Assembly (NCBI GenBank): GCA_947085915.1
Contig: CAMTYD010000031.1
Span: 1 to 57,273 of the forward strand
DNA: 57,273 nucleotides
Reading direction: 5' to 3'
DNA from: an uncultured Parcubacteria group bacterium
GTDB taxonomy: Bacteria; Patescibacteriota; Minisyncoccia; Phycocordibacterales; UBA2100
Positions within the stretch are counted from its first letter, which is position 1. Every line of letters begins with the position of its first letter. The position numbers were made by a program, and so were the translations under genes. This document shows positions 1 to 57,273 of the stretch, piece after piece. The notes below the pieces were generated by a model. It had not been told where the DNA came from and made no database searches. It worked only from the letters and a program-made list of their open reading frames with translations.

Positions 1-31
1 CCCAACCAAACACAATACCCCCGCCATAATT

Positions 32-646
32 TCAAACCCCGGCCCCCACCCCCTGGCCAACCCCCCGTGCGCAAACCCGCCGGCCGCGCGCGCCGGGGGC
101 CCCCGCCTCTCTGATGAGCTCCTCATGTCGCGGACGGTCGAGTGCAGCAACGATAAGCTCTGAAACTTCTTTTCCGAGTGCCTTGGCAACCTTCTGTATG
201 TTGTCGGCAACAGGAGCATCGAGATCTATCACATCTTTTGCCTTGGGTCCGACGGCGATTTTCTGCATATAGGAATCCGCCGCGTGGTAGAGAGAGCCAG
301 CAGGACCTGTCGCAATGACAGCGAGCGCATTCGGAAATCCGTTGGCCACTGAATCAGTACATTCGAGCGGGTCGACGGCAATCTCGATGACCGGCCCCGT
401 ACCATTACCAAGCTTTTCTCCGATGTAGAGCTCATGTGATTCGTCTTTGGCTCCTTCGCCGATGACTATCTCTCCTTGAAAATCGATTGTGTTGAACTGG
501 GCGCGCATTGCATCCACCGCGGCCTTGTCGGCGGCTTTACCATCCCCTCTTCCAATCCATTTTGCAGCTGCAATGGCCGCAAGTTCGGTCACGCGCACAA
601 ACTCGAGTGCCAAATTTGCGGAAGAGGAAGCCGAGTCAGACTTCAT
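32..646 (-). CDS. glpX: Class II fructose-1,6-bisphosphatase (GlpX), N-terminal ~190 aa; 3' end degraded or truncated at the contig edge
   Basis: The ORF translation matches the GlpX pattern up to ...LDRPRHEELIREAGA. After that it becomes Gly/Arg-rich nonsense encoded by the C/G-rich first ~110 nt. GlpX is normally ~320 aa. Confidence 0.8.
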   Translation of the reverse strand: MKSDSASSSANLALEFVRVTELAAIAAAKWIGRGDGKAADKAAVDAMRAQFNTIDFQGEIVIGEGAKDESHELYIGEKLGNGTGPVIEIAVDPLECTDSVANGFPNALAVIATGPAGSLYHAADSYMQKIAVGPKAKDVIDLDAPVADNIQKVAKALGKEVSELIVAALDRPRHEELIREAGAPGARGRRVCARGVGQGVGAGV

Positions 647-714
647 AGTGCCATCAGCGTACGCTGCCGGATGTGGGAGTCAAGTGGATAATCAGGGTCA
701 TGTGTGAAGAACTC

Positions 715-1182
715 CTACTTGATATTGATTATCTTGTACTTCTGAGCTCCTTTCGGTGTATCAAACGCAAATGTATCTCCGCGCTTCTTGTCCATGAGGG
801 CAGAACCGAGCGGTGAAAGGTGCGATATTTTGTGTTCTTGCATATTCGCCTCCGCAGAACCGACTATTTCGTACGTGTGCTCTTCTTTCTCACCCTGCTT
901 CTGTATGGTGACGACACTTCCGAGTGAAATCGCATTTCCTTTAGGATGTTCGATGATGCGGGCATGGCTGAGCTGCTCTTCGATAACGCGAATGCGGTCT
1001 TCGGTAGCTGCCTGGAGATTGCGCGCCTCCTCGTATTCGGCGTTCTCAGAGAGATCGCCAAGGGAACGTGCGTATTCGAGCTGTTCTGCTATCTCGCGGC
1101 GACGAACGGTCTTCATGTGCTCAAGCTCGGTCGTCAGTTCGTCGAATTTTTCTTTGCTCAAATAATTAGTTGCATCTGTCAT
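715..1182 (-). CDS. greA: Transcription elongation factor GreA
   Basis: Typical GreA coiled-coil N-terminus (MTDATNYLSKEKFDEL...EYEEA) and C-terminal globular domain. Start moved to the internal ATG at 1182. Confidence 0.9.
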   Translation of the reverse strand: MTDATNYLSKEKFDELTTELEHMKTVRRREIAEQLEYARSLGDLSENAEYEEARNLQAATEDRIRVIEEQLSHARIIEHPKGNAISLGSVVTIQKQGEKEEHTYEIVGSAEANMQEHKISHLSPLGSALMDKKRGDTFAFDTPKGAQKYKIINIK

Positions 1183-1233
1183 ATATATTTTTGGTTCGCG
1201 CGCATTGTAACCTATCCACAAAAAAAGCAAAGC

Positions 1234-2952
1234 CTACTCAACATACTCGGGATGATTGGCCACAAGCCACTGGAAAAACTCACGTACGCCGTGTCCCGCG
1301 CCGATTGCAGTTGCAGAGGGCGCTTGTTCGAATACCACGGCAAAAGCATAGCGGGGTTGTTCGCTCGGCCAATATCCTATGTTCCACGAATTCACCCACT
1401 CGTTGTTTGCACCGAGCTGCGCCGTGCCTGATTTTCCCGAAAGGACGATGCCGGGGATTTGATAGAGCGCGAGAGTTGAATCACGCCTGTCGGATGTGAC
1501 TGCAAGGCGCATACCTTCGCGCACGACTTGGAGGTACTCATCGGGAATACCGATTGATGTAGTCTCCGGTGTCGAGCTTGCGAGAAGCTGTGGGGTAAGG
1601 AGCGAGCCGCCGTTGGCTATCGCTGCGGCAAACCGCACGGCCTGGATAGGCGTAATTTGGAATCCGTACTGTCCGATAGATGTGTGGTAGGTATTACCCG
1701 TCCGCCAAATGGGATCATTCGGAAAGACTCTTGCCTTCCATTCGGGTGTAGGAATTACTCCCGCCACCTCGCCAGGCAAGACAATCCCGGTCGTCGAGCC
1801 AATGCCGAACAGGCGGGCATATTCATCGATTTTGGTAATCCCAAGGCCTTTTTGGTCTTCGTATCCCCCACCGACAACGTAGAAATATTCGTCTGACGAC
1901 ACGGCGATTGCTTCGCGCATATTGACCCATCCGTGCACCGTCCAATCACGAAAGACCGACGGTCTTGAGGGGTCATAGGGATTAGGGAGTATCAAGGCAC
2001 CCTTGGACAGTATTTTCTTCTCCGGCGAAATAATATTTTCATTCAGAGCCGCTGCAGCGAATATCAATTTCATAATAGAACCGGGTGCATAGAGCCCGCC
2101 TATGGCGCGGTCGAGCATCGGAGTTCTCTTATCTGAAAGTGCGGAGCGTATGGCGGCAGTCTCCCCATCGTTGAATGCCTGGTTATCGTATTCGGGAAAA
2201 CTCGTCAGAGCGATTATTTCTCCCGTATGCACATCCATGATGATCGCGGCACCTCCTCTGTAGTTCTGTATGCGCGCGCGTTCTCTGAGAATCTTGTGGA
2301 GTGCGGTCTGTACATCCGCATCAATCGAAAGCTTCAAATCAGCACCGGGCTCCGGAGGAGATACGATATCTTCCCTCTGGACAGCATTACGGGCATCGGT
2401 TTCTGTCATAGAACTTCCGTTCTGACCTTTCAACACCTCATTGAAAGCGAGCTCCGTTCCTGATTTCCCGACATATTCCTCACGCCACCAGTTGCCTTTT
2501 GAATCTGCCTTGGGGTACTGAAGGAATCCGAGGAGGTGAGCAAAACCCGGCGACTCAGTATATTTTCTAAGCGCATATGTCGAGCTCGTCGCTGTTGTGC
2601 CGCTCGGTACTTCATTCCAGGCAAGCTCTTTCCCATTTCTATCCAAAATAAGCCCGCGGGTCGCAAAGACTATCGTGCGGTCGAGCGTGTTGTTGCGGGA
2701 AATATCTGCGTACGAAGAACCATCTATGACCTCAAGACTAAAAGCACGGATGGCAAAAGCTACGGAAACAATGAAGAAGACCAAGCCGACGGCGAGGATT
2801 GCGCGATTGGAGAGAGCTGCAACGACCCGGCCCTCGAATTGTGCTGCGTTGTGCCCCGGAAGATTCGACGAATCCAGAAATATCTCGTCCGGAGCGATAT
2901 CGTAGGCCGGTCTCGTGCGGCGAAAGAATCTCATTCTCCCACTATACCTCAT
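1234..2952 (-). CDS. mrdA: Penicillin-binding protein 2 (elongation transpeptidase)
   Basis: N-terminal TM helix, PBP dimerisation domain and transpeptidase domain. Sits downstream of mreBCD. Confidence 0.85.
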   Translation of the reverse strand: MRYSGRMRFFRRTRPAYDIAPDEIFLDSSNLPGHNAAQFEGRVVAALSNRAILAVGLVFFIVSVAFAIRAFSLEVIDGSSYADISRNNTLDRTIVFATRGLILDRNGKELAWNEVPSGTTATSSTYALRKYTESPGFAHLLGFLQYPKADSKGNWWREEYVGKSGTELAFNEVLKGQNGSSMTETDARNAVQREDIVSPPEPGADLKLSIDADVQTALHKILRERARIQNYRGGAAIIMDVHTGEIIALTSFPEYDNQAFNDGETAAIRSALSDKRTPMLDRAIGGLYAPGSIMKLIFAAAALNENIISPEKKILSKGALILPNPYDPSRPSVFRDWTVHGWVNMREAIAVSSDEYFYVVGGGYEDQKGLGITKIDEYARLFGIGSTTGIVLPGEVAGVIPTPEWKARVFPNDPIWRTGNTYHTSIGQYGFQITPIQAVRFAAAIANGGSLLTPQLLASSTPETTSIGIPDEYLQVVREGMRLAVTSDRRDSTLALYQIPGIVLSGKSGTAQLGANNEWVNSWNIGYWPSEQPRYAFAVVFEQAPSATAIGAGHGVREFFQWLVANHPEYVE

Positions 2953-2978
2953 CGTATCTTGCCGCCGGAAGCGGAGGC

Positions 2979-3251
2979 TTACGGACGAAGAAATTGATTA
3001 CGAAGCGGCGCGCACATCCAGACCAATGCGATGCTCGCAATAAGAAAGAAAGGCACTTCAAATCCCTGACCAGGAAGCCACAGGAGGTCCATCAGAAGAC
3101 CGATGAAGAGGGCCTCCCACGCGGGATAGCGTAGAGCGAGTGCAGCAATGCACGCGAGAGGAATCCACCACGGTGCAAAAAATGCACCCAACATACCGAT
3201 GGAGGCAATTAAAAACCGTATCTTAGTTTCTGATGGGAAGGATATAAACAT
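2979..3251 (-). CDS. Small polytopic membrane protein, MreD-like by position
   Basis: Hydrophobic ~90-aa ORF between mreC and pbp2. The start choice (ATG 3251 or 3194) is uncertain. No strong sequence motif. Confidence 0.45.
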   Translation of the reverse strand: MFISFPSETKIRFLIASIGMLGAFFAPWWIPLACIAALALRYPAWEALFIGLLMDLLWLPGQGFEVPFFLIASIALVWMCAPLRNQFLRP

Positions 3252-4014
3252 ATCTAAGCGATGAAAGATTAACGGGAAGCGTGATGAAAATTTCCTGCGA
3301 TGCGCTCGCGGAGCTCGAAGCAATACTGCCGACAATGCCTATCGGACGCTGCCCCAACAGGGGTGCGACGACGGGCTCGTTTATCCGCACCGTAAGCGCC
3401 CGCGGGATCTTGGTGCGTGCGTTGCCGCCACCCGAGCCGACCACAGGAAATGTCGCTCCTCCGACTATGGCCTCCGTGGACACACCCGGCGCGAATAATT
3501 CCGCCACAGTTGCTGTATGCGCACCAACGTCGGTGACTTTACCCACGACGAATCCCCCGCTCGTAACCACAAAACTATCGCGCGTAATGCCTTCGGCTTC
3601 TCCCGCACCTATCAAAAATGTCCCATACGGAGACGTACGTGTTGATGAAACGACGGGAGCGGTGACTCCCCGCGCATCGCCCAACGAACCTTCAACGAGA
3701 TTCACGAATCCGCGAAGTTGTTCGTTCTCGGCAAGCAAGACCTCATAGCTGCCCGCGCGCTCTTCGAATTGCGCGAGCTCTTCTGTGAGAAAACGATTCC
3801 TTGCTTCGAGGGATGCCCGTGTTGAAAATATCCCTCCGGTGATGCTCGTCCCGATGCGCCGAGACCATTCACTCACAACGACAACTCCGTCACGCAACCG
3901 GTGCCGGATGGAACCACCCGTGAGTACATCCAGAAGAAATAAAAAAACAACAAGTACCGTGAGCGCAAACAATCGCCTGTGTGGACTCTTATTCTGTCGG
4001 TACGAGTTCATCAT
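3223..4014 (-). CDS. mreC: Rod shape-determining protein MreC
   Basis: N-terminal TM helix, coiled coil (LEARNRFLTEELAQFE) and beta-rich C-terminus. Lies directly downstream of mreB. Start set to the MM at 4014 to limit overlap with mreB. Confidence 0.8.
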   Translation of the reverse strand: MMNSYRQNKSPHRRLFALTVLVVFLFLLDVLTGGSIRHRLRDGVVVVSEWSRRIGTSITGGIFSTRASLEARNRFLTEELAQFEERAGSYEVLLAENEQLRGFVNLVEGSLGDARGVTAPVVSSTRTSPYGTFLIGAGEAEGITRDSFVVTSGGFVVGKVTDVGAHTATVAELFAPGVSTEAIVGGATFPVVGSGGGNARTKIPRALTVRINEPVVAPLLGQRPIGIVGSIASSSASASQEIFITLPVNLSSLRYVYILPIRN

Positions 4015-5068
4015 CGTTATTGAGGAGCGCTTCGCGGTACGCATCGATATCGTTGAGAACGACCGACGTGCCACGTACGACAGCAGTCAGCGGGTCAGGA
4101 GCGACGATAACGGCTACCCCAAGAGCGTCTGTGAGAAATTCCGGCAGGCCGCGTATGAGCGCTCCACCTCCTGCAAGGTAGATACCGCGCTGCATAACAT
4201 CCGAAATGATCTCCGGCTGTGTCGTCTCCAGTACTTCCTTTATTGATTCGACAAGCTCTTCTATGGAGTGCCCGATAGCATTCCGTACATCCTGGTCTGA
4301 GATGCTCATTTCACGCGGTAGCCCTGTCACCAGGTCGCGGCCACGCACGAGTACCTCAAGCGAGACCCTGTTGGGTGAGATAGACGCAATGGCTATTTTC
4401 GTCTCTTCTGCAGTCTTATCCCCGATAAGCATTTTGAATTCATTGCGGACATGACTGATGATATCTGTATTGAATTTGTCGCCCGCGATGCGGACGTTGC
4501 GAGAATTCACCAGGCCACCGAGTGCGATGACGCCGATATCGGTCGTACCTCCGCCGATATCGACAATCATATTGCCGCGAGGCTCGTGTACCGGTAATTC
4601 AATTCCGATAGCGGCAGCCATTGGTTCTTCGATAATGTGCACTTCGCGCGCGCCTGCAGCGCGCGCCGCATCGCGCACCGCCCGTATTTCTACGGATGTG
4701 ATACCTGATGGTACTCCCACGACGACACGCGGCCCGAGCAGCTTCGTATGCCCTGCCTGCGCTTTCCCGATGAGGTACGAGAGCATCTCAGAAGTGACTT
4801 CGAAGTCAGAAATAACGCCGTCCACCACTGGCTGAACCGCCTGAATGTGCGCTGGTGTGCGACCGAGCATTTCTTTGGCTTGTGCGCCGACAGCGACCAC
4901 CTGCCCCGTCTTTGTGTTCATCGCGACTATCGAAGGCTCGTTGATGACAATGCCGCGGCCTTTTACGTATACGAGCGTATTGGCAGTACCGAGGTCGATG
5001 CCAATATCATTTGAAAAAAGACCGAGGACCCGATCTATATAGCGACGACCTGCTTCCATGAATCCCAT
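3989..5068 (-). CDS. mreB: Rod shape-determining actin homolog MreB
   Basis: LFSNDIGIDLGTANTLVY, DIGGGTTD and LAGGGALIRGL motifs. Confidence 0.95.
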   Translation of the reverse strand: MGFMEAGRRYIDRVLGLFSNDIGIDLGTANTLVYVKGRGIVINEPSIVAMNTKTGQVVAVGAQAKEMLGRTPAHIQAVQPVVDGVISDFEVTSEMLSYLIGKAQAGHTKLLGPRVVVGVPSGITSVEIRAVRDAARAAGAREVHIIEEPMAAAIGIELPVHEPRGNMIVDIGGGTTDIGVIALGGLVNSRNVRIAGDKFNTDIISHVRNEFKMLIGDKTAEETKIAIASISPNRVSLEVLVRGRDLVTGLPREMSISDQDVRNAIGHSIEELVESIKEVLETTQPEIISDVMQRGIYLAGGGALIRGLPEFLTDALGVAVIVAPDPLTAVVRGTSVVLNDIDAYREALLNNDDELVPTE

Positions 5069-5070
5069 AC

Positions 5071-6324
5071 CTAATTGCGGATGCGTTCGATTATTTCATT
5101 CTCTGAAACGATTGATGTGCCGCCGTTCTGACGGCCGCTTACTTCGACGCCGCCTTCTGCCATCGTCTTTTCCGAGACAACAATGCGCATCGGAATACCA
5201 ATCAGATCGGCATCGGCAAATTTCTCTCCTGCGCGCGCATCACGGTCGTCGTAGAGCGCTTCGACTCCGTTTTCCTTGAGAAGTTCGTACAAGCGGTCTG
5301 CCTCAGCGGTGACATCGGCATTTCCACTCGAAATGGAAATCAGGTGTACCGGAAATGGTGCCACCTCCGTCGGCCATACAATCCCCTTTTCATCAGCGAA
5401 TACTTCCACAAGAGCCCCCATCAAACGCGAGCATCCAAGTCCGTAGCAGCCCATGATTGGCGATTTCTGAGACCCATCTTTTTCTTTGTATGTGAGACCG
5501 AGCGCGTCGGAGAATCTCGTTCCCAAGCTGAAAATATTTCCGACCTCGATAGCCTTCTTCTCCTCCAATTCTGACTTCGAAACTCCCAAGTCGGTCAACA
5601 CTTCATCATTCATAACCTCCTTGTTGACCGCGATCTTCTTTGCAGCGCTTACGTAAATAGTATCTTCGCCTATATCCGAAAGGCACTGAAATTCGTGACT
5701 ATACTTCGAAAATACCCCGCCGGAAGCAAAGGTTCGGTACGTGCGCTCTCCGATTCCAACACGCTGAAAAACCTTCATATACGCCCCCGCTACGGATTCA
5801 TACAAACGTTCGTGCTCTTGTTGCGAGGCAGCAAAGGTGTAGAGATCTTTCATCAGAAACTCCCGACCGCGCATGATGCCGCTTTTGGCCCGCTCTTCGT
5901 TGCGGTATTTCCATTGGATGTGATACGCGAGCTTCGGAAGATCGTTATAGGAGCTGAAGTAATCACGCATGATGTTGGTCATAGGTTCTTCCTGTGTAAA
6001 CCCGAGTCCGACATCTGCACCGTTCTTTAATTTCGTTTTGAACCAATTGTCGACTACCGCATCGTCCCAACGACCCGTTTTCTCCCATAGCTCTTTACTC
6101 TGCAAGACAGACATCAAGAGCTCTTGTCCCCCGACCGCATTCATTTCTTCGCGAACGATGTTGTTGATTTTATTGAGCACGCGAAGCCCGAGCGGCAAAA
6201 AGGAATACACGCCCGCCATTTCTTTGTGGATGAATCCGCCGCGGATGAGAAGCTGGGCATTCTTCGCAACTTCATCTTTCGGCGCGTGTTTGCGGGTCTT
6301 CGTGAAGAGCTGTGATTGCCGCAT
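5071..6324 (-). CDS. proS: Prolyl-tRNA synthetase, short form without the bacterial insertion (editing) domain
   Basis: MRQSQLFTKT...AQLLIRGGFI N-terminus, class II core and C-terminal anticodon-binding domain. ~417 aa. Alternative start at 6336. Confidence 0.9.
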   Translation of the reverse strand: MRQSQLFTKTRKHAPKDEVAKNAQLLIRGGFIHKEMAGVYSFLPLGLRVLNKINNIVREEMNAVGGQELLMSVLQSKELWEKTGRWDDAVVDNWFKTKLKNGADVGLGFTQEEPMTNIMRDYFSSYNDLPKLAYHIQWKYRNEERAKSGIMRGREFLMKDLYTFAASQQEHERLYESVAGAYMKVFQRVGIGERTYRTFASGGVFSKYSHEFQCLSDIGEDTIYVSAAKKIAVNKEVMNDEVLTDLGVSKSELEEKKAIEVGNIFSLGTRFSDALGLTYKEKDGSQKSPIMGCYGLGCSRLMGALVEVFADEKGIVWPTEVAPFPVHLISISSGNADVTAEADRLYELLKENGVEALYDDRDARAGEKFADADLIGIPMRIVVSEKTMAEGGVEVSGRQNGGTSIVSENEIIERIRN

Positions 6325-6369
6325 AGTGATATGCATTCTATCGCATCTCTTCGATATAGCGCAATTTTG

Positions 6370-6398
6370 TTGACAGTTCTGATTTCTTGGGTTAAACT
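6370..6398 (+). promoter_or_regulatory. Sigma70-like promoter TTGACA-17 nt-TAAACT
   Basis: TTGACA at 6370-6375, a 17-nt spacer, and TAAACT at 6393-6398. Points into a region with no plausible CDS. Confidence 0.4.
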
Positions 6399-6404
6399 CT
6401 TAAG

Positions 6405-6747
6405 ACGTCCGCTCTCGTTAGCAGATTCGAGACCCCAGGGTCTTTTTCTGTTTATGGGGCGACGAGATAGCAGTTCAAAAAACCAAGGGATACCCATTCG
6501 ATGATGACGCATATTCGTCTGCGAAGGCGGACTTTAGCGAGGCGGAATATTCAACCCGGCCAGATCTGTCGTGACGGCGACGCTGGCAACATGCAACAGC
6601 AGCGGACGGAGAATCACGAGATCCACTCCCGCTTGATTCAACGCCCCACACCAGGGGAAGATGTTGACGGTCGGGAAGGCACGGAACTGTAGCGGCCCAA
6701 GCCTCAGGGAGATCCAAGGAAAAGCGGATGAATCCGCAACGACATCA
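6405..6747 (+). ncRNA. Candidate structured noncoding RNA of unknown class
   Basis: Bounded by the promoter above and the terminator below. Only short Arg-rich ORFs are present. 6416-6428 can pair with 6730-6741 as a closing helix of 11 bp with one bulge and one mismatch. Confidence 0.4.
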
Positions 6748-6789
6748 GGTACCGGGCAAGCAGACGCGCTTCCCGGTACCTTTTATTTT
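6748..6789 (+). terminator. Intrinsic terminator
   Basis: Perfect 9-bp stem GGTACCGGG/CCCGGTACC followed by TTTTATTTT. Confidence 0.65.
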
Positions 6790-7879
6790 ATGTAAACAAC
6801 CGTCCTATGTCGTTGTAGGTCACTACCACCATGAGGACGACAATGACCGCAACTCCAAACGCATTGAGCATTTGTATGGCAAGGCGGGGTGCAGCGCGGC
6901 GCATGACAGCTTCGACACCGAGTACAAAGAGTCGTCCGCCATCAAGCGCTGGTATCGGGATGAGATTGATGATAGCGAGATTAATAGAGATGAGCGCTGC
7001 AAACATGAGTACCGCACCCAAGCCATTCTGTGAGGCTTCACCGACATAGCTCACAATACCGACGGGTCCGACTACTGAAGCCAAGTCAGGTGCGCCTTGT
7101 AGCGCGCCTTTGAGAAGAATCCACAGATCACCCGCTACCATTTTAAATGCATTGGCTGTCGCGGGGAACGCATCCATAAGAGCCGTGCCCCATGGCACTT
7201 CCTCTGTGGCGATAAGGACAAGCGCGATACCAAGTGCGGGCTGGGCGGCAGCGTTGGGAAGCACTGCATTCGCCGGAATGATACTCGCGGTAGTAATCAC
7301 GCCTTCGTGTATGTAGGAAATGGTCACCGGCTTCCCCGCACGGGCACGCACGAATTCAACTACGCTTTGTGATGTAAGTACTTCGACAGAGCCGCCTCTT
7401 GAATCACTTACACCCGCTATCTCATCTCCCGGCTTGATACCCGCAGCGTCTGCAGGCGAACCTGAAACGACGTCCGATACAATGAGCTGTACAGGCTGAC
7501 CGGGGAGAGCGGTCTGTACGGCCTTTGGCACACCAAGGTGAAGCGCCGTGGCAAAAAGTATCCACGCCACGATTACATTTGCGGTGACGCCCGCAACGAG
7601 CACGATAGCTTGTTTCCACCGCGGCGCGTCTATGAAGCTACCGCGGCCATGCTGAGACTGACCCTCATCACCGAAGAGCCGTACAAATCCTCCAAACGGA
7701 ATCCAATTGAGGGTGTACTCCGTATCCCCTATTTTTCCAAATCGCAAAGCACGGGGTGGATATCCCACACCAAATTCTTCTACCCGCACGCCAAAGAGCT
7801 TCGCAGCAAAAAAGTGTCCGAGCTCATGCGCGACGATAAGGAGGACAAGTATGCCGACAACGAGTAATGCGGTAATCAT
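6788..7879 (-). CDS. rseP: RIP metalloprotease RseP (site-2 protease, M50 family with PDZ domain)
   Basis: HELGHFFAAK zinc motif, PDZ-like middle region, and C-terminal NLIPIPALDGG motif. Confidence 0.9.
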   Translation of the reverse strand: MITALLVVGILVLLIVAHELGHFFAAKLFGVRVEEFGVGYPPRALRFGKIGDTEYTLNWIPFGGFVRLFGDEGQSQHGRGSFIDAPRWKQAIVLVAGVTANVIVAWILFATALHLGVPKAVQTALPGQPVQLIVSDVVSGSPADAAGIKPGDEIAGVSDSRGGSVEVLTSQSVVEFVRARAGKPVTISYIHEGVITTASIIPANAVLPNAAAQPALGIALVLIATEEVPWGTALMDAFPATANAFKMVAGDLWILLKGALQGAPDLASVVGPVGIVSYVGEASQNGLGAVLMFAALISINLAIINLIPIPALDGGRLFVLGVEAVMRRAAPRLAIQMLNAFGVAVIVVLMVVVTYNDIGRLFT

Positions 7880-8004
7880 AGCTTCATTCTACCTCCGATA
7901 TGAGCTGAGGGTATGCGTTTTCGGAGACCCCGCAGAGCTTGGCTCGAGGACAGAGGAATTTTCCAGAAGGAAAATTCCGTTCTCCGAAAATGCATACCTG
8001 ATGC

Positions 8005-8556
8005 TCATGAACTCATCTCCTCCTCTTTCTTCTCAAAGGCTGCTTCCAATTCCGCATTTGCGGCATCGACTTTCTTCTGCAGCTCTTCTTTCAATGAAAA
8101 TTTATCATCTTCGGTCAATGTCCCTTCTTTTTCTTTTTCTTGAATATCTTTCCAGGACTCATCACGTGCGACGCGCACAGTCGTGCGGGCTTCTTCGAGC
8201 TTGGCCTTGGCGAGCTTCACGAGCTGCTCTCTGCGCTCTGAGGAAAGCTCCGGGAATGTGACGCGTATATTTGTACCGTCGGAAGATGTCCCGACACCAA
8301 GATTGGCTGCACTGATAGCGCGCTCGATATCCTTGATGAGCCCTGCATCGTACGCTGAGACGCGCAGAGTACGCGCGTCTTCGACGCCGACATTACCAAC
8401 TTGCTTGAGTGGTGTCAGCGAGCCGTATGCGGAAACCATGACCCCGTCGAGAATAGCGGGCGCCGCACGGCCTGTGCGCAAACCACCATACTCTCTACCG
8501 AGCCATTCGCGTGCCGCGGCAGCTTTTCCTTCAAATGTTTTGAAATCGTAGTTCAT
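8005..8556 (-). CDS. frr: Ribosome recycling factor
   Basis: Full-length Frr pattern (LRTGRAAPAILD...NIRVTFPELSSERREQL). Confidence 0.95.
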   Translation of the reverse strand: MNYDFKTFEGKAAAAREWLGREYGGLRTGRAAPAILDGVMVSAYGSLTPLKQVGNVGVEDARTLRVSAYDAGLIKDIERAISAANLGVGTSSDGTNIRVTFPELSSERREQLVKLAKAKLEEARTTVRVARDESWKDIQEKEKEGTLTEDDKFSLKEELQKKVDAANAELEAAFEKKEEEMSS

Positions 8557-8657
8557 CCCGCTCTTTCTAGTTTAGTAATATTTTTGAGTTCTGTATTGTG
8601 TAGTGTAACAGGGGTGAGAAGAAGTTTGAAAGGGCGGGATTCATAACGCCTATTGTA

Positions 8658-9305
8658 CTACACCTTAGGTACGAGTAATGCGACTTGTTCTAGAAGCGGC
8701 TTCACCAACGCTCCTTTATCACCAATATATTTGCGCGCCCGGTAGAGAGCGTGAAGTCCGTCGTGCTTCTTCTGGAGTAATCGCTCCAGAGACGACAAGA
8801 AGCTTAGTATTTCCGACACGTCACGCTTGTCATCTTCATCTTTTTCCAGAAGCGGCTTCAGCATGTCGAGTCGTTTTTGCGGAGTCGCAGCCAAAAATGC
8901 TGGCGCATTAACCATTTCCTCCGCGTCCCCCGCCGTAGTAAGCACAAGGATTTGTGCGCGACTCCGGAGGGTGCGGAGTAACATCTCAGGAGCAGGGACG
9001 ATAAGGAAAAAGGCCGCGTCCGCAGGTGGCTCTTCAAGAGTTTTCAAAAGCGCATTTTGCGCTTCGGTGGTCATGCTTGGCGTCGAGATGATAAAGATGC
9101 GCTGCTCGCCTGCAATAGGACGCCTATTGGAACGATCACGCAATTCGATTGCATCGTCAACGCCAAACGACTTATATTCACGGATATAGATATCGGGATT
9201 GCCCTCAACCGCAATCCCCTCTGCCTTCAGTAAAGAAAGAACGCGCGGAATGGTGAGAGCCGTACCGGCCACGAGGTGTACGTTGCCGACGAGTTTGGTC
9301 TTCAT
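8658..9305 (-). CDS. holB: DNA polymerase III delta-prime-like clamp-loader subunit, short, no recognisable Walker A
   Basis: QNALLKTLEEPP and SRAQ (sensor) motifs typical of the HolB/DnaX family. The N-terminus has no GxxGxGK. Confidence 0.7.
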   Translation of the reverse strand: MKTKLVGNVHLVAGTALTIPRVLSLLKAEGIAVEGNPDIYIREYKSFGVDDAIELRDRSNRRPIAGEQRIFIISTPSMTTEAQNALLKTLEEPPADAAFFLIVPAPEMLLRTLRSRAQILVLTTAGDAEEMVNAPAFLAATPQKRLDMLKPLLEKDEDDKRDVSEILSFLSSLERLLQKKHDGLHALYRARKYIGDKGALVKPLLEQVALLVPKV

Positions 9306-9353
9306 CGAATCAGTATAGCAATTGGGTCAGAAGTGGATAACTAGGAAATTTCT

Positions 9354-9369
9354 TATCTAACGGGGTATA
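9354..9369 (+). promoter_or_regulatory. Copy of the recurrent motif TATCT(A/C)ACGGGGTATA
   Basis: TATCTAACGGGGTATA, one mismatch to the other three copies. Confidence 0.5.
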
Positions 9370-9440
9370 CCCCATGAGATATATATTCGACCTCCTCGCC
9401 CTGCTCAAAAATGTTATTCACTCTCTTTCTGTGGATAGTG

Positions 9441-9469
9441 TCGATATTCTCTATCTCACGGGGTATACT
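9441..9469 (+). promoter_or_regulatory. Putative promoter TCGATA-17 nt-TATACT with TATCTCACGGGG filling the spacer
   Basis: The motif copy at 9452-9467 overlaps the spacer and -10 box. Lies upstream of the DUF1003 gene. Confidence 0.45.
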
Positions 9470-9540
9470 CCCGCCATGAATCCCGCCTTTTCAAATCGCA
9501 ACAATTACCTCTCTCTTATTATCAGTATAGAAATGGCGGG

Positions 9541-10011
9541 ATGAAACCGCACGACCAGATACGGAAGACCGCGCTCGCTGTCACCCGATGGATAGGCTCT
9601 CCCGGCTCGGTTGTCGTCCACACGATACTTTTTGCCGGAAGCTTTATTGCAGTTCTCGCGGGATGGATTGGCTTCGATCGCATGCTCTTGGTGCTTACCA
9701 CTATCGTCTCTCTTGAGGCAATCTATCTCTGCATACTTATCCAGATGACCATCAATTACACGACTCAATCCATCGAGGAAGTGAGCGATGACATCGAAGA
9801 AATGCAGGAAGACATCGGCGAGATCGCGGAAGACGTCGATGAACTGCAAGAAGACGTGGAGGAAATCAGCGAGGACGTCGAGGAGCTGAACGAAGAGGAA
9901 GCGACCGACTTGAGCGAAGAGGCAGCGCAAAAGAAAACGCTGGCCGATATTCAGACAGACCTGCGCAAATTGATGTCAGACATCGACCGGCTGAAATCCG
10001 ACCGAACGTAA
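9541..10011 (+). CDS. DUF1003-like membrane protein with an acidic coiled-coil tail
   Basis: Two TM helices followed by a repetitive E/D-rich heptad region (EDIGEIAEDVDELQEDVEEISEDVEEL). Confidence 0.6.
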   Translation: MKPHDQIRKTALAVTRWIGSPGSVVVHTILFAGSFIAVLAGWIGFDRMLLVLTTIVSLEAIYLCILIQMTINYTTQSIEEVSDDIEEMQEDIGEIAEDVDELQEDVEEISEDVEELNEEEATDLSEEAAQKKTLADIQTDLRKLMSDIDRLKSDRT

Positions 10012-10028
10012 CCTCAGACGAGAAGTGC

Positions 10029-11045
10029 CTAACGCTTCGAAATAATCGCCTTTTTGTACGCGTCCAAGTGCTTCAGCGCTTCTCCCGTACCTTTTGCGAC
10101 GCAGTAAGGCGCGTCTTTGGCCGTGCGTGCTTTCACGCCCGTGCGGCGGAAGACGAGCTCAGGCAGATTGCGCAAAAGTGAAGAGCCTCCGGTCATGATG
10201 ATGCCGTTGTCGATGATGTCGGCTGCCAATTCAGGCGGCGTCTCCTGAAGGACGTCTTTCATTGCATTTATCATCGTGCGCAATTCTTTGCCTATCGCGC
10301 GTACGACTTCATTGGTACCGACTTCAATAGAACGCGGAAGCCCCGTGAGATGATCGCGCCCCTTCACTACCATCGTAAGCTCTTCTTCGACTGGTACTGC
10401 GGAGCCAATTTGCTTTTTCACTTCTTCCGCCATCTTGTCGCCGATGCCGAGATTTGAAGTCTTCTTGATGTAATCAGCGATGGCATGGTCAATTGCATTG
10501 CCCGCGCACTTCACGGATGTGGAGGCGACGATGCCGCCGAGTGAGATGACCGCGACGTCCGTCGTGCCGCCGCCGATGTCGACGACCATGTGCCCGCGCG
10601 CTTCGTGTATCGGAATGCCGGCGCCGATGGCGGCGAGTATCGGCTCTTTGACCACATACGCCTGGCGCGCACCAGCCTTGGTCGCAGCCTCGACGACTGC
10701 GCGCCGCTCCGTAGAGGTGACACCGGCTGGCACGCTTATCATGACCTCAGGTTTAAAAAGATTCCACTTGCCGAGAGATTTTCTGATGTAATACCGGAGC
10801 ATCGCCTCTGTCACACGATAATCCGCTATCACTCCATCTTTCATCGGGCGGTACGCGATTATTTCTCCCGGGGTGCGGCCGACCATTTCTTTTGCATCAT
10901 TCCCGACAGCAAGTATTTTATTGTCGCGTACCGATACGGCGACGACCGAAGGTTCATTTAAGACAATCCCTCTTCCGGGTACGAAGACGAGCACGGTGGT
11001 CGTACCGAGGTCAATGCCGAGTTTGGGAGAAAATGAGAATGCCAT
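10029..11045 (-). CDS. Second MreB/Mbl-family actin homolog
   Basis: GIDLGTTTVLVF, DIGGGTTD and MTGGSSLLRNL motifs. A paralog of the gene at 3989-5068. Confidence 0.9.
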   Translation of the reverse strand: MAFSFSPKLGIDLGTTTVLVFVPGRGIVLNEPSVVAVSVRDNKILAVGNDAKEMVGRTPGEIIAYRPMKDGVIADYRVTEAMLRYYIRKSLGKWNLFKPEVMISVPAGVTSTERRAVVEAATKAGARQAYVVKEPILAAIGAGIPIHEARGHMVVDIGGGTTDVAVISLGGIVASTSVKCAGNAIDHAIADYIKKTSNLGIGDKMAEEVKKQIGSAVPVEEELTMVVKGRDHLTGLPRSIEVGTNEVVRAIGKELRTMINAMKDVLQETPPELAADIIDNGIIMTGGSSLLRNLPELVFRRTGVKARTAKDAPYCVAKGTGEALKHLDAYKKAIISKR

Positions 11046-11174
11046 AAAAAGATTACTTTTTTCTGCCGTCGCTGGCTCGGAAATGTGAAAGTAAACTTCC
11101 CCATTTCGCTCGCTGCGCTAGGCAGTAGAGAGTGCATTGTAGACGTTTCCCCAGCTTTGACAAACTTATCTTTA

Positions 11175-11489
11175 CTATTCAGCTTTATAGCGCTTAGGAA
11201 AGGGTTTTTTTATCGCCTGCGCCTCAGGAGTATGATTTTTGGGATTGATTTCCCACCAGAATTTCTTAGAAAAATTACCCGCGTCATCACACACCTTCTT
11301 CAGATAGTAGAGATCCTTGGTCGGTATCGCCTGGAGGAGCTTCCCCATGCGCCCCATCGCTATCGCAGCCAGACCATCCCGCAGACGTGTGCTATTGAGC
11401 TTGTCGCAAAAGTATTGCATCAGCTCTCCACGCTCAGTGGTGCGGTCCTGCTCCATGGATTTTTTAAGATGTGTTGCTATGTGCTTCAT
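11175..11489 (-). CDS. Hypothetical protein (104 aa)
   Basis: Balanced composition. 4-nt overlap with the upstream GIY-YIG gene. The opposite-strand ORF 11085-11531 looks less protein-like. Confidence 0.5.
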   Translation of the reverse strand: MKHIATHLKKSMEQDRTTERGELMQYFCDKLNSTRLRDGLAAIAMGRMGKLLQAIPTKDLYYLKKVCDDAGNFSKKFWWEINPKNHTPEAQAIKKPFPKRYKAE

Positions 11490-11770
11490 CCCGTTAGAGA
11501 TAGGAAGCGTTTCAAGCGATTCTTGAGGTAGCGCTTACCCATACCGGACTTAAGAAATAATTCTCTCGACCGAGCATCAAGTTCGTTCATACACATCTCG
11601 TAGTATATCAACTCAAGCGGCCGGCGGCCTTTTGTTGAGCGCGTAAGACCATCAGCGTGCTGCTTGAAACACTTCCGTAGATTGTTCGTCGAACCAGTGT
11701 ATGTCTCGCCATCTTTGAGACTTTTGAGTACGTAGGTATACCAACTTTCTTTATCTCTAACGGGATTCAT
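11486..11770 (-). CDS. GIY-YIG domain nuclease (short UPF0213-like)
   Basis: WYTYVLKS...YTGSTNNL...H and RE..LK motifs. Alternative GTG start at 11785. Confidence 0.8.
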   Translation of the reverse strand: MNPVRDKESWYTYVLKSLKDGETYTGSTNNLRKCFKQHADGLTRSTKGRRPLELIYYEMCMNELDARSRELFLKSGMGKRYLKNRLKRFLSLTG

Positions 11771-11857
11771 GGCGTTATTGTACACTTTCCGTTATAGTTT
11801 TCCTGACCCGCCCCGTTAGAGAGCTAAAGATTCTATACATAGAAGCGGGGTGTCAGA

Positions 11858-12457
11858 ATGAGTAATAACAATAGTATGTCCAATAATCGAACGAATGGTA
11901 GCGCCTCTAACGGGGTGAAAACAATTCTGGCCGAAAATCATAACCCCGCCTTGCGGGAGATTGCCCAGGAGATTCCTCTCGCTGCTATCAGGAGTATACG
12001 GATCCAGAAGCTGATCGCCGAGATGAAAGCGCTTCTCTCCAAAGAAGAATACGGGGTCGCCCTCGCGGCCTCTCAAGTGGGAGAGCCGCTTCGCCTCTTT
12101 ATTGTATCCGGCAAAGCGCTCGCGCGTGATAGCCGCAATGCCCCGGACGAACCGGAGAAGAACAAAGAGAAGCCGGCAATTCCTGACCAGGTCTATATCA
12201 ACCCTGTAGTCCTGAAAATGTCCCGGACAAAAAAAGAAAAGCACGAAGGTTGCCTCTCCATCCGTGGCAAATGGGGTATCGTCCCCCGCGCGGAGAAAAC
12301 AATGCTGAGCGCATATGATGAAAAAGGAGAAAAAACCACTCGCGGAGCGTCAGGGTTTCTAGCGCACGTCTTTCAGCACGAAATGGACCACCTCGATGGT
12401 ATCCTCTACACCGACAAAGCGGTAGATCTCTATGATGACAAACCAGAAAAGAAGTAG
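11858..12457 (+). CDS. def: Peptide deformylase
   Basis: GVALAASQVG, EGCLSIRG and HEMDHLDG motifs. Confidence 0.9.
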   Translation: MSNNNSMSNNRTNGSASNGVKTILAENHNPALREIAQEIPLAAIRSIRIQKLIAEMKALLSKEEYGVALAASQVGEPLRLFIVSGKALARDSRNAPDEPEKNKEKPAIPDQVYINPVVLKMSRTKKEKHEGCLSIRGKWGIVPRAEKTMLSAYDEKGEKTTRGASGFLAHVFQHEMDHLDGILYTDKAVDLYDDKPEKK

Positions 12458-13304
12458 CGCGATACGGTTTGCCTTTTTCGGCACATCGCATATCGCGGTG
12501 TACGTCTTAGAGGCACTCGATGTCGCCAACCTATTGCCCCAGCTCATCGTCACCCAACCACCGAAGCCAAAAGGCCGCGGACTAGGAAGCCAGCCGACTG
12601 ACGCTGAAGTGTGGGCGCAGGCTCATGGGATTCTTGTCGCACATGATTCAAAAGAATTTGAAGCTGGCACATGGGACGTGGCAGTCGTCGTCGACTACGG
12701 GAATTTTCTACCAAAAGAGCTCTTGGATATCCCCAAACGCGGATTCCTCAACGTCCACCCTTCCCTTCTCCCGCGCCTCCGCGGCGCATCCCCTATGCGT
12801 TCTGCGATATTGAATGATGAAAAAACCACGGGCGTCACTATCATGCTTGTAAACGAGGGTATGGACGAAGGCCCTATTGTCGCGCAGAAGAAAATCGATG
12901 TGGAGCCGTGGCCGATTGGCAACGCAGAACTCGAAAAACTACTCGTGCCCGAAGGCGGAAGGCTCCTCGCTCAAATACTCCCTCAGTGGGTTGCGGGTGA
13001 GATAGACGCGCACGAGCAAAATCACGATGTCGCCACCTACGCGGAGAAGCTAGCAAAAGAAGATGGACTCCTCGACTTGCATGCCGATGCGTACAAGAAT
13101 CTCCTCAAGATACGGGCGTACGAAGGCTGGCCGGGCACGTATACATTCTTTGAAAGAAGCGGTAAGAAAATCCGCGTCGGCATCCTCGATGCGGATGTCA
13201 TCAACGGAAAACTCTACATCCACACGGTGAAGCCTGAAGGCAAAAAGGAAATGGGGTACGAAGAATTCCTACGATCGGGGGCGAAACCGATGCCTGCGGG
13301 ATAG
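12432..13304 (+). CDS. fmt: Methionyl-tRNA formyltransferase
   Basis: Formyltransferase N-domain (NVHPSLLPRLRGASP) plus C-terminal domain. Classic def-fmt pair. Confidence 0.9.
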   Translation: MMTNQKRSSAIRFAFFGTSHIAVYVLEALDVANLLPQLIVTQPPKPKGRGLGSQPTDAEVWAQAHGILVAHDSKEFEAGTWDVAVVVDYGNFLPKELLDIPKRGFLNVHPSLLPRLRGASPMRSAILNDEKTTGVTIMLVNEGMDEGPIVAQKKIDVEPWPIGNAELEKLLVPEGGRLLAQILPQWVAGEIDAHEQNHDVATYAEKLAKEDGLLDLHADAYKNLLKIRAYEGWPGTYTFFERSGKKIRVGILDADVINGKLYIHTVKPEGKKEMGYEEFLRSGAKPMPAG

Positions 13305-13327
13305 ACATCCCGCGCCTTGATATCACA

Positions 13328-14365
13328 TTACTCTTTCGACAAATCAAATACCCCCTTAGTGTATTGCTCCAAATTTGGTGAGAGTACTCTTTCAGCTAAC
13401 GCGGCATTGAATCTGTAAGATGCCGCGACGAAGTTGATTGTTTTCCCGCTCTGGTCTGTAACAGCAACTTCGCGTGCAGGACATCGAATGCGTTCAGTTA
13501 AAAGCGTCTGCACAGACCTAGAAGCCCATAAAGCGACGGTTGCTTCGTCGAAGACGAGACGCAAGCCTCCCCCTCCTTCTTCTATGCGAAAAAGCGCCGG
13601 AGGAAATTCCAGTTTAATTTGTTCGCCAGCACCACGTACAGGAGCTACAAATTCACCGAGTGAATGGAAGCTATCAATATGCATTGCCGATAATTCCATC
13701 GCAAGCTGCTCAGCGCCACGCACTAACTGCATGAACTGATCTCTGGATACGCACTGTGAATATTGCTCGTGATAGCAAATGGGTATTGCACGGATTATGT
13801 CCCAACTCGTGGATGAGGCCGTGCCGCCGCCGCTAGCCAGGAACCTGAATGCTGAAAACCGCTGAAGATCTCCGCGCTGAAAATCGAAATTTCCAATGAC
13901 AGTCTCATAGCGATCAAACAGTTTCTGTTCAGCGCTGAGTTCGGCTCCTACCTCGCGTTCACGCAATGGTTCCATCCAATCCTGGATTGATCTATTCAAG
14001 TGTCGTGCGAAACTATTCCGAATGCCGTCTAATGCCGCGAATATATCTTGCGCCGCCAGCGAATCTAAAGTCACACCCCTTGCGTCTAGCGAAGGATGCG
14101 TCTCATCCGAATGGAAAACCGGGATAGGGTAACCTTGAGTATCATAAAAACGACTCTTGGCATGTTCGTATACCCTTCCCAGAATCACTGTGGCCAAAGG
14201 ATACGCCTCGCGTTTCAGGCCAGCCAATGTCAGGCTCATCGGCTTATCTATAACGCCTTTCTCGCGAATCGCTTTTACGTCCCCCGCGGCAGAATAGAGA
14301 GAGGTGCCCTGATATAATTTTTCACGAATCCGAGCGGGGGAACCTTTCTCACTGTTTTCCACCAT
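13328..14365 (-). CDS. Hypothetical protein (345 aa), no family recognised
   Basis: Long ORF with ordinary composition and no TM helices or motifs I recognise. Confidence 0.6.
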   Translation of the reverse strand: MVENSEKGSPARIREKLYQGTSLYSAAGDVKAIREKGVIDKPMSLTLAGLKREAYPLATVILGRVYEHAKSRFYDTQGYPIPVFHSDETHPSLDARGVTLDSLAAQDIFAALDGIRNSFARHLNRSIQDWMEPLREREVGAELSAEQKLFDRYETVIGNFDFQRGDLQRFSAFRFLASGGGTASSTSWDIIRAIPICYHEQYSQCVSRDQFMQLVRGAEQLAMELSAMHIDSFHSLGEFVAPVRGAGEQIKLEFPPALFRIEEGGGGLRLVFDEATVALWASRSVQTLLTERIRCPAREVAVTDQSGKTINFVAASYRFNAALAERVLSPNLEQYTKGVFDLSKE

Positions 14366-14376
14366 AGATCTTCAGT

Positions 14377-14748
14377 TTATTCCCCTCCCCAGCGCATCCA
14401 ATTTTTAATTGCAGAACCTGTCTTGCGCATCATTCGGATATGGAGTTTTTTTTCCTTGCGCAGCTGACGCTCCACCTCCTCTTTCACGTCATCAATAGCG
14501 GCATTTACCGAGGAGGAATTATTGCGGGCGTACACCGCATCGTTCCCGGGGACGAGGATGCGGACTTCGGCAAACCACATATTTGCACCATGTCGCTGTC
14601 CCCCGGCGGCAAGGCCGAGCTCCACCTCGCAACGGGCGACTCCCGCATTGTCACCAAGGAATTTTTCAAGCGATGCGATGCGGTCGTCGAGATAACTTCG
14701 CACCTCCGGGGTCAATTCATAATCAGTGGTCTTAATTCGTATATCCAT
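14377..14748 (-). CDS. hpf: Ribosome hibernation promoting factor / RaiA family
   Basis: MDIRIKTTDYELTPEVRSYLDDRI... is typical of the sigma-54 modulation protein/S30EA family. Confidence 0.85.
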   Translation of the reverse strand: MDIRIKTTDYELTPEVRSYLDDRIASLEKFLGDNAGVARCEVELGLAAGGQRHGANMWFAEVRILVPGNDAVYARNNSSSVNAAIDDVKEEVERQLRKEKKLHIRMMRKTGSAIKNWMRWGGE

Positions 14749-15051
14749 ACACTGTATTGTCGCATACTATTTTGGTATGCAAATCATTCGTGAGCAATAT
14801 ACTTCAGGAAAAATTCACGGGGCTTCATGTACTCTCTATACTTACTTATTACATAAATTAATACTCACTACCTATGAGCAATCACAGCGACACTTCAGCG
14901 AACCCGGGCAGCGATGCTTCGGAGAAACACGAGACTACTGAGTCTCTGAATAAGAAGGCCGAGGAGCGGTCGGAAGCAAACGGGTTTGACGCGGAGGATA
15001 CAGAAACGGATTCGACGACCCTCACGAAAGCTGACGACACATAAAACAAAA

Positions 15052-15076
15052 AACGCCCCGTAAGGAGCGTTTTTTG
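15052..15076. terminator. Bidirectional hairpin terminator
   Basis: AACGCCCC-GTAA-GGAGCGTT with an A-run upstream and a T-run downstream. Lies downstream of cspA (minus strand). Confidence 0.6.
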
Positions 15077-15089
15077 GAAACCTTACGGT

Positions 15090-15293
15090 TTACGAGACGC
15101 GGCTAACCTTGACCGCGTTCGGCCCCTTCGGGCTGTCAGCGACTTCAAAGGAGAGCTTATCCCCTTCGCGAAGTTCGTCGAAGGAAACCCCGACGAGCTC
15201 GTTAGAGTGGAAAAAGAGATCCTTTTCCTGACCCTCGCGAGAGATAAACCCGAAACCCTTGTCGGTGAGACGAGCGATAGTTCCTGTTTGCAT
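15090..15293 (-). CDS. cspA: Cold-shock protein (CspA family)
   Basis: MQTGTIARLTDKGFGFISREGQEKDLFFH with RNP1/RNP2-like motifs. Start set to the internal ATG. Confidence 0.9.
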   Translation of the reverse strand: MQTGTIARLTDKGFGFISREGQEKDLFFHSNELVGVSFDELREGDKLSFEVADSPKGPNAVKVSRVS

Positions 15294-15527
15294 ATGCAAT
15301 GTAGAATTTTCGATGGATAAACCGACAAAGATTTTGGTCTCGGTTGGTATCAATGTCAGTTAGCTGGAGTTGTAGGTCGATCCCCCTTCTCTGGATCAGC
15401 ACTGTTTGATAAAGGAATACTATCATGTGCGAACTCACCTGTCAATGCCACCCGGGATTACTCTTCCCCAAATCTTCATACTCATTCTGTAATACTCCAT
15501 GCCATTAGTCACTAAACGTATAAGAGT

Positions 15528-15779
15528 ATGGGTATCATTATTTGGATAGTATTTGGAGGTCTCGTCGGTTGGGTAGCATCATTGATTATGAAATCCGATG
15601 CAGAACAAGGGATACTCATGAATATCATCGTCGGTATTGTCGGAGCAGTTGTAGGCGGATGGATTATGAGCCTTCTTGGGGAAAGCGGGGTAGGTGGATT
15701 CAATATATACAGTTTCCTGGTCGCTCTCTTAGGAGCCTGCGCATTGATAGCGATTGTCCGCGCAGTCCGCCGCTCATGA
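15528..15779 (+). CDS. GlsB/YeaQ/YmgE family (transglycosylase-associated) membrane protein
   Basis: MGIIIWIVFGGLVGWVASLIM... with three Gly-rich TM helices. Confidence 0.85.
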   Translation: MGIIIWIVFGGLVGWVASLIMKSDAEQGILMNIIVGIVGAVVGGWIMSLLGESGVGGFNIYSFLVALLGACALIAIVRAVRRS

Positions 15780-15849
15780 TACGAAAAGCGATACTCGTGC
15801 AAATTTCTTGGTAATGAAATGTGTGCACGTACGTCAATACTCACTCACT

Positions 15850-16332
15850 ATGATGCCCTTACCTCTCTTCTCACAAAGAACCTACCTTATCGCGTCGATT
15901 TCTATCGTATCGGTTGCTTTACTGGGAATGCTTCTTTATCAAACACGGACACCGCTTGCTCGGGCGTTGGGAAATAACGCCGCGGTAAGCGCTTCACCGA
16001 ATACGGTCTACCTATCCGGGAACGCGACTGCTCCATCGACGACAGCAGAGAATACAACTCAAGAGGTACACATTGCCAATAACGGCCTCGTGCTTCTACG
16101 TGACGCGCGTGTCCTTTCTCTTTCCGGCAATACCGTAGAAGTCGGGATGACGTGGGGCTCATCCGAGTTTACATGGTCAATACGGACAGATTTCTCTACA
16201 AAATTCTTTGACCCTCAGGGAGAGAAGATGCGTGTGACGAATATTCACATCGGAGACATCATTACGGTAACGGGAAACATAACACAGAGCGGTGCGAGAC
16301 CAATCATAGACGCCGATATCGTACGCAAGTAG
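15850..16332 (+). CDS. Hypothetical secreted or anchored protein
   Basis: N-terminal TM/signal anchor and beta-rich C-terminus. Start moved to the MM at 15850. Confidence 0.55.
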   Translation: MMPLPLFSQRTYLIASISIVSVALLGMLLYQTRTPLARALGNNAAVSASPNTVYLSGNATAPSTTAENTTQEVHIANNGLVLLRDARVLSLSGNTVEVGMTWGSSEFTWSIRTDFSTKFFDPQGEKMRVTNIHIGDIITVTGNITQSGARPIIDADIVRK

Positions 16333-16475
16333 GCACAAAGCTTCACCCAACATGAAGCTCAGATGGATCTTGCGCACAAACACAGTAAGGAGTTCATGAG
16401 GACGCCGTCTTCATGAGAAGAGAGAGCGTAGTCAGCTCTGCTCATTATCATTTACGAAATTAATAACAAATTGGT

Positions 16476-17150
16476 ATGAACAAATACACACTATCTCGTA
16501 TGTTGGCAGTGCCGGCAGCAGTGCTCCTCTTCGCTCTGGCGTCGACGAGTGTCGCATCGGCTCTCTCCACCATTACCACAAGTCTCGACTTCGGAGCGAG
16601 AGGAGGCAACGTCACGTCCTTGCAGCAATTCCTTGCTACGGACTCAAGCGTGTATCCTGAAGCAATCGTAAGCGGCTATTACGGCTCACTTACCCGTGCC
16701 GCTGTTCAGCGCTACCAGTGTAAGCAAGGCATCATCTGTACAGGTAGTGCCGCCTCGACCGGATACGGTCGCGTAGGACCACGCACACTCGCAGCAATCA
16801 ACGCTTCGATTGGAGGTGTTGTCTCGACCGGAGATGTCTCAGCTCCTATAATGAGCCGTGTCATCCCCGCGACAACCACATCGTCAGCGACGTTCACCTG
16901 GACAACGAACGAGCCTGCACGTGGAACAATCTATTACAGCTCATCTCCTCTCCCCGTCCTTGAAGGCGCTCAGGGAGTATCTGCCACTATCGGCGGACAG
17001 ACAGTAAATGAGTCTGGATTCGGATACAACCACGTCCTCAGCGTTACCGGGCTCTCTGCAAATACCACCTACTACTTCGCAGCAAAGTCAGACGACGCAT
17101 CGGGCAACGTCCAACTCACGTGGCCAACAGCCGTCCGCACCGGACAATAG
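16476..17150 (+). CDS. Secreted protein with a peptidoglycan-binding domain and an FN3-like domain
   Basis: Signal peptide, PG_binding_1-like segment (VTSLQQFLA...YYGSLTRAAVQRYQ), and FN3-like segment (ATFTWTTNEPARGTIYY...TTYYF). Confidence 0.7.
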   Translation: MNKYTLSRMLAVPAAVLLFALASTSVASALSTITTSLDFGARGGNVTSLQQFLATDSSVYPEAIVSGYYGSLTRAAVQRYQCKQGIICTGSAASTGYGRVGPRTLAAINASIGGVVSTGDVSAPIMSRVIPATTTSSATFTWTTNEPARGTIYYSSSPLPVLEGAQGVSATIGGQTVNESGFGYNHVLSVTGLSANTTYYFAAKSDDASGNVQLTWPTAVRTGQ

Positions 17151-17167
17151 ACAGGCCTAAGAATCGG

Positions 17168-17205
17168 AAAACCGCCCCGAGTAAAGTGGAGGGGCGGTTT
17201 TTCTA
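17168..17205 (+). terminator. Intrinsic terminator
   Basis: AAACCGCCCC...GGGGCGGTTT stem followed by a T-run. Confidence 0.7.
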
Positions 17206-17259
17206 TATATGACTTATCTTCACGCGTTCACCATGCCCTGCAGCCTATAGTGGAGAGAT

Positions 17260-17637
17260 ATGACTGCACGCATATTTGAAAGTTATTATCCGGCCAGTTT
17301 TCCGGTGCGGGTCGTAAACGCCGTCATTGGCTTCATCGAAGGAGCGTTCATACTCCGCATTCTCCTGAAACTCCTTGGCGCAAATCCTGACTCTCAATTC
17401 GTTGCGTGGGTGTATGACGTTACTACCAGACTGCTTGGACCATTTGCCGGAGCTCTTTCCACATTCGCTATCGGTGGGGGCGCTGTCTTAGAACTTTCTG
17501 TCATCCTTGCCATGATTGGCTACTCCATTCTCGGCTGGCTCATCATCCGCTTACTCTATTTTGTCTTTCTCTCTCCTACGCTGCCCGTAGATTATTCGGA
17601 GTACGAACAAACGCGGGTGCCGCTCAGGGGGCTTTAA
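17260..17637 (+). CDS. YggT-family membrane protein
   Basis: Two-TM architecture with the R(I/L)LL..L pattern typical of YggT/Ycf19. Confidence 0.55.
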   Translation: MTARIFESYYPASFPVRVVNAVIGFIEGAFILRILLKLLGANPDSQFVAWVYDVTTRLLGPFAGALSTFAIGGGAVLELSVILAMIGYSILGWLIIRLLYFVFLSPTLPVDYSEYEQTRVPLRGL

Positions 17638-17642
17638 TTCTT

Positions 17643-18023
17643 CTAGGAGCCGACGACTACTTTGAATCCTCCGTACGCAAAGCGCTTCATATCAAACGGC
17701 ATCGGCAGCTTCTCCCATTTCGGGTCGTTCATAGAAGGATCTTTCATCACCTTTGCGTTCACCTGGTCGCGATGCTTCTTGGATTTGTAGACGATGTAAG
17801 AGAACCACACGGTATCGCCCTTCTTCGCCTTGGCCATATCTAAGAACGAAAGATGCTTCATTCCACCCATGCCTTTGGGGCGCATATCGTCGCCCATACA
17901 CTCTTGATAGTCGAGCGCGCCATACTTCGTCCATGTCTTTTTCCCCCATTGCGCCATCTTGCGGTACGCCGCAAGATTTTTCTTAGGAACAACGAATACG
18001 AACCCTTCTACGTATTTTGCCAT
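17643..18023 (-). CDS. DUF1428 family protein
   Basis: MAKYVEGFVFVVPKKNLAAYRKMA... closely matches the DUF1428 (YbaA-like) pattern. Confidence 0.75.
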   Translation of the reverse strand: MAKYVEGFVFVVPKKNLAAYRKMAQWGKKTWTKYGALDYQECMGDDMRPKGMGGMKHLSFLDMAKAKKGDTVWFSYIVYKSKKHRDQVNAKVMKDPSMNDPKWEKLPMPFDMKRFAYGGFKVVVGS

Positions 18024-18165
18024 GATGAGTTTCTAAGCTCTTAAATAAAGCTATTGAACGCCAAGAATGCACCAATAAGAACGACGGGCATTCCTATAAT
18101 CCACAGTATGCTTTTCACCTTTCCATTGTACCAAACGGAAGTTTCTATACCCCCTACTCCCGCAT

Positions 18166-19206
18166 CTAGATGTTGGCGTGCATGATGACCACCTTCGTAC
18201 CCTCGGAGGAGGTTTCAGTGCGGATTATCGCGTGCAGCTGATTCGCTAATGCCCCGATGATGCTCGTACCGAGACCCGGGCGCTCTCCACCCGCTTCTTT
18301 GGATTTACCGATACCGTTGTCTGAGACGCTGAGCGTCCAGCCGGATGCTGCCGATTCATAGCAGACCGTAACGATCCCCGGCTGACCCGCGGGAAATGCG
18401 TGTTTGAGGGCATTGATGACGAGCTCTGTGGTGATGAGACCGAAGCTGACGGCGGTGTCAGATGAGACAAGACCGAGACCTGCGGTTACTTCAAGCCGTA
18501 TGGGTTTGCGACCACCAATCATCGAACGCGAGAGACTTCTGCAGAGGGCGTCCAGATACGCGGCGACTTCGATACCTTCTCCGATGCCGACCGGCTCGAG
18601 CTGCTGCTGCACGGTCGCTATCGACATAATGCGCTCATGCGCATCTTCCAGGTGAGAACGGCTTTCTGTGGATTCAACGGTCTCCGCCTTAAGGAGGAGG
18701 ATGCTCGCGATAAGCTGCAGGCTGTTTGCGATGCGGTGACGCATTTCTTTGAGCAGCAAATCTTTTTGAAGGAGAAGCTTCTCTCTTTCCGACTGAAGCG
18801 TTCGCTGCTCGGTAACGTCAAAAATAGACAGGAGCATTTTTTTTCTGCCGTTTTCGTACACAATCTCACGGGCGTTCACTATCAGGCTACGCTGTCCGAA
18901 GAAAGGAAAGGTGTGCTCGACCTCGTATCCCGCAACTTTCGTATGGCCAGGTATGACCTGTTCGAGCAGTGTGCGCAGAGCGGGAATGTTCCACTGCCCA
19001 CCAGCGATATCGTAAAACATCTTCTCCCGCGTATCCTCCTGTGTGAGGTCAAATTTTTTATAGAAAGAGTTGCTTGCGACAATGACGCGCAAATCTTCGT
19101 CCAGAACAATCAGTGGCTCGTGAATGGTATCTATGATTGCTCGAGTGAGCAAATGTCCATCCTTTGGGTCACCGAGTGGGTCTAAGACCCTCTCTTGTAT
19201 ATCCAC
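18166..19206 (-). CDS. Cytoplasmic PAS-domain sensor histidine kinase (HisKA_2/HWE-type)
   Basis: PAS-like N-terminus, H-box HRIANSLQLIASILLLK, and HATPase region (SDNGIG...GLGTSII). No TM helices and no adjacent response regulator. Confidence 0.8.
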   Translation of the reverse strand: MDIQERVLDPLGDPKDGHLLTRAIIDTIHEPLIVLDEDLRVIVASNSFYKKFDLTQEDTREKMFYDIAGGQWNIPALRTLLEQVIPGHTKVAGYEVEHTFPFFGQRSLIVNAREIVYENGRKKMLLSIFDVTEQRTLQSEREKLLLQKDLLLKEMRHRIANSLQLIASILLLKAETVESTESRSHLEDAHERIMSIATVQQQLEPVGIGEGIEVAAYLDALCRSLSRSMIGGRKPIRLEVTAGLGLVSSDTAVSFGLITTELVINALKHAFPAGQPGIVTVCYESAASGWTLSVSDNGIGKSKEAGGERPGLGTSIIGALANQLHAIIRTETSSEGTKVVIMHANI

Positions 19207-19568
19207 AACTCAATACTATACCTATTCTACATGAAAGCGAAATGAAGAGTTTATGAACGTCTCCGTGAAGAAACTTGACGGAGCGTGTGAGATAAAAAAC
19301 GCGAAGAAATTTTCTAAGAAACAAATGTGTGTGGAAACTCCGTCAGTTCACCGCACCTTCATAGCTCCCGCGGCATACTCGACCGAGTTCGCACTTTTTG
19401 TACTTTCGTTCTGATCTTTTTGGCATTACGTCTTAACGTACCCTGCCCAAACTAAAGACGAGTCCAGATTTCCGACGCACGTCCCTGTATGGGCTTGTGC
19501 CGGATTTGTGCGTGACCACATTATTCGCCACCTTATTATCCGACCAAAAGTTAAACAGACTACTTAGT

Positions 19569-22500
19569 ATGTATAGACTAACGTTACCAAGACGAGGCGT
19601 TACCGTAGCGGCGCTTGCAGTCAGTGCAGTGCTTCTTTTAATAGCTATCGGCGTTCAAAGCGCGTACGCAGCAGGCGTCACAGCAGGTAACCCTGCGACC
19701 AATCGCGCGACCACAGACACATTTAGCAACTTCACCATCATCGATACCAATAATCCTGTAGGCACGAACGGCACGCTGAATACGTTTACGTATTATGCTG
19801 CCAACACAAATCCATTCCAATTCGTCGTAGTCGACGCAGCAAATGTAGTGCAGTATGTCAGCCCTACCATTACCCCGTCTGGCACGGGCGTCCAAACGTT
19901 CAACGCGGTAGTACCGGTCTTGGCTGGTTGGAATTTGGGAGTCCACTTCGATTCAACGGGGACTATCCCCTTTGATTCGGGAGGCGCTCCGGCTACATAT
20001 ACGGCCAACGGTAGCGGTATGCCTGTCGTAGGCAACACACTCGTTGCAGCAGGCACAGACAATCGGACATACTCCTGGAATGCATCGCATGGCACAACGC
20101 TTATTGTCGATGACAATCTTGCATGCCCAGGCGCAATGTATTCCACCATTCAAGCGGCGGTAAATGACGCAAATCCAGGCGAGACCATCCAAGTGTGCGC
20201 CGGAACATACCCAGAACATGTTGCGCTGAACAAATCACTTACCCTCGAAGGCCCCAACATGGGCACTCCAGGTAATGGCTCGCGCTCCGGAGAAGCAATC
20301 GTTGACGGTACCGATACAGGTACGCCCTTTGCCATCACCGCCAACGACGTGACCGTCGATGGCTTTACGGTACAGAACGGATCTAATGGCGGTTACTTCT
20401 CTGGCATCTGGAGTCAGACAGGAACCGAAAACCTCAACATCCTAAACAACATCATCAAAGGCAACGGTTTTGGTGTCTGGGCGCAATGCGGCGATAACTG
20501 CATGATCCAGGACAACCTATTCGACGGTAACAACAAACCGGGACCAGGTTCAGCGAGCATCAGTGCAGACAGCACCGACGGCCTTACGATCGACAACAAT
20601 GAATTCAAGAACGATACAGCGGGTAATCCCATTCTGCTTCAGGCAGTTGCGGCAGGAGCCCACACGAACGTCGTTGTTTCTAACAACAACTTCCACGACA
20701 ACACCAACTCAAACATTTATGCAGTCGGCGTAGATGGTGCCAACATAGAAGACAATACGATCACACCAGCATCTGACGCGACCGGCATCTCATTGAGTGG
20801 TGCAGATGAAAATATCTCCATTACGAAAAACGTGATCACAGGTGGCGCACGCGGCGTACGCGTTGAAGACGCAGGTTACAACCTTGGTGCGAACAGTGCT
20901 ATCACGATCAATAACAATGACCTTTCGAGCGACAGCCAATACGGCATCGGTAATACGGACGCCGCGATTACGAATCTCGATGGTACCTGTAACTGGTGGG
21001 GCGCAGCAAACGGCCCGGGACCTGTCGGCCCCGGTTCAGGTTCGCCGGTTACGACCAACGTAAACTACTCGACATGGCTGACTTCTGATGATCTTGATGG
21101 CGAGTGTGACGGAGCACCGCCGGCTAACGTAACGGTAACGATCATCAAGTATGTAGAGGGTGTGCACGCTACGAATGCGAACGCCAATAACCAATCTTTC
21201 CCGATGCAGTCATCGTGGAATGCACAAAACATCGGAGCAGGTTCAGGAACATACTCTCTTGCTCCAAGCACCTACGAAGCGCAGACAACAAGCATGAGCA
21301 ATGGTGCCAGCTATTCTACGAATGAGGACACGAGCGGCAATTCTGTCGGCGCGACCTGCGCCGCAGGAAAGCCATATGCACTCGTCGGATATTCCTCGGG
21401 TGATTCTGAAGCGCTTGCCGCAGCTCAAACACCTTCACCAAATAGTCCTGCACTAACCAATATCACGACGAATAAGTACGTCATCGTCTGGAACGATGAT
21501 TGTGCAATAGCTCCTCCTGCACCGGACTCAGTTTCTGTCACTATCGTCAAATACGTTGACGGTCAGCACGCAACTGCAAACAACGCAGGCACTTCCACAT
21601 TCCCGTTCATTGCTCATTACAACGCAACCGTCAACAATGGCGGCCCAATATCGGGCAGCAGCCCGTACGACATCAGTGCTGTAGGCAACAACACTCCAAA
21701 CAGCTACGAAGCGAAGACCCTCGAATTTGAGCCAGGTGCAAATTACGGCACCCACGAAGTAACAAGCGGCAACACGGTCGGCGCAAATTGTGAAGCAGGC
21801 AAGCCATATGCGCTCCAGGGCTACTCATGGGGTGATTCACTCGCTTCGGCTGCAAGCTCGACGGCTACGACGACAGCACCAAGCTTCACGAATCTTCAGA
21901 GCAATAAGTACGTCATCGTTTGGAACGAAAATTGTGCAGAAGAACCACAGGAGCCGGGCATGGTAACCGTGACAATCCACAAATTCATCAACGGCATGAT
22001 GGCGAGCTCGACCGCATCAAGCACTCCGAGCTTCTCAATGAGCTCGACATGGAATGCGGCCAACATCGGAGCAGGCACAGGCACGTACACCCTCAGCTCG
22101 ACCGGCTACAACAGCCCGAATGCGTATGAGGCGATTACGTCGGACATGACCGCCGGTGCGGACTACATGACCAATGAGACCTTGGGCACCAATGTCGGCG
22201 CCTCCTGTGCGGAGGGCAAGCCGTACGCGCTCAGTGGCTACAAGACCGGCGACTCGTTTGCCGGAGCAGCAAGCTCGACCGCAACAACGACTGCACCTGC
22301 ATTCACCAACATCCAGAACAATAAGCACGTCATCGTGTGGAACGTGACGTGTCCAAACGGCTCCATCGGCGGCGACGTCGAGGGCGACCAAGGTGTGCTT
22401 GCAGTTACCTCGATTGACGCGGTAGATACTTCCGCAACAGCGGACAACACGTACGCGAACGGGTGGGAATATCTCTTCCACATCACGGTCCCGACCAATG

Positions 22501-22775
22501 AACCGGGCATCGCGATGAAATTCTCTGACTGGACAGCTGGTTCAAGCACGATACCTGTTGCCAACAACATGCGTATCTCATCCCTACAGGCCGCGAGCAC
22601 CTCAACCGTCACCGTACTCGCAGCGAATACCTACACGATTCCAAACCTGAACATGGTTACTGACCTCAATCCTTCGATGCCGGGCATCCAAGTGCAGGTC
22701 AAGGTCGAGGTCAAGATTCCTGTAGGTACTTCCAATGGTTCGTACACTACGAACTACGGAGTCAAAAGCGAATAA
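19569..22775 (+). CDS. Large secreted surface protein: right-handed beta-helix (NosD/pectin-lyase-like) region, three tandem ~135-aa Cys-containing domains, and a C-terminal domain
   Basis: Signal peptide MYRLTLPRRGVTVAALAVSAVLLLIAIGVQSAYA. Parallel beta-helix repeats (NNIIKGNGFGVWA, NNNFHDN, ITKNVITGG). Three repeats, each running from VTVTI.KY..G to NKYVIVWN..C. Confidence 0.8.
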   Translation: MYRLTLPRRGVTVAALAVSAVLLLIAIGVQSAYAAGVTAGNPATNRATTDTFSNFTIIDTNNPVGTNGTLNTFTYYAANTNPFQFVVVDAANVVQYVSPTITPSGTGVQTFNAVVPVLAGWNLGVHFDSTGTIPFDSGGAPATYTANGSGMPVVGNTLVAAGTDNRTYSWNASHGTTLIVDDNLACPGAMYSTIQAAVNDANPGETIQVCAGTYPEHVALNKSLTLEGPNMGTPGNGSRSGEAIVDGTDTGTPFAITANDVTVDGFTVQNGSNGGYFSGIWSQTGTENLNILNNIIKGNGFGVWAQCGDNCMIQDNLFDGNNKPGPGSASISADSTDGLTIDNNEFKNDTAGNPILLQAVAAGAHTNVVVSNNNFHDNTNSNIYAVGVDGANIEDNTITPASDATGISLSGADENISITKNVITGGARGVRVEDAGYNLGANSAITINNNDLSSDSQYGIGNTDAAITNLDGTCNWWGAANGPGPVGPGSGSPVTTNVNYSTWLTSDDLDGECDGAPPANVTVTIIKYVEGVHATNANANNQSFPMQSSWNAQNIGAGSGTYSLAPSTYEAQTTSMSNGASYSTNEDTSGNSVGATCAAGKPYALVGYSSGDSEALAAAQTPSPNSPALTNITTNKYVIVWNDDCAIAPPAPDSVSVTIVKYVDGQHATANNAGTSTFPFIAHYNATVNNGGPISGSSPYDISAVGNNTPNSYEAKTLEFEPGANYGTHEVTSGNTVGANCEAGKPYALQGYSWGDSLASAASSTATTTAPSFTNLQSNKYVIVWNENCAEEPQEPGMVTVTIHKFINGMMASSTASSTPSFSMSSTWNAANIGAGTGTYTLSSTGYNSPNAYEAITSDMTAGADYMTNETLGTNVGASCAEGKPYALSGYKTGDSFAGAASSTATTTAPAFTNIQNNKHVIVWNVTCPNGSIGGDVEGDQGVLAVTSIDAVDTSATADNTYANGWEYLFHITVPTNEPGIAMKFSDWTAGSSTIPVANNMRISSLQAASTSTVTVLAANTYTIPNLNMVTDLNPSMPGIQVQVKVEVKIPVGTSNGSYTTNYGVKSE
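21121..22355 (+). repeat. Three tandem coding repeats (~400 nt each) inside the large surface protein
   Basis: Units start near 21121, 21530 and 21960. Each contains GA.C..GKPYAL.GYS.GDS and ends in NK(Y/H)VIVWN..C. Confidence 0.7.
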
Positions 22776-22798
22776 CCTTGAAAAGTAAAAACTGATAT

Positions 22799-23296
22799 AT
22801 GACTCACAACATTAAAAATGTAATCGCCGGCGCCACGTTCATCGTGGTGCTGGCAGCGTTCGGAAATTCTGCAAGCGCGGCAGAAGTCACGGGCACCCTC
22901 AACTCAAATGCCAGTAGCCCCGTTACCGGTGGTGTCACGGGGACCGTTGGCGGAGGTGGCTCGACCGTCTCGGGGACAATAACCGGCGGCACAGGAAGCA
23001 GCATCTCCGGCACCGTATCCGGCGGTGGAGGTGGTGGGGGTGGAGGTGGGGGTGGTGGGGGTGGAGGATTCAACACCAACTCGACACCGCCCGGCCAAGT
23101 ACTCGGCGCATCCACAGGTCCCATCGCTCAAGCAGACCAAAACGGGGTCGGTGGTTTCGATGGAGACTTAGTCCCCGGTACACCAAACACGAGTGGCAGC
23201 AAATCTCTCTGGACAGGCTTCCTGCTCCTGGCATCGGGATTGTTCACTCTCGGCGGTGTGCTCTTCTTCTCTAGACCGGAGAAGAGCGTGCGGTAG
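22799..23296 (+). CDS. Gly/Thr-rich secreted protein with a C-terminal membrane anchor
   Basis: Signal peptide, a run of 16 Gly, and a C-terminal LVPGTPNTSG-hydrophobic helix-RPEKSVR tail resembling a sorting signal. Confidence 0.65.
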   Translation: MTHNIKNVIAGATFIVVLAAFGNSASAAEVTGTLNSNASSPVTGGVTGTVGGGGSTVSGTITGGTGSSISGTVSGGGGGGGGGGGGGGGGFNTNSTPPGQVLGASTGPIAQADQNGVGGFDGDLVPGTPNTSGSKSLWTGFLLLASGLFTLGGVLFFSRPEKSVR

Positions 23297-23341
23297 AAAA
23301 GCAAGGAGTGCACTATCCGGATTGTTTTCGTGGAACCTTGT

Positions 23342-23367
23342 GAGAAAGCACCTTCGGGTGCTTTCTC
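23342..23367 (+). terminator. Stable hairpin (11-bp stem, TTCG loop) downstream of the Gly-rich protein gene
   Basis: GAGAAAGCACC-TTCG-GGTGCTTTCTC. No clear T-run. Confidence 0.4.
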
Positions 23368-23477
23368 CACAGGATTCATTAAGTCTTCATGATGGGTGAT
23401 GTAACGTGCGACACGCACAGACGTCTTCATTAAGGTCGAGATGCTTTAGCAAATTTAGAAATTAAAAAAATTATAGT

Positions 23478-24560
23478 ATGAATCAAAATATTGTTATCGG
23501 AATAATCGTCGTACTCGTCATCCTCGGAGGCGGCTACTTCCTTCTCACCCTGAATCCGGCACCCGGAGACGGGCAGGCGACCACAACACCACCAGTGACA
23601 CAGACTCCTACGACGACTCCTCCTGTCTCCACGACCCCGAATGCACCGGCGGTCGTTACCGACACAAACGTATCACCTTCAAATTCGACGGCAGTCGTGA
23701 CGGGAAAAGTAACACCGAACGGTGCTGCGACCACCTACTGGTATGAATACGGTGAGACCACAGCTCTCGGAGCACGTACCGCGGCGCAAGCAATCGGCTC
23801 AGGCTCTATCGCGATTGCTTCTCCCGGGTACATCACCGGCCTCAAGGCGACCACTCTGTATTACTTCCGCTTGAGCGCGCAAAATACGTACGGTACGGTC
23901 AATGGCACCACAAAGAGCTTCAGCACGAATAGTAATCCGCCTCCGACTGGCAACGCTCCGACGGCCGCCACCAATGCCGCGGCATCTGTTGAGCGCACGA
24001 CCGCATCCTTGAAAGCGACCGTCAATCCCCGCGGTACACAGACTACCTACTGGTTTGAGTACGGAGATAGCACGAGCTTCGGAAACCTCACTTCCTTTGA
24101 GTCCGCCGGCAACGGCAGCAGCTCGGCAGGAGTTTCCGCTTCAGTCTCCAGTCTCAGCCCGGCGACCAAGTATTACTTCCGTGTGAACGCACAGAACCAA
24201 TACGGCACGGTCAACGGCGCGACACAGACCTTCACAACGAAGGGTCCCTCAGTCTCTGCTCCGTCGGTCAACACTCAGAACGCCAAAGATGTCGAACGCA
24301 CAACAGCGACCTTCCGCGGCACCGTCGATCCGAACGGCGCGGAGACAAAATACTGGTTTGAGTACAGCTCCGATTCTCTCTTGGGTGCAGTACTCTTGAA
24401 GACAACACCGCAGAGGTCTGCAGGTGCAGGTACAAGTGCGACCTCAGTCGAGGCCAATGTCGCCGAACTGACCTCGGACATGACCTACTACGTACGACTC
24501 GTTGCGCAAAACTCGCAAGGCACCGTACGGGGAGAGAAAGTCTCGTTCAAGACAAAGTAG
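23478..24560 (+). CDS. N-terminally anchored protein with a Thr/Pro linker and FN3-like repeats (~90 aa)
   Basis: TM helix and PT-rich linker. Repeats carry TTYW(Y/F)EYG...YYFR..AQN.YGTV.G....F.T. Three clear units, plus a fourth more divergent one (TKYWFEYS...TYYVRLVAQNSQGTVRGEKVSFKT). Confidence 0.7.
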   Translation: MNQNIVIGIIVVLVILGGGYFLLTLNPAPGDGQATTTPPVTQTPTTTPPVSTTPNAPAVVTDTNVSPSNSTAVVTGKVTPNGAATTYWYEYGETTALGARTAAQAIGSGSIAIASPGYITGLKATTLYYFRLSAQNTYGTVNGTTKSFSTNSNPPPTGNAPTAATNAAASVERTTASLKATVNPRGTQTTYWFEYGDSTSFGNLTSFESAGNGSSSAGVSASVSSLSPATKYYFRVNAQNQYGTVNGATQTFTTKGPSVSAPSVNTQNAKDVERTTATFRGTVDPNGAETKYWFEYSSDSLLGAVLLKTTPQRSAGAGTSATSVEANVAELTSDMTYYVRLVAQNSQGTVRGEKVSFKTK

Positions 24561-24584
24561 AGAAACACGAGATGATATCTGTAA

Positions 24585-24610
24585 ACGACCCCGAATCATC
24601 GGGGTCGTTG
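24585..24610 (+). terminator. Hairpin AACGACCCCG...CGGGGTCGTT
   Basis: 10-bp stem directly after the stop codon. Weak T-tail. Confidence 0.45.
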
Positions 24611-24650
24611 CGGAGTGTGATTCTCAAAAAATCTGAATAAAAAAATATAC

Positions 24651-26345
24651 ATGCGCAACAATCCCTCCATACCATGGTTTGCGATGCCTTCGAGGATGGC
24701 ATTTCTCATCGGAATCCCTATCGTAGCCATAGTGCTTATCTCCGCAATCATACAAAAATCTCCGCCTAGCAATCTTCTTGAGAGTCAGCATTGGCAATAC
24801 TTCGCCGGCGCCACGACGACAAAGGACGGTCTCCACATACAACCGCTCGGACGGATTATCACCCATCAAGACGGCTCTCTAGGGCAGCCGAATCCTCCCG
24901 TAAACCTCGCAGGCTCTCATCTTTCTCTCTCCGGAGATTTCTCGGTTACCGCAGAGATGAAAGATATCGATGTACGAGGGGTTCTTCGGCTCTACGGGAG
25001 GCCTCCCATCGTTTACGACCAGTGGCGGTTTGAGACCGGAAGCATCGGTGTGGACGTAGGTACGAGTACCATCCTCGTGCGCATATGGGACGGCACTTCG
25101 TCCAATGCTATTGATATGAGAATGTATCCGTACACGTTAAAAAGCACCGCAATCATTTCTATCGCGCACAGAGGTGATTCGCTCGTCGTGAGCGCAGACA
25201 GTCAAGAGCTCGGCACCATCCCCGACCACGATATTTTTGATACGAAAGAAGTGTGGTTCGGGGTAGACGCCGCAGACGGCGATGAATGGACCTTGAGCAG
25301 TCTCTCAATAGACGGACGCGCAGAGATTACTCCCCCGCCCTCGTTCGATGAAAATAACGATGATGCGAATGCGCTACGCAATCTTGCGGCGACACATCCA
25401 CGAAAAATTTCTATCGGCACAGCTATCGCCTATGAAATGCTCGTCACTGACAAGAAATACAGAGAGCTCGCCCTGGGCGAGTTCGGTATATTCACACCCG
25501 AAAACGGCATGAAGCCGCAGTTTATTCATCCGCTGCCAGATGTGTACGTATTCAGCGAAATGGATGCGCTGGTGAATATCGCAGAGAAGAACGACATCCT
25601 CATACACGGACACACGTTGGTGTATTCAAAGAGCAGCCCGGAGTGGATGGTGAAAGCTCCCCTAGCAGCGCGGCAACAAATTATGCTCGAGCACATAGAT
25701 ACCGTCGCTTCGCATTTCAAAGGAAAGGTCGCGCAGTGGGATGTGGTCAATGAGCCACTATCGAACAAAAAGGCGCCGTATCGAAAGGGAGGGAACGGAC
25801 TAGAAGAAAATATATGGTACGAAGCGATGGGCGAACAATACATTGATAAAGCTTTTCACGCTGCCCGCCTTGCTGACCCGTCTGCCGATCTGTACCTCAA
25901 TGACTACGGACTTGAGCGCGACGGCGAAAGGTGGGATGCGCTTCTTGCATTGATCAAACGGCTCAAAGGACGCGGAGTGCCTATAGACGGAATCGGATTT
26001 GAATCTCACGTATACGGTGACGGCGACTACACGGAGGCATCGGTGCTCAAGGCGCACATGCGCACACTGGCACTGCTCGGACTCAAAGTTCGCATATCTG
26101 AAATAGATGTGACAGGAGACGACGCAAAAGAACAAATAAATCAATACGTGACGGCTCTGGATGTGTGTCTTCGCGCACCCAACTGTACTTCGTATTCCAC
26201 GTGGGGTATCACGGATGCATATGGCTCTACGACACGCTCCGATAGATACCCATTGGTCTATGGTACGAGCCTCCTGTTTGATACAGAGCTAAAGGCAAAG
26301 TCTGCATATTCGGCACTTCAAGAGCGACTCAGGCTTCCCTACTAA
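24651..26345 (+). CDS. Membrane-anchored glycoside hydrolase family 10 (endo-1,4-beta-xylanase-like) with an unassigned ~220-aa N-terminal domain
   Basis: The C-terminal ~330 aa carry GH10 hallmarks (HGHTLVY, WDVVNEP, ISEIDV). N-terminal TM helix. Confidence 0.85.
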   Translation: MRNNPSIPWFAMPSRMAFLIGIPIVAIVLISAIIQKSPPSNLLESQHWQYFAGATTTKDGLHIQPLGRIITHQDGSLGQPNPPVNLAGSHLSLSGDFSVTAEMKDIDVRGVLRLYGRPPIVYDQWRFETGSIGVDVGTSTILVRIWDGTSSNAIDMRMYPYTLKSTAIISIAHRGDSLVVSADSQELGTIPDHDIFDTKEVWFGVDAADGDEWTLSSLSIDGRAEITPPPSFDENNDDANALRNLAATHPRKISIGTAIAYEMLVTDKKYRELALGEFGIFTPENGMKPQFIHPLPDVYVFSEMDALVNIAEKNDILIHGHTLVYSKSSPEWMVKAPLAARQQIMLEHIDTVASHFKGKVAQWDVVNEPLSNKKAPYRKGGNGLEENIWYEAMGEQYIDKAFHAARLADPSADLYLNDYGLERDGERWDALLALIKRLKGRGVPIDGIGFESHVYGDGDYTEASVLKAHMRTLALLGLKVRISEIDVTGDDAKEQINQYVTALDVCLRAPNCTSYSTWGITDAYGSTTRSDRYPLVYGTSLLFDTELKAKSAYSALQERLRLPY

Positions 26346-27892
26346 TGAACCGCTGCGACGTTGTCTCTCAGGTACCGGACAAATTGATTCCAGAAACTCA
26401 GCATGTGCCTGAACGGTGTTTCGATAATGAAATCTAAGATGAATACAAATATATTGACCGTTGAGAATTTTCTACTCAGCCAGTGTCCGGCACGGACAAC
26501 GGGGACCGCGAGGAGATTAATCATGGCCGGGAAGGTTCCGTCACTCACGACCTTCCAGCGGTTTGCGTTGTAACGGATACGGAACGTGAAGTAGCTCACA
26601 AGGACGAAGAAGAAGTAGAAGAGCGCCATGCTGACGATGTTGAACGACAGGGACTGGAGTATGGCGAGGATGGCACCGAAGACACCGAGCGCTACGAGCG
26701 CGTAGAGGAGTGCAAACGTCTTGGCGAATCTGACACGACGAAAAACGTCGACCGGCTGTGTATCCGCGCTGTAGAGCACCACCCGCATCCCCCGCACGAT
26801 AGCCTCGGTATTCGCCGCACCGAGTGACACGACCTCAAGCGTAAGTCCGAAGAGCAACAGCGGATGGAAAAGGATGTTGACGAGAAGCGGGACGGGGCTG
26901 ATTCCGCCGAGGATATACACCTCATACGGCAGCTCTATGGCCAACGCAAGAACTATTTTCGTAATCAAGAGATACGAGACCGCACGGGTACCGCTCGACC
27001 GCGCCTTGTCATTCTCGTGTACATACTTGTCCGCGAGAAAAGCCTCCGTCGCATCCTGCATCTTTTTCTCGTCTCCAAGCACATCCATTGCGAGACTTCC
27101 GTCGCGCTGCACTAATTCACGGATGATGCGGAAATAGATGCACTCTTTCTTGATTTTATGTGAAATCTGCCATTGAACCGTACTTTTTACATTTAGCTGA
27201 ATGGTAGAAATAATTGCGGGAATTCTCGGCGCAATTGCTTCAAGCTCCCCTTCTGCCCCGTCTTTCCACTGTGGGACATACAAAAGCCATAACGCGTATG
27301 AAAGCGATGCGTCGTCAGAGGCAAGCAAGGCGCGACGGCAGGCGCACCGTATCTGGACATCGAGGTGGTCACGCTCAAATTCAGCCCCCTGTATTCGCGG
27401 CTGGACTGTTTTGTAGAAGGCTTGGACGACGGCCTCGTCGAGCTGGTGCTGACGCCCCGCGAGTACGGAATCAATCTCGCTCGCCACGAAACTCAGAATC
27501 GTTCGTTTGAGGGAGGCGGGCCCATCGAGCAAGGGCTCAATGCGAAGCATCTTATTGATACTGAGCGTAATCTGACGCGCGACTCCCCTCGTTGCACCCT
27601 CCCGAGGGATGTATCCCCCCTCTACCAGCTCGGCAAGCAGCGAGCGCGCATCGAAGGTCTTCCGTTCGATGAGTATCGAGCGTTTGAGAATACGTTCAAT
27701 CGCACTTCTGCGTACCGCGTGCTCTTCTTGGTAATCAACGACATACCGTAAATTCTCGTAGAGCGCAGCAGCGGGGCTCGCGGTGCGATGCTCCTCTATG
27801 ACAATCTCCTTATCTTCCGCAGAGATCTCCTGCGTCTCGTACGACCGCATGCGGAAGAGAAGCTGTTGAATTGGCTGGGACAATGATTGCAT
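26342..27892 (-). CDS. Hypothetical membrane protein (soluble N-terminal ~290 aa plus multi-TM C-terminus)
   Basis: Long ORF with clear TM helices in the C-terminal half. No family assigned. Confidence 0.6.
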   Translation of the reverse strand: MQSLSQPIQQLLFRMRSYETQEISAEDKEIVIEEHRTASPAAALYENLRYVVDYQEEHAVRRSAIERILKRSILIERKTFDARSLLAELVEGGYIPREGATRGVARQITLSINKMLRIEPLLDGPASLKRTILSFVASEIDSVLAGRQHQLDEAVVQAFYKTVQPRIQGAEFERDHLDVQIRCACRRALLASDDASLSYALWLLYVPQWKDGAEGELEAIAPRIPAIISTIQLNVKSTVQWQISHKIKKECIYFRIIRELVQRDGSLAMDVLGDEKKMQDATEAFLADKYVHENDKARSSGTRAVSYLLITKIVLALAIELPYEVYILGGISPVPLLVNILFHPLLLFGLTLEVVSLGAANTEAIVRGMRVVLYSADTQPVDVFRRVRFAKTFALLYALVALGVFGAILAILQSLSFNIVSMALFYFFFVLVSYFTFRIRYNANRWKVVSDGTFPAMINLLAVPVVRAGHWLSRKFSTVNIFVFILDFIIETPFRHMLSFWNQFVRYLRDNVAAVH

Positions 27893-27980
27893 GAAGTATG
27901 AATTATTACCTAATTACGGTCTGCTGGCTAGGCTACTGCAATACTCACGAGCGAAGGACGAACGTCTTACCCCGGAGACT

Positions 27981-30788
27981 TTATTCCGATATGGTGACCA
28001 TGCGATCCACACCCACGTTCTTACGCTCCGTAATCTTTCCGGAAGGCCACTCAATCCGGACATCGACGGGAGCTTCGTTTGCCCCGAGACCGAAAAGGAG
28101 CGTTGAACTATTCTGCGAGCGAAAACTTCCTCCCAGAACTAGAAATTTCGTGCGCGTCGTATCTCCGGAAGTGACCGACACTTTTGAGCCAATTCCCGCA
28201 GAGTTGTTCGTGACACCCCTGAGTCTAATCGAAATAAAGTGTGTGTCGACGTGAGGAAGTCTATTTTCCATGAACGAATTTAATTCCGGAGCACCGCCGT
28301 ATACCGGTGCATTTCCTATAAAAACGTCCGGGTCTCCGTCGTTATCAAAGTCGGAAGTTGCCAGCGGAAAACCTGTTGCTGTATCCGAGCACATATCGAT
28401 GCCGGACCGGTCAACAAATGTTCCGTCGCCAAGGTTTCGATACAGACTATCCCTACGCAGGAGTGGACGCTGGAGCTGGGGGTCAGGCTCGAGTGATGAG
28501 CGTATGTTGTCGCCGTTCGCAGCATACACATCCTCAAGACCGTCCAAGTCGTAATCAAGTAACGCGATTCCCCAGCCTACGCCCGTTGCTCCGAGGCGTA
28601 ACTCATCGGTCACAAAAGAGAACGTGCCATTCCCCTTATTGCGGAACACAAAATCGGTAAGAGAATTTGTGACGAAGAGGTCGGCGAAACCATCGCTGTC
28701 GTAATCGCCAATTGCGACTCCCATGCCACTACCGTAGTAGTCCAATCCCGCCTCTTTTGTCGCATCCCTGAATTTCAAACCCCTTTCGTTCTTAAGGAGA
28801 AGATTGGCACCAAAGTCGCTGGTAAGGAAAACGTCGGTACGTCCATCGTTATCGTAATCAAATGAAATCGGCTGAAAAAACGCCCCGGACACTCTCGTAT
28901 ATGGATGAGTGCCTTCTTCTTGCGCATCGCGCGAAGTCGATTCTTCAGCTCGGATGATTCCGGTAACCGTGCTGGCGAAGCCCGTGTCTTCGGTAAATCG
29001 TTGTCCGGTATTTATGAACAACCGCGCCCTACCCGGGATGTGAAGCAGTGCATCGATCACAGGAGCGTTCGACATCCACTCCCCTGTTGTCACATCCGAC
29101 CCCAAATCAATAGCCCTCGTGACGATGAGACACCCCTGCTGGTCGAGAAACAGTTCTGTGCCGATGATATCTTCGACACTCGTACCTAGATCCGGATGAT
29201 GTTGTATCAGCTTACCTGCATCTATGCCGCACACGACGGAGGTAGATTTCTTGATATAAGGATCTGACAAAGTCTTTTTGAGGGCATTGTTTTTTCCTAC
29301 ATACAAATCTCGGCGCAAGCCACTATCGACGATAACGACGTCGAGCGTGCCATTTCCATCATAATCGGCGAAGGATGCTGCTGCAGCTCCAAAAGCTGAT
29401 TCATACGCCGAGAGACCGACATCCTGGGTGACCTCTCTAAAAAGACCGCCAAAATTCTTGTACACCCTCACCTTCCTCTCAAAAGAAAGCGGCTCGGGAT
29501 TCTTACTTGAGAAAGCTGGGCGGGCGTCAAACACAAAAAGGTCTTGCATTCCATCGTTGTCATAATCGGAAAAATACGCAGACGTCGAGTTTTTCTCCGG
29601 TAATCCTACTTGTCTGCTCACATCAGTAAATGTCCCGTCGCCATTGTTTCTATACAATCGACTCGCATCCCAGTACCCCGAGACAAAGATGTCATCGAAC
29701 CCGTCGAGATTGTAGTCTCCCCACGCGGCACCCATCGCAGACGGGCTGTTTTCTAGACCCGACCGTGTGGATGCGCGAAAAAGTGAGTTCCCCTCACAAC
29801 TCATAATGCCGGAACCTTCAACGCCAAAAAGTAAGAAGTCGATAGAAGGTCGAATGAAGGTTGGTCTGACGCTATGCTGGGAGGCCAAGGTAACGTACGC
29901 CGAGACACAAAGTATGAACGCGAGAACTCCCGTCGCGATGTTTGGAAGACGCTCCGTAAGCGAGGCGATACGAGTTGGCATGAGAAAAGGAAGTACAGCG
30001 TTGAAAAAAGCGACTCCGAATGAAGCCACGAAGAGCGCATAGCGCACGCCGGAAGCCTCCAGAGAGAAATAGAGTAATGCAATTGAAATACCATGAACTA
30101 TTCTCGGATAGAAGCCGCCAGGCGACGTTCGCGGGTCAGATATCATGAATGACGCAAACAAAACGAAAGACGGTCCGATGAGCCCATAGTGGTGGAGAGA
30201 GAAAAGACTCGGAGATAACGGAAGCCATATGAGGAGGAGAGCCGTATAGCTCATTACGAACGATAGCGTGGTTACGATTACACCCGCACGGTAGGCAATG
30301 CCGAGCGAAATCGCAAGTACTGCCGCGTACACATAGGGACTATTCCCCCACTGAGTAAATTCAATCGTCGTCGCGAATGGAGCGAGAAATACGAGCGAAA
30401 CTATCGCAATGTTAGAAGGATTAAATATATGTCTGCCTCCTCTTTGTATGACGTACTTAGAGAGAATTGCTATGAGTGCCGCGAGAGCAAAATAGGCAGG
30501 ATGGGATGCCCGAAAAAATATACCGATGCCAAGCGCCGCAGTAAGCGCACTCGACGGGAAAAATGGATGGAATGTTGAACCCGTATAACGTGCTCGAATA
30601 TACGTTGCTAGAAATTCCGTTGTAACGGCGACCCCGACAGCAACTACGACATCAAACCATCCGACGTTGAAGTTGAGGTACGGTATGCCTACTGAGAGGA
30701 AGGTGACTTGCGCAATGACAAGGAGTTGGAGCGGCTCAAGGAACCAGGCAATCCATGACCGTCCGTAAGCATATACCTTCTGCTGCAT
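27981..30788 (-). CDS. Fusion of a polytopic RnfD/NqrB-like membrane domain with FG-GAP/VCBS repeats and an ASPIC/UnbV C-terminal domain (CRTAC1-like)
   Basis: The N-terminal ~300 aa are multi-TM with HIFNPSN and ISDPRTSP motifs. Repeated DYD.DG..D(L/I)FV..... motifs follow. C-terminal segment GIGSKV.V..G....(QNS)...FGLG. Confidence 0.75.
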   Translation of the reverse strand: MQQKVYAYGRSWIAWFLEPLQLLVIAQVTFLSVGIPYLNFNVGWFDVVVAVGVAVTTEFLATYIRARYTGSTFHPFFPSSALTAALGIGIFFRASHPAYFALAALIAILSKYVIQRGGRHIFNPSNIAIVSLVFLAPFATTIEFTQWGNSPYVYAAVLAISLGIAYRAGVIVTTLSFVMSYTALLLIWLPLSPSLFSLHHYGLIGPSFVLFASFMISDPRTSPGGFYPRIVHGISIALLYFSLEASGVRYALFVASFGVAFFNAVLPFLMPTRIASLTERLPNIATGVLAFILCVSAYVTLASQHSVRPTFIRPSIDFLLFGVEGSGIMSCEGNSLFRASTRSGLENSPSAMGAAWGDYNLDGFDDIFVSGYWDASRLYRNNGDGTFTDVSRQVGLPEKNSTSAYFSDYDNDGMQDLFVFDARPAFSSKNPEPLSFERKVRVYKNFGGLFREVTQDVGLSAYESAFGAAAASFADYDGNGTLDVVIVDSGLRRDLYVGKNNALKKTLSDPYIKKSTSVVCGIDAGKLIQHHPDLGTSVEDIIGTELFLDQQGCLIVTRAIDLGSDVTTGEWMSNAPVIDALLHIPGRARLFINTGQRFTEDTGFASTVTGIIRAEESTSRDAQEEGTHPYTRVSGAFFQPISFDYDNDGRTDVFLTSDFGANLLLKNERGLKFRDATKEAGLDYYGSGMGVAIGDYDSDGFADLFVTNSLTDFVFRNKGNGTFSFVTDELRLGATGVGWGIALLDYDLDGLEDVYAANGDNIRSSLEPDPQLQRPLLRRDSLYRNLGDGTFVDRSGIDMCSDTATGFPLATSDFDNDGDPDVFIGNAPVYGGAPELNSFMENRLPHVDTHFISIRLRGVTNNSAGIGSKVSVTSGDTTRTKFLVLGGSFRSQNSSTLLFGLGANEAPVDVRIEWPSGKITERKNVGVDRMVTISE

Positions 30789-30841
30789 AGATTATTTTTA
30801 GAATCGAAAACTGAGATTGGAAAACATCAGGGGCCTCAGTA

Positions 30842-31093
30842 TCACCGATGAGTGCAGCCGGCCCAACAACAGGGTCTGCGCATTCCGCTCGTAAGCTTTG
30901 AGAGCGCCTTTTCGATACGGATACCCCGGGTCTCCACTTTTTTGCCGGAGATAACCCAGCAAATCCACTCGTTGCGGGCAAGCGGCGTGACATCTTCCCA
31001 TGTCGCTCGCGCCGCAGGCGTCTGAATCAGAGCCTTCCGTAAATCCTCAGGCAGCTTGTGTACCGTACCTGTGGCAAGCTGTTTTGTATCCAT
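30842..31093 (-). CDS. YdeI/OmpD-associated family protein
   Basis: LPEDLRKAL...ARATWEDVTPLARNEWICWV pattern. Confidence 0.7.
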   Translation of the reverse strand: MDTKQLATGTVHKLPEDLRKALIQTPAARATWEDVTPLARNEWICWVISGKKVETRGIRIEKALSKLTSGMRRPCCWAGCTHR

Positions 31094-31099
31094 ACCGTT

Positions 31100-31519
31100 C
31101 TAGGCTCCTATCAATCCCGGATTTTTAGCGGCAGCAAGAAGCACCTTCTTGAGCGCGGGCAGATTCACATCATCAAGCTTCTTGAAGCGGATACAACTCT
31201 TACCGACGCTGACTTTTCCGAGGTCTTTCTTATATTTCTCTGCGACATACTGCCCTGCGTCGACAGAACAGACATAGAGGCTTATGTAATTTTTTTGATT
31301 GGCGAGCGCAATCGTCGGCCAGGTAATATTCTCCTTTTTATAATTTTTATACGGAAACGAACCGTATCCGAGCATGTTGTAGGCAAAATGAGATTTCAAT
31401 TTTGGCACTGTCTTCTTTATGAAATTGTGCAATTTCAGTATCGTAGCTTTTCGCTCGGAAGGTACGGCCGCGATGTATCCTGCCACCGTCTTCGCCTTAG
31501 TCGGCTTAAACATGTTCAT
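31100..31519 (-). CDS. DUF1801 (YdhG-like) domain protein
   Basis: VAGYIAAVPSERKATILKLHNFIKKTVP... pattern. Confidence 0.75.
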   Translation of the reverse strand: MNMFKPTKAKTVAGYIAAVPSERKATILKLHNFIKKTVPKLKSHFAYNMLGYGSFPYKNYKKENITWPTIALANQKNYISLYVCSVDAGQYVAEKYKKDLGKVSVGKSCIRFKKLDDVNLPALKKVLLAAAKNPGLIGA

Positions 31520-31588
31520 GGGTGGATTATAACCGCATCCTATTCATAACGAAATTCCTCTGCAGAGAAGTGCGTCAGTGGACGTTAG

Positions 31589-32008
31589 TTAGTTTGTCTC
31601 GGAGCGAATTGAGGCCCCTGTTTTGTCGGTGCGATAGAAATAGCTTTTTCCTTTTGCGAGCATTTCAACTCTGAAGCCTGGCACCAATGCCTGAAGACAG
31701 CTCTCCGCCGGTCCGCCGAGGCCGAGACAACCGTCGTTCCATGTGGTGTCTGTGATTTGCAGAATAACGATGCTTTTCTCGTCGACAGAAAGTTTAGCGG
31801 CAAGGTCTTTGCGTGCGACAGCTGCGGCAGGTTCAACTGGCATGTCATGTATTCCCCCCGGCTGTGGATTCTCTCCGGAGGTAACAACAGGAGATTGATT
31901 TACGAGAGTATCCGTGTCGGTTGTCTGATTAGCAAGTATCCAATAAGCCCCGCCTCCTATAACCAACACAGCCAGAACTACTACAATAATCGAGGTATTT
32001 TGATTCAT
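31589..32008 (-). CDS. Hypothetical secreted or anchored protein
   Basis: N-terminal TM anchor (MNQNTSIIVVVLAVLVIGGGAYW). Start moved to the internal ATG. Confidence 0.55.
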   Translation of the reverse strand: MNQNTSIIVVVLAVLVIGGGAYWILANQTTDTDTLVNQSPVVTSGENPQPGGIHDMPVEPAAAVARKDLAAKLSVDEKSIVILQITDTTWNDGCLGLGGPAESCLQALVPGFRVEMLAKGKSYFYRTDKTGASIRSETN

Positions 32009-32095
32009 ATATAAAATACAATTAATGCTTTTGAATAAAGACGAATACACCTGCACAATCTTACAGCGTTTTCGCATCCTCATCGTGTGCAAAAG

Positions 32096-32198
32096 GCGTA
32101 GGATTCGCCTCTCCCTTCGGTCGAGACGCTACGTAAACCATAGTCGCTTCGCTCGTTGTTTACGTGCGCCTTCGGTTCGAATCCTGTCTCCGGAGCCG
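32096..32198 (+). other. tRNA-Asn-derived or T-loop-containing structured segment (unit A)
   Basis: Starts GCGTAGGATTCG and ends GGTTCGAATCCTGTCTCCGGAGCCG (compare the tRNA-Asn 3' end GGTTCGAATCCTACCCGCGGAGCC). Contains the 8-bp hairpin ACGTAAAC/GTTTACGT. No cloverleaf. Confidence 0.5.
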
Positions 32199-32336
32199 TT
32201 GCGAAAACTGAAAACCGGCACAAGGCCGGCTTCAGTTATCGAGCTCCGCACAGCTGAGGCCATTAGAACTTGGATAAGCCTGTATGGAGCGGGCTTGTAT
32301 GTACCAAACCTGACTTGAAAGCGGTAAAGTGTAGCG

Positions 32337-33608
32337 TTAGTAATGTGCACTTAAGTACGCCCGCGTTATCGCTCCGAAATTTCCGAGAGCGGGGCTCACG
32401 CCGACGCTCGCCTGGAATTCAGCGAGTGCCGCGCGGGTCAAAGTGCCAAAGTATGCGGTCGCTCCAACGTTCGCGAGAGCCTGAGCAGCCAAGCCTTTAT
32501 TTTGCGAGATCAGGAATCGTTGAAGGATCGTTACTTTGCTTCCGCTATTGCCTTTCGTAAGGTTGGCAGAGACCGTTTTGATCTGAACAGACGTAGCTGC
32601 AGAGCTTTGCTGCCCCGTATTCCCCTGGAGCGACTGTAGGGTGCCCATCAATCCGTTGAGCTGAGCCTGCAAAGCAATTTGCGTAGCTGACGGTGCCGGA
32701 GTCTGAGTTTGCGTCGCTTGCCCCGCTGTTCCCGTAGTACTTTGCGAAGATTGGGAGCCTGAAGGAGTTGCGGCTGTTTGAGTTGATGTCTGCGATGTTT
32801 GTGTTGGGGTAGGAGTTGGTGTTGGTGTGACCGTGACAGACGCACCTGCAGACGAAGGAATGGTAACTGCATTTCCATCCAGAGTAACTGCGGTCTGTGC
32901 CAGTGCGCGGCCGTTGAGCGAGGCACCGGTATTCAGCACAATTGCTGTTTGATCCAATATATTTCCATTGAAGACAGCTGTCGTACCGATGGTCGTCTGC
33001 CCTGCGACAACCCAGAAAATATTCTTCGCCTGCGCTCCGCCCGCGAGCACTATCTTCGCTCCGGAACCGACATTGAGACCTTGTGCTATCTGGAAGATCC
33101 AGACGTCGTTCGCGCCGCCTGAGAGCGTGACATCAGTCGGTATTGAGACGCCGGTCCCCCATTTGTAGACGCCGGGGGCGAGTGAGAGCCCGCCAATATT
33201 TCCCGCGCCGAGTTCGGTAACGTCAGCGGCACGCCCCATGGAGTCGGTGTAAGCGGTTTGCATGTCGAGAACCGCCGTAGTCAGATTCGCAGGAGTTGGG
33301 GCAGCATAGTCGGAAGCGTATACTTTTCCGGTTACAAGAGCAGAGGTGGAAAATGCGCCCGCTGCAGGAAGGGTTAATGCAAATCCTGTCATATACGTCG
33401 CGGCTACCGGACTGACCCCAAGATCTCCAACGATAGAGGTGGCTCCCGTAGTGGAGATACCTGTCTTCGTGAGGATAACGAAGTCACCCGCCGCGCCAAG
33501 ATTAACCGCCGCTGGGCTGGCCGCAAATGCGGCAAACGGTGTCATGAGCACCAGCATGGTCGAAGCTGTCAACATTGTTCGTATTGAATGTGTATTGGAA
33601 TTTTTCAT
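32337..33608 (-). CDS. Secreted DUF3494 (ice-binding-like) beta-helix protein with a T/P/Q/S linker and a C-terminal peptidoglycan-binding domain
   Basis: Signal peptide. LGAAGDFVILTKTGISTTG...IVGDLGVSP...APGVYKW is typical of DUF3494. C-terminal PG_binding_1-like KVTILQRFL...YFGTLTRAALAEFQ. Confidence 0.8.
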   Translation of the reverse strand: MKNSNTHSIRTMLTASTMLVLMTPFAAFAASPAAVNLGAAGDFVILTKTGISTTGATSIVGDLGVSPVAATYMTGFALTLPAAGAFSTSALVTGKVYASDYAAPTPANLTTAVLDMQTAYTDSMGRAADVTELGAGNIGGLSLAPGVYKWGTGVSIPTDVTLSGGANDVWIFQIAQGLNVGSGAKIVLAGGAQAKNIFWVVAGQTTIGTTAVFNGNILDQTAIVLNTGASLNGRALAQTAVTLDGNAVTIPSSAGASVTVTPTPTPTPTQTSQTSTQTAATPSGSQSSQSTTGTAGQATQTQTPAPSATQIALQAQLNGLMGTLQSLQGNTGQQSSAATSVQIKTVSANLTKGNSGSKVTILQRFLISQNKGLAAQALANVGATAYFGTLTRAALAEFQASVGVSPALGNFGAITRAYLSAHY

Positions 33609-33936
33609 ATATATTTTTCACCTCACGTGGATAATTGATAATTGGACAAAACAGTATTGAGTCCCGGCGACGAGTGGGACTGGCGACGTGGCAGCTGATA
33701 CGCCGCACAGATAGATAGGGATAGGAAGATTCCACTGGACGCGCAATCAGTCTATCCGTAGTACCGTGCTACACATCGTGACACGCCTCTCATGAAATTT
33801 GCATGAAGTTCAGCTGTACCGCACTGATGGTGTGCGTCTTCCGTTCGAATCAGTACCTGCGTTTTACCACGTCGAAAATCTGCTGATTTTGCGACGCGAT
33901 TTTTGCTCTCACTTTGTTCGAAAAAACCGGCTTCGC

Positions 33937-34083
33937 GCGTAGGAATTTCTCCCTCGACTAAATCCGCGCCGTCGCGCGGTTTTGTCTGGGCACCGCCTCA
34001 CGGCGACGCAAGTTTGCGTCGCATCTCTCCGGCGTTCGAATCCTACCCGGGCTGTGCGCAGGCACAGCCCTCCGTCGGAGCCG
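33937..34083 (+). other. tRNA-Asn-derived or T-loop-containing structured segment (unit B)
   Basis: GCGTAGGAATTT...GTTCGAATCCTACCCGG-(9-bp hairpin GGGCTGTGC/GCACAGCCC)-TCCGTCGGAGCCG. Same architecture as unit A. Opposite orientation to the real tRNA-Asn gene. Confidence 0.5.
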
Positions 34084-34089
34084 TATACG

Positions 34090-34116
34090 AAAAAACACCC
34101 TATCGGGTGTCTTTTC
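34090..34116. terminator. Bidirectional terminator hairpin
   Basis: ACACCC-TATC-GGGTGT flanked by an A-run and a T-run. On the minus strand it sits just after the tRNA-Asn 3' end. Confidence 0.6.
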
Positions 34117-34122
34117 TCTCGG

Positions 34123-34421
34123 CTCCGCGGGTAGGATTCGAACCTACAACCAACTCCTTACACGTAATCCCCCTATTACTAAGGGCGTGGACTATATCAT
34201 CATCCCAGTCCTTCAACTGTCGGATGCGAGGCGCTTCGTGCCGGCGTTTGCCGGTACTACTCCTTTGCAGGATAGTCTCTACACCTTTCCCGCCTTAGGC
34301 GGGACTTGGCTCGGGATTGCCCCAGTGGGGTTTCCCCGAATTCACCTCGTTTTTCAATCTCGAATTCCTTCGAGAAGCTGCCTTTTGACAGGGAGCTGCG
34401 CTACCGTTGCGCCACCGCGGA
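34123..34421 (-). tRNA. tRNA-Asn(GUU) interrupted by a group I intron in the anticodon loop
   Basis: 5' exon 34421-34388: TCCGCGG TG GCGC AACGGTA GCGC A GCTCC CTGT. 3' exon 34160-34123: TAA GGAGT TGGTT GTAGG TTCGAAT CCTAC CCGCGGA G. The spliced product folds into a cloverleaf with loop CUGUUAA. U1-A72 plus G73 resemble E. coli tRNA-Asn. Confidence 0.85.
34161..34387 (-). ncRNA. Group I intron (IC3-like, 227 nt, no ORF)
   Basis: The 5' splice site follows a U that can form U.G with GCAG of the intron (P1). The intron ends in G. The core segments CCGAGCCAAG and AAGGTGTAGAGACTA match what I remember of pre-tRNA group I introns such as the Azoarcus tRNA-Ile intron. Confidence 0.8.
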
Positions 34422-34657
34422 ATATTTTGACCGTTGATTTTTAACAACGGCTGCGACTTAGTATAGCCGATGTTGGGGTAAGGTAAAAGACTTTCATAGT
34501 TCATGACAAAACATTCATGACGGCCTTCACGAATCCTTCAGATTGGCCATTTTTCGTGTTTCCTCCCCAATTGTCCATATACCTAAGCGCGGAATGCGGA
34601 TTGTCATACAGCTTCTCATACTTTTCTCAAAAAGAGGTCGCGTATGATACGAGCTCT

Positions 34658-34945
34658 ATGGACGGCTCACAAAAGGAACAGGACTTTCTTGCACTCTTTG
34701 ATATGCATGTGGATGCGCTCTTTTCTTACTGCTTTAGCCAAATCCCCGACCGCGTCCAATCGCACGAGCTTATCGAAAAGACCTTCAAGCGCGGATGGGA
34801 TCAAATAACGGAAGGAAAGAAGCTTGGAGTTGCCGAATTTTATAAGCTTCTTGATGAATCTATAACGACACGGATAGGCGTACGTGGTTTGTTTCTTCCG
34901 ACGCTTCTCGGTCACCTCTCGGTCAAAATGAGACACTCCTCATGA
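34658..34945 (+). CDS. Small protein resembling sigma-70 region 2 only (ECF-like fragment)
   Basis: FLALFDMHVDALFSYCF....D...SHELIEKTFKRGWDQI resembles ECF sigma region 2. No region 4. Start choice is uncertain (longer ORF from 34517). Confidence 0.35.
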   Translation: MDGSQKEQDFLALFDMHVDALFSYCFSQIPDRVQSHELIEKTFKRGWDQITEGKKLGVAEFYKLLDESITTRIGVRGLFLPTLLGHLSVKMRHSS

Positions 34946-34976
34946 ACCTTTCATAAAGTGGGTATATAGTAGAGAG

Positions 34977-35654
34977 GTGCATATACTCATAGTCGAGGAT
35001 GAGGAGCAGCTCGCCAAGAACCTCAAGAAAATCCTGGAACTCAAGGGCTTCGGGGTCGATTGGCTGAATACTGCAGAAAAGGCCCGGACCCGCATACTTT
35101 TGTATCGCAACGAATACGACCTCATTCTCCTTGACTTCACTCTCCCTGAAATGAACGGTATGGAACTCACGAAGGGTTTACGAGCCGAAGGTATCACAAC
35201 ACCTATCATTATGGTCACCGGCCATAGCGATACAAAAAATAAGATAGAGGTGCTGAATTCCGGTGCCGATGACTACGTGGTAAAACCTTTCTCATCCGAG
35301 GAGCTCATCGCCCGTATGCATTCTGTATTGCGACGACCGACCGCGACGCAGCCTGTCATGCATACACTGGGGAAGCTCGTCGTAGACACTGCGGCACGCA
35401 GAGCACACATCGGAGACACGGAAATATCACTCACGCTCAAAGAATACGCACTTTTGGAGTGCTTTCTGCGACGTCCCAACGAAGTCCTCTCACGCGAGGA
35501 CTTGTACAATCAAGTGTGGGATTTCAGCACACTCTCATGGAGCAACGTGCTCGATGTGCACATGAAGAATCTTCGAAAGAAACTTGAGCCCGCAGAGCAT
35601 TCTCTCCGCTTCGAGACGATACGCGGAGCCGGATATCGCCTCGTCATATCCTGA
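34977..35654 (+). CDS. OmpR-family response regulator (receiver plus winged helix)
   Basis: ILIVEDEE, LDFTLPEMNG and the C-terminal trans_reg_C pattern (VRGAGYRL). GTG start. No adjacent kinase. Confidence 0.9.
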   Translation: MHILIVEDEEQLAKNLKKILELKGFGVDWLNTAEKARTRILLYRNEYDLILLDFTLPEMNGMELTKGLRAEGITTPIIMVTGHSDTKNKIEVLNSGADDYVVKPFSSEELIARMHSVLRRPTATQPVMHTLGKLVVDTAARRAHIGDTEISLTLKEYALLECFLRRPNEVLSREDLYNQVWDFSTLSWSNVLDVHMKNLRKKLEPAEHSLRFETIRGAGYRLVIS

Positions 35655-35715
35655 TTCACAATTTCTTCATCCTCCGGGTAGTACGCTCAGAGCTTAATCG
35701 CTTATATTACTTTAT

Positions 35716-35931
35716 ATGGCAGATACAATAGTTACAAATCCGGGGACAAACGATAGCAGCGCAGTGGGCATGGTCGTAGCGTTCATTATCCTTATCGCCG
35801 TAGTCGGGATGGGATTCGTTATGTATCAGCGAGGTGTATTCAATAATACATCGAAACCTACGGACACGAATATCAACGTCACGATTCCTACACCTACTAC
35901 CGGTTCAGGTCAGAACGGAGGCACTCAATAA
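35716..35931 (+). CDS. Small single-TM protein
   Basis: 71-aa ORF with one TM helix, followed by a strong terminator. Confidence 0.45.
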   Translation: MADTIVTNPGTNDSSAVGMVVAFIILIAVVGMGFVMYQRGVFNNTSKPTDTNINVTIPTPTTGSGQNGGTQ

Positions 35932-35958
35932 GACGACGTACCTTCAAATCTATAACTC

Positions 35959-35986
35959 AAAACCCGCCTTGATTGAGGCGGGTTTT
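35959..35986. terminator. Bidirectional intrinsic terminator
   Basis: AAAACCCGCC-TTGATTGA-GGCGGGTTTT between convergent genes. Confidence 0.7.
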
Positions 35987-36000
35987 GAGTCGGAACACGC

Positions 36001-36546
36001 TTACGCCAGCAGTTCCTTGAGACGCTTGTTACCTGAAAGGATTCGAGCTTCTTCTTCGCACCATTCTGAAAAGGCATTTCTCTCTGCATTAACTTCTTCT
36101 AGAAAAACACCCCACGCTACCCAACGTACCGCTTCAACCTCTTCAAGGTTCGGCTTTGGCTCTTCTTCTGTCATGCCGACGAGAATCGGACAAATCTCAT
36201 TCTCCATCACCCCAGTGCGCACGAAGGTATATCGATAGGGTGCGACCTCTTCGATAGTAATCGCTTCCATGCGGAGCTCATGAGAAAGCCGGCGCTTCGC
36301 CGCATCAACATTCGACTCATGTAAGCCCGGGTGACCGCAGACGCTATTGGACCAAGCAAGCGGCCACGTCTTTTTGGTATGACTCCTTTGCTGAAGCAAC
36401 AGCTCTCCTTTTCTATTGAAAAGAAACAGAGAGAATCCCCGGTGGAGTGGCGTCGAGGCACCATGCACCAAAGCTTTGGGCATGGTGCCGAGGATGTTGT
36501 TCTCTTCGTCTACCAGAACGACTTCCTCTATCGATTGATGGTTCAT
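36001..36546 (-). CDS. idi: Isopentenyl-diphosphate delta-isomerase, type 1 (Nudix)
   Basis: HRGFSLFLFN..GELLLQQRS..K..WPLAWSNSVCGHP and E..ICPI motifs. ATGA overlap with the upstream gene. Confidence 0.85.
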   Translation of the reverse strand: MNHQSIEEVVLVDEENNILGTMPKALVHGASTPLHRGFSLFLFNRKGELLLQQRSHTKKTWPLAWSNSVCGHPGLHESNVDAAKRRLSHELRMEAITIEEVAPYRYTFVRTGVMENEICPILVGMTEEEPKPNLEEVEAVRWVAWGVFLEEVNAERNAFSEWCEEEARILSGNKRLKELLA

Positions 36547-37460
36547 ACCGAGGCGCCTGAAAGTCCGGGTACTTTCTTTTTCAAAGAAACAACGAGAGAA
36601 GACGCGTCTTCATTCACCACTATGTGGTCAAAAAGATCTTTCCGTTCTCCAAAGAATGCGAGATCCCGTTCCGCGTTCTTGAGACGGTCGTGAATATTGT
36701 CTTCTGTCTCACGTCCGCGCGCGCGAAGCCGGTGAAGAAGTTGACTCAGTCGTGCCCGCTTGCTCCGTCCTGGCGGAAGAAGTCCGAAGGAAAGAACCGA
36801 GCGACGGCCATAGTGACGCGCAAGACCCTGGAGAAGCCCCATCTCTGTGACGACAAGCGGGATTTTCCCTTTGTTCCAGATTGCCTCGATATCCGTACTC
36901 CGGTATCCATACTGACGATTCTCGGTAGAAGACGGTATCCGCGTCACGGCGACGATAGACCCCGCCTTTTGCATGCGTTCAAATTCGGTCTCGGTTGTAT
37001 ACAGGTATTCTCCATCGTCACCGGGTTTTGGAGCGCGCGTAGTCAGGATTGGCACTTTAGCAGCATAGTCGGAACACGCATGCGCAAGCATGGTCGTTAT
37101 TGTCGACTTGCCCACGCCGGAGGGTCCGGTGAACGCGAGGATGTACCGGGAGAACTTCTGTGGAATCTCCACAGTGACCGTCGCTTCATACGCGACTTCG
37201 TATACACGGAGACCCTCTTCCGTCACGTGGGAGAGGCGCATGCGCGGGCGTACCTGTTGTCCGATGAAGGGTTCGTCAGAGATGAGCGACCCGAGAACCC
37301 GGCGACCATTCTGTAATTCAATAAGACCGATCTGTCTCGGCCGCCTGCCGAAGCGCGCAGGCGGGTGTGCGAGTGTCGTGAATGACATAACGATTCCGGG
37401 GAGCTGTTTTTCTTGTTCGCGCTTCTGCGCGCGGTGGACGATAGGTGCGGAGTAGCTCAT
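36543..37460 (-). CDS. Fusion: DUF35-type OB-fold domain (N-terminal, no zinc ribbon) plus guanylate-kinase-like P-loop kinase (C-terminal)
   Basis: The N-terminal ~100 aa show a DUF35 OB-fold-like pattern (GIVMSFTTLAHPPARFG...IGLIELQNGRRVLG...IGQQVRPRM). The C-terminus has GPSGVGKST, LTTRAPKPGDDGEYLY, YGY and a GK-like lid. ATGA start/stop overlaps with thiolase and idi. Confidence 0.7.
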   Translation of the reverse strand: MSYSAPIVHRAQKREQEKQLPGIVMSFTTLAHPPARFGRRPRQIGLIELQNGRRVLGSLISDEPFIGQQVRPRMRLSHVTEEGLRVYEVAYEATVTVEIPQKFSRYILAFTGPSGVGKSTITTMLAHACSDYAAKVPILTTRAPKPGDDGEYLYTTETEFERMQKAGSIVAVTRIPSSTENRQYGYRSTDIEAIWNKGKIPLVVTEMGLLQGLARHYGRRSVLSFGLLPPGRSKRARLSQLLHRLRARGRETEDNIHDRLKNAERDLAFFGERKDLFDHIVVNEDASSLVVSLKKKVPGLSGASV

Positions 37461-38581
37461 ACGTTTGTATTTTCTAGAATATGGATACCACAAGTCGCGC
37501 CCGCACCGCCGAAATTGTGGGCAAGACCATATCGCGCCGATGTACGCTTGAGACTCTTGCCGATATCGATGAGTTGCTTAATGCCGGTGGCCGCAACGGG
37601 ATGACCGCAGGCCTTCAGTCCCCCGCCCATGTTTACAAAAAGCGGTGTGCGACCCGCAAAGAGGTCTTCATAAATCGTAATCCCCTCTCCTTTTTTTGCA
37701 AATCCCAAATCCTCCATGTTGATAACAGCGGCGATGGAGAAGCAGTCATGCGTTTCGAGCACGCGTATATCTTTTCGTTCGATGTCCGCTTCTCGCAGAG
37801 CCTGACTCATCGCCATGCGCGTCGCGGGGAAACTCACAATAGTCGGCCTCTCAGTGATACTGAGGGTATCACTTGCAATCTGGCTTGCGGCGAGGCGCAT
37901 ACCGCTCGTATGCGTAGTTGAAAGGATACAGGCAGCAGCTCCGTCGCTAATCGGTGAACAGTCGAGGAGGCGGAGCGGGTCGGATACGAACGGACTCGCG
38001 GTTACCGCTTCCGGAGAAAGCTCATGCCGGAACTGCGCAAAAGCATTCTCCGTCGCGTTCTTGTGGTGCACCGAGCTCACGATACTCAGCTGTTCGCGTG
38101 TGAGACCGAATTCGTACATATACCGCTTAGCGATGAGGCCAAAAATCCCGGGAAACGTGAGTCCGGATGGAGCGTCGAGCTCACTATCAGCCGCCCCCAT
38201 CAAGGCCTCTGAAATAGCATCACTCGAGGCATCGGTCATCTTTTCTACACCGAGCACGAGGACGGTTTTTGCCCGGCCGCTTTCGAGAAATGCACAGGCT
38301 GTATGAATCGCGAGCGCGCCCGAACCACAGGCTGCCTCAACCCGCAGTGCAGGCGGATGATGAGGCAAAAGCGACGAAGCGAGTGCCGCAATGTGCGCCT
38401 GATTATTCGTGGCTTCAGAGAGCATATTTGCAACAACGACGAGGTCGATATCACGTGCATTCAGCTTGGATGAGGCGAGCGCCGCTTCGATGGCTTCACT
38501 CATCAAATCGCGCAGACTTTTATCCCACCACTCGCCAAAACGCGTAAGTCCGGAACCAGCAAGAAAAATGTCTTTTTGCAT
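37457..38581 (-). CDS. Thiolase (archaeal-type acetyl-CoA acetyltransferase)
   Basis: Active-site Cys context (VEAACGSGALA) and a C-terminal H..G.GG.CG pattern. Start set to ATG 38581, just after the hmgS stop. Confidence 0.85.
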   Translation of the reverse strand: MQKDIFLAGSGLTRFGEWWDKSLRDLMSEAIEAALASSKLNARDIDLVVVANMLSEATNNQAHIAALASSLLPHHPPALRVEAACGSGALAIHTACAFLESGRAKTVLVLGVEKMTDASSDAISEALMGAADSELDAPSGLTFPGIFGLIAKRYMYEFGLTREQLSIVSSVHHKNATENAFAQFRHELSPEAVTASPFVSDPLRLLDCSPISDGAAACILSTTHTSGMRLAASQIASDTLSITERPTIVSFPATRMAMSQALREADIERKDIRVLETHDCFSIAAVINMEDLGFAKKGEGITIYEDLFAGRTPLFVNMGGGLKACGHPVAATGIKQLIDIGKSLKRTSARYGLAHNFGGAGATCGIHILENTNV

Positions 38582-38585
38582 ACGA

Positions 38586-39617
38586 TTATACGGAAAGTGC
38601 TCCGGAGTGTTGTAAGTACTGACTGTAATCCAAGTATGCGTGCTCACGGCTGTCTACGGGGAGAGACTTTCCGGTCTTCAATGCGGTCATGAGGACGGCA
38701 TCGCATCCCGAACCTGATCCGTAAGAAACGAGGAGAATTCGTTGTCCTTTTTTTATCTTCTCGAGCACTGAGACGAGTCCGATGAGCGAACATGCGCTAT
38801 AGGTGTTACCGATGGTAGGGACAACAAAGCCGGCACTCATTTGCTCCTTCGTGATGCCGAATTCCTTGGCGATGCGCATCGGAAATTTTGCATTGGGCAT
38901 GTGGAAGACGACGTGATCAATTCCCGGCAATTTCACCTTCCATGCCGTGAGAGCTGCTTTGATTGTCTCGCGAACGTGTTGGAAATAGCCGGGCTCTCCG
39001 GTAAATCGGCCCGCGTGACGCGGATAGGATTCTCCTTCCGCCCGCCAAAAGTCCGGAGTGTCTGTTGTATATGAAAGTGTCTTTTCTATGCGGCAGAGAG
39101 CGTTTTTGTGTGTCGCCGACCCCAAGAGAAATGCCGCGGCACCAGCCGCCGCTGTATATTCGAGCGCATCACCCGGTTGACCCTGGGCAGTGTCCGTCCC
39201 AACCGCCAGACCAAAACGAACTTGTCCGCTTCGGACAAAGCTGTCGATAATCTGAAGACTCGCTGTCCCCGCTTTACAAGCGAACTCTAAATCTGCTGCA
39301 TGCGAAAAAGGATTCAACTTCAGTGCCGATACAAGCATGCCGCTCGTCGGCTTTACTGCATAGGGATGAGACTCCGACCCGACGAATATCGCGGAGACTC
39401 GAGACGGCGGGACGCGTGACACCTCGAGAGCGGTCCGCGCCGCTTCAAACGCCATGGTGAAACTATCTTCTCCCACTCCCGCGACCGATTTCTCCTCCAC
39501 ACCAAGACCTGCCAGAAGCGCCTGCGCATCCTGCTGCCAATGACGTGCGATGTCGGATGTACGAATACGATATTTTGGCAGGTACACGCCGAAGCCGAGA
39601 ATTGCTGAGTGGCCCAT
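38586..39617 (-). CDS. Hydroxymethylglutaryl-CoA synthase (archaeal/short type)
   Basis: ILGFGVYLPKYRI..., Cys context ACKAGT, ~343 aa. Adjacent to the thiolase as in archaeal loci. Confidence 0.85.
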   Translation of the reverse strand: MGHSAILGFGVYLPKYRIRTSDIARHWQQDAQALLAGLGVEEKSVAGVGEDSFTMAFEAARTALEVSRVPPSRVSAIFVGSESHPYAVKPTSGMLVSALKLNPFSHAADLEFACKAGTASLQIIDSFVRSGQVRFGLAVGTDTAQGQPGDALEYTAAAGAAAFLLGSATHKNALCRIEKTLSYTTDTPDFWRAEGESYPRHAGRFTGEPGYFQHVRETIKAALTAWKVKLPGIDHVVFHMPNAKFPMRIAKEFGITKEQMSAGFVVPTIGNTYSACSLIGLVSVLEKIKKGQRILLVSYGSGSGCDAVLMTALKTGKSLPVDSREHAYLDYSQYLQHSGALSV

Positions 39618-39626
39618 AGAAATATG

Positions 39627-39655
39627 AGTATACCCCGTGAGATACCGACTCTCAA
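39627..39655 (-). promoter_or_regulatory. Putative promoter of the hmgS-thiolase-kinase-idi operon: TTGAGA-17 nt-TATACT, with the spacer filled by TATCTCACGGGG
   Basis: Minus-strand reading. The -10 box ends 9 nt before the hmgS ATG. The motif copy occupies 39629-39644. Confidence 0.5.
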
Positions 39656-39681
39656 AATTGTTGTTGCGGAGAAAAACTCAT

Positions 39682-39697
39682 TATCTCACGGGGTATA
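39682..39697 (+). promoter_or_regulatory. Inverted second copy of TATCTCACGGGGTATA
   Basis: Perfect 16-nt inverted repeat with 39629-39644, separated by 37 nt. Confidence 0.5.
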
Positions 39698-39732
39698 GCA
39701 AATACAGGCTGTGCTTAAAACAGCAAACCTCA

Positions 39733-40887
39733 TCAACGCGCGAGCCTCGTATGCGCGCGCGCGAGCGTGTTCGTAGATTGAGCAGCGAGAAGGGATATCT
39801 CCCCCGCTAGGATTGCTCCCGCGATAGTCTCCGCGAGTTGCGCGGAGGGCTTCAGGTGTGTTTTCGCCCGCAGAACTACATCCAAACACTGTTTTTGAGC
39901 AGGAAGATTTGTTCCGCCTCCTCTTACGCCTACGAGTAAGGCGGGAATCTCCACCTTGATTCGAATACCGCCCTCGTCTTTACTGAGTATCGTATCTGCG
40001 AGCGAGCCCTCCACCACATGCGCCGCGTCTTGCCCCGTCGCGAGGTACAGTGCGGAGACGATGTTTGCGACATGCAGATTTTTTCCCAAAGCGCCCGAGA
40101 TTTCCGACCCGACCTCCAATTTTGCATGAGCCGTCTTGAGGAGTGCCTCCGGATTCGATTTCAAGACATCGCGAAGAATCTCTTCGGGAAGAACGGCTTC
40201 TGCGCTTACGCGGTATCCCCGGCCGTGCGTTTTCGTCCGCACACTCGGCTTCTTGTCACTATCCACATTGCCCGCCACCGTGAGCATGGTGATATGCAAT
40301 TCGCCGGAAAGAAATTCTCCAATTGCCTGAGCAGCTATCGTGACCATATTCATGCCCATCGCCTCATCAGTATCTGCCGCAATAGTGAGGAAGAGGACGT
40401 CGTCTTTTGTATCAATTTCATAGGAAAGTATCTTGAGGTGCTCGCTCGTCGCCTCTCCAACCTTTCTCCATTCAGATTCGAGTCTGCGAATGCCCGCGGA
40501 ACTCACCTCCGCATCGTTCGTCTCGAACGCAATCGAGCGGGTTATACCGATGTACTCGGACGAAATACGCACACCGCCTGCCGCTGTTAGCGCTTTACAG
40601 CCGCGATTAACGCTTGCGACAAGTGCGGCTTCGGTCGTGGCAACAGGTAGATAGACAGCATGTGCCTCTCCCGAACTGAACATTATCTGAAGCGGACCCG
40701 CGAGACCCACGGGTATCGGAACCGCCCCGAACATCTGCTCGCAGTTTCTTTCGTCCGCCGAGCCAAGTTGCGCAGGTACCAACGCGAGCGCCGATAGCTC
40801 TACGCCCAGCTCCTGCTCAATCATCGCGCGTCGTTTGGCCACCCGATCATCTCCACCTTGCTCTGCGCTAAAGTTGCGTAAATCCAT
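39733..40887 (-). CDS. HMG-CoA reductase (class I-like catalytic domain, no membrane anchor)
   Basis: CEQMFGAVPIPVGLAGPL and DAMGMNMV motifs. Confidence 0.85.
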   Translation of the reverse strand: MDLRNFSAEQGGDDRVAKRRAMIEQELGVELSALALVPAQLGSADERNCEQMFGAVPIPVGLAGPLQIMFSSGEAHAVYLPVATTEAALVASVNRGCKALTAAGGVRISSEYIGITRSIAFETNDAEVSSAGIRRLESEWRKVGEATSEHLKILSYEIDTKDDVLFLTIAADTDEAMGMNMVTIAAQAIGEFLSGELHITMLTVAGNVDSDKKPSVRTKTHGRGYRVSAEAVLPEEILRDVLKSNPEALLKTAHAKLEVGSEISGALGKNLHVANIVSALYLATGQDAAHVVEGSLADTILSKDEGGIRIKVEIPALLVGVRGGGTNLPAQKQCLDVVLRAKTHLKPSAQLAETIAGAILAGEISLLAAQSTNTLARAHTRLAR

Positions 40888-40909
40888 ACAGCTCGATTAT
40901 AGCCAACAA

Positions 40910-41929
40910 TTACGCTATCCGTGACCCTGCCCCAATCTTGGCTTCAAAGATGATGCAACCCTCCTGCGCATGCGCAAAAGTGCGTACGGATGGCAGCGCA
41001 CTTTCTTCGCACACGAGGTGCACGGTGGGACCGGCATCCATCGTGTACAAAACAGCCAAATCTTCACGGGTTCGGAGTGCTTCTATGTCGCGAATGATGC
41101 GATGTGTCTCTCCACTCAGATAATCGAGCGAGGGACTGCTCGAGCGCATCACCGCATGCATATCCAGGCAATCTTCTTCAGACACTTGCTGTAGTTTTTG
41201 AAAATCCTTTGCTCGAATCGCTTCGATACACATTTTTTGCCGTCGGGGAATGTCACGCAGCCGCGCCTCGAAAAGCGGGCTCGTATGCGCGAGCGCATGA
41301 CCCTCAGTCGAGCCTACCGACTTCTCTTTCTTGGTCGGCACGACGATGACATCGTGCAGTACCCAGTGATTCTGCGGAGCTACCTCCTCGGCGTATGACG
41401 AATCAATCTCCTCGCCTGCCCCCGCTACCATCGCGACAAATCCGCCAAAGACGCTGCGGCTGGCAGAGCCGGACCCGAGACGGGCGAGAATACTCACATC
41501 GCGGCGCGATATACCTTTGACAAACCCTCCTGCGGTGAGCTTGTCGAATCCGGCGTACGCTTCCGCCAGCGCACTAAAGACCGCCGAAGACGATGCCAGC
41601 CCGATACCCGGAGGGATTTTTGAGCGAATCTCGAGAGAAACAGATGCGGGAAGTGCCTGAGTCGCACCAATCGTATTCAAATATTCTTTTGCGGCAACGA
41701 AATGTTTTTTCAGTCGTGCCGTCTCCCGCTCGCTAAGCATTCGTGCAGCACCGTCCGGTTCAAAACTTCGAGCAGAAAACTCATCTGCGTGCTCGACCAT
41801 CACTTCGACTACGGGTTGGTCGAGCGTCATTGAGAGCGAATCTGCGGCCGGCAAACGGAGCATTTCATTGCGGTTGCCCCAGTACTTGATAAGGGCGATG
41901 TTTGGTGCGGACGTAGCGCGAATAGACAT
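40910..41929 (-). CDS. Mevalonate (di)phosphate decarboxylase, GHMP family
   Basis: APNIALIKYWGNR N-terminus and GLASSS motif. Substrate (diphospho- or phosphomevalonate) cannot be told from sequence by eye. Confidence 0.8.
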   Translation of the reverse strand: MSIRATSAPNIALIKYWGNRNEMLRLPAADSLSMTLDQPVVEVMVEHADEFSARSFEPDGAARMLSERETARLKKHFVAAKEYLNTIGATQALPASVSLEIRSKIPPGIGLASSSAVFSALAEAYAGFDKLTAGGFVKGISRRDVSILARLGSGSASRSVFGGFVAMVAGAGEEIDSSYAEEVAPQNHWVLHDVIVVPTKKEKSVGSTEGHALAHTSPLFEARLRDIPRRQKMCIEAIRAKDFQKLQQVSEEDCLDMHAVMRSSSPSLDYLSGETHRIIRDIEALRTREDLAVLYTMDAGPTVHLVCEESALPSVRTFAHAQEGCIIFEAKIGAGSRIA

Positions 41930-41931
41930 AA

Positions 41932-42783
41932 TCAGAGTGAGATTGTAGGCATATTTCTCCGGTACGCAATTTTCAGAATCTCTTCCGGGTTACCGAGTGC
42001 AAGCACCATACCCGCGCCGCCCGTGCGACTCCCCGCACCAATAACCTTGGCCGCGCCATCAATCTGCTCAATAGCGGCAATCAGTTCCCGGATGTCCGGT
42101 GGTACAACTCCGAGTGCTATTTGAGCCTTGTTGTGCTCACGCATCACGAGAGGCAATGATTCGCCTTCGATAAGCCGATGAGTGCACCTATCAATTGCTT
42201 CCAAAGAGTCTTGAACTTCCTTCTCCCGACCTCGCATCCATGCGACAAGCTCTGTCGTAGACTCTCCCGGAAATCCTGTATCGATGAGGATTGCCTGATG
42301 TAACAACCCTGAGGATATGTCGATGCGTTTTGGGCCAATACTTTTAGCGAACACGACGGGCGTATTCTCCCAAATGACGGCGAAGTCGAAGCCGCTGTGT
42401 CCGGGATTCAAGACATCCTCAATCTCCAGAGCTGCGACGCGGGAGTCTTCTCCCAGGAGTGCACGGGTTACGGCGATAATAAGTGCAGTTGAGGAACCCA
42501 TCCCCTTTCCCAGAGGAACATCTGCGTGAATGCTCAGCTTGCCGGATAATTCCGGATTCTTCCTTTGGCACAATCCCACAATCTTTTCCAAGTACGGTTG
42601 CCACATCTCCCCTCCCCTCCAATCTATGTCGATTCTTTTAGAGGCGGCATCTTCCTCACATACCGCTTGTACCCCCAAAGAAGAAGGTAGGGCGAGCCCT
42701 TGGTACCCGAAGAGCACCGCGTACTCACCGGACAGAATAATTTTGCCTGGCGCGAAGGAGGTGCGATTCATACTCAGTTTCAT
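41932..42783 (-). CDS. Mevalonate kinase (short GHMP kinase)
   Basis: APGKIILSGEYAVLFG and PLGKGMGSSTA motifs. Confidence 0.8.
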   Translation of the reverse strand: MKLSMNRTSFAPGKIILSGEYAVLFGYQGLALPSSLGVQAVCEEDAASKRIDIDWRGGEMWQPYLEKIVGLCQRKNPELSGKLSIHADVPLGKGMGSSTALIIAVTRALLGEDSRVAALEIEDVLNPGHSGFDFAVIWENTPVVFAKSIGPKRIDISSGLLHQAILIDTGFPGESTTELVAWMRGREKEVQDSLEAIDRCTHRLIEGESLPLVMREHNKAQIALGVVPPDIRELIAAIEQIDGAAKVIGAGSRTGGAGMVLALGNPEEILKIAYRRNMPTISL

Positions 42784-42842
42784 TTACTTTACAGGAATCT
42801 TTGGCTCAAGGATATGTTCTTTGCTATCATTCGAAGCATCCT

Positions 42843-43529
42843 ATGAGCGAAACTCCCCACATTCCCGCCTGCATTGGGATTATTCTCGACGGTAATCGCA
42901 GATGGGCGAAAGAGAACGGACTCGCTTCCTTCGAGGGTCACCGCCGGGGAATGGAAAATATTGAGCCAATTGCTCTTGCGGCACGCGACATGGGAATACA
43001 GCACATGGTCGTGTATGCCTTTTCCACGGAGAATTGGAATCGCGCCAAAGAAGAGGTTTCGTATCTTATGGAAATCTTTGAGTCGATGGCACGGGAAGGT
43101 CTGGCGAAATACAGAGATGAGGGTATCGCCGTCCGTTTCGTGGGTCAAAGAGACCGCTTCTCTCCAAATCTCCAAGCTGCGATGCGGGATGTCGAAGCTA
43201 AAAATCCCCAGAATCCCAAGCTGACCTTGTGGATGTGTATGTCATACGGCGGCAGAGCGGAAATCGCACAAGCGGCGCAAGCCGCGTCACAATCAGGTGA
43301 TGCAATGAGTGAAGAGTCTCTCGCGAAGCACCTGTGGACGGCTGGGATGCCCGACCCCGACCTCATCATCAGGACGGGCGGAGAAAAGCGCATCTCCAAC
43401 TTCCTCTTGTGGCAAGGTGCATACAGCGAATTATTCTTCGTCGAACCATACTGGCCTGCTTTTACAAAAACAGATTTAGAAGGCGTTCTCAAAGAATACG
43501 CTCAGCGCGAGCGTCGGATGGGTAAATAA
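42843..43529 (+). CDS. uppS: Undecaprenyl-diphosphate synthase (cis-prenyltransferase)
   Basis: IGIILDGNRRWAKENG, FSTENWNR and RTGGEKRISNFLLWQ motifs. Divergent from the mvk operon. Confidence 0.9.
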   Translation: MSETPHIPACIGIILDGNRRWAKENGLASFEGHRRGMENIEPIALAARDMGIQHMVVYAFSTENWNRAKEEVSYLMEIFESMAREGLAKYRDEGIAVRFVGQRDRFSPNLQAAMRDVEAKNPQNPKLTLWMCMSYGGRAEIAQAAQAASQSGDAMSEESLAKHLWTAGMPDPDLIIRTGGEKRISNFLLWQGAYSELFFVEPYWPAFTKTDLEGVLKEYAQRERRMGK

Positions 43530-43537
43530 GAAACGAA

Positions 43538-43569
43538 AGAGCGCCGCGGTTTCCTACCCGCGGCGCTCT
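43538..43569. terminator. Hairpin terminator (12-bp stem) between convergent genes
   Basis: AGAGCGCCGCGG...CCGCGGCGCTCT. Confidence 0.6.
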
Positions 43570-43599
43570 GTGTTGTCTGAAGATCAGATGGTGTCTTGT

Positions 43600-44277
43600 T
43601 TAGCAGCGAGAACTGCTCAACATGTTGTGCCGAAGCTGGGCGAGCCTCTCCTCCAGAGAGCGCGGCCAGCATTGGAGCATGCCTAATTTTTCCAGCGTGT
43701 GCCAAGTCCATGCGAGAGCGGCCGCATTGTCCATCAGGAAAAGTTCAGCACGCTTGACGAGCAATTGGGCCAGCTCAACCCTCTGGACCGATTGGGTAGA
43801 AAGGCTGCCGCCCTTGCAGTCGACTCGCATGTAGCGTTTGCCCCTATCGGCGACAATCGCGAACTTGCCGTCGGAGATAGCGACGAGCTGGTGTTGGTCG
43901 TGAGTGCTCCGTCCGCCAATCTGCACAAACGCCGGGTGCAGTGTTTCGAGTCCTGACCACGCATTTTGGACTTCCGGAATATGCGAGCTTACCCCAGGGT
44001 CAAACTCCAACCTGAACGTCGAGAGCGAAAGGAGGGCTCCAGGCCACTTAGCGCGCCCAATTATCGCCTTTCGACCTTCAGATTCGTGCGGTGCGCCCTC
44101 GAGAAGCAGGCCGTTGCTGATTCTCGGATAACTCTCAGCGTGCTGCCTGAAGTCGAGCACCTGGTGACGTTTATCGTTCGGAGGTCCGACTCGCACGCTT
44201 GTGGTGGTTGCACCCTCCATGCCGGGAGCGATTTCGCCGGACGGGCAGAGCCTATAGATATTGGCTGTAGCGGTCAT
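43600..44277 (-). CDS. Hypothetical protein (225 aa), no family recognised
   Basis: Long ORF with ordinary composition, flanked by terminators. Confidence 0.55.
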   Translation of the reverse strand: MTATANIYRLCPSGEIAPGMEGATTTSVRVGPPNDKRHQVLDFRQHAESYPRISNGLLLEGAPHESEGRKAIIGRAKWPGALLSLSTFRLEFDPGVSSHIPEVQNAWSGLETLHPAFVQIGGRSTHDQHQLVAISDGKFAIVADRGKRYMRVDCKGGSLSTQSVQRVELAQLLVKRAELFLMDNAAALAWTWHTLEKLGMLQCWPRSLEERLAQLRHNMLSSSRC

Positions 44278-44371
44278 GTCTGTTCACCTCACCCTAGTTG
44301 TAGAAGAACACTTCCTACTCTGGAAGCTCTCAATTGATAGCACTATCCGTTGTCTTGCGCCATAAACGCAA

Positions 44372-44398
44372 AAACGGCCGCCCTTAGGGCGGCCGTTT
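44372..44398 (-). terminator. Intrinsic terminator downstream of the SWIB gene
   Basis: AAACGGCCGCCC-TTA-GGGCGGCCGTTT, with a T-run on the minus strand. Confidence 0.7.
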
Positions 44399-44419
44399 GT
44401 TGTTTGCTTTAAAAACCGA

Positions 44420-44677
44420 TTACTTCATGTGCGCCGAGACGAGTTTCGTCATCTCGAACATGGTGACTTCACCCTTGCCGCCAAAGAGAGGCTTGAGTTT
44501 GTCGTCTGCGAGGATGTTGCGCTTGTTCGCCGGGTTTTGGAGGTCGTTCTTCTTGATGTATACCCAAATTTGCTTGACCACCTGTCCGCGTGACATAGGA
44601 CCTTTGCCTACGACCGCCTCGAGCTCAGGAGTAAGGTTGAGAGGCTTTAATAATGCTGGATTTGCTGTTCTAACCAT
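44420..44677 (-). CDS. SWIB/MDM2 domain protein
   Basis: LTPELEAVVGKGPMSRGQVVKQIWVYIKKNDLQNP...I..DDKLKPLFG is a close match to the SWIB pattern. Confidence 0.8.
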   Translation of the reverse strand: MVRTANPALLKPLNLTPELEAVVGKGPMSRGQVVKQIWVYIKKNDLQNPANKRNILADDKLKPLFGGKGEVTMFEMTKLVSAHMK

Positions 44678-44752
44678 AATGGCAATATTTATTTGCTTGT
44701 ATGAAGGGATTATAGCCCCTCGCTAGCCTTGCGCCAGCCCCTCAGTGGACAA

Positions 44753-44785
44753 CGCACAGACCCCGCCAAAGGCGGGGTCTGTGCG
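44753..44785 (-). terminator. Long hairpin (15-bp stem) downstream of the DUF378 gene
   Basis: CGCACAGACCCCGCC-AAA-GGCGGGGTCTGTGCG. Weak T-tail. Confidence 0.5.
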
Positions 44786-44804
44786 TGAGGTTCCGTAAAA
44801 ATGT

Positions 44805-45038
44805 TTACATCGCGCCACCCGAGCTGCAATTCTGGCAGTTTGTCTTGTGCGTAACGACTTCATAGACCGCAGAGAGGCCCACGAGTACGTACACGAGCCA
44901 CTCTACTTGTGGCCAGCTACCGAGAATCATGGCGACAACGTTCCAGTTGGCTCCCATGAATCCGCCGAGCCCAATCAAAAGCCAGTTGAGGCCTCCGACG
45001 ATGAGCAGTATCCAAGCAACTTTGTGCAAATTTTTCAT
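44805..45038 (-). CDS. DUF378 family membrane protein
   Basis: KVAWILLIVGGLNWLLIGL...VYVLVGLSAVY pattern. Confidence 0.8.
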   Translation of the reverse strand: MKNLHKVAWILLIVGGLNWLLIGLGGFMGANWNVVAMILGSWPQVEWLVYVLVGLSAVYEVVTHKTNCQNCSSGGAM

Positions 45039-45134
45039 ATATATAGAAGAGATTGGCTAATAAAATCGACCTCGACGAGTGACACCACATCAGTATGTAC
45101 CTATTCATGAAGGGTGCTACTTGGTTATCCACCT

Positions 45135-45192
45135 GATTTAGGCGGCGGCCTAAATCATGCCGAATGTAGCAACATTCGGCCGCCTCCAACGC
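45135..45192. repeat. 58-nt two-hairpin element, copy 1
   Basis: Hairpin 1 is (T)GATTTAGGC-GGCG-GCCTAAATC(A). Hairpin 2 is GCCGAATGT-AGCA-ACATTCGGC. Confidence 0.8.
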
Positions 45193-45360
45193 TTACTTCG
45201 AACTAACCTTCACCTTAAATTCACCGCTATTTGTAAAAATGAACAGAGATTTAACAGCATTAGGGATAAATAATAAACATGATGCGGTACGTTTCGCTCT
45301 TTAAAGTGCTCAGCAAGTAAGCCGGGGAGGTCATAGTGCAGAGCACGTGGCCTCCTCGGC

Positions 45361-45418
45361 GATTTAGGCGGAGGCCTAAATCGTGCCGAATGTAGCAACA
45401 TTCGGCCGTCTCCAACGC
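45361..45418. repeat. 58-nt two-hairpin element, copy 2
   Basis: Differs from copy 1 at 3 of 58 positions by my manual alignment. One difference, together with the flanking base, forms a compensatory pair (T-A to C-G). Confidence 0.8.
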
Positions 45419-45428
45419 CCACCGTAAT

Positions 45429-45881
45429 CTATTCGTTCGCCTCTCCCCTCTTCTTCGCCTCCGCCTCGTAAATTCGCTCACGCAATGCGGTCGTAGAAAA
45501 ATTATGACCACGTGAATTGAAATACATTTCTATCGGCAAGTCATGCCCGGTATACTCCTTGCCCTTCCAGTCCGCCCCGATGATTCGGACGTCCGGCTTG
45601 AGCGAGACCAGGAGGTTGTACAAATCCTTTTCGCTGCTATACACGACGACTTCATCTATATATCGGATACCCTCCAAGATGATGCGACGCTCTTCGAGCG
45701 ACATAATGGGCGTATTTTTCTTCTTTCCGCGATAATCGCTCTCAGTAAGCGAAGGATCGTCCTGCAAAGCGACGATTAAGTAGTCACACACCGTCTTGGC
45801 CTCTTTGAATACGAGCATGTGCCCCGCATGACAAAGGTCAAAAGCCCCTGCGGTAATGCCAACTTTCTTGCCGTCTTTCAT
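45429..45881 (-). CDS. Cytidylyltransferase-family nucleotidyltransferase (TagD / RfaE domain II-like)
   Basis: GITAGAFDLCHAGH motif. ~150 aa. Start set to the internal ATG. Confidence 0.8.
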   Translation of the reverse strand: MKDGKKVGITAGAFDLCHAGHMLVFKEAKTVCDYLIVALQDDPSLTESDYRGKKKNTPIMSLEERRIILEGIRYIDEVVVYSSEKDLYNLLVSLKPDVRIIGADWKGKEYTGHDLPIEMYFNSRGHNFSTTALRERIYEAEAKKRGEANE

Positions 45882-45928
45882 CGCAAGCAGAATAGCACAA
45901 AATATGCCGCGCGTGATACTATTCATCT

Positions 45929-46693
45929 ATGGAATTCCTCTACGTAGTCGGCCTTGTCGTCCTACTCTACATCCTCGTCTCGATACGCATTTTGCGCCAA
46001 TACGAGCGCGGGGTCATCTTCACTCTCGGCAAATTTACCGGTATCCGCGAGCCCGGCCTTCGTTTCGTCTTTGTCCCCATTCAGTCGATGGAACGCGTCT
46101 CTTTGCGCACTGTCACGATGCAGATAGCATCGCAGAAGATAATCACCAGAGACAACGTCTCGATAGACATTGCGGCAGTCGCCTACTACAAGGTCACCGA
46201 CCCCGAAAAATCCGTCATCGCTATCGAGAATGTCCAAAACGCCACCAATCAGATTTCGCAGACAACGGTCCGCAACATCGTCGGCCAATTCTCGCTGGAT
46301 GAGCTCCTCTCGCAGACGCCGAAGATAAATGAACAGATCAAGGTCATGATAGACGCCCACACCGAACCCTGGGGCGCGCAGGTCACCGCTGTCGAGATAA
46401 AAGACATCGCCTTGCCGGAAAACATGCAGCGTGCGATGGCCAAGGAGGCCGAAGCCGAGCGCGAGCGCCGCGCGAAAATTGTCGCAGCCGAAGGAGAATT
46501 CCAGGCAGCTCAACGCTTGGGAGAGGCCGCCGACGTGATGCAGGCACACCCTGTCGCCCTCCAGCTCCGTACGCTCCAGACCATGGCCGAAATCTCAGTG
46601 GAGAAAAATTCGACCATCATATTCCCCGCGCAATTCATGACGACCGTGCAGGAGGCACTCAAGATGGTGAAGGCTGATTCTTCGACGAAATAA
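45929..46693 (+). CDS. SPFH/band 7 (stomatin-like) protein
   Basis: N-terminal TM helix, YERGVIFTLGKF, and a C-terminal AEAEREA..I.AEGE pattern. Confidence 0.9.
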   Translation: MEFLYVVGLVVLLYILVSIRILRQYERGVIFTLGKFTGIREPGLRFVFVPIQSMERVSLRTVTMQIASQKIITRDNVSIDIAAVAYYKVTDPEKSVIAIENVQNATNQISQTTVRNIVGQFSLDELLSQTPKINEQIKVMIDAHTEPWGAQVTAVEIKDIALPENMQRAMAKEAEAERERRAKIVAAEGEFQAAQRLGEAADVMQAHPVALQLRTLQTMAEISVEKNSTIIFPAQFMTTVQEALKMVKADSSTK

Positions 46694-46701
46694 AACGAAA
46701 G

Positions 46702-46733
46702 CACCTGCAGGAAGCGCAGGGCTTCCGCAGGTG
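46702..46733. terminator. Hairpin between convergent genes
   Basis: CACCTGC(A)GGAAGC...GCTTCCGCAGGTG, 13 bp with one bulge. Confidence 0.55.
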
Positions 46734-46743
46734 TTGAAGGTAT

Positions 46744-47148
46744 TCAGGCAGTCTCGGTAGCTTCGGCCGCCTCAATTTTCCGATAGAGCGTAGAACGTCC
46801 TATCTTGAGCCGCCGTGCCACCTCGGACATGTGTCCACGGTAGTACATGCGTGCGAAACGGATCGCCTCTCCCTCAATGTCTTCGAGGGGACGCACTTCC
46901 CCATCCTTCAGCAGTGCGAGCTGCGAAAGCGCGCTTAGGAACGCTCCATTTCTGTGGGTTTCATCGGAGATCGCATGCTGCATCGGCATGATGTCCTCGA
47001 GAAGCCCGAGAAACTCTTCGGCGGGAACCCCGAGCTCGTCCGCCAGTCCCTGCAACTCGAGCAAATACCACGTGATGCCGAGCCGCTTCATCCGGCGGCT
47101 TTCCAACAGCGTCAACAATCTTAAGCGTCGTTTATCATCTTCGTCCAT
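46744..47148 (-). CDS. Small protein with a C-terminal Fis-type helix-turn-helix
   Basis: HMSEVARRLKIGRSTLYRKIE at the C-terminus. Confidence 0.6.
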   Translation of the reverse strand: MDEDDKRRLRLLTLLESRRMKRLGITWYLLELQGLADELGVPAEEFLGLLEDIMPMQHAISDETHRNGAFLSALSQLALLKDGEVRPLEDIEGEAIRFARMYYRGHMSEVARRLKIGRSTLYRKIEAAEATETA

Positions 47149-47403
47149 GATGGTCTCCTTTGGGACAATGCTATCCGCCTCGCCTCATCGGCGAACTAAT
47201 TACTGCGGAGACTATGCGACACATCTTCGATGTTTGCAACATCTGTACCTCTTTCGTGAAAAAATGATTTCTATATATTTTACAACACGAAAAGGATGTA
47301 ATGGAAGGTACGTCCGCGCGTCTTCATTAAGAGCATCAGAGGTTCTTCATGTCGTTTGATGTGTAATAGAACCTGTGCGTTAGTAGAGATAAATAATATC
47401 AAT

Positions 47404-48075
47404 ATGAAAATACTCTTAGTGGAAGATGAACAAAAATTGGCCGACGCCCTCGCAAAAGGGCTAAATCATGAAGGCTACGCCACAGACATTATCAATGACG
47501 GAAAAAAGGCTTTGACGCGTATCTCTCTCCACCGCAACGACTACGACGTCATGATTCTGGACCTCATGCTTCCTTCGATGGATGGTCTTGAGATTTGTCG
47601 CCAAGTGCGCGAAATGAATATTACGGTGCCCATACTCATTCTTACCGCCCGTGCGGAGACTGATACAAAGGTGCAGCTCCTCCTTGCCGGTGCCGATGAT
47701 TACCTCGTAAAACCCTTCTCATTCGCTGAACTGACTGCGCGCATCCAAGCGCTTTTGCGCCGTCCGACGGAAAGCTTGCCGGACGTCCTCAAAATCCGCG
47801 ATATCGAACTCAATCCGAGCCAGCGCAAAGTCACGCGCGAAGGCAAAGAAGTGCCGCTCACGTTGAAAGAATACGGCCTGCTAGAATACTTCATGCGCCA
47901 CCCGAATCAGGTCGTAAATCGGGAAGACCTCCTTAATCACTTATGGGATTTCAATTATGTCGGATTTAGTAATGTGGTTGACGTCCACGTCAAAAATCTT
48001 CGCCGGAAACTCGCGAGCGACGGCGGCGACGTACTGGAAACGGTCCGGGGAGTTGGTTACCGGCTGGCTGAATAG
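47404..48075 (+). CDS. OmpR-family response regulator
   Basis: MKILLVEDEQKLAD, DLMLPSMDG, and a winged-helix C-terminus (VRGVGYRL). Confidence 0.9.
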   Translation: MKILLVEDEQKLADALAKGLNHEGYATDIINDGKKALTRISLHRNDYDVMILDLMLPSMDGLEICRQVREMNITVPILILTARAETDTKVQLLLAGADDYLVKPFSFAELTARIQALLRRPTESLPDVLKIRDIELNPSQRKVTREGKEVPLTLKEYGLLEYFMRHPNQVVNREDLLNHLWDFNYVGFSNVVDVHVKNLRRKLASDGGDVLETVRGVGYRLAE

Positions 48076-49144
48076 GTATCGGATTGACCCCTTTTTCCGC
48101 ACGGAAGTAAACGTCATATCGCTCCAGGTGGCATTCGCACTGGTAATCCTTGCTATCGTGGCCGGAGCCTTCAGCGTGCTCTACCACAACATTTCGCTGG
48201 CAATCGTGGAGGGTATGCAAGCGGGTATTGCATCCAATACGTCCGGCGCGATTGCTCCTTCTATCGTTGAAGAACTCCAGCAGCTCAAGACAGAAAATCT
48301 CGGCATCATCGTCATTTCCACCGTGCTCACCACGGCACTTTTCGGCTACATCATCGCCCGCATCACACTCGCGCCCACCAGAAATGCTCTGGCCGCGCAA
48401 AAGCAATTCATAGGCAACATCGCACATGAATTACGTACTCCCCTGTCAGTTTTGAAGACGAATACCGAGGTCTCCCTCTTGGAGAACAACATGGCTCCCG
48501 ACGTAAAGGCCACCCTTGAGAGCAACGTGGAAGAGCTCGACCGTATCTCTGAGATAATCAACAACCTCCTTTCGCTCTCAGCCCTCGTCCGCCCTGAACG
48601 CGTAGAATTCAATTCCATCGACCTTTCGACAGTCGTCTCCGATGTCGTGGAGAAATTCAGCGCGCTCGCCAAGCGCGGCGAACATCAAGTAACCGTCCGT
48701 AAAGGCCCCGACACTGCCGTGTGGGGTAATCCGACGGCCCTCACCCAGATAGTGAGCAATCTCCTGAAAAATGCCATTACCTACACCCCCCGGGGCGGTC
48801 ACATCCGCGTCAGCGTCGAGCCGTCCCCGAATAATCATGTCGAGCTCATCGTCCAAGATTCTGGCGTCGGTATCGCACGCAAAGACCTCTATCGCATTTT
48901 TGAGCCTTTTTATCGTGGAGACCCGTCGCGCAACCGCAGGGCAGGCGGCTCGGGTCTCGGACTCGCGATTGTCTCCGAACTCATAAAAATGCACCACGGT
49001 AAAGTGACCATCCGGAGCTCCGTAGGGCGTGGCACGACCGTGGCAGTACTTCTACCCGGCGTCGCCGGGCGCGGTAAAGTCGGCGACGAAGCCAAATCAA
49101 CGAGTGTCCCCAATGAAATATCAGTGGATTTCTCAAGCCGCTAA
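47957..49144 (+). CDS. Membrane sensor histidine kinase (HisKA plus HATPase_c)
   Basis: H-box FIGNIAHELRTPL, N-box LLKNAITYTP, and G-boxes DSGVGI and GGSGLGLAI. The true start is uncertain. The annotated ATG overlaps the regulator gene by 119 nt, and an alternative start may lie near 48053-48068. Confidence 0.8.
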   Translation: MSDLVMWLTSTSKIFAGNSRATAATYWKRSGELVTGWLNRYRIDPFFRTEVNVISLQVAFALVILAIVAGAFSVLYHNISLAIVEGMQAGIASNTSGAIAPSIVEELQQLKTENLGIIVISTVLTTALFGYIIARITLAPTRNALAAQKQFIGNIAHELRTPLSVLKTNTEVSLLENNMAPDVKATLESNVEELDRISEIINNLLSLSALVRPERVEFNSIDLSTVVSDVVEKFSALAKRGEHQVTVRKGPDTAVWGNPTALTQIVSNLLKNAITYTPRGGHIRVSVEPSPNNHVELIVQDSGVGIARKDLYRIFEPFYRGDPSRNRRAGGSGLGLAIVSELIKMHHGKVTIRSSVGRGTTVAVLLPGVAGRGKVGDEAKSTSVPNEISVDFSSR

Positions 49145-49173
49145 AAAGAACTGCATATGCTAGAATACGCGAC

Positions 49174-49758
49174 ATGAAAACAGCACTCCTTGCCTCATAT
49201 GAAAAAGACGAGGCTTTGCAAAGGCTTGGTAAGCTTTTGATACATAACGGCTGGACGCTCCTTGGCTCTGCCGGCACCGCGAAGTATCTTATGGACAATT
49301 CCATCCCCTGCCGTGATGTGGCAGGCATCGTCGGACCACCCATACTAGGCCATCGTGTCGTCACGCTCGCACGAGAGGTCTACGCAGGCCTTTTGTCGTC
49401 TACACCGGAAGATGCCGAAGAGTTGCGGAAATTGGGCATCGCTCCCATTGACCTCGTCTACGTGACGCTCTATCCCCTTGAACAAACGATTGCCGATGAG
49501 AGCTCTACGAAAGAGGACGTCATCGAGAAGACAGACATCGGGGGTCCGACCCTTCTGCGCGCTGCGGCCAAAGGCCGTCGGCTCGCCCTCTCCAGTCCTG
49601 AGCAGATTGATATGCTCGAAGCGTGGATTAAGAATGGTGCGCCGGAAAGCGAGCGTGAAGCTTTTGTCACACATCTCGCGGCGGCAGCCGAACGACGAGT
49701 AGCAGAATACGTCGCCGCTTCTGCTTCGTACTGGGAAAAAAGTAATCCACAGGCATAG
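49174..49758 (+). CDS. Stand-alone MGS-like / IMP cyclohydrolase-like domain (PurH N-terminal domain homolog)
   Basis: LLGSAGTAKYL, PIDLVYVTLYPL and TDIGGPTLLRAAAKG match the PurH N-domain. No AICAR transformylase domain is attached. Confidence 0.7.
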   Translation: MKTALLASYEKDEALQRLGKLLIHNGWTLLGSAGTAKYLMDNSIPCRDVAGIVGPPILGHRVVTLAREVYAGLLSSTPEDAEELRKLGIAPIDLVYVTLYPLEQTIADESSTKEDVIEKTDIGGPTLLRAAAKGRRLALSSPEQIDMLEAWIKNGAPESEREAFVTHLAAAAERRVAEYVAASASYWEKSNPQA

Positions 49759-49817
49759 AGGCTGGACAGTGTGTCGACAATCTGTAGAATGACACTTTAC
49801 TTATTAAAGGAAATATT

Positions 49818-50354
49818 ATGGAAACAAATCTCTACACCAGTACAGTACCACCGATGATGAAAGCGCTCACCGCACTTTCGAGTATTCTCGAAAAAGTGGA
49901 TACTCACGCCAAGGGGAAGCAGCTTGGATGGCATCCGGCAGGTTTGCAGGAAGACGCGCTCTTACAGAGCCGTCTTATATCAGACCAATTCCCCTTCGTC
50001 CGCCAGGTTCAAGTGGCATGCGACAACGCCAAAAATGGTGTCGCACAACTCGCCGAAGTGGAAGCCCCGAAATTCGAAGATGCTGAAAAGACAATCGCCG
50101 AATTGAAAGCTCGTATTGAAAAGACGCTCGCTTTTTTAAAGACGCTAAAGCCCGAACAAGTTATTGGCAAAGAGGGTGTGAAAGTCACGCTCTCTCACTG
50201 GGGCGGGAAATCCATGTCTGGTATTGATTACACCAACAATTACCTCATACCCAATTTCTACTTCCACCTCACGACCGCCTACTCCATCCTGCGCAAGAAT
50301 GGTGTAGACCTGGGCAAAAGTGACTTCATGGGTAACCTGCCTCTCAAAGACTGA
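49818..50354 (+). CDS. DUF1993 family protein
   Basis: Four-helix-bundle-like pattern (Y...VP.M.K.L..L..IL.K...) typical of DUF1993. Confidence 0.65.
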   Translation: METNLYTSTVPPMMKALTALSSILEKVDTHAKGKQLGWHPAGLQEDALLQSRLISDQFPFVRQVQVACDNAKNGVAQLAEVEAPKFEDAEKTIAELKARIEKTLAFLKTLKPEQVIGKEGVKVTLSHWGGKSMSGIDYTNNYLIPNFYFHLTTAYSILRKNGVDLGKSDFMGNLPLKD

Positions 50355-50355
50355 A

Positions 50356-51084
50356 ATGCAAAAGCACTTTTTCTTCGACCTCGATAATACGCTGACGCCA
50401 AGCAAGTCGCTTATTGAAGCGGCGCATGTGCCGATACTCAAGCAGCTTGCCGAACGCGCCGACGTGATCGTTGTCTCCGGACACGGCGAGGCGGATATCC
50501 GTAGTCACCTGACAGAAGCGCTGCACGGTCACTTCTACACCCTCGGGCAAAATGGGAACCGTGCGGTCACCAAGGAAGGTGAAATATTATGGAATAACTC
50601 TCTCAAGAAGGGTGAGCGTGATGCAATACTTGCCTTTATCGAGAAAGCGAGGGCGCTCCTCAATTACAAGGTCCGCGATGAGAATGACATTATCGAAGAC
50701 CGCGATTCCCAAATTGCATTCTCACTCATCGGACATCACGAAGACAAAGCAAAGAAGGACGCCTTTGACCCCGGGCACGAGATTCGCTTCAAGCTCCTGA
50801 CGGACCTTGCCGCGGACGTCGAGATTCTTAAAGCGGCGAATGTGGAAGTGCGGATTGGCGGCACCACAAACCTTGATTTCTTTGAGTACGGAAAAAATAA
50901 AGGCTACAACGTCAATCTCTTCATAGAAAAAATGGGTTGGGAAAAGTCAGACTGCATTTATATCGGAGACGCTCTTTTCCCCGGAGGAAATGATGAGACG
51001 GTGGTCGGGGTTATCGATACGCACGCGGTCAAAGATTACAACGAGACCTATTCATATCTCTCAGGAATTCTGTTAAACTCGTAA
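50356..51084 (+). CDS. HAD-IIB hydrolase, phosphomannomutase-like
   Basis: FFFDLDNTLT motif I and GDALFPGGNDE motif IV. Start at the internal ATG. Confidence 0.75.
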   Translation: MQKHFFFDLDNTLTPSKSLIEAAHVPILKQLAERADVIVVSGHGEADIRSHLTEALHGHFYTLGQNGNRAVTKEGEILWNNSLKKGERDAILAFIEKARALLNYKVRDENDIIEDRDSQIAFSLIGHHEDKAKKDAFDPGHEIRFKLLTDLAADVEILKAANVEVRIGGTTNLDFFEYGKNKGYNVNLFIEKMGWEKSDCIYIGDALFPGGNDETVVGVIDTHAVKDYNETYSYLSGILLNS

Positions 51085-51089
51085 TCTCT

Positions 51090-51854
51090 ATGTCGGTACC
51101 CGCACTCAAAATAACAGACCTCAAGAAAACCTACGCTACCGGGACGGTGGCACTTAAAGGAGTATCGCTTGAAATACCGCAGGGTGATTTTTTTGCTCTC
51201 CTCGGGCCGAATGGTGCAGGAAAAACAACCATCATTGGCGCTACCACGGGTCTTGTAAATAAGACGTCCGGAACTATTGAGGTATTCGGGAAGAATACCG
51301 ATACCGAGACCGAACTCGCAAAAATGCATATCGGCCTCGTTGGTCAGGAAGTTAATTTCAATCCTTTCGAAAAGCCAATCAACATTGTGGTAAACCAGGC
51401 CGGGTACTACGGTATCCCCCGCTCAATCGCCATCCCCCGTGCCGAAAAGCTCCTCACGGATCTTGGGCTTGCAGAAAAAATGAATCAGAACGCGATGACA
51501 CTCTCGGGCGGTATGAAGCGCAGGCTCATGATCGCGCGTGCGCTCGTCAACGAGCCAAAATTCCTCATCCTCGACGAGCCCACCGCAGGCGTGGATGTTG
51601 AATTGCGCCGCGGCATGTGGGATTACCTCACGAGATTAAGCAAAGCCGGCCTCACGATACTTCTCACCACTCATTACCTCGAAGAAGCCGAGCAACTCGC
51701 CAAACACGTCGCGATCATCAACAAAGGAGAGATTGTCGAACAGGGTTCGATGAAAGATCTACTTGAGAAGCACGGGAGCGATGAGGCGAAAAAAGAAGGT
51801 TACCGAGGCGGCCGATTAGAGGAGGTATTCCTTAAATTAACTTCAGAAAAATAA
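51090..51854 (+). CDS. ABC transporter ATP-binding protein (ABC-2 exporter type)
   Basis: GPNGAGKTT, LSGGMKRR and ILDEPT motifs. Confidence 0.9.
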   Translation: MSVPALKITDLKKTYATGTVALKGVSLEIPQGDFFALLGPNGAGKTTIIGATTGLVNKTSGTIEVFGKNTDTETELAKMHIGLVGQEVNFNPFEKPINIVVNQAGYYGIPRSIAIPRAEKLLTDLGLAEKMNQNAMTLSGGMKRRLMIARALVNEPKFLILDEPTAGVDVELRRGMWDYLTRLSKAGLTILLTTHYLEEAEQLAKHVAIINKGEIVEQGSMKDLLEKHGSDEAKKEGYRGGRLEEVFLKLTSEK

Positions 51855-51886
51855 TATGGATATATTATCAACACAGCGAAGTGAGC

Positions 51887-51978
51887 GCAGCGGTCTTTCG
51901 GGGGCTTCGCAGGCGCGACGGCGCCGAGACCGAGCGCTGCGCGAGTACGCGCAGATAGCGACCCCGAAAGACTGCTGC
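51887..51978 (+). repeat. GC-rich composite hairpin element inserted between the ABC ATPase and permease genes
   Basis: 17-bp outer stem GCAGCGGTCTTTCGGGG / CCCCGAAAGACTGCTGC with one G.T pair. Inner hairpins GGCGC/GCGCC and CTGCGCG/CGCGCAG. Confidence 0.6.
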
Positions 51979-51990
51979 CGAACGTAACCT

Positions 51991-52773
51991 ATGAATACCT
52001 ACCAACTCTGGATTAGCTTTTACACGATGCTCCGTAAGGACATCGTCCGCATGTTCCGTATCTGGGTACAGACATTCCTCCCGAGCGTTATCACGTCGTC
52101 CCTCTATTTCCTCATCTTTGGTGCGGTGCTTGGTTCTCAGATAGGCACGATGCAGGGCGTGGATTACATGAGCTTCGTCGTCCCCGGTCTCGTCATGCTC
52201 GCTATCGTTACCAACGCCTACTCAAATACCTCATTCAACTTCTTCCAATCAAAATTCTTCTTCCGCGCTGTTGATGAGATACTTGTCTCCCCGACGCCGC
52301 CGTGGCTACTTATCCTTGGATACATTTCAGGCGGTGTCGTGCGCGGCATCCTCGTCGGGATTATCGTTCTTCTTGTCTCGGCCTTCTTCACCGGACTTCA
52401 TCTTGCGATTTACAACCTTCTCATTATCTTTGTATTCGCTCTTCTTACCTCGCTGGTATTCTCACTCGCAGGGCTCGTAAATGGCGTCTATGCAAAATCA
52501 ATCGATGGCATCAACCTCGTCCCGACCTTCGTACTCACCCCGCTCGTCTATCTCGGCGGCGTCTTCTACTCCGTCCACGCGCTTCCCGCATGGGCGCAGA
52601 GCTTCACCTACGTGAATCCTATCTTCTACCTCATCAACGGATTCCGCTACGGCTTTCTCGGCATTGCCGATATCCCAGTATGGATATCATTTGCGGTACT
52701 CGGAGGCATGATAGTGACCCTCGTAGGTATCAACTGGTACCTCATCCGCACAGGGATGGGTCTGAAACAGTAA
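51991..52773 (+). CDS. ABC-2 type transporter permease
   Basis: Six predicted TM helices. Directly downstream of the ATPase gene. Confidence 0.85.
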   Translation: MNTYQLWISFYTMLRKDIVRMFRIWVQTFLPSVITSSLYFLIFGAVLGSQIGTMQGVDYMSFVVPGLVMLAIVTNAYSNTSFNFFQSKFFFRAVDEILVSPTPPWLLILGYISGGVVRGILVGIIVLLVSAFFTGLHLAIYNLLIIFVFALLTSLVFSLAGLVNGVYAKSIDGINLVPTFVLTPLVYLGGVFYSVHALPAWAQSFTYVNPIFYLINGFRYGFLGIADIPVWISFAVLGGMIVTLVGINWYLIRTGMGLKQ

Positions 52774-52778
52774 TTGCT

Positions 52779-53159
52779 ATGCCAAAAAGAGGAGAAGGTC
52801 CGAAGGGTCCCACATGGAAAGGTTCAAAATCGCCGGAAGAAGTTGCCCGTCTAAATGAAAAAGGGGCCGAGGAGCTTGGTCTACCAAAAAGAGGCGAAGC
52901 AAATCGTGATGCATTACTCTCAGGGATTGATAAGGAATTGATCGCAATTACACGCGGAAAAGCCGAAGCCATTCTCGCTGCCTCGACAGATATGGACCGA
53001 GATGAAGCCGACACTATTTTCGATACATATATAAAAAATAATCATCCGACAACCATGATCTCCGTTATTCACGGGGCGACCGAGGAGGTCCGTAAAGTGA
53101 ATCCTGTTGGTTATGCGGCGATGGCTACGGCGTTCCTCGCCTTAACGGAAGACTACTAG
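52779..53159 (+). CDS. Hypothetical soluble protein (126 aa)
   Basis: Only the 3' third of ORF 52302-53159 lies outside the permease gene. The ATG at 52779 gives a hydrophilic product. Confidence 0.5.
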   Translation: MPKRGEGPKGPTWKGSKSPEEVARLNEKGAEELGLPKRGEANRDALLSGIDKELIAITRGKAEAILAASTDMDRDEADTIFDTYIKNNHPTTMISVIHGATEEVRKVNPVGYAAMATAFLALTEDY

Positions 53160-54562
53160 CTTCGCGCAATTTCTGTGGAGAGTCCGATGTAATTTTCGGG
53201 CCGAAGGGTCTTGAGGCGGGTTTTTACTTCATCAGAAACGGTGAGACCGTCAATGAATCCGGCAAAATCTGTGAGTGTGACTTGTTTGCCACGGGTTAAG
53301 TCTTTCAATTTTTCATACGGCACTTCTACCCCTTCTTTCCGCAAGACGGTTTGTATTGCTTCAGCAAGCACTTCGGGATGTGCTTGGAGTGCTTCGAGCA
53401 TAGCTGCCTCGTTGACGCTAATCTTGGCCAAGCCACGTAGGAGTGAGCGGTAGCCTACGAGTGAATGCGCAAATGCTGTGCCGAAGGTGCGTATCACGGT
53501 GGAATCGGTCAGGTCACGCTGAAGGCGCGAAATGGGAAGCTTTTGCGAGAAGTGCGTGAAGAGTGCGTTCCCCACGCCGAAGTTCCCTTCTGCGTTCTCG
53601 AAATCTATCGGATTCACCTTGTGCGGCATAGCGGAGGAACCTATCTCCCCTTCTTTTGGTTTTTGTGTGAGCCAGCCGTCTGAAATGTAGCGCCACACAT
53701 CTTGCGAGAGGTCAGTGAGAATAACGTTGATGCGGCGCATGTTGTCGAACATTTCGGCAAAGGTGTCGTGCGGTTCTATTTGTGTTGTCACCTCATTGAG
53801 TTCGAGCGAAATAGTGTGCCCGGCATTGAGCCGCCCGATGAACTGCTTTGAAAAAGCACGCCAATCAATGTCGGGAAGTGCGACAGTATGCGCATTGTAG
53901 TTGCCCGTAGCTCCTGCGAATTTGACAAGGATGGAGCGGGCGCGAAGCTGCTCGAGCTGTCGCTTGAGACGGGACTCAAAGACCCTGACCTCTTTACCGT
54001 ATGTAGTCGGGCTTGCTGGCTGGCCGTGTGTGCGGGCGAGCATCGGCGTAGCAGCCTGCGCGGTTGCCGTCGCATCGAGGTTGGCCCGGATTTCTTCAAG
54101 AGCAGGTACAACGACTGCCTGAAGTGCTCCGCGCAATGCAACGCCCTGTGCGATGCTATTTACGTCTTCAGAGGTGAGCGCGAAGTGCGTCCACTCGGCG
54201 ACATCTTTGAGCGACGTCTGCGCGAGCTTCATTTTGATGAAATACTCGATGGCTTTCACGTCATGATTCGTTGCAGGGATTCCCTGGCCGGGCAGGCCTT
54301 CGTACCCCTCTTTCTCAATCTTCTTCATTATCTGGGCTTCTTCGACAGTAATCTGCGAAAGTTGTTTGAGAATAGCTCTTTCTTCAGTACTCAATTCCCG
54401 CATTCCTACCCCCGCTTCCGAGAGCGCAATAAGATATTCCGTCTCGACGAGTAATCGCGCGCGAATGAGGCCGAATTCGCTGAAGTGCTCGGTAAGTTCA
54501 GCCGCCACGGTGCGGTAGCGGCCGTCTACTGAGCTAATTGCGGTCAATGGTTCAAGCGGCAT
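53156..54562 (-). CDS. purB: Adenylosuccinate lyase
   Basis: GSSAMPHKVNP signature in a full-length fumarate-lyase fold. Confidence 0.95.
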   Translation of the reverse strand: MPLEPLTAISSVDGRYRTVAAELTEHFSEFGLIRARLLVETEYLIALSEAGVGMRELSTEERAILKQLSQITVEEAQIMKKIEKEGYEGLPGQGIPATNHDVKAIEYFIKMKLAQTSLKDVAEWTHFALTSEDVNSIAQGVALRGALQAVVVPALEEIRANLDATATAQAATPMLARTHGQPASPTTYGKEVRVFESRLKRQLEQLRARSILVKFAGATGNYNAHTVALPDIDWRAFSKQFIGRLNAGHTISLELNEVTTQIEPHDTFAEMFDNMRRINVILTDLSQDVWRYISDGWLTQKPKEGEIGSSAMPHKVNPIDFENAEGNFGVGNALFTHFSQKLPISRLQRDLTDSTVIRTFGTAFAHSLVGYRSLLRGLAKISVNEAAMLEALQAHPEVLAEAIQTVLRKEGVEVPYEKLKDLTRGKQVTLTDFAGFIDGLTVSDEVKTRLKTLRPENYIGLSTEIARS

Positions 54563-55490
54563 ATTCTTTTAGATTGCGCTCCATGCGCGGAATGACGGGT
54601 GTTTCTCCGGGCAAGAACTTCTCGCCGGTAATCTGCTCATACATCTGAATATAGCGGCGAGAGAGTTCTTCTACAAGCTCGCTCGGTGCGTCCGGAAGTG
54701 TTGCATCTTTGTACGGGTCGCAATTCTCCTTAAACCAGAGCCGCAAGAATTCTTTATCAAAGCTCTTCGGCTCTTCGCCTTTGGTCATACGCTCCTCGTA
54801 CCCTTCTACCTGCCAGTAGCGGGAAGAATCGGGTGTATGTATTTCATCAATGAGCACAAGTTCTCCCTGCTCATCCAAACCGAATTCATATTTGGTGTCG
54901 ACAAGAATAAGCCCTCGCTCTGCGGCAATCTCTTGTCCGCGTACAAAGAGCTTGATTGCCGTCGCTTTTACCTTTTCAAATAATTCTTGTGTGATAAGCC
55001 CTTCCTCCATCATTTGTGCCGGCGTGATGGCACGGTCATGGGTGTCTTCTTTGGTGGTCGGGTCAAATATCGGACTCGGGAGCTTTGTGTTCTTCTTCAG
55101 TCCGTCCGGAAGCGTAAGATCACCGAAGGTGCGTTCCCCGTTTTGGTAGCGGGTCCAGATGGAAGTGTCTGTGACGCCCGTGAGATATCCGCGCATCACC
55201 GCCTCTACCGGCACGAGCTGCATTTTCTTGCCGACAGTCACATTGGGGTCAGGCACCGCGAGTACGTGATTGGGCACAATGTCTTTTGTTTTCTCAAACC
55301 ACCACGCGCTTACCTGATTCAATACCTGCCCCTTCCACGGAATGTGCGCAATGATGCGGTCGAAGGAGGAGTGACGGTCTGTAGTAACCAAAATCAGCCT
55401 GTCCGGCTGAATGTATATATCGCGCACCTTACCTATCTTTTTCTCCCCCAGAGTTTTGAAGTCCGTTGCTTCTAGTACTTCATTTATCAT
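54552..55490 (-). CDS. purC: SAICAR synthetase (long form)
   Basis: GKVRDIY, LVDTKYEFG and DEIHTPDSSR motifs. Confidence 0.9.
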   Translation of the reverse strand: MINEVLEATDFKTLGEKKIGKVRDIYIQPDRLILVTTDRHSSFDRIIAHIPWKGQVLNQVSAWWFEKTKDIVPNHVLAVPDPNVTVGKKMQLVPVEAVMRGYLTGVTDTSIWTRYQNGERTFGDLTLPDGLKKNTKLPSPIFDPTTKEDTHDRAITPAQMMEEGLITQELFEKVKATAIKLFVRGQEIAAERGLILVDTKYEFGLDEQGELVLIDEIHTPDSSRYWQVEGYEERMTKGEEPKSFDKEFLRLWFKENCDPYKDATLPDAPSELVEELSRRYIQMYEQITGEKFLPGETPVIPRMERNLKEYAA

Positions 55491-55523
55491 ATGCCATTAT
55501 ACATTATATTAAGATATTGTCAA

Positions 55524-56564
55524 TCACGCCCAATTCAATTCCCCTCCGAAAACAACCTCTCCGCTCCCCTCTGAAATCACGCCTACTTCGTACGCTTCGA
55601 CGCCTTGCCCTTTGATATGAGCCATCGCTTCTTCTGCAAACTCTTTTCTCACAACTGCAGTCAAGCCAACTCCCATATTGAAGGTGCGGAGCATATCAGC
55701 GTCTTCCAGATTGCCGAATTTCTTCAGCGTTTGGAATAGCGGAAGGATACGGACGCGGGAGAGGTCGATGCGGGCGTTCAAATTCTTGGGAAGTATGCGG
55801 TTGAGATTTTCCTGCATACCGCCTCCCGTGATGTGCGCCAAGCCCGTGAGGCCGTCATTGGGGAACAAATCCTTAAGACATGCATAGTACGCACGATGCG
55901 GGGTAAGTACCGAATCAATAAAAGACTGACCTGCGACGGTTTCGTTCAAGATGTCCGGAGCAGTCTCCATGATTTTTCGAACGAGAGATACGCCATTGGT
56001 ATGCACACCGCTTGAAGCGAGCGCGATCACGACATCTCCTTTTTGTATCTTTGTTCCGTCGATAATCTTTTTTTTATCAACAACGCCGACGATGCTCGCC
56101 GTCAATATATAGGTCCCCTCGGGAATGACGCCCGGCTGCCAGGAAGTCTCTCCGCCGGTGAGTGCGCTCTCATTGTTCTTTGCGGCTTCCGCAAACGCAT
56201 TCACCATCCGCAGGACAACCGGTTTCTCGACTTTGCCGCACACGATGCAGTCTTGGATGGAGAGCGGCTTTGCTCCCATCACAATGCAATCGTTGACGAG
56301 GTGATTGATGAGATCGTGGCACACAGATTCGACTTTGTCGTACTTGAGAGCGAGCAGCTGTTTGGTGCCGGGCTCTTCGGTCTTCAAGACAAGCACGGGA
56401 TGCTCGTATTCAGGAAAAGCGCCGTCGTAGAGCGAGGCGAAGGCACCTATTTTATTGAGCACGCGCTTGTCGGTGGTCTCGAGTGCTGATGCCATCCCCG
56501 CCTTTGTCTCATTCTCGGTGTCTCTATTTACTCCCGAACTTCTGTAAGAAATCGGGTCGCTCAT
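55524..56564 (-). CDS. purM: AIR synthetase
   Basis: DLINHLVNDC, the SSGVHTNG motif and ITGGG motifs. Confidence 0.95.
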   Translation of the reverse strand: MSDPISYRSSGVNRDTENETKAGMASALETTDKRVLNKIGAFASLYDGAFPEYEHPVLVLKTEEPGTKQLLALKYDKVESVCHDLINHLVNDCIVMGAKPLSIQDCIVCGKVEKPVVLRMVNAFAEAAKNNESALTGGETSWQPGVIPEGTYILTASIVGVVDKKKIIDGTKIQKGDVVIALASSGVHTNGVSLVRKIMETAPDILNETVAGQSFIDSVLTPHRAYYACLKDLFPNDGLTGLAHITGGGMQENLNRILPKNLNARIDLSRVRILPLFQTLKKFGNLEDADMLRTFNMGVGLTAVVRKEFAEEAMAHIKGQGVEAYEVGVISEGSGEVVFGGELNWA

Positions 56565-57091
56565 ACAAGACCTTTGTCTTCGAGATATTTCTTAACGCCT
56601 TTCTCCTGCAACTCCGTATCCTTTGCGACGATATCTTTTGCCATCTTTTCTTTGTACGCAATCACCTTCGCCCGTATGTCCATATCCCCTACGCCGATGA
56701 TCTGTGCTGCGAGAATGCCCGCATTCTTTGCTCCATTGATGGCGACTGTCGCGACGGGAATCCCCGGCGGCATCTGGACGGTGGAGTAAAGCGAATCGAG
56801 TCCGCCCGTATTCATGGATTTACTCACCAGCGGTACGCCGATGACGGGAAGTGCTGTGTGCGCTGCAACGACTCCTCCGAGATGTGCGGCACCTCCTGCG
56901 CCACAGATGAAAGCCTTATATCCATCTGCCTCACTTTTCTGTACATACGCCATGACGGCCGCAGGAGTGCGGTGCGCAGAGAGCGTATGCACTTCTGAGC
57001 CGATGCCGAATTCTTCTAATACCTTCGCTGCCTCCTGCATGATTGGTAAATCTGAATCAGAACCCATAAGTATGCCGACAAGTGTTTTCAT
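56561..57091 (-). CDS. purE: PurE (N5-CAIR mutase / AIR carboxylase catalytic subunit)
   Basis: GILMGSDSDLP, SAHRTP and AGGAAHLGGVVAA motifs. Confidence 0.9.
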   Translation of the reverse strand: MKTLVGILMGSDSDLPIMQEAAKVLEEFGIGSEVHTLSAHRTPAAVMAYVQKSEADGYKAFICGAGGAAHLGGVVAAHTALPVIGVPLVSKSMNTGGLDSLYSTVQMPPGIPVATVAINGAKNAGILAAQIIGVGDMDIRAKVIAYKEKMAKDIVAKDTELQEKGVKKYLEDKGLV

Positions 57092-57099
57092 ATGGTTTA

Positions 57100-57273
57100 T
57101 TATACCTTCTTTATCGACGACGTAGAGCGAGGGAAATGTGAAGACTCTGTCTTCGCATTTCCGAGCCGAGGAGTCGAAGGGGCCTGCCCCTTTATAATAT
57201 TAATAAGACTGGTAAGCGTGTGAATGAGATGGTCCGGTTTCGCCTCCTTGAGACGCCGTTCTGAGTAGTATCC
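57100..57273 (-). CDS. 3' end of an unidentified gene running off the window
   Basis: Open frame from the window edge to TAA at 57102-57100, 8 nt upstream of the purE start. No family recognised. Confidence 0.3.
   Translation of the reverse strand, partial: GYYSERRLKEAKPDHLIHTLTSLINIIKGQAPSTPRLGNAKTESSHFPRSTSSIKKV

Follow-up and report, generated by a model that had tools for sequence, protein, structure and literature searches.

The sequence analysed here (the window) is a 57,273-nt stretch of bacterial chromosome that encodes MreB, peptide deformylase, a formyltransferase, a two-component system and an ABC transporter, together with an ice-binding-like protein and an FG-GAP/ASPIC protein. 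Its minus strand carries a tRNA-Asn(GUU) gene in two pieces. The 5' exon (34388-34421, 34 nt, TCCGCGGTGGCGCAACGGTAGCGCAGCTCCCTGT) supplies the 5' strand of the acceptor stem, the D arm, the 5' strand of the anticodon stem and the loop residues C32, U33, G34 and U35, and the 3' exon (34123-34160, 38 nt, TAAGGAGTTGGTTGTAGGTTCGAATCCTACCCGCGGAG) supplies U36, A37 and A38, the 3' strand of the anticodon stem, the variable loop, the T arm, the 3' strand of the acceptor stem and G73. Between them, also on the minus strand, lies a group I intron of 227 nt without an ORF (34161-34387), which starts with CAAAAGGCAGC and ends with ACGTG. The first-pass annotation had proposed these coordinates and lengths (34/227/38 nt), and all of them were found to be present. 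The gene does not encode CCA; the bases after the 3' exon are CCG.

When the exons were joined in silico, ARAGORN called tRNA-Asn(gtt) with a 7-bp acceptor stem including U1-A72, the D stem GCGC/GCGC, the T arm GTAGG-TTCGAAT-CCTAC and discriminator G, in agreement with the normal cloverleaf and the arms that had been read from the sequence at first. The anticodon loop after ligation is CUGUUAA. Both G73 and GUU, which are tRNA-Asn identity elements, are present in the spliced tRNA. As had been anticipated, a standard scan misses the gene: across all 57 kb of the window, ARAGORN in its default mode makes no tRNA call at all. A promoter-like site (TTTACC, a 16-nt spacer, TATACT; 34460-34487, minus strand) precedes tRNA position 1 by about 39 nt; it has 9 of 12 matches in a consensus scan, a pattern match only, and may act as the promoter of the gene. 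Downstream, a terminator-like hairpin (ACACCC-GATA-GGGTGT, then a T run; 34090-34110, minus strand) was read from the sequence, and the scan also listed it on the plus strand.

Secondary structure of the intron

The group I assignment made in the first-pass annotation was borne out by Rfam: the intron gives a significant match to RF00028 (Intron_gpI) at 79.3 bits (threshold 50, E 1.5e-18) over 34169-34401 of the minus strand, which spans model positions 1-253 and is thus full length. This match is the sole Rfam hit at gathering score within the window. The secondary structure (cloverleaf, P1-P9 and P9.0) was drawn by hand on the window sequence and scored on 18 family members aligned with MAFFT. 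Standard pairs form in 95.7% of the cells versus 35-45% when the partners were slid by 1-3 columns, a measure that is favoured by drawing the structure on the window sequence; the counts of compensatory changes, which are not favoured in this way, are 59 of 90 pairs (288 cells) versus 16-25 pairs (30-64 cells) in the slid controls. These observed values were reached by none of 500 shuffles. All four tRNA stems covary among the 18 homologues, and the same is true of P3, P4, P5, P6a and P8 in a core with the P3/P7 pseudoknot. A P3-P9 core can therefore be folded, and the P1-P9 structure drawn on the window sequence is supported across the 18 homologues.

Taken in the order of transcription (all on the minus strand), P1 (34378-34391) was read from the sequence and pairs exon CUGU plus intron C1 with intron G6-G10 (GGCAG) around an AAAA loop. 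It is followed by the P2 hairpin (34358-34375) with a GGAA (GNRA) loop, compensatory changes in 6 of 7 pairs and 99% of cells paired. The 5' strand of P3 (CGAGGUG, 34343-34349) finds its partner at 34227-34233, with compensatory changes in 3 of 7 pairs and again 99% of cells paired. The P4-P5-P6-P6a domain (34283-34339) includes CCGAGCCAAG and shows compensatory changes in 5 of 6 pairs of P4, 2 of 4 of P5 and 6 of 6 of P6a. The 5' strand of P7 (GAGACUA with a bulged A, within AAGGUGUAGAGACUA; 34273-34279) is invariant in 18 of 18 sequences and pairs with 34189-34194. Two extra hairpins (34238-34272), one P7.1-like with a GCAA loop and the other P7.2-like, stand between it and the 3' strand of P3 (CGCCUCG, 34227-34233), which forms the pseudoknot with P7 and belongs to a covarying helix. 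P8 (34203-34224) shows compensatory changes in 6 of 7 pairs with 79% of cells paired, being a variable arm that is imperfectly aligned. The 3' strand of P7 (UAGUCC, within GAUAUAGUCC; 34189-34194) is supported by the Rfam match and the alignment, and the intron closes with P9.0 (AC/GU, both pairs covarying), the P9 hairpin with a GUAA loop and the terminal G at 34161 (34161-34188). GNRA loops thus occur in three places: L2, L7.1 and L9. Since P7 and the exon part of P1 are invariant, they are conserved but add no covariation evidence. There is no evident P10, as the 3' exon UAAGG has no complement beside the guide sequence, and alignment of the exons would therefore probably have to rely on the anticodon stem.

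Compared with the RF00028 consensus, the two hairpins between P7 and P3 constitute an insertion of 37 nt; they show compensatory changes in 2 of 4 and 7 of 7 pairs among the 18 homologues. Their place between P7 and the 3' strand of P3 is the P7.1/P7.2 site of subgroup IA introns. Pre-tRNA introns of subgroup IC3 (the Azoarcus/Anabaena type) have a compact core and are not known to carry anything between the 5' strand of P7 and the 3' strand of P3, so the window intron does not appear to be a plain Azoarcus-type IC3 intron. The first reading had likened two core motifs to those of Azoarcus and cyanobacterial tRNA introns. Both are real (CCGAGCCAAG at intron positions 74-83 and AAGGTGTAGAGACTA at intron positions 101-115), but they are not diagnostic of that type, and the intron also has the two extra covarying hairpins.

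Splice sites and predicted splicing pathway

At the 5' splice site exon CUGU pairs with intron GCAG (intron positions 7-10), which places a U35.G7 wobble at the junction, in accord with the U.G pairing to an internal GCAG that had been proposed. The four exon-guide pairs including this U.G are invariant in 18 of 18 sequences, and the next P1 pair on the intron side varies between C-G, G-C, A-U and G.U. At the 3' splice site P9.0 joins the two nt after GAUAUAGUCC with the two nt before the last G; both pairs form in 119 of 120 listed family members, with 13 nucleotide combinations. A terminal G, noted at first for the window copy, is found there and in all 120 listed introns. The predicted ligated product is identical at 72 of 72 positions to uninterrupted tRNA-Asn genes on two metagenome contigs (L296 and L361), and the intron-less gene of L296 scores 70.2 bits with the Rfam tRNA model. 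On the strength of the invariant U.G, the P9.0 pairing and these natural intron-less genes, the product is tRNA-Asn(GUU) with the insertion between U35 and U36. The proposed split after position 35 therefore stands, with the Rfam match, the covariation among homologues, P9.0 in 119 of 120 listed introns and the natural intron-less twin behind it.

The window very probably contains a working tRNA-Asn gene of a bacterium related to a MAG labelled Candidatus Nomurabacteria (Patescibacteria), from which an ORF-less group I intron between U35 and U36 would be spliced. Catalysis and splicing by this copy are predicted from conservation, and we infer that it is the working tRNA-Asn gene of the cell, perhaps its only one. 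In the proposed pathway a single precursor would be transcribed from the sigma-70-like promoter to the hairpin terminator, and the intron would fold into the P3-P9 core, braced by the GNRA loops on P2 and P9 and by the two P7-P3 hairpins. P1 would align CUGU, the last nucleotides of the exon, with GCAG as the internal guide, and the wobble U35.G would define the 5' splice site, which free guanosine bound at P7 would attack. P9.0 would then put the terminal G (34161) into the guanosine pocket, allowing the 3'-OH of U35 to attack the 3' splice site. Exon ligation would restore the loop CUGUUAA, and the tRNA would be completed by RNase P, 3' trimming and CCA addition.

Three other readings were weighed. 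It is conceivable, but unlikely, that the intron uses group I chemistry without being autonomous, in that a host protein or chaperone is needed or proteins bind to a platform formed by the P7.1/P7.2-like hairpins. Other systems are known in which proteins assist group I splicing, and in the window P1 is short (5 bp), no P10 is visible and the peripheral hairpins go beyond the consensus core. However, the three GNRA loops and the compact GC-rich core resemble those of small self-sufficient bacterial introns, and no candidate cofactor gene is linked to the intron in the window. That this copy is a decayed, splicing-dead remnant in a tRNA-Asn pseudogene, with another gene supplying tRNA-Asn, appears very improbable to us. 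Such decay would fit an endonuclease ORF that was lost from, or never present in, the window copy, and a 57-kb window in which no tRNA of any kind is called. Against it, every column that does not vary in the alignment of 18 sequences (the window included) is intact in the window copy and every stem is paired, the exons are identical to working-looking genes of L143, L296 and L361, and the covariation of the tRNA stems across the family indicates selection on the tRNA product.

Splice sites shifted upstream by 2 nt have virtually no chance of being the true ones. They correspond to a tRNA-Thr(UGU) whose loop would be CUUGUAA, and ARAGORN with introns allowed (-i) reports tRNA-Thr(tgt) with a 227-nt intron. 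The shifted boundaries likewise follow a U and end in G, but in P1 the shifted U is paired with A instead of G. The sites are placed at U35 and G34161 by the invariant U.G and by the covariation of P9.0, the Asn junction occurs in nature as an uninterrupted gene, and U1-A72 and G73 are features of tRNA-Asn in E. coli and B. subtilis. The Thr call arises because a UGU/GUGU repeat lets both splice sites slide by 2 nt. Another family member, L135, is likewise mislabelled tRNA-Thr(tgt) by ARAGORN with introns allowed. Because of this slide, automated intron-aware scans will misname the family.

Family size and distribution

Relatives of the tRNA-Asn(GUU) intron were collected with sequence patterns. 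The pattern AGCCAAG...AAGGTGTAGAGACTA was too general in viral contigs (at least 120 loci), and it was replaced by a pattern that ties the 3' strand of P7 to a 3' exon starting with UAA and to the T loop. This 3'-exon-tied pattern matched 17 viral contigs and at least 120 loci in species-representative genomes. A tRNA-Asn with a 5' exon ending in CUGU and a 3' exon starting with UAA was found at 112 of the 120 listed genome loci and at 7 viral loci. The listed genome loci have U1-A72 and discriminator G, and some phage copies start with G1. When 14 homologous loci were tested, 11 passed the Rfam threshold on their own at 62-100 bits. The first-pass annotation had considered an Asn host less usual, which holds for the literature searched but not for public genomes, given the 112 of 120 listed loci.

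The hosts among the listed loci are overwhelmingly Patescibacteria lineages, namely Saccharibacteria, Paceibacterota/Parcubacteria, Uhr-, Magasanikii-, Moran- and Peregrinibacteria, and Microgenomates. A few listed loci are labelled Omnitrophota, Elusimicrobia, Planctomycetales, Oligoflexia or Gammaproteobacteria, the last label being carried by eight MAGs (L145, L176, L199, L200, L217, L225, L236 and L249). The tRNA-Asn exons of L200 are those of L146, L165 and L174, which are labelled as lineages of the candidate phyla radiation (CPR), and since such exons are identical to those of CPR-labelled loci, some of the non-CPR taxonomic labels or the binning look doubtful. One Elusimicrobia-labelled contig (L221) carries, besides its tRNA-Asn group I intron, a group II intron domain at 6742-6818 (48.9 bits).

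Among the viral contigs, 58 of the 120 listed matches to the more general pattern (L001-L120) lie inside intron-containing tRNA calls of ARAGORN. These 58 calls are mostly Leu(UAA), with Arg(UCU), Phe, Lys, Thr, Gln and others, the anticodons being provisional as the splice sites are ambiguous. According to this rough survey of phage contigs, many tRNAs beyond the classical list may serve as hosts, which makes a new host less surprising. On one viral contig (L131) a GOLLD RNA (312-770, 155 bits) lies beside a tRNA array with an intron-containing tRNA-Asn.

Putative endonuclease ORFs, empty sites and possible mobility

The lengths of the 120 listed introns are bimodal, with 81 introns of 180-352 nt (the window copy included) and 38 of 450-723 nt; the 109-nt extraction from L166 is probably spurious. 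The extra sequence of the long introns (L171, L146, L163, L174 and L187 among them) is located in the P1 loop, and in most, not all, of the 38, about one third of the listed copies, it contains a conserved ORF of about 100 aa with the motifs CxxC...HH...CxxCH. Weak Pfam HNH matches were found in 12 of 15 members, all below the Pfam threshold, and a profile of the ORF matches the endonuclease (En) domain of the group II intron maturase 6me0_C at E 3e-5. The product is likely an HNH-like homing endonuclease aimed at the tRNA-Asn anticodon region. It would cut intron-less tRNA-Asn genes and so drive homing of the long copies. The window intron has no ORF and hence no intron-encoded homing endonuclease; it is therefore probably a passive member that is no longer independently mobile. 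Two further ORF-less introns (L143, 2463-2805, minus strand; L220, 5169-5513, plus strand) have an extra hairpin of some 44-50 nt inserted in the P1 loop; it may be an endonuclease remnant, as it sits in the same place as the endonuclease gene of the long introns.

Natural empty sites are common: at least 120 intron-less tRNA-Asn genes with the same anticodon arm were found in metagenomes, and for four exon sets both an intron-containing and an intron-less version exist. The closest relative among the loci compared is L143, a MAG labelled Candidatus Nomurabacteria, in which the flanking genes share 60-93% aa identity with those of the window in a rearranged order; its exons are identical to those of the window, its intron is 91.6% identical, and the extra hairpin in its P1 loop measures 44 nt. 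By the database labels of such related MAGs, the window is assigned to the Patescibacteria. L329 has up to 93% aa identity to the region of the window at 6.8-14.7 kb and an uninterrupted tRNA-Asn gene, so that the identical target site is polymorphic, with the intron in L143 and without it in L329. Intron-less tRNA-Asn genes identical or near-identical to the spliced product of the window were seen in L296 (2232-2303), L361, L329 (7515-7586) and L278. In these four and in L161 and L190 the tRNA-Asn gene is near a def-fmt block; the window has its def-fmt block at 11.9-13.3 kb, roughly 20 kb distant from the tRNA, and this points to a rearrangement. As far as can be judged from sequence comparison, the distribution fits a homing intron that has been repeatedly gained and lost.

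As the intron occupies one fixed site in much of the Patescibacteria and is found in phage tRNA arrays too, one may ask if it is a selected checkpoint in these minimal genomes and not mere passenger DNA, with phages as the vector between phyla. We regard this as quite unlikely. If it were true, the supply of mature tRNA-Asn could depend on ribozyme folding and on free guanosine nucleotides; the intron could equally shield the gene from endonucleases or integrases directed at the anticodon region of tRNA-Asn.

Comparison with known group I introns

Group I introns were reportedly found by Reinhold-Hurek and Shub in 1992 in tRNA-Ile(CAU) of Azoarcus and tRNA-Arg(CCU) of Agrobacterium. Like the window intron, these are small, ORF-less bacterial introns in a tRNA anticodon loop; CCGAGCCAAG and AAGGUGUAGAGACUA occur in the core of both, P2 and P9 end in GNRA loops, and P1 is formed on anticodon-loop sequence. 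They differ in the host tRNA and in the insertion site, which is 36/37 versus 35/36 in the window. Hairpins between P7 and P3 are not known in the Azoarcus and Anabaena pre-tRNA introns or in IC3 introns; the window intron has two that covary.

The tRNA-Leu(UAA) intron of cyanobacteria and plastids is inserted at U34/A35, has no ORF and is largely vertically inherited. The Asn family resembles it in being widespread in a whole lineage and missed by tRNA finders, but unlike it shows presence and absence among close relatives and includes endonuclease-bearing copies. BLAST of the locus against phage genomes gave a 42-nt core match only, in T7-like phages (including Escherichia phage Sekstaphage-1). 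The match has 90% identity from the 3' strand of P4 to P7 and the rest is dissimilar; the phage intron is located in a protein-coding gene, with an HNH endonuclease gene annotated adjacent to it.

A parallel to the long members of the Asn family is the Synechocystis tRNA-fMet intron, which also sits in the anticodon loop and has the gene for the homing endonuclease I-Ssp6803I inserted in P1 (Table 1 of PMC3073962). I-Ssp6803I belongs to the PD-(D/E)XK type, whereas the ORF of the Asn family is HNH-like and the window copy has none. Genes for tRNA-fMet and tRNA-Ile2 have been missed because of group I introns (tRNAscan-SE 2.0, PMC8450103), tRNA introns in Arg(UCU) and Leu(UAA) have been described in Beggiatoaceae in a Thiomargarita paper (PMC4853749), and group I introns have been mentioned in "some tRNAs" of CPR genomes without naming the tRNAs (PMC8172020). 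These three papers deal with the same apparent absence of tRNAs from annotation, and tRNA-Asn(GUU) and the 35/36 site are not named in them. No paper naming a group I intron in tRNA-Asn was found in the full-text literature searched. The element type is thus well known and tRNA introns in CPR genomes have been remarked on before, but the host tRNA, the 35/36 site and the size of the family are undescribed as far as we have searched.

Implications for annotation

Because ARAGORN finds nothing in default mode and mislabels the gene as Thr in intron mode, tRNA-Asn will seem to be missing from the genome of the window and from many other Patescibacteria genomes. Such apparent loss distorts completeness checks and claims of reduced translation machinery. 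The mechanism is textbook group I splicing and the conceptual novelty is therefore small; what the locus adds is Asn(GUU) as a host tRNA and 35/36 as an insertion site, neither of which is mentioned in the literature searched. The locus is of value chiefly for annotation practice and as a way into a large and so far undescribed family of introns. With endonuclease-bearing copies, endonuclease-free copies and natural empty sites, this family is a ready system for intron homing and loss in uncultivated bacteria and phages.

Other features of the neighbourhood

Directly after the tRNA-Asn terminator there is a structured element of about 169 nt (33921-34089, minus strand), and the same element follows an intron-containing tRNA-Asn in L209 (2216-2357, plus strand). 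The two copies have in common the single-stranded motifs CGUAURCGGCUCCGA, UCGAACGCCGGAG and GAGGCG and a GACG loop. They form three hairpins whose stems differ between the window and L209 with the pairing kept, and the fold has z = -3.9. Rfam gave no match to the element even with the cut-off relaxed to E<=10, and it was not called as a tRNA or tmRNA. A tRNA-like string downstream of the gene (GGTAGGATTCGAACGCCGGAG) was considered as a tRNA 3' end duplicated by integration, which was rejected as no second copy was found within 3 mismatches. Elsewhere on the minus strand (36543-39617), one gene encodes an OB fold of the DUF35/ChsH2 type fused to a guanylate-kinase-like P-loop domain, and it adjoins thiolase-like and HMG-CoA-synthase-like genes. 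The fusion is unusual, and the cluster is unexpected in a Patescibacteria-like genome.

What the first reader, a model, noticed from the sequence alone, without database searches (positions are those of the whole stretch)
36543..37460. DUF35 OB-fold fused to a guanylate-kinase-like P-loop kinase inside the mevalonate operon: candidate for the missing pathway kinase
Seen in sequence: one continuous ORF is translationally coupled by ATGA overlaps to the thiolase gene upstream and idi downstream. It joins an N-terminal DUF35-type OB fold to a C-terminal NMP-kinase domain (GPSGVGKST, LTTRAPKPGDDGEYLY, YGY). The OB fold has no Cys-rich zinc ribbon. Established knowledge: in archaea, DUF35 proteins scaffold the thiolase/HMG-CoA synthase complex. 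Animal phosphomevalonate kinase is a P-loop NMP-kinase-fold enzyme, not a GHMP kinase. Inference: this locus has MVK and an MVD-like decarboxylase but no GHMP phosphomevalonate kinase and no amino-acid-kinase-type isopentenyl phosphate kinase. The fused kinase could therefore supply the second phosphorylation, of either phosphomevalonate or isopentenyl phosphate, tethered to the thiolase/HMGS complex. Caveat: the domain looks close to a true guanylate kinase, though positions that are Arg and Glu in canonical GMK appear to be Lys and Asp here. It may simply be gmk captured by fusion. An in-frame GTG before EIPQKF could also allow separate translation of the kinase part.
Basis: partly seen in the sequence, partly recalled or inferred. 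Interest (0 to 1): 0.82.

Follow-up and report, generated by a model that had tools for sequence, protein, structure and literature searches.

The report
Guanylate-kinase-like candidate isopentenyl phosphate kinase
A conserved gene in ultra-small (CPR) bacteria joins the scaffold protein of the first mevalonate-pathway enzymes to a rebuilt guanylate-kinase domain, which is probably the pathway's missing last kinase; this is predicted from sequence, not yet tested in the lab.

Summary
Window 36543-37460 (minus strand) encodes a 305-aa protein: a DUF35-type OB fold without a zinc ribbon, joined to a guanylate-kinase (GK) fold. ATGA overlaps couple it to the thiolase gene upstream and idi downstream. 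The fusion is not an artefact: more than 500 homologues exist, all in the operon IDI-UPPS-MVK-decarboxylase-HMGR-HMGS-thiolase-fusion.

The GK domain is a diverged paralogue, not gmk. The P-loop, the LID arginines and the phosphate-binding Arg/Tyr residues are kept. The guanine contacts are replaced in 59-60 of 60 family members (Ser to Ile, Glu to Ala/Ser/Thr, Thr to Tyr). A complete Peribacter genome has a separate 200-aa gmk and no PMK or IPK orthologue.

The operon's decarboxylase is of the phosphomevalonate-decarboxylase type. Its best PDB hit is Anaerolinea PMD, and it carries the Asn and His that distinguish that enzyme from its engineered variant and from three diphosphomevalonate decarboxylases. 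Stand-alone orthologues of the kinase sit beside IDI and/or UPPS with no mevalonate genes on the contig stretch seen.

Most likely reading (about 0.5): a non-homologous isopentenyl phosphate kinase completing a Chloroflexi/haloarchaea-type pathway. Phosphomevalonate kinase, another prenyl-phosphate kinase and true GMP kinase remain possible. No description was found in the literature searched.

The parts
36543..37460 (-). Fusion gene (305 aa): DUF35 OB fold plus a guanylate-kinase-like P-loop kinase
   Evidence: ORF and ATGA overlaps. Pfam PF01796 and PF00625. 548 homologues. AF2 model with pLDDT 88.
37176..37460 (-). N-terminal DUF35-type OB domain (aa 1-95): helix 6-17 plus a five-stranded barrel, no Cys and no zinc ribbon
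   Evidence: PF01796. AF2 model with pLDDT 90. The best Foldseek hits are DUF35 chains of the M. thermolithotrophicus thiolase/HMGS complex 6esq (TMq 0.68, rmsd 1.7 A), followed by other DUF35 proteins.
37146..37175 (-). Inter-domain linker (aa 96-105), containing the in-frame GTG (V97)
   Evidence: pLDDT below 50 at aa 98-101. The linker is variable in length and sequence in the family. The GTG was read from the sequence.
36543..37145 (-). Guanylate-kinase-fold kinase domain (aa 106-305) with an intact P-loop and LID but a remodelled acceptor pocket
   Evidence: PF00625. TIGR03263 scores 77 against a cut-off of 160. The Foldseek top 50 are all GMKs, TMt up to 0.85. Residue table.
37101..37127 (-). 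P-loop GPSGVGKST (aa 112-120)
   Evidence: Invariant in 103 homologues.
36001..36546 (-). Type 1 isopentenyl-diphosphate isomerase, start overlapping the fusion's stop (ATGA)
   Evidence: NF002995 scores 193.7 bits against a cut-off of 127.
37457..38581 (-). Archaeal-type acetoacetyl-CoA thiolase. The likely start is M23 at 38581; the mechanical ORF runs to 38647.
   Evidence: NF004720 scores 383 bits, aligned from aa 25. Pfam thiolase domains.
38586..39617 (-). Archaeal-type HMG-CoA synthase
   Evidence: NF003274 scores 425.7 bits against a cut-off of 244.
39733..40887 (-). Class I HMG-CoA reductase
   Evidence: PF00368 scores 300 bits.
40910..41929 (-). MVD-family decarboxylase with a phosphomevalonate-decarboxylase-type signature (YWGN... 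TEGH)
   Evidence: The best PDB hit is 6n0x, Anaerolinea thermophila PMD, at 180 bits against 134 for the best DPMD. The Asn/His pair matches wild-type PMD, not the engineered N-to-K, H-to-M variant 6n0z.
41932..42783 (-). Short, divergent GHMP kinase, presumably mevalonate kinase
   Evidence: TIGR00549 scores 74 bits against a cut-off of 163. All PDB hits are mevalonate kinases.
42801..43529 (+). Undecaprenyl-diphosphate synthase (cis-prenyltransferase), divergent from the operon
   Evidence: PF01255 scores 256 bits.

Best explanation
The gene encodes a two-domain protein.

The N-terminal OB domain is the DUF35 subunit that holds the archaeal-type thiolase and HMG-CoA synthase together. This is inferred from homology and gene order.

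The C-terminal domain is a catalytically competent P-loop kinase derived from guanylate kinase. It still transfers the gamma-phosphate of ATP onto a phosphate monoester, but it no longer recognises guanine.

Its most likely substrate is isopentenyl phosphate (IP). The proposed pathway is: MVK makes mevalonate-5-phosphate; the PMD-type decarboxylase makes IP; this kinase makes IPP; and the translationally coupled IDI and the adjacent UPPS use the IPP. On this reading the kinase replaces, without homology, the amino-acid-kinase-family IPK in a Chloroflexi/haloarchaea-type mevalonate pathway.

What is shown: domain architecture, conservation, gene order, active-site substitutions, absence of PMK and IPK orthologues in a complete relative genome, and the PMD-type residues.

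What is inferred: the substrate identity and the physical tethering to the thiolase/HMGS complex.
For: 1. The kinase machinery is intact. The P-loop is invariant, and the LID arginines, R38, Y50 and Y78 (yeast numbering) are kept in at least 59 of 60 fused and 6 of 6 stand-alone members. The fold is GK, TMt 0.85.

2. The guanine contacts are gone. S34 is Ile in 59 of 60 members, E69 is Ala/Ser/Thr in 60 of 60, T80 is Tyr in 60 of 60, and G103 is Leu. In human GMPK these positions (S37, E72, T83, D103) hydrogen-bond guanine, and the E72A mutant has no detectable activity (PMC12297293). The gmk equivalog HMM scores 77 bits against a cut-off of 160.

3. The complete Peribacter genome table lists the fusion (gene 643) and also a separate 200-aa gmk (gene 213). 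It has no K00938, K13273 or K06981. Its authors call the pathway 'near-complete' (PMC4736985).

4. About 12 distinct operons carry two GHMP-fold proteins (MVK and decarboxylase) and the fusion, with no third GHMP kinase and no AAK kinase. L019 is the one exception.

5. The decarboxylase is closest to Anaerolinea PMD 6n0x (180 vs 134 bits). It carries YWGN and (S/T)EGH, like wild-type PMD. The engineered 6n0z variant has K and M at these positions, as do three DPMDs. The pattern holds in 13 of 13 window-type decarboxylase sequences.

6. Stand-alone orthologues (43-72% identical, same signature) sit beside IDI and/or UPPS without mevalonate genes in view. L013 has UPPS / kinase-IDI, L007 has IDI-UPPS-kinase, and L006, L008 and L012 have UPPS nearby.

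7. The kinase gene overlaps idi by 4 bp in the window and in L013.

8. There is a precedent. PhnN, a GK-family enzyme, also converts a non-nucleotide phosphate monoester to a diphosphate (established knowledge; weak TIGR02322 hit).
Against: - There are no biochemical data.
- The PMD/DPMD discriminator (Asn/His vs Lys/Met) is inferred from the sequence difference between 6n0x and 6n0z plus three DPMD sequences. The primary paper could not be read.
- The window decarboxylase passes the TIGR01240 'diphosphomevalonate decarboxylase' cut-off (187 vs 171 bits).
- L019 combines the fusion with an extra canonical MVK and a decarboxylase carrying R/Q at the two positions, which fits less neatly.
- Whether the genomes with stand-alone kinases truly lack mevalonate genes could not be checked; only 2 to 21 kb around each gene was seen.
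- Several stand-alone copies lie in a cell-envelope gene cluster (His_Phos_1, WecG, WecB, Wzy) and 3-5 kb from GMP synthase. One lies next to a ribosomal-protein operon (L020).
- The Peribacter genome has an orphan 265-aa proB-like amino-acid-kinase gene scoring below its KO threshold. It could conceivably be an IPK.
- A subfamily-specific Glu/Arg pair (E180, R182), in an insertion next to the conserved YGY acceptor-site motif, could equally suit a carboxylate-bearing substrate.
Confidence: 0.5

Rival explanations
1. The kinase domain is a phosphomevalonate kinase (mevalonate-5-P to mevalonate-5-PP), and the decarboxylase is a classical diphosphomevalonate decarboxylase. This would give a eukaryote-type pathway with a third, independent origin of PMK.
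For: - No GHMP PMK is present in the operons or in the complete Peribacter genome.
- The decarboxylase passes the TIGR01240 cut-off, and KEGG calls the Peribacter enzyme K01597.
- L019 pairs the fusion with a decarboxylase that has Arg at the Lys position.
- Conserved E180/R182 in a subfamily-specific insertion could bind a carboxylate.
- Animal PMK shows that a P-loop fold can perform this reaction (established knowledge).
Against: - The PMD-type Asn/His pair is present in every window-type decarboxylase, and the closest solved structure is a PMD.
- Stand-alone orthologues sit with IDI/UPPS with no MVK or decarboxylase in the stretch seen, where a PMK would have no substrate.
- The guanine pocket is replaced by apolar or aromatic residues (Ile, Ala, Tyr, Leu), which suits an isopentenyl tail better than a hydroxy-acid (inference).
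- There is no PF04275 hit.
Confidence: 0.13
2. The kinase acts on another phosphate monoester of isoprenoid or cell-envelope metabolism tied to UPPS. Candidates are dimethylallyl, geranyl or farnesyl phosphate salvage to supply the UPPS primer, or a polyprenyl-phosphate-linked intermediate.
For: - UPPS is the most constant neighbour of the subfamily, in both fused and stand-alone forms.
- Stand-alone copies are embedded in clusters of His_Phos_1, UPPS, WecB, WecG and Wzy genes.
- The acceptor pocket is hydrophobic.
- Canonical IPKs are known to accept longer prenyl phosphates (abstract of PMC8500459).
Against: - This reading does not explain the fusion to the thiolase/HMGS scaffold.
- It does not explain the exact gap (IP to IPP) left in an otherwise complete operon.
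- It does not explain the direct coupling to idi.
- The fold is a soluble GK fold with no membrane segment.
Confidence: 0.15
3. The domain is simply a guanylate (or other nucleoside monophosphate) kinase captured by gene fusion, with no role in the pathway.
For: - The Pfam guanylate kinase model hits above its cut-off, and KEGG and JGI annotate the proteins as gmk.
- All top structural matches are GMKs.
- GMP synthase lies 3-5 kb from two stand-alone copies.
Against: - The guanine-binding Ser, Glu and Thr are replaced throughout the family, and the equivalent E72A mutation abolishes activity in human GMPK.
- The score is below the gmk equivalog cut-off.
- A complete relative genome has a separate canonical gmk.
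- The domain stays linked to IDI, UPPS and mevalonate genes across sequences only 40-50% identical.
Confidence: 0.07
4. The GK-like domain is mainly a non-catalytic, nucleotide-sensing or structural module that regulates or stabilises the thiolase/HMGS complex.
For: Three 50%-identity clusters of the fusion (P0126, P0127, P0130) have lost some or all of the P-loop Lys, R38, Y50, Y78 and LID arginines. They nevertheless remain fused and remain downstream of HMGS and thiolase.
Against: - In the window protein and at least 59 of 60 sampled fused members, every catalytic residue is conserved.
- Stand-alone orthologues exist without any OB domain.
Confidence: 0.05

Closest known systems
Guanylate kinase (Gmk, EC 2.7.4.8; PF00625 / TIGR03263)
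   Same: Same fold (TMt 0.85 to the closed, GMP-bound human and yeast enzymes). Same P-loop, LID arginines, and acceptor-phosphate ligands (Arg38, Tyr50, Tyr78). Same chemistry: ATP plus R-O-PO3 gives R-O-P2O6.
   Different: - The guanine-recognition residues are replaced (Ser to Ile, Glu to Ala, Thr to Tyr, Gly103 to Leu).
- There is a 2-aa deletion at Glu44.
- There is a 4-aa insertion carrying invariant Glu/Arg before the YGY motif, and a 6-aa insertion after LLPPG.
- The score is below the equivalog cut-off.
- It coexists with a canonical gmk in a complete relative genome.
- It is fused to DUF35 and embedded in isoprenoid operons.
Isopentenyl phosphate kinase (IPK, amino-acid-kinase family; NF040647 / K06981)
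   Same: It is proposed to catalyse the same reaction, in the same pathway position: after PMD and before IDI. The synteny with IDI mirrors the IPK-IDI synteny reported for CPR bacteria by Hoshino and Gaucher (PMC6107057).
   Different: The fold is unrelated (P-loop NMP-kinase versus amino-acid kinase). This would be analogy, not homology. The activity is untested.
[quoted passage not shown] 2018)
   Same: The OB fold is the best structural match (TMq 0.68, rmsd 1.7 A). The gene sits directly after archaeal-type HMGS and thiolase.
   Different: It lacks the N-terminal rubredoxin-like zinc ribbon, which is replaced by a single helix with no Cys. It carries a C-terminal kinase domain.
Animal-type phosphomevalonate kinase (PF04275) and PhnN ribose-1,5-bisphosphokinase (TIGR02322)
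   Same: Both are P-loop NMP-kinase-like enzymes that phosphorylate a non-nucleotide phosphate monoester to a diphosphate. PhnN is itself a member of the GK family.
   Different: There is no PF04275 hit. PhnN scores only 28 bits against a cut-off of 156. Neither is fused to DUF35 or found in such operons.
Chloroflexi/haloarchaea-type mevalonate pathway (MVK, PMD, IPK; Dellas et al. 2013, PMC3857490)
   Same: The operon contains MVK plus a decarboxylase closest to Anaerolinea PMD, with the PMD-type Asn/His pair.
   Different: The canonical IPK is absent and a GK-fold kinase stands in its place. The published view is that CPR bacteria have the eukaryote-type pathway (PMC6107057, PMC11052028).

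Membership tests
Guanylate kinase (true Gmk) | GK fold with P-loop and LID arginines | tested here: met
   The Foldseek top 50 are all GMKs. The P-loop, R131, R135 and R146 are conserved.
Guanylate kinase (true Gmk) | Guanine-binding residues Ser34, Glu69, Ser/Thr80 and Asp100 (human S37, E72, T83, D103) | tested here: not met
   These positions are Ile, Ala (Ala/Ser/Thr across the family), Tyr and Glu in 58-60 of 60 fused and 6 of 6 stand-alone members (Asp in 2 stand-alone copies at the last position), against Ser/Thr, Glu, Thr/Ser and Asp/Glu in 32-34 of 36 canonical GMKs. Residue roles are from PMC12297293.
Guanylate kinase (true Gmk) | Scores above the NCBIfam equivalog cut-off (TIGR03263) | tested here: not met
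   77.4 bits against a cut-off of 160.45.
Guanylate kinase (true Gmk) | Is the genome's housekeeping gmk | tested here: not met
   The complete Peribacter genome has a separate 200-aa gmk (gene 213) in addition to the fusion (gene 643). This was tested in a relative, not in the window's own genome.
Guanylate kinase (true Gmk) | GMP kinase activity | not testable with these tools
   An enzyme assay is needed.
DUF35 (thiolase/HMGS scaffold) | C-terminal OB fold (PF01796) | tested here: met
   31.4 bits against a cut-off of 27.1. The best structural hit is 6esq DUF35.
DUF35 (thiolase/HMGS scaffold) | N-terminal rubredoxin-like zinc ribbon (PF12172) | tested here: not met
   There is no Pfam hit and no Cys in aa 1-128. 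The model shows a helix at aa 6-17 instead.
DUF35 (thiolase/HMGS scaffold) | Encoded next to archaeal-type thiolase and HMGS | tested here: met
   This holds in the window and in every fused locus examined.
DUF35 (thiolase/HMGS scaffold) | Forms a complex with thiolase and HMGS | not testable with these tools
   Co-purification or multimer modelling is needed.
Isopentenyl phosphate kinase (AAK family) | Amino-acid-kinase fold (PF00696 / NF040647) | tested here: not met
   No such hit was found; the fold is GK. The claim here is 'works like', not 'is a member of'.
Isopentenyl phosphate kinase (AAK family) | Phosphorylates isopentenyl phosphate | not testable with these tools
   An enzyme assay is needed.
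Animal-type phosphomevalonate kinase (PF04275) | Profile match | tested here: not met
   No hit at E <= 0.01. No PMK appears among the top 50 structural matches.
GHMP phosphomevalonate kinase | GHMP fold | tested here: not met
   The protein has no GHMP domain.
PhnN ribose-1,5-bisphosphokinase | Equivalog HMM TIGR02322 | tested here: not met
   28.1 bits against a cut-off of 156.
Phosphomevalonate decarboxylase (for the neighbouring gene 40910-41929) | Asn (YWGN) and His (xxGH) where DPMDs have Lys and Met | tested here: met
   The window has YWGN and TEGH. 6n0x (PMD) has N/H, engineered 6n0z has K/M, and DPMDs 6xr5, 5v2l and 2hk2 have K/M. Treating these two positions as the specificity determinants is my inference.

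The most novel reading that the evidence does not exclude
A guanylate-kinase-derived P-loop enzyme family is a previously unrecognised isopentenyl phosphate kinase of CPR/Patescibacteria.

In Peregrinibacteria it is fused to the DUF35 scaffold. [quoted passage not shown]

In CPR lineages where no mevalonate genes are in view, the stand-alone form sits with IDI and UPPS. There it would salvage host-derived isopentenyl or prenyl phosphates to build the cell-wall lipid carrier.
Probability: 0.4. Interest if true: 0.8.

Novelty: new variant of a known kind. Interest (0 to 1): 0.72.

Why it matters
If the prediction is right, four things follow.

1. It closes the gap that made the Peregrinibacteria mevalonate pathway 'near-complete' (PMC4736985).
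2. It adds a second, non-homologous solution for the IP-to-IPP step. This would be a case of non-orthologous gene displacement and of a nucleotide kinase re-tooled for a lipid precursor.
3. It revises the published view that CPR bacteria carry the eukaryote-type pathway (PMC6107057). They would instead share the PMD route with Chloroflexota, their proposed sister group (PMC11052028). This bears on arguments about the antiquity of the pathway.
4. The stand-alone form beside IDI and UPPS suggests how symbionts that may lack a de novo route could still make undecaprenyl phosphate.

There are practical consequences too. Current pipelines annotate these proteins as 'guanylate kinase' or 'OB-fold protein', so pathway reconstructions miss the step. 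A small soluble IP kinase could also be useful in engineered isoprenol pathways.

Tried and rejected
- **Assembly or frameshift artefact.** Rejected: there are 548 homologues and the reading frame is continuous in every locus.
- **Longer TTG start at 37493.** Rejected on the basis of the homologues' N-termini.
- **Relationship to animal PMK.** No PF04275 hit and no structural hit.
- **A gmk, PMK or IPK hidden elsewhere in the window.** Pfam scans of the 50 largest ORFs found none.
- **Literature searches for a prior description.** I searched the combinations 'phosphomevalonate kinase / guanylate kinase / DUF35', 'isopentenyl phosphate / guanylate kinase', and CPR with PMK. Nothing relevant was found.
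- **Do degenerate fusions co-occur with a replacement kinase?** The contigs were too short to tell.
- **Genome and metagenome scans with the stand-alone alignment.** The search pattern ([LF][TY]GPSGVGK) mostly retrieved cyanobacterial GMKs. Only 9 and 8 loci respectively belonged to the subfamily.
- **Reading Thomas et al. 2019, the PMD specificity paper.** The paper is not held. The determinants were therefore inferred from the PDB sequences.
- **3D inspection of the acceptor pocket.** Model coordinates are not exposed, so pocket geometry rests on sequence alignment to GMKs of known structure.
- **The His_Phos_1 genes next to stand-alone kinases.** I considered them as a functional partner. 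In Peribacter, however, a His_Phos_1/gpmA gene also sits next to WecB without the kinase, so this may be inherited gene order.
Full report
**1. Observation**

The ORF lies on the minus strand from the ATG at 37460 to the stop ending at 36543 (305 aa). The DNA shows TCAT (ATGA on the coding strand) at 37457-37460 and at 36543-36546. The gene's start therefore overlaps the thiolase stop, and its stop overlaps the idi start.

Pfam finds PF01796 (DUF35 OB fold, aa 22-74) and PF00625 (guanylate kinase, aa 110-295), both above their gathering scores. There is no cysteine before residue 129, so the zinc ribbon typical of DUF35 proteins is absent. Val97 is an in-frame GTG in the linker.

The surrounding minus-strand operon, in order, is:
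- a short GHMP kinase (MVK-like);
- an MVD-family decarboxylase;
- class I HMGR;
- archaeal-type HMGS;
- archaeal-type thiolase;
- the fusion;
- type 1 IDI.

A cis-prenyltransferase (UPPS) is transcribed divergently. I scanned the window's 50 largest ORFs and found no other guanylate kinase, GHMP kinase or amino-acid-kinase-family gene. The window also carries purE, purM, purC and purB, so the organism makes purines and must have a real gmk somewhere.

**2. The fusion is real and conserved**

A search of 5.8 billion proteins returned 548 homologues. The best 120 are 56-100% identical, about 300 aa long, and almost all carry both Pfam domains. Where sources name them, they come from Peregrinibacteria, Peribacteraceae, Kaiserbacteria or 'Patescibacteria'.

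About a dozen distinct loci, fetched from ENA, Logan, GTDB genomes and JGI metagenomes, show the same operon: IDI-UPPS-MVK-decarboxylase-HMGR-HMGS-thiolase-fusion. With one exception (L019), these operons contain exactly two GHMP-fold proteins and no other kinase.

**3. Fold and domain identity**

An AlphaFold2 model built on 103 homologues is confident (pLDDT 88). It shows two domains joined by a low-confidence linker at aa 98-101.

The whole model's top 50 PDB matches are all guanylate kinases. The best are the closed, GMP-bound forms (TM-score 0.85 normalised to the target).

The N-terminal 100 residues, modelled alone (pLDDT 90), match best the DUF35 chains of the Methanothermococcus thermolithotrophicus thiolase/HMG-CoA synthase complex (6esq; TMq 0.68, rmsd 1.7 A). 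Other thiolase-associated DUF35 proteins follow: MucC, ChsH2, PhlB and the DUF35-type chain of benzoylsuccinyl-CoA thiolase. In that complex DUF35 sits with HMGS and the thiolase, whose interface forms a fused CoA-binding site (PMC12960953, citing Vogeli et al. 2018).

**4. The kinase half is not gmk**

The NCBIfam gmk equivalog scores 77 bits against a cut-off of 160. I aligned yeast GK, 36 canonical GMKs, 60 fused members and 6 stand-alone relatives. The results, in yeast numbering, are:

| Position | Role | Canonical GMKs | Subfamily |
|---|---|---|---|
| P-loop Lys, Arg38, Tyr50, Tyr78 | ATP and acceptor-phosphate binding | conserved | conserved |
| Arg131, Arg135, Arg146 | LID | conserved | conserved |
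| Arg41 | acceptor phosphate | Arg | Lys |
| Ser34 | guanine contact | Ser/Thr | Ile in 59/60 |
| Glu69 | guanine contact | Glu | Ala/Ser/Thr in 60/60 |
| Ser/Thr80 | guanine contact | Thr/Ser | Tyr in 60/60 |
| Asp100 | guanine contact | Asp | Glu |
| Gly103 | near the guanine pocket | Gly | Leu |

There is also a 2-residue deletion at Glu44. A 4-residue insertion before the YGY motif carries an invariant Glu and Arg.

In human GMPK the equivalent S37, E72, T83 and D103 hydrogen-bond the guanine. R41, R44, R148, Y53 and Y81 hold the phosphate. The E72A mutant has no detectable activity (PMC12297293).

The domain therefore keeps everything needed to move a phosphate from ATP onto a phosphate monoester. 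It has swapped a polar guanine pocket for an apolar one.

**5. Genome-level test in a relative**

The paper on five complete Peribacteria genomes calls the mevalonate pathway 'near-complete'. It lists only the steps to mevalonate-5-P and from mevalonate-5-PP onward (PMC4736985).

Its uncut gene table for one complete genome shows gene 643 (312 aa) directly after the thiolase, called K00942 gmk at 103.7 bits. A separate 200-aa gmk (gene 213) scores 157.7 bits. There are no entries for K00938 (PMK), K13273 (animal PMK) or K06981 (IPK).

One caveat applies. The genome also has an orphan 265-aa proB-like gene scoring below its KO threshold, with no proA or proC.

**6. Which step is missing?**

The window's decarboxylase passes the DPMD equivalog model (187 vs 171 bits). 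Its best solved relative, however, is 6n0x (180 bits, against 134 for the best true DPMD). PMC9254496 identifies 6n0x as Anaerolinea thermophila phosphomevalonate decarboxylase.

That paper also states that Thomas et al. converted PMD specificity into DPMD specificity by mutagenesis. The deposited variant 6n0z differs from 6n0x in the aligned region at two positions: YWGN to YWGK, and TQGH to TQGM.

Three DPMDs (6xr5, 5v2l, 2hk2) have Lys and Met at these positions. The window enzyme has YWGN and TEGH. So do all 13 window-type decarboxylase sequences in fusion-bearing loci.

I infer that the enzyme decarboxylates mevalonate-5-phosphate to isopentenyl phosphate. The missing enzyme would then be an IP kinase rather than a PMK. 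This fits the recent placement of CPR as sister to Chloroflexota (PMC11052028), a phylum that uses the PMD/IPK route (PMC3857490).

**7. Stand-alone orthologues**

An exhaustive HMMER scan of 1.84 billion representatives shows a small family. About ten full-length 50%-identity clusters carry the fusion. A set of roughly 200-aa stand-alone kinases is 43-52% identical to the kinase half (144-216 bits). Canonical GMKs follow after a clear gap, at 65 bits or less.

The stand-alone proteins keep the subfamily signature. Their contexts are:
- **L007:** IDI-UPPS-kinase, with overlapping genes.
- **L013:** a Paceibacterota MAG whose kinase is 72% identical to the window's. It has divergent UPPS, then kinase-IDI with a 4-bp overlap. 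None of MVK, decarboxylase, HMGR, HMGS or thiolase appears in 16 kb. It looks like the window's operon with the mevalonate genes and the OB domain removed.
- **L006, L008, L012:** UPPS next to or near the kinase, within a cell-envelope gene cluster.
- **L020:** beside a ribosomal-protein operon, with no isoprenoid genes nearby.

A kinase kept with IDI and UPPS where no MVK or decarboxylase is in view makes sense for IP-to-IPP, and not for phosphomevalonate. It parallels the IPK-IDI synteny that Hoshino and Gaucher reported for CPR lacking other mevalonate genes (PMC6107057).

A more distant relative (37% identical) in a non-CPR contig lies about 8 kb from an MVD-family gene that also lacks the Lys and has the His. 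That contig also carries an FMN_dh-family gene, the Pfam family to which, from my own knowledge, type 2 IDI belongs.

**8. Complications**

- **L019** (a Kaiserbacteria MAG) has the fusion plus the window-type short GHMP kinase. It also has an extra canonical MVK (TIGR00549 at 197 bits) and a different decarboxylase. That decarboxylase is very close to Anaerolinea PMD (303 bits) but has Arg and Gln at the two diagnostic positions. Its pathway logic is unclear.
- **Three fusion clusters** (P0126, P0127, P0130) have variously lost the P-loop Lys, Arg38, Tyr50, Tyr78 and LID arginines, yet remain fused downstream of HMGS and thiolase. The domain may therefore also have a structural role, and another enzyme may do the chemistry there.
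- **Whole-genome absence** of mevalonate genes could not be verified for the stand-alone cases.

**9. Conclusion**

My best-supported mechanism is as follows. The DUF35 half anchors the protein to the thiolase/HMGS complex. The GK-derived half is the pathway's missing second kinase. Its substrate is most probably isopentenyl phosphate (about 0.5), less probably phosphomevalonate (about 0.13) or another prenyl phosphate (about 0.15). True GMP kinase (about 0.07) and a purely structural role (about 0.05) are unlikely.

I found no description of this family or of this reading in the searched literature. Databases label these proteins 'guanylate kinase', 'OB-fold domain-containing protein' or 'hypothetical'.

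It is a new variant of a known kind: a known alternative mevalonate pathway with an analogous kinase of a different fold, in an unprecedented fusion.

Noticed in passing
window 34125-34422 (minus strand): A tRNA gene appears to be split by a group I intron. Rfam RF00028 scores 79 bits at 34169-34401. The flanks read as tRNA halves (5' TCCGCGGTGGCGCAACGGTAGCGCAGCTCC..., 3' ...GGTTCGAATCCTACCCGCGGAGCC). ARAGORN reported no tRNA in the window.
   Followed up: partly
L019:3352-6127 (Kaiserbacteria MAG JACRFK010000003): A variant operon. It has the fusion and the window-type short GHMP kinase. It also has an extra canonical mevalonate kinase (331 aa, TIGR00549 at 197 bits) and a different decarboxylase, which scores 303 bits to Anaerolinea PMD but has YWGRKD / SEGQ at the diagnostic positions.
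   Followed up: partly
P0126, P0127, P0130 (loci L093-L096): These are degenerate fusions. The GK-like half has variously lost the P-loop Lys (to Arg in two of the three), Arg38, Tyr50, Tyr78 and LID arginines. The protein is still fused to the OB domain and still follows HMGS and thiolase. They look like pseudokinase derivatives.
   Followed up: partly
L008:7953-11958, L009:1844-5492, L010:719-1953, L006:4193-6978: Stand-alone kinases are consistently preceded by a His_Phos_1 (phosphoglycerate-mutase-family) gene, overlapping it or within about 20 nt of its stop. They lie in clusters containing WecG, UPPS, WecB and a Wzy-like gene. GMP synthase lies 3-5 kb downstream in two of them.
   Followed up: partly
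window 41932-42783 (minus strand): The operon's 'mevalonate kinase' is unusually short (283 aa) and far below the equivalog cut-off (74 vs 163 bits). Its assignment as MVK rests on weak similarity and on pathway logic.
   Followed up: partly
L016:2951-6082 (Peribacteraceae MAG JAQVVD010000007): A proline-biosynthesis block is inserted between the decarboxylase and HMGR genes of the mevalonate operon. The first gene is proB (TIGR01027); the other two look like proC and proA by eye and were not scanned.
   Followed up: partly
Peribacter genome table, gene RIFOXYC2_FULL_PER-ii_58_32_735 (PMC4736985, supplementary file 2): An orphan 265-aa proB-like amino-acid-kinase gene scores below its KO threshold, and the genome has no proA or proC. 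This is a possible cryptic IPK-like enzyme and a caveat to the 'no IPK' claim.
   Followed up: partly
L162:1-2001 and 10001-10648: In a non-CPR contig (it encodes a protein with a Por_Secre_tail domain), a distant member of the kinase subfamily (37% identical) lies about 8 kb from an MVD-family gene with YWGC / RDGH. At the locus edge there is an FMN_dh-family gene, the Pfam family to which type 2 IDI belongs (own knowledge).
   Followed up: partly
P0128 cluster: One stand-alone kinase cluster is deposited as 'guanylate kinase [Candidatus Kentron sp.]', a gammaproteobacterial ciliate symbiont. This may be a binning contaminant from a CPR bacterium.
   Followed up: no
window 32337-33608 (minus strand): A secreted ice-binding-like protein (PF11999, 257 bits), by eye with a Thr/Pro/Gln-rich linker and a C-terminal segment resembling a peptidoglycan-binding domain. 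Nearby lies a 935-aa FG-GAP/ASPIC protein with what reads as a hydrophobic, probably multi-pass, N-terminus (27981-30788).
   Followed up: no
window 3989-5068 and 10029-11045 (minus strand): Two full-length MreB paralogues (each 432 bits to PF06723) lie within 7 kb of each other.
   Followed up: no

Follow-up and report, generated by a model that had tools for sequence, protein, structure and literature searches.

A mevalonate pathway locus encoding a guanylate-kinase-like candidate for isopentenyl phosphate kinase in a CPR bacterium

Organization of the locus

The window, which is the whole 57,273-nucleotide stretch of DNA that was analysed, belongs to an uncultured, Kaiserbacteria-like member of the candidate phyla radiation (CPR; Patescibacteria) with a 786-kb genome (59 contigs, 91% complete). 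Its mevalonate genes lie on the minus strand in the order mvk-mvd-hmgR, followed by hmgS, a thiolase gene, a gene that fuses a DUF35-type OB fold to a guanylate-kinase-like (GK-like) domain, and idi, with uppS divergent from them (Table 1). Profile searches recovered all the genes and coordinates of the initial annotation, including the type 1 assignment of idi. The annotation also described several ATGA overlaps in the second operon. Such overlaps are present at two of the three junctions (thiolase/fusion and fusion/idi), but hmgS and the thiolase gene are 4 nt apart when the latter starts at ATG 38581. The spacings are 2 nt between mvk and mvd, 22 nt between mvd and hmgR, and 115 nt between hmgR and hmgS, and the last gap holds a promoter-like site. 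For uppS, ATG 42843 is the more likely start. The inverted repeat past idi was not picked up by the consensus scan; judged from its sequence, it is likely to be the operon terminator.

Table 1. Features of the mevalonate locus and its flanks
Feature	Position	Strand	Evidence
Inverted repeat of 13 bp (CTCAAAACCCGCC/GGCGGGTTTTGAG) directly after the idi stop	35957..35989	-	Read from sequence
idi, type 1 (Nudix) isopentenyl-diphosphate isomerase	36001..36546	-	NF002995 194 bits, TIGR02150 130 bits, both above cut-off
DUF35 OB::guanylate-kinase-like fusion	36543-37460	-	PF01796 and PF00625
GK-like P-loop domain, fusion residues 100-305; candidate for the isopentenyl phosphate kinase	36543..37163	-	PF00625 43 bits
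DUF35-type OB fold without zinc ribbon (fusion residues 1-99)	37164..37460	-	PF01796 31 bits, above cut-off
Archaeal-type acetoacetyl-CoA thiolase, start taken at ATG 38581	37457..38581	-	NF004720 383 bits; NF053570 (Methanothermococcus acetyl-CoA acetyltransferase model) 344 bits
HMG-CoA synthase, archaeal type	38586..39617	-	NF003274 426 bits, TIGR00748 394 bits, both above cut-off
Promoter-like TTGAGA-17-TATACT upstream of hmgS	39627..39655	-	Consensus scan, 10/12 matches; sequence likeness only
HMG-CoA reductase, class I	39733..40887	-	PF00368 300 bits; TIGR00533 (NADPH class) 284 bits vs class II TIGR00532 30 bits
MVD-family decarboxylase with phosphomevalonate-decarboxylase (MPD) residue signature (YWGNR, STEGH)	40910..41929	-	TIGR01240 187 bits; alignment and motif table
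Putative divergent mevalonate kinase, GHMP kinase of 283 aa	41932..42783	-	PDB matches; tree
uppS, cis-prenyltransferase, divergent from mvk	42801..43529	+	PF01255 256 bits; TIGR00055 230 bits, above cut-off

As had been annotated, the genes for HMGS, thiolase, and DUF35 lie side by side in the archaeal manner. The HMG-CoA synthase scores just 121 bits against the bacterial model TIGR01835, compared with 394 bits for the archaeal TIGR00748, and chain 6ESQ_E, the DUF35 component of the thiolase/HMGS complex of archaea, is matched by the family profile of the fusion with an E value of 8e-4. The DUF35 part consists of the OB fold only, with no Cys motif and no PF12172 match that would indicate a zinc ribbon. 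A bare OB-type DUF35 is also found elsewhere in CPR, in one further cluster at least (G200, L012). The archaeal flavour pointed out in the annotation is not new for CPR, in which Hoshino & Gaucher 2018 (PMC6107057) already described archaeal-type AACT and HMGS.

The absent kinase and the substrate of the decarboxylase

No second GHMP kinase or isopentenyl phosphate kinase (IPK) had been found in the locus, and whole-genome profile searches extended this absence to the entire 786-kb genome (91% complete). The two GHMP genes of the genome are both inside the mevalonate locus, TIGR01220 detected no GHMP phosphomevalonate kinase (PMK), and no kinase of the host falls in the PMVK (b-type) clade of the tree. 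The sole gene of the amino-acid-kinase family (PF00696), on contig C11, is ProB-like (219 bits for TIGR01027) and scores 44 bits against the IPK model NF040647, whose cut-off of 120 bits is reached by no gene of the genome. AcnX (PF04412) and UbiD (PF01977) gave no match in the host genome or in four related genomes, and IspG and IspH of the MEP pathway gave none in the host genome. The gap is genuine at the level of the genome, beyond the locus. Closed Peribacteria genomes have been reported to contain a "near-complete" pathway, with genes identified up to mevalonate 5-phosphate and from mevalonate 5-diphosphate onward (PMC4736985).

The 283-aa GHMP kinase scores 74 bits against TIGR00549, under the cut-off of 163, and its GEYAVL motif is, we presume, more typical of phosphomevalonate kinases. 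Every PDB match is a mevalonate kinase, and the tree assigns the protein, with support of 98/99, to the clade that holds the kinases of CPR genomes with an IPK. Kinases of that clade are taken as mevalonate kinases because they are the sole ones in such genomes, and we tentatively treat the host protein as a divergent mevalonate kinase.

In an alignment with 6N0X, identified as the wild-type phosphomevalonate decarboxylase (PMD) of Anaerolinea (A. thermophila; PMC9254496), the host MVD-like protein has Asn at the position of Lys21 and His at that of Met196, as 6N0X does, whereas Lys and Met occupy these positions in true DMDs and in the 6N0Z variant. Lys21 is invariant among MDDs, and the host decarboxylase is identical to the A. 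thermophila enzyme at six active-site positions (PMC3857490, Table 4) as well as at position 196. The Lys21/Met196 diphosphate contacts of the classical pathway are therefore not found in it. Asn and His are present in all fusion-associated MVDs examined (6/6). In CPR genomes with neither a canonical IPK nor the fusion, the MVD has Lys in seven of seven cases, and a further GHMP kinase of the b type, the presumed PMVK, is present in all six that were checked. MVDs beside a canonical IPK (n = 3) have Gln, Met, or Arg at the Lys21 position. Lys-type CPR MVDs, too, find their best match in 6N0X, so that overall similarity to this structure has no diagnostic value, and the assignment depends on the two residues, which are said to have been engineered by Thomas and co-workers in 2019. 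These residue patterns tentatively place the host decarboxylase in the MPD type, acting on mevalonate monophosphate. Given a decarboxylase apparently of this type and a 283-aa kinase that clusters with mevalonate kinases, the enzyme still lacking would be an isopentenyl phosphate kinase.

The guanylate-kinase-like domain and its possible functions

In the AF2 model, the GK-like domain has a pLDDT of 88 and is joined to the OB fold by a disordered linker (residues 97-103 of the fusion). Its best Foldseek matches are guanylate kinases (1GKY, 9JAF; TM 0.85-0.88), but it scores 77-78 bits against the guanylate kinase model TIGR03263, whose cut-off is 160. The domain keeps the P-loop (GPSGVGKS), R38, Y50, Y78, and the lid arginines R135 and R146, and no member of the family deviates at the catalytic and phosphate-binding positions. 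The residues that read guanine, in contrast, are replaced family-wide (S34 to I/M, E69 to A, and S80 to Y in yeast Guk1 numbering); the host has Ile, Ala, Tyr, and Glu at Ser34, Glu69, Ser80, and Asp100. For the yeast residues, we assume the roles in guanine reading and phosphate binding given by Stehle and Schulz in 1992. A separate gmk on contig C20 (142 bits for TIGR03263) keeps T34, E69, and D100. The family shows 56-88% identity over approximately 550 proteins, and we found no published description of the OB::GK fusion in the literature.

The GK-like family and canonical IPK were never found together in three overlapping genome samples. In a phylum sample of 401 genomes, 8 have the GK-like family, 22 have canonical IPK, and none has both. 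The corresponding numbers are 9, 2, and 0 among 41 genomes of the window's genus. In a one-order sample of 121 genomes, the family is present in 87, of which 81 also have HMGS, and no gene passes the IPK cut-off. This exclusivity rests on few independent events because the family is confined to two lineages, a Peribacter-like family and one Kaiserbacteria-like genus. In six genomes (G406, G421, G424, G558, G327, and G528), the GK domain occurs unfused, with no OB fold. The stand-alone domain adjoins idi and uppS in the first three, which belong to the window's genus, and lies near uppS only in G528; no mevalonate genes were seen near it in G327. HMGS, MVD, and MVK are absent genome-wide from the five of these genomes that were tested (all but G558). 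The same persistence in CPR lacking the mevalonate pathway is known for canonical IPK with IDI (PMC6107057). One genome (G002) has the fusion but lacks MVD altogether. With these residue patterns and this distribution, the GK-like domain is the best candidate for the missing isopentenyl phosphate kinase.

Among the alternatives, the one that survives best, unlikely as it is, holds that the domain is a nucleotide kinase or a regulatory or inactive module and that a promiscuous enzyme, either the ProB-like kinase or the mevalonate kinase, phosphorylates isopentenyl phosphate. Guanylate kinases are indeed nearest in sequence and fold, and the one amino-acid-kinase gene has its weak match to the IPK model. 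However, guanine-binding residues are replaced in every member around an unchanged catalytic apparatus, the cell has its own gmk, and the sequence conservation of the family argues for a selected enzymatic function. Three fusion-bearing genomes (G002, G244, and G366) give no amino-acid-kinase match at E 1e-5, and the absence of any IPK-level score from all 121 genomes likewise disfavours a promiscuous kinase of this family.

It is improbable that the domain is instead a P-loop phosphomevalonate kinase, analogous to the animal enzyme, in a classical route with an ordinary diphosphomevalonate decarboxylase. Enzymes of the GK family phosphorylate phosphomonoesters, which would fit the conversion of mevalonate 5-phosphate to its diphosphate as well, and the MVD scores above cut-off against TIGR01240, a model for diphosphomevalonate decarboxylase. 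In addition, three hybrid clusters (G410, G417, and G301) combine the fusion with MVDs that have a basic Arg at position 21. These clusters also contain a PMVK-clade kinase, beside which the GK-like domain would be redundant if it were an IPK. On the other side, the Asn and His of the host MVD differ from the Lys and Met of all true DMDs (PMC3857490). The GK-like family complements IPK and not the PMVK-clade kinase, with which it coexists in the hybrids, and the stand-alone domain persists beside idi and uppS in genomes without MVK and MVD, where the substrate of a PMK is missing. The best 50 Foldseek matches of the domain include no animal PMK structure.

We give equally little credence to a kinase for another prenyl phosphate (dimethylallyl, geranyl, farnesyl, or polyprenyl phosphate) that serves prenyl-carrier recycling and not the last mevalonate step. 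The constant neighbourhood of uppS and idi in reduced genomes is in its favour, as is the acceptance of several short prenyl phosphates by canonical IPKs. It would, however, leave genomes that encode MVK and a decarboxylase of the MPD type without an isopentenyl phosphate kinase and hence without IPP; moreover, the domain has a soluble fold and what looks to be a small acceptor site, remodelled with Ile, Ala, and Tyr. Very improbable is an assembly artefact, in which the unassembled approximately 9% of the genome would hide a conventional PMK or IPK: the assembly is fragmented and incomplete, but 87 of the 121 related genomes, many at 97-100% completeness and some assembled into 1-5 contigs, have the same IPK-less gene set, as do the published closed Peribacteria genomes (PMC4736985).

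Proposed pathway and comparison with known systems

The initial annotation held that the route from mevalonate 5-phosphate to IPP could not be assigned; the MPD-type residues of the decarboxylase and the GK-like domain tentatively suggest decarboxylation first, followed by a kinase. On balance, we favour the interpretation that the genes of the locus make up a full "alternative" mevalonate pathway with haloarchaeal/Chloroflexi logic, in which one enzyme is replaced by an unrelated one. Acetyl-CoA would be converted to HMG-CoA by the thiolase and HMGS, with the DUF35 OB domain docking the two enzymes, and class I HMGR would then produce mevalonate. The 283-aa GHMP kinase would form mevalonate 5-phosphate, and the MVD-like enzyme would decarboxylate this monophosphate to isopentenyl phosphate. 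The OB-fused GK-like domain would transfer a phosphate from ATP to isopentenyl phosphate, and the resulting IPP would be consumed by IDI and UppS. From the genes present, their domain architecture, the fold, the residue patterns, and the distribution, all observed directly, we infer every substrate assignment in this scheme and any physical attachment of the kinase to the thiolase/HMGS complex. To our knowledge, phosphorylation of isopentenyl phosphate has been known from one enzyme family, unrelated to guanylate kinases. If the proposal is true, a re-purposed guanylate-kinase-like enzyme fills the last kinase step of this mevalonate pathway.

The predicted order of steps (kinase, monophosphate decarboxylation, second kinase) is that of the alternative mevalonate pathway (Dellas et al. 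2013, PMC3857490; Vannice et al. 2014). The locus has in common with it a putative mevalonate kinase and MPD-type residues. In the alternative pathway, the last kinase has the amino-acid-kinase fold (PF00696), in place of which a guanylate-kinase-fold domain is fused here to a DUF35 scaffold. The GHMP phosphomevalonate kinase of the classical pathway (MVK-PMK-DMD) is absent from this genome, as are the dehydratase and UbiD-type decarboxylase of the archaeal pathway (AcnX, UbiD, and IPK). With the CPR clusters of PMC6107057, the locus shares archaeal-type thiolase and HMGS, class I HMGR, type 1 IDI, and synteny with the cis-prenyltransferase gene. Those clusters are described as having MVK, PMVK, DPMD, and sometimes IPK, with no mention of an OB::GK fusion. 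Unlike them, this cluster combines one GHMP kinase, an apparently MPD-type decarboxylase, and the fusion, and has no PMVK or IPK.

As in the archaeal thiolase/HMGS/DUF35 complex (Vögeli et al. 2018; PDB 6ESQ), the HMGS, thiolase, and DUF35 genes are adjacent; in contrast to the DUF35 protein of that complex, the host DUF35 part lacks a zinc ribbon and has a C-terminal kinase. The GK-like domain shares with guanylate kinase (Gmk/Guk1, EC 2.7.4.8) the fold, the GPSGxGKS P-loop, the lid arginines, and the Arg and Tyr residues for the acceptor phosphate, and its predicted chemistry is of the same type (phosphomonoester to diphosphate). It differs in its low identity (24-27%), a 4-residue insert, the guanine-binding residues, and a score far under the family cut-off. 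Its similarity to animal phosphomevalonate kinase, which has a P-loop NMP-kinase fold, is undetectable beyond the P-loop class, and the predicted substrate differs. The animal enzyme nevertheless provides a precedent for a P-loop kinase that replaces a GHMP kinase in the mevalonate pathway.

Locus organization and the missing kinase

All genes named in the initial annotation were borne out by the ORF listing and family scans. The mvk/mvd and mvd/hmgR gaps are 2 and 22 nt long, and the 115-nt gap between hmgR and hmgS contains a promoter-like TTGAGA-17-TATACT. ATGA overlaps occur at the thiolase/fusion and fusion/idi junctions, that is, at two of the three junctions of the second operon, and therefore not at "several" as first described; the remaining junction, hmgS/thiolase, is a 4-nt gap when the thiolase start is taken at ATG 38581. 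A 13-bp inverted repeat is located 3′ of idi.

Just downstream of the idi end there is an OmpR-type response regulator with no adjacent kinase gene. In a relative with GK, idi and uppS only (locus L031), a response-regulator-sized ORF occupies the same relative position, and its N-terminus resembles a receiver domain by look. On the other side of the locus, a perfect 12-bp GC-rich hairpin between the uppS end and a convergent ORF looks, from its sequence, like a bidirectional terminator. A family search with this 225-aa ORF gave no significant match.

Features of the mevalonate locus and of loci discussed in the text. Window positions unless a locus is named; G000 is the window's own genome, other G numbers are comparison Patescibacteria genomes, L numbers are fetched loci and C numbers are contigs.
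Feature	Position	Strand	Model match
OmpR-type response regulator	34977-35654		
Type 1 IDI	36001-36546	minus	NF002995, 194 bits
DUF35 OB fold fused to guanylate-kinase-like (GK) domain, 305 aa	36543-37460	minus	PF01796 + PF00625
Archaeal-type thiolase	37457-38581	minus	NF004720, 383 bits
Archaeal-type HMG-CoA synthase	38586-39617	minus	TIGR00748, 394 bits (bacterial TIGR01835, 121 bits)
Class I HMG-CoA reductase	39733-40887	minus	TIGR00533, 284 bits (class II model, 30 bits)
MVD-family decarboxylase	40910-41929	minus	TIGR01240, 187 bits
GHMP kinase, 283 aa	41932-42783	minus	PF00288
uppS, divergent	42801-43529	plus	
GC-rich hairpin	43538-43569		
Convergent ORF	43600-44277		
ProB-like kinase, 251 aa	G000 C11 (L003 1501-2256)		
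Cluster without MVD, G002	L010 (G002:C1:28000-43000)		
Small Nudix-domain ORF, G416	L044 7045-7518		
Homologue of the Nudix ORF, G421	L031 7932-8396		

The window is one entire contig of a 786-kb genome (59 contigs, 91% complete). The nearest named relatives of its proteins belong to Kaiserbacteria/Paceibacterota and Peribacteria/Peregrinibacteria, and the host is a bacterium of the candidate phyla radiation (CPR; Patescibacteria). Mevalonate clusters of CPR have already been described (Hoshino & Gaucher 2018, PMC6107057), some of them also with an isopentenyl phosphate kinase (IPK), which adjoins IDI even where the other genes are absent. A "near-complete" pathway was reported for closed Peribacteria genomes, with genes identified up to mevalonate-5P and from mevalonate-5PP on (Anantharaman et al. 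2016, PMC4736985). The archaeal-like layout to which the initial annotation drew attention is therefore present but ordinary for CPR and already known, and the missing kinase is the remaining question.

In a whole-genome search, only two GHMP genes were found, both within the locus. Searches across this genome (91% complete) found no match to the TIGR01220 phosphomevalonate kinase (PMK), no phosphomevalonate dehydratase (AcnX), no UbiD, and neither of the MEP pathway genes IspG and IspH. The single amino-acid-kinase gene is ProB-like, with 219 bits for TIGR01027 and 44 bits for the IPK model, far below the cut-off of 120 bits. The pathway gap is real. We considered the ProB-like protein as a hidden IPK and rejected it because it is not conserved across fusion-bearing genomes. 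This kinase lacks a PUA domain and adjoins a glutamate dehydrogenase gene. No PyrH-type UMP kinase was detected with PF00696 in the same 91% complete genome.

The decarboxylase and the GHMP kinases

Two positions were used to distinguish phosphomevalonate-type (MPD, or PMD) from diphosphomevalonate-type (DMD, or MDD) decarboxylases. In PDB alignments, the reference, Anaerolinea thermophila PMD 6N0X (identity given by PMC9254496), differs from its deposited variant 6N0Z in that the Asn of YWGN gives way to Lys and the His of STQGH to Met, and true DMDs have Lys and Met, respectively, at these positions. All MDDs have Lys21, whereas MPDs have another residue there (Dellas et al. 2013, PMC3857490 Table 4). 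According to PMC9254496, mutagenesis by Thomas et al. 2019 turned PMD specificity into DMD specificity. Placed by these diagnostic residues, the window MVD, with YWGNR and STEGH, is in the MPD state, as is 6N0X, and it equals the A. thermophila enzyme at the remaining positions of PMC3857490 Table 4; it can thus be designated as a putative MPD. Its overall similarity to A. thermophila PMD (180 bits, compared with at most 134 for DMDs) was rejected as a diagnostic because a Lys/Met-type CPR MVD used as a control also matches 6N0X/6N0Z best, at 313-319 bits, higher than the window MVD, and the residues alone were kept.

HMGS was found in 23 of 400 other Patescibacteria genomes, and in none of the 20 searched genomes that share the window's order or class. 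About 30 loci were fetched and annotated against the window's proteins, which revealed three types of cluster. Genome-wise counts of PF00288 matches, tried as a stand-in for PMK, were too noisy because MVDs match this model weakly, and they were replaced by locus-by-locus annotation and a tree.

Types of CPR mevalonate clusters.
Type	GHMP kinases	MVD position 21	Canonical IPK	OB::GK fusion	Genomes
I	two MVK-like, "a" and "b" ("a" confirmed in 5)	Lys (motif in 7/7)	none		G200, G288, G367, G188, G292, G035, G090
II	one, "a"	Gln/Met/Arg (read in G019, G380, G084)	over cut-off		G019, G380, G084, G205, G238, G060
III	one, divergent 283-aa type	Asn (also His at position 196)	none	directly 3′ of thiolase (position unconfirmed in G443, where the contig stops at HMGS)	window, G366, G287, G244, G443, G455

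In a maximum likelihood tree of 31 rows with MVDs as the outgroup, the 283-aa clade groups with the "a" kinases and all but one of the five sole type II kinases (support 98/99); the exception, from G019, is the sister of this clade (81/94). The "b" kinases are not part of it. Where an MPD is supplied by one kinase only, that kinase has to be the mevalonate kinase (MVK); the 283-aa protein was therefore assigned as the presumed MVK and the "b" kinases as presumed phosphomevalonate kinases (PMVK). The opposite assignment of the 283-aa protein as a PMVK, considered for its GEYAVL motif and its place in the hybrid clusters described below, was rejected by the tree.

The guanylate-kinase-like domain

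The OB::GK architecture is common to about 550 homologues with 56-88% identity. The AlphaFold2 model of the fusion (49-sequence alignment, pLDDT 88) predicts an OB barrel joined by a disordered linker (residues 97-103) to a guanylate kinase fold. Its top structural matches are guanylate kinases (TM 0.85-0.88); an animal-type PMK fold is absent from the top fold matches. The family profile also matches 6ESQ_E, which is the DUF35 subunit of the thiolase/HMGS complex of archaea. The closest non-CPR sequences, at 33% identity or below, come from ordinary gmk genes.

The GK domain was mapped onto yeast Guk1, whose residue roles we take to be those of Stehle & Schulz 1992. The P-loop, Arg38, Tyr50, Tyr78, Arg135 and Arg146 are kept, and the Arg41 position is Lys or Arg in all aligned members except one. 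Every member is altered at three positions: Ser34 to Ile/Met, Glu69 to Ala and Ser80 to Tyr. A better gmk is located on another contig of the genome, C20 (TIGR03263, 142 bits, compared with 78 for the fused domain), and retains Thr34, Glu69 and Asp100. Judged from these residues, the site of the GK domain looks suited to phosphorylating a phosphomonoester, but not GMP. Our literature search found no paper that describes such an enzyme or that connects IPK with guanylate kinase or with DUF35 fusions.

Distribution and the proposed route

The GK family and canonical IPK, respectively, occur in 8 and 22 of 401 genomes of the phylum, in 87 and none (over the cut-off) of 121 genomes of a Peribacter-like order, and in 9 (5 fused, 4 stand-alone) and 2 of 41 genomes of the window's genus. 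No genome in any sample has both, an exclusivity for which independent evidence is limited because the GK family occurs in only two lineages. In the Peribacter-like sample, HMGS is present in 83 genomes, 81 of which also have GK. The cluster is patchy in the Kaiserbacteria-like genus (fused form in 5 of 41), and the proteins of 36001-43529, compared with loci L007-L011 and L036, score far higher to Peribacteria homologues than to other CPR, which together suggests that the cluster may have moved laterally between two CPR lineages.

An alternative mevalonate pathway, completed by a non-homologous IPK of the guanylate kinase fold, is probably the best account of the gap. MVK would be followed by MPD, the GK-fold isopentenyl phosphate (IP) kinase, and finally IDI and UppS, each acting on its presumed substrate. 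Through docking of the thiolase/HMGS pair by the OB domain, the final kinase would be tethered to the enzymes that open the pathway. The initial annotation was correct that the locus has no second GHMP kinase or IPK, and the route, which it left unassigned from the window, can now be assigned tentatively: the MVD residues and the tree point to MVK, MPD and IP kinase in succession.

Two sets of clusters do not fit this route neatly. In the hybrids G410 (L033), G417 (L034) and G301 (L009), a "b" kinase of the PMVK clade and an MVD with Arg21 take the place of the MPD-type gene, but the fusion and the 283-aa MVK are retained; this exchange appears to have arisen two or more times, with the orientation unchanged in the window's genus and inverted in G301. 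The nearly complete Peribacter-like genome G002 keeps idi, uppS, mvk, hmgR, hmgS, thiolase and OB::GK, and a genome-wide search of it found no MVD homologue, AcnX or UbiD.

The GK domain stands alone, with no OB fold attached, in six genomes (G406, G421, G424, G558, G327 and G528). In G406, GK and idi overlap by 4 nt and uppS is divergent, an arrangement equal to the window locus without the stretch from mvk to the OB fold. HMGS, MVD and MVK were not found in genome-wide searches of five of the six, and a PMK would be useless in such genomes. In G416, of the window's genus, the canonical IPK adjoins uppS and a small Nudix-domain ORF. In G421, the position between idi and GK is taken by a homologue of this ORF, recognized by eye (no Pfam match at E 0.01). 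The ORF may encode an IPP/IP phosphatase that partners the kinase.

The pursuit of "missing" enzymes, such as IPK, MPD, M3K and AcnX/UbiD, has repeatedly uncovered variants of the mevalonate pathway. A P-loop IPK of the guanylate kinase fold would be a further non-orthologous replacement. It would close the gap of the closed Peribacteria genomes (2016) and set right the automatic annotations "guanylate kinase" and "OB-fold domain-containing protein" on named members of the ~550-protein family. Engineered isoprenoid pathways could also benefit from an IP kinase that is compact, soluble and of another fold. More tentatively, this new IPK might have two uses. Fused to DUF35, it would tie the last phosphorylation to the thiolase/HMGS complex that starts the pathway; alone with IDI and UppS, in relatives without other mevalonate genes, it would allow the undecaprenyl carrier lipid to be made from scavenged isopentenyl phosphate or isoprenol, an isoprenoid salvage route in host-dependent bacteria. 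The stand-alone GK beside idi and uppS bears on isoprenoid precursor supply for cell-wall synthesis in ultra-small symbiotic bacteria. In published mevalonate-less CPR with canonical IPK, the IP kinase adjoins IDI/UppS, and the pattern of the stand-alone GK beside idi and uppS matches this exactly.
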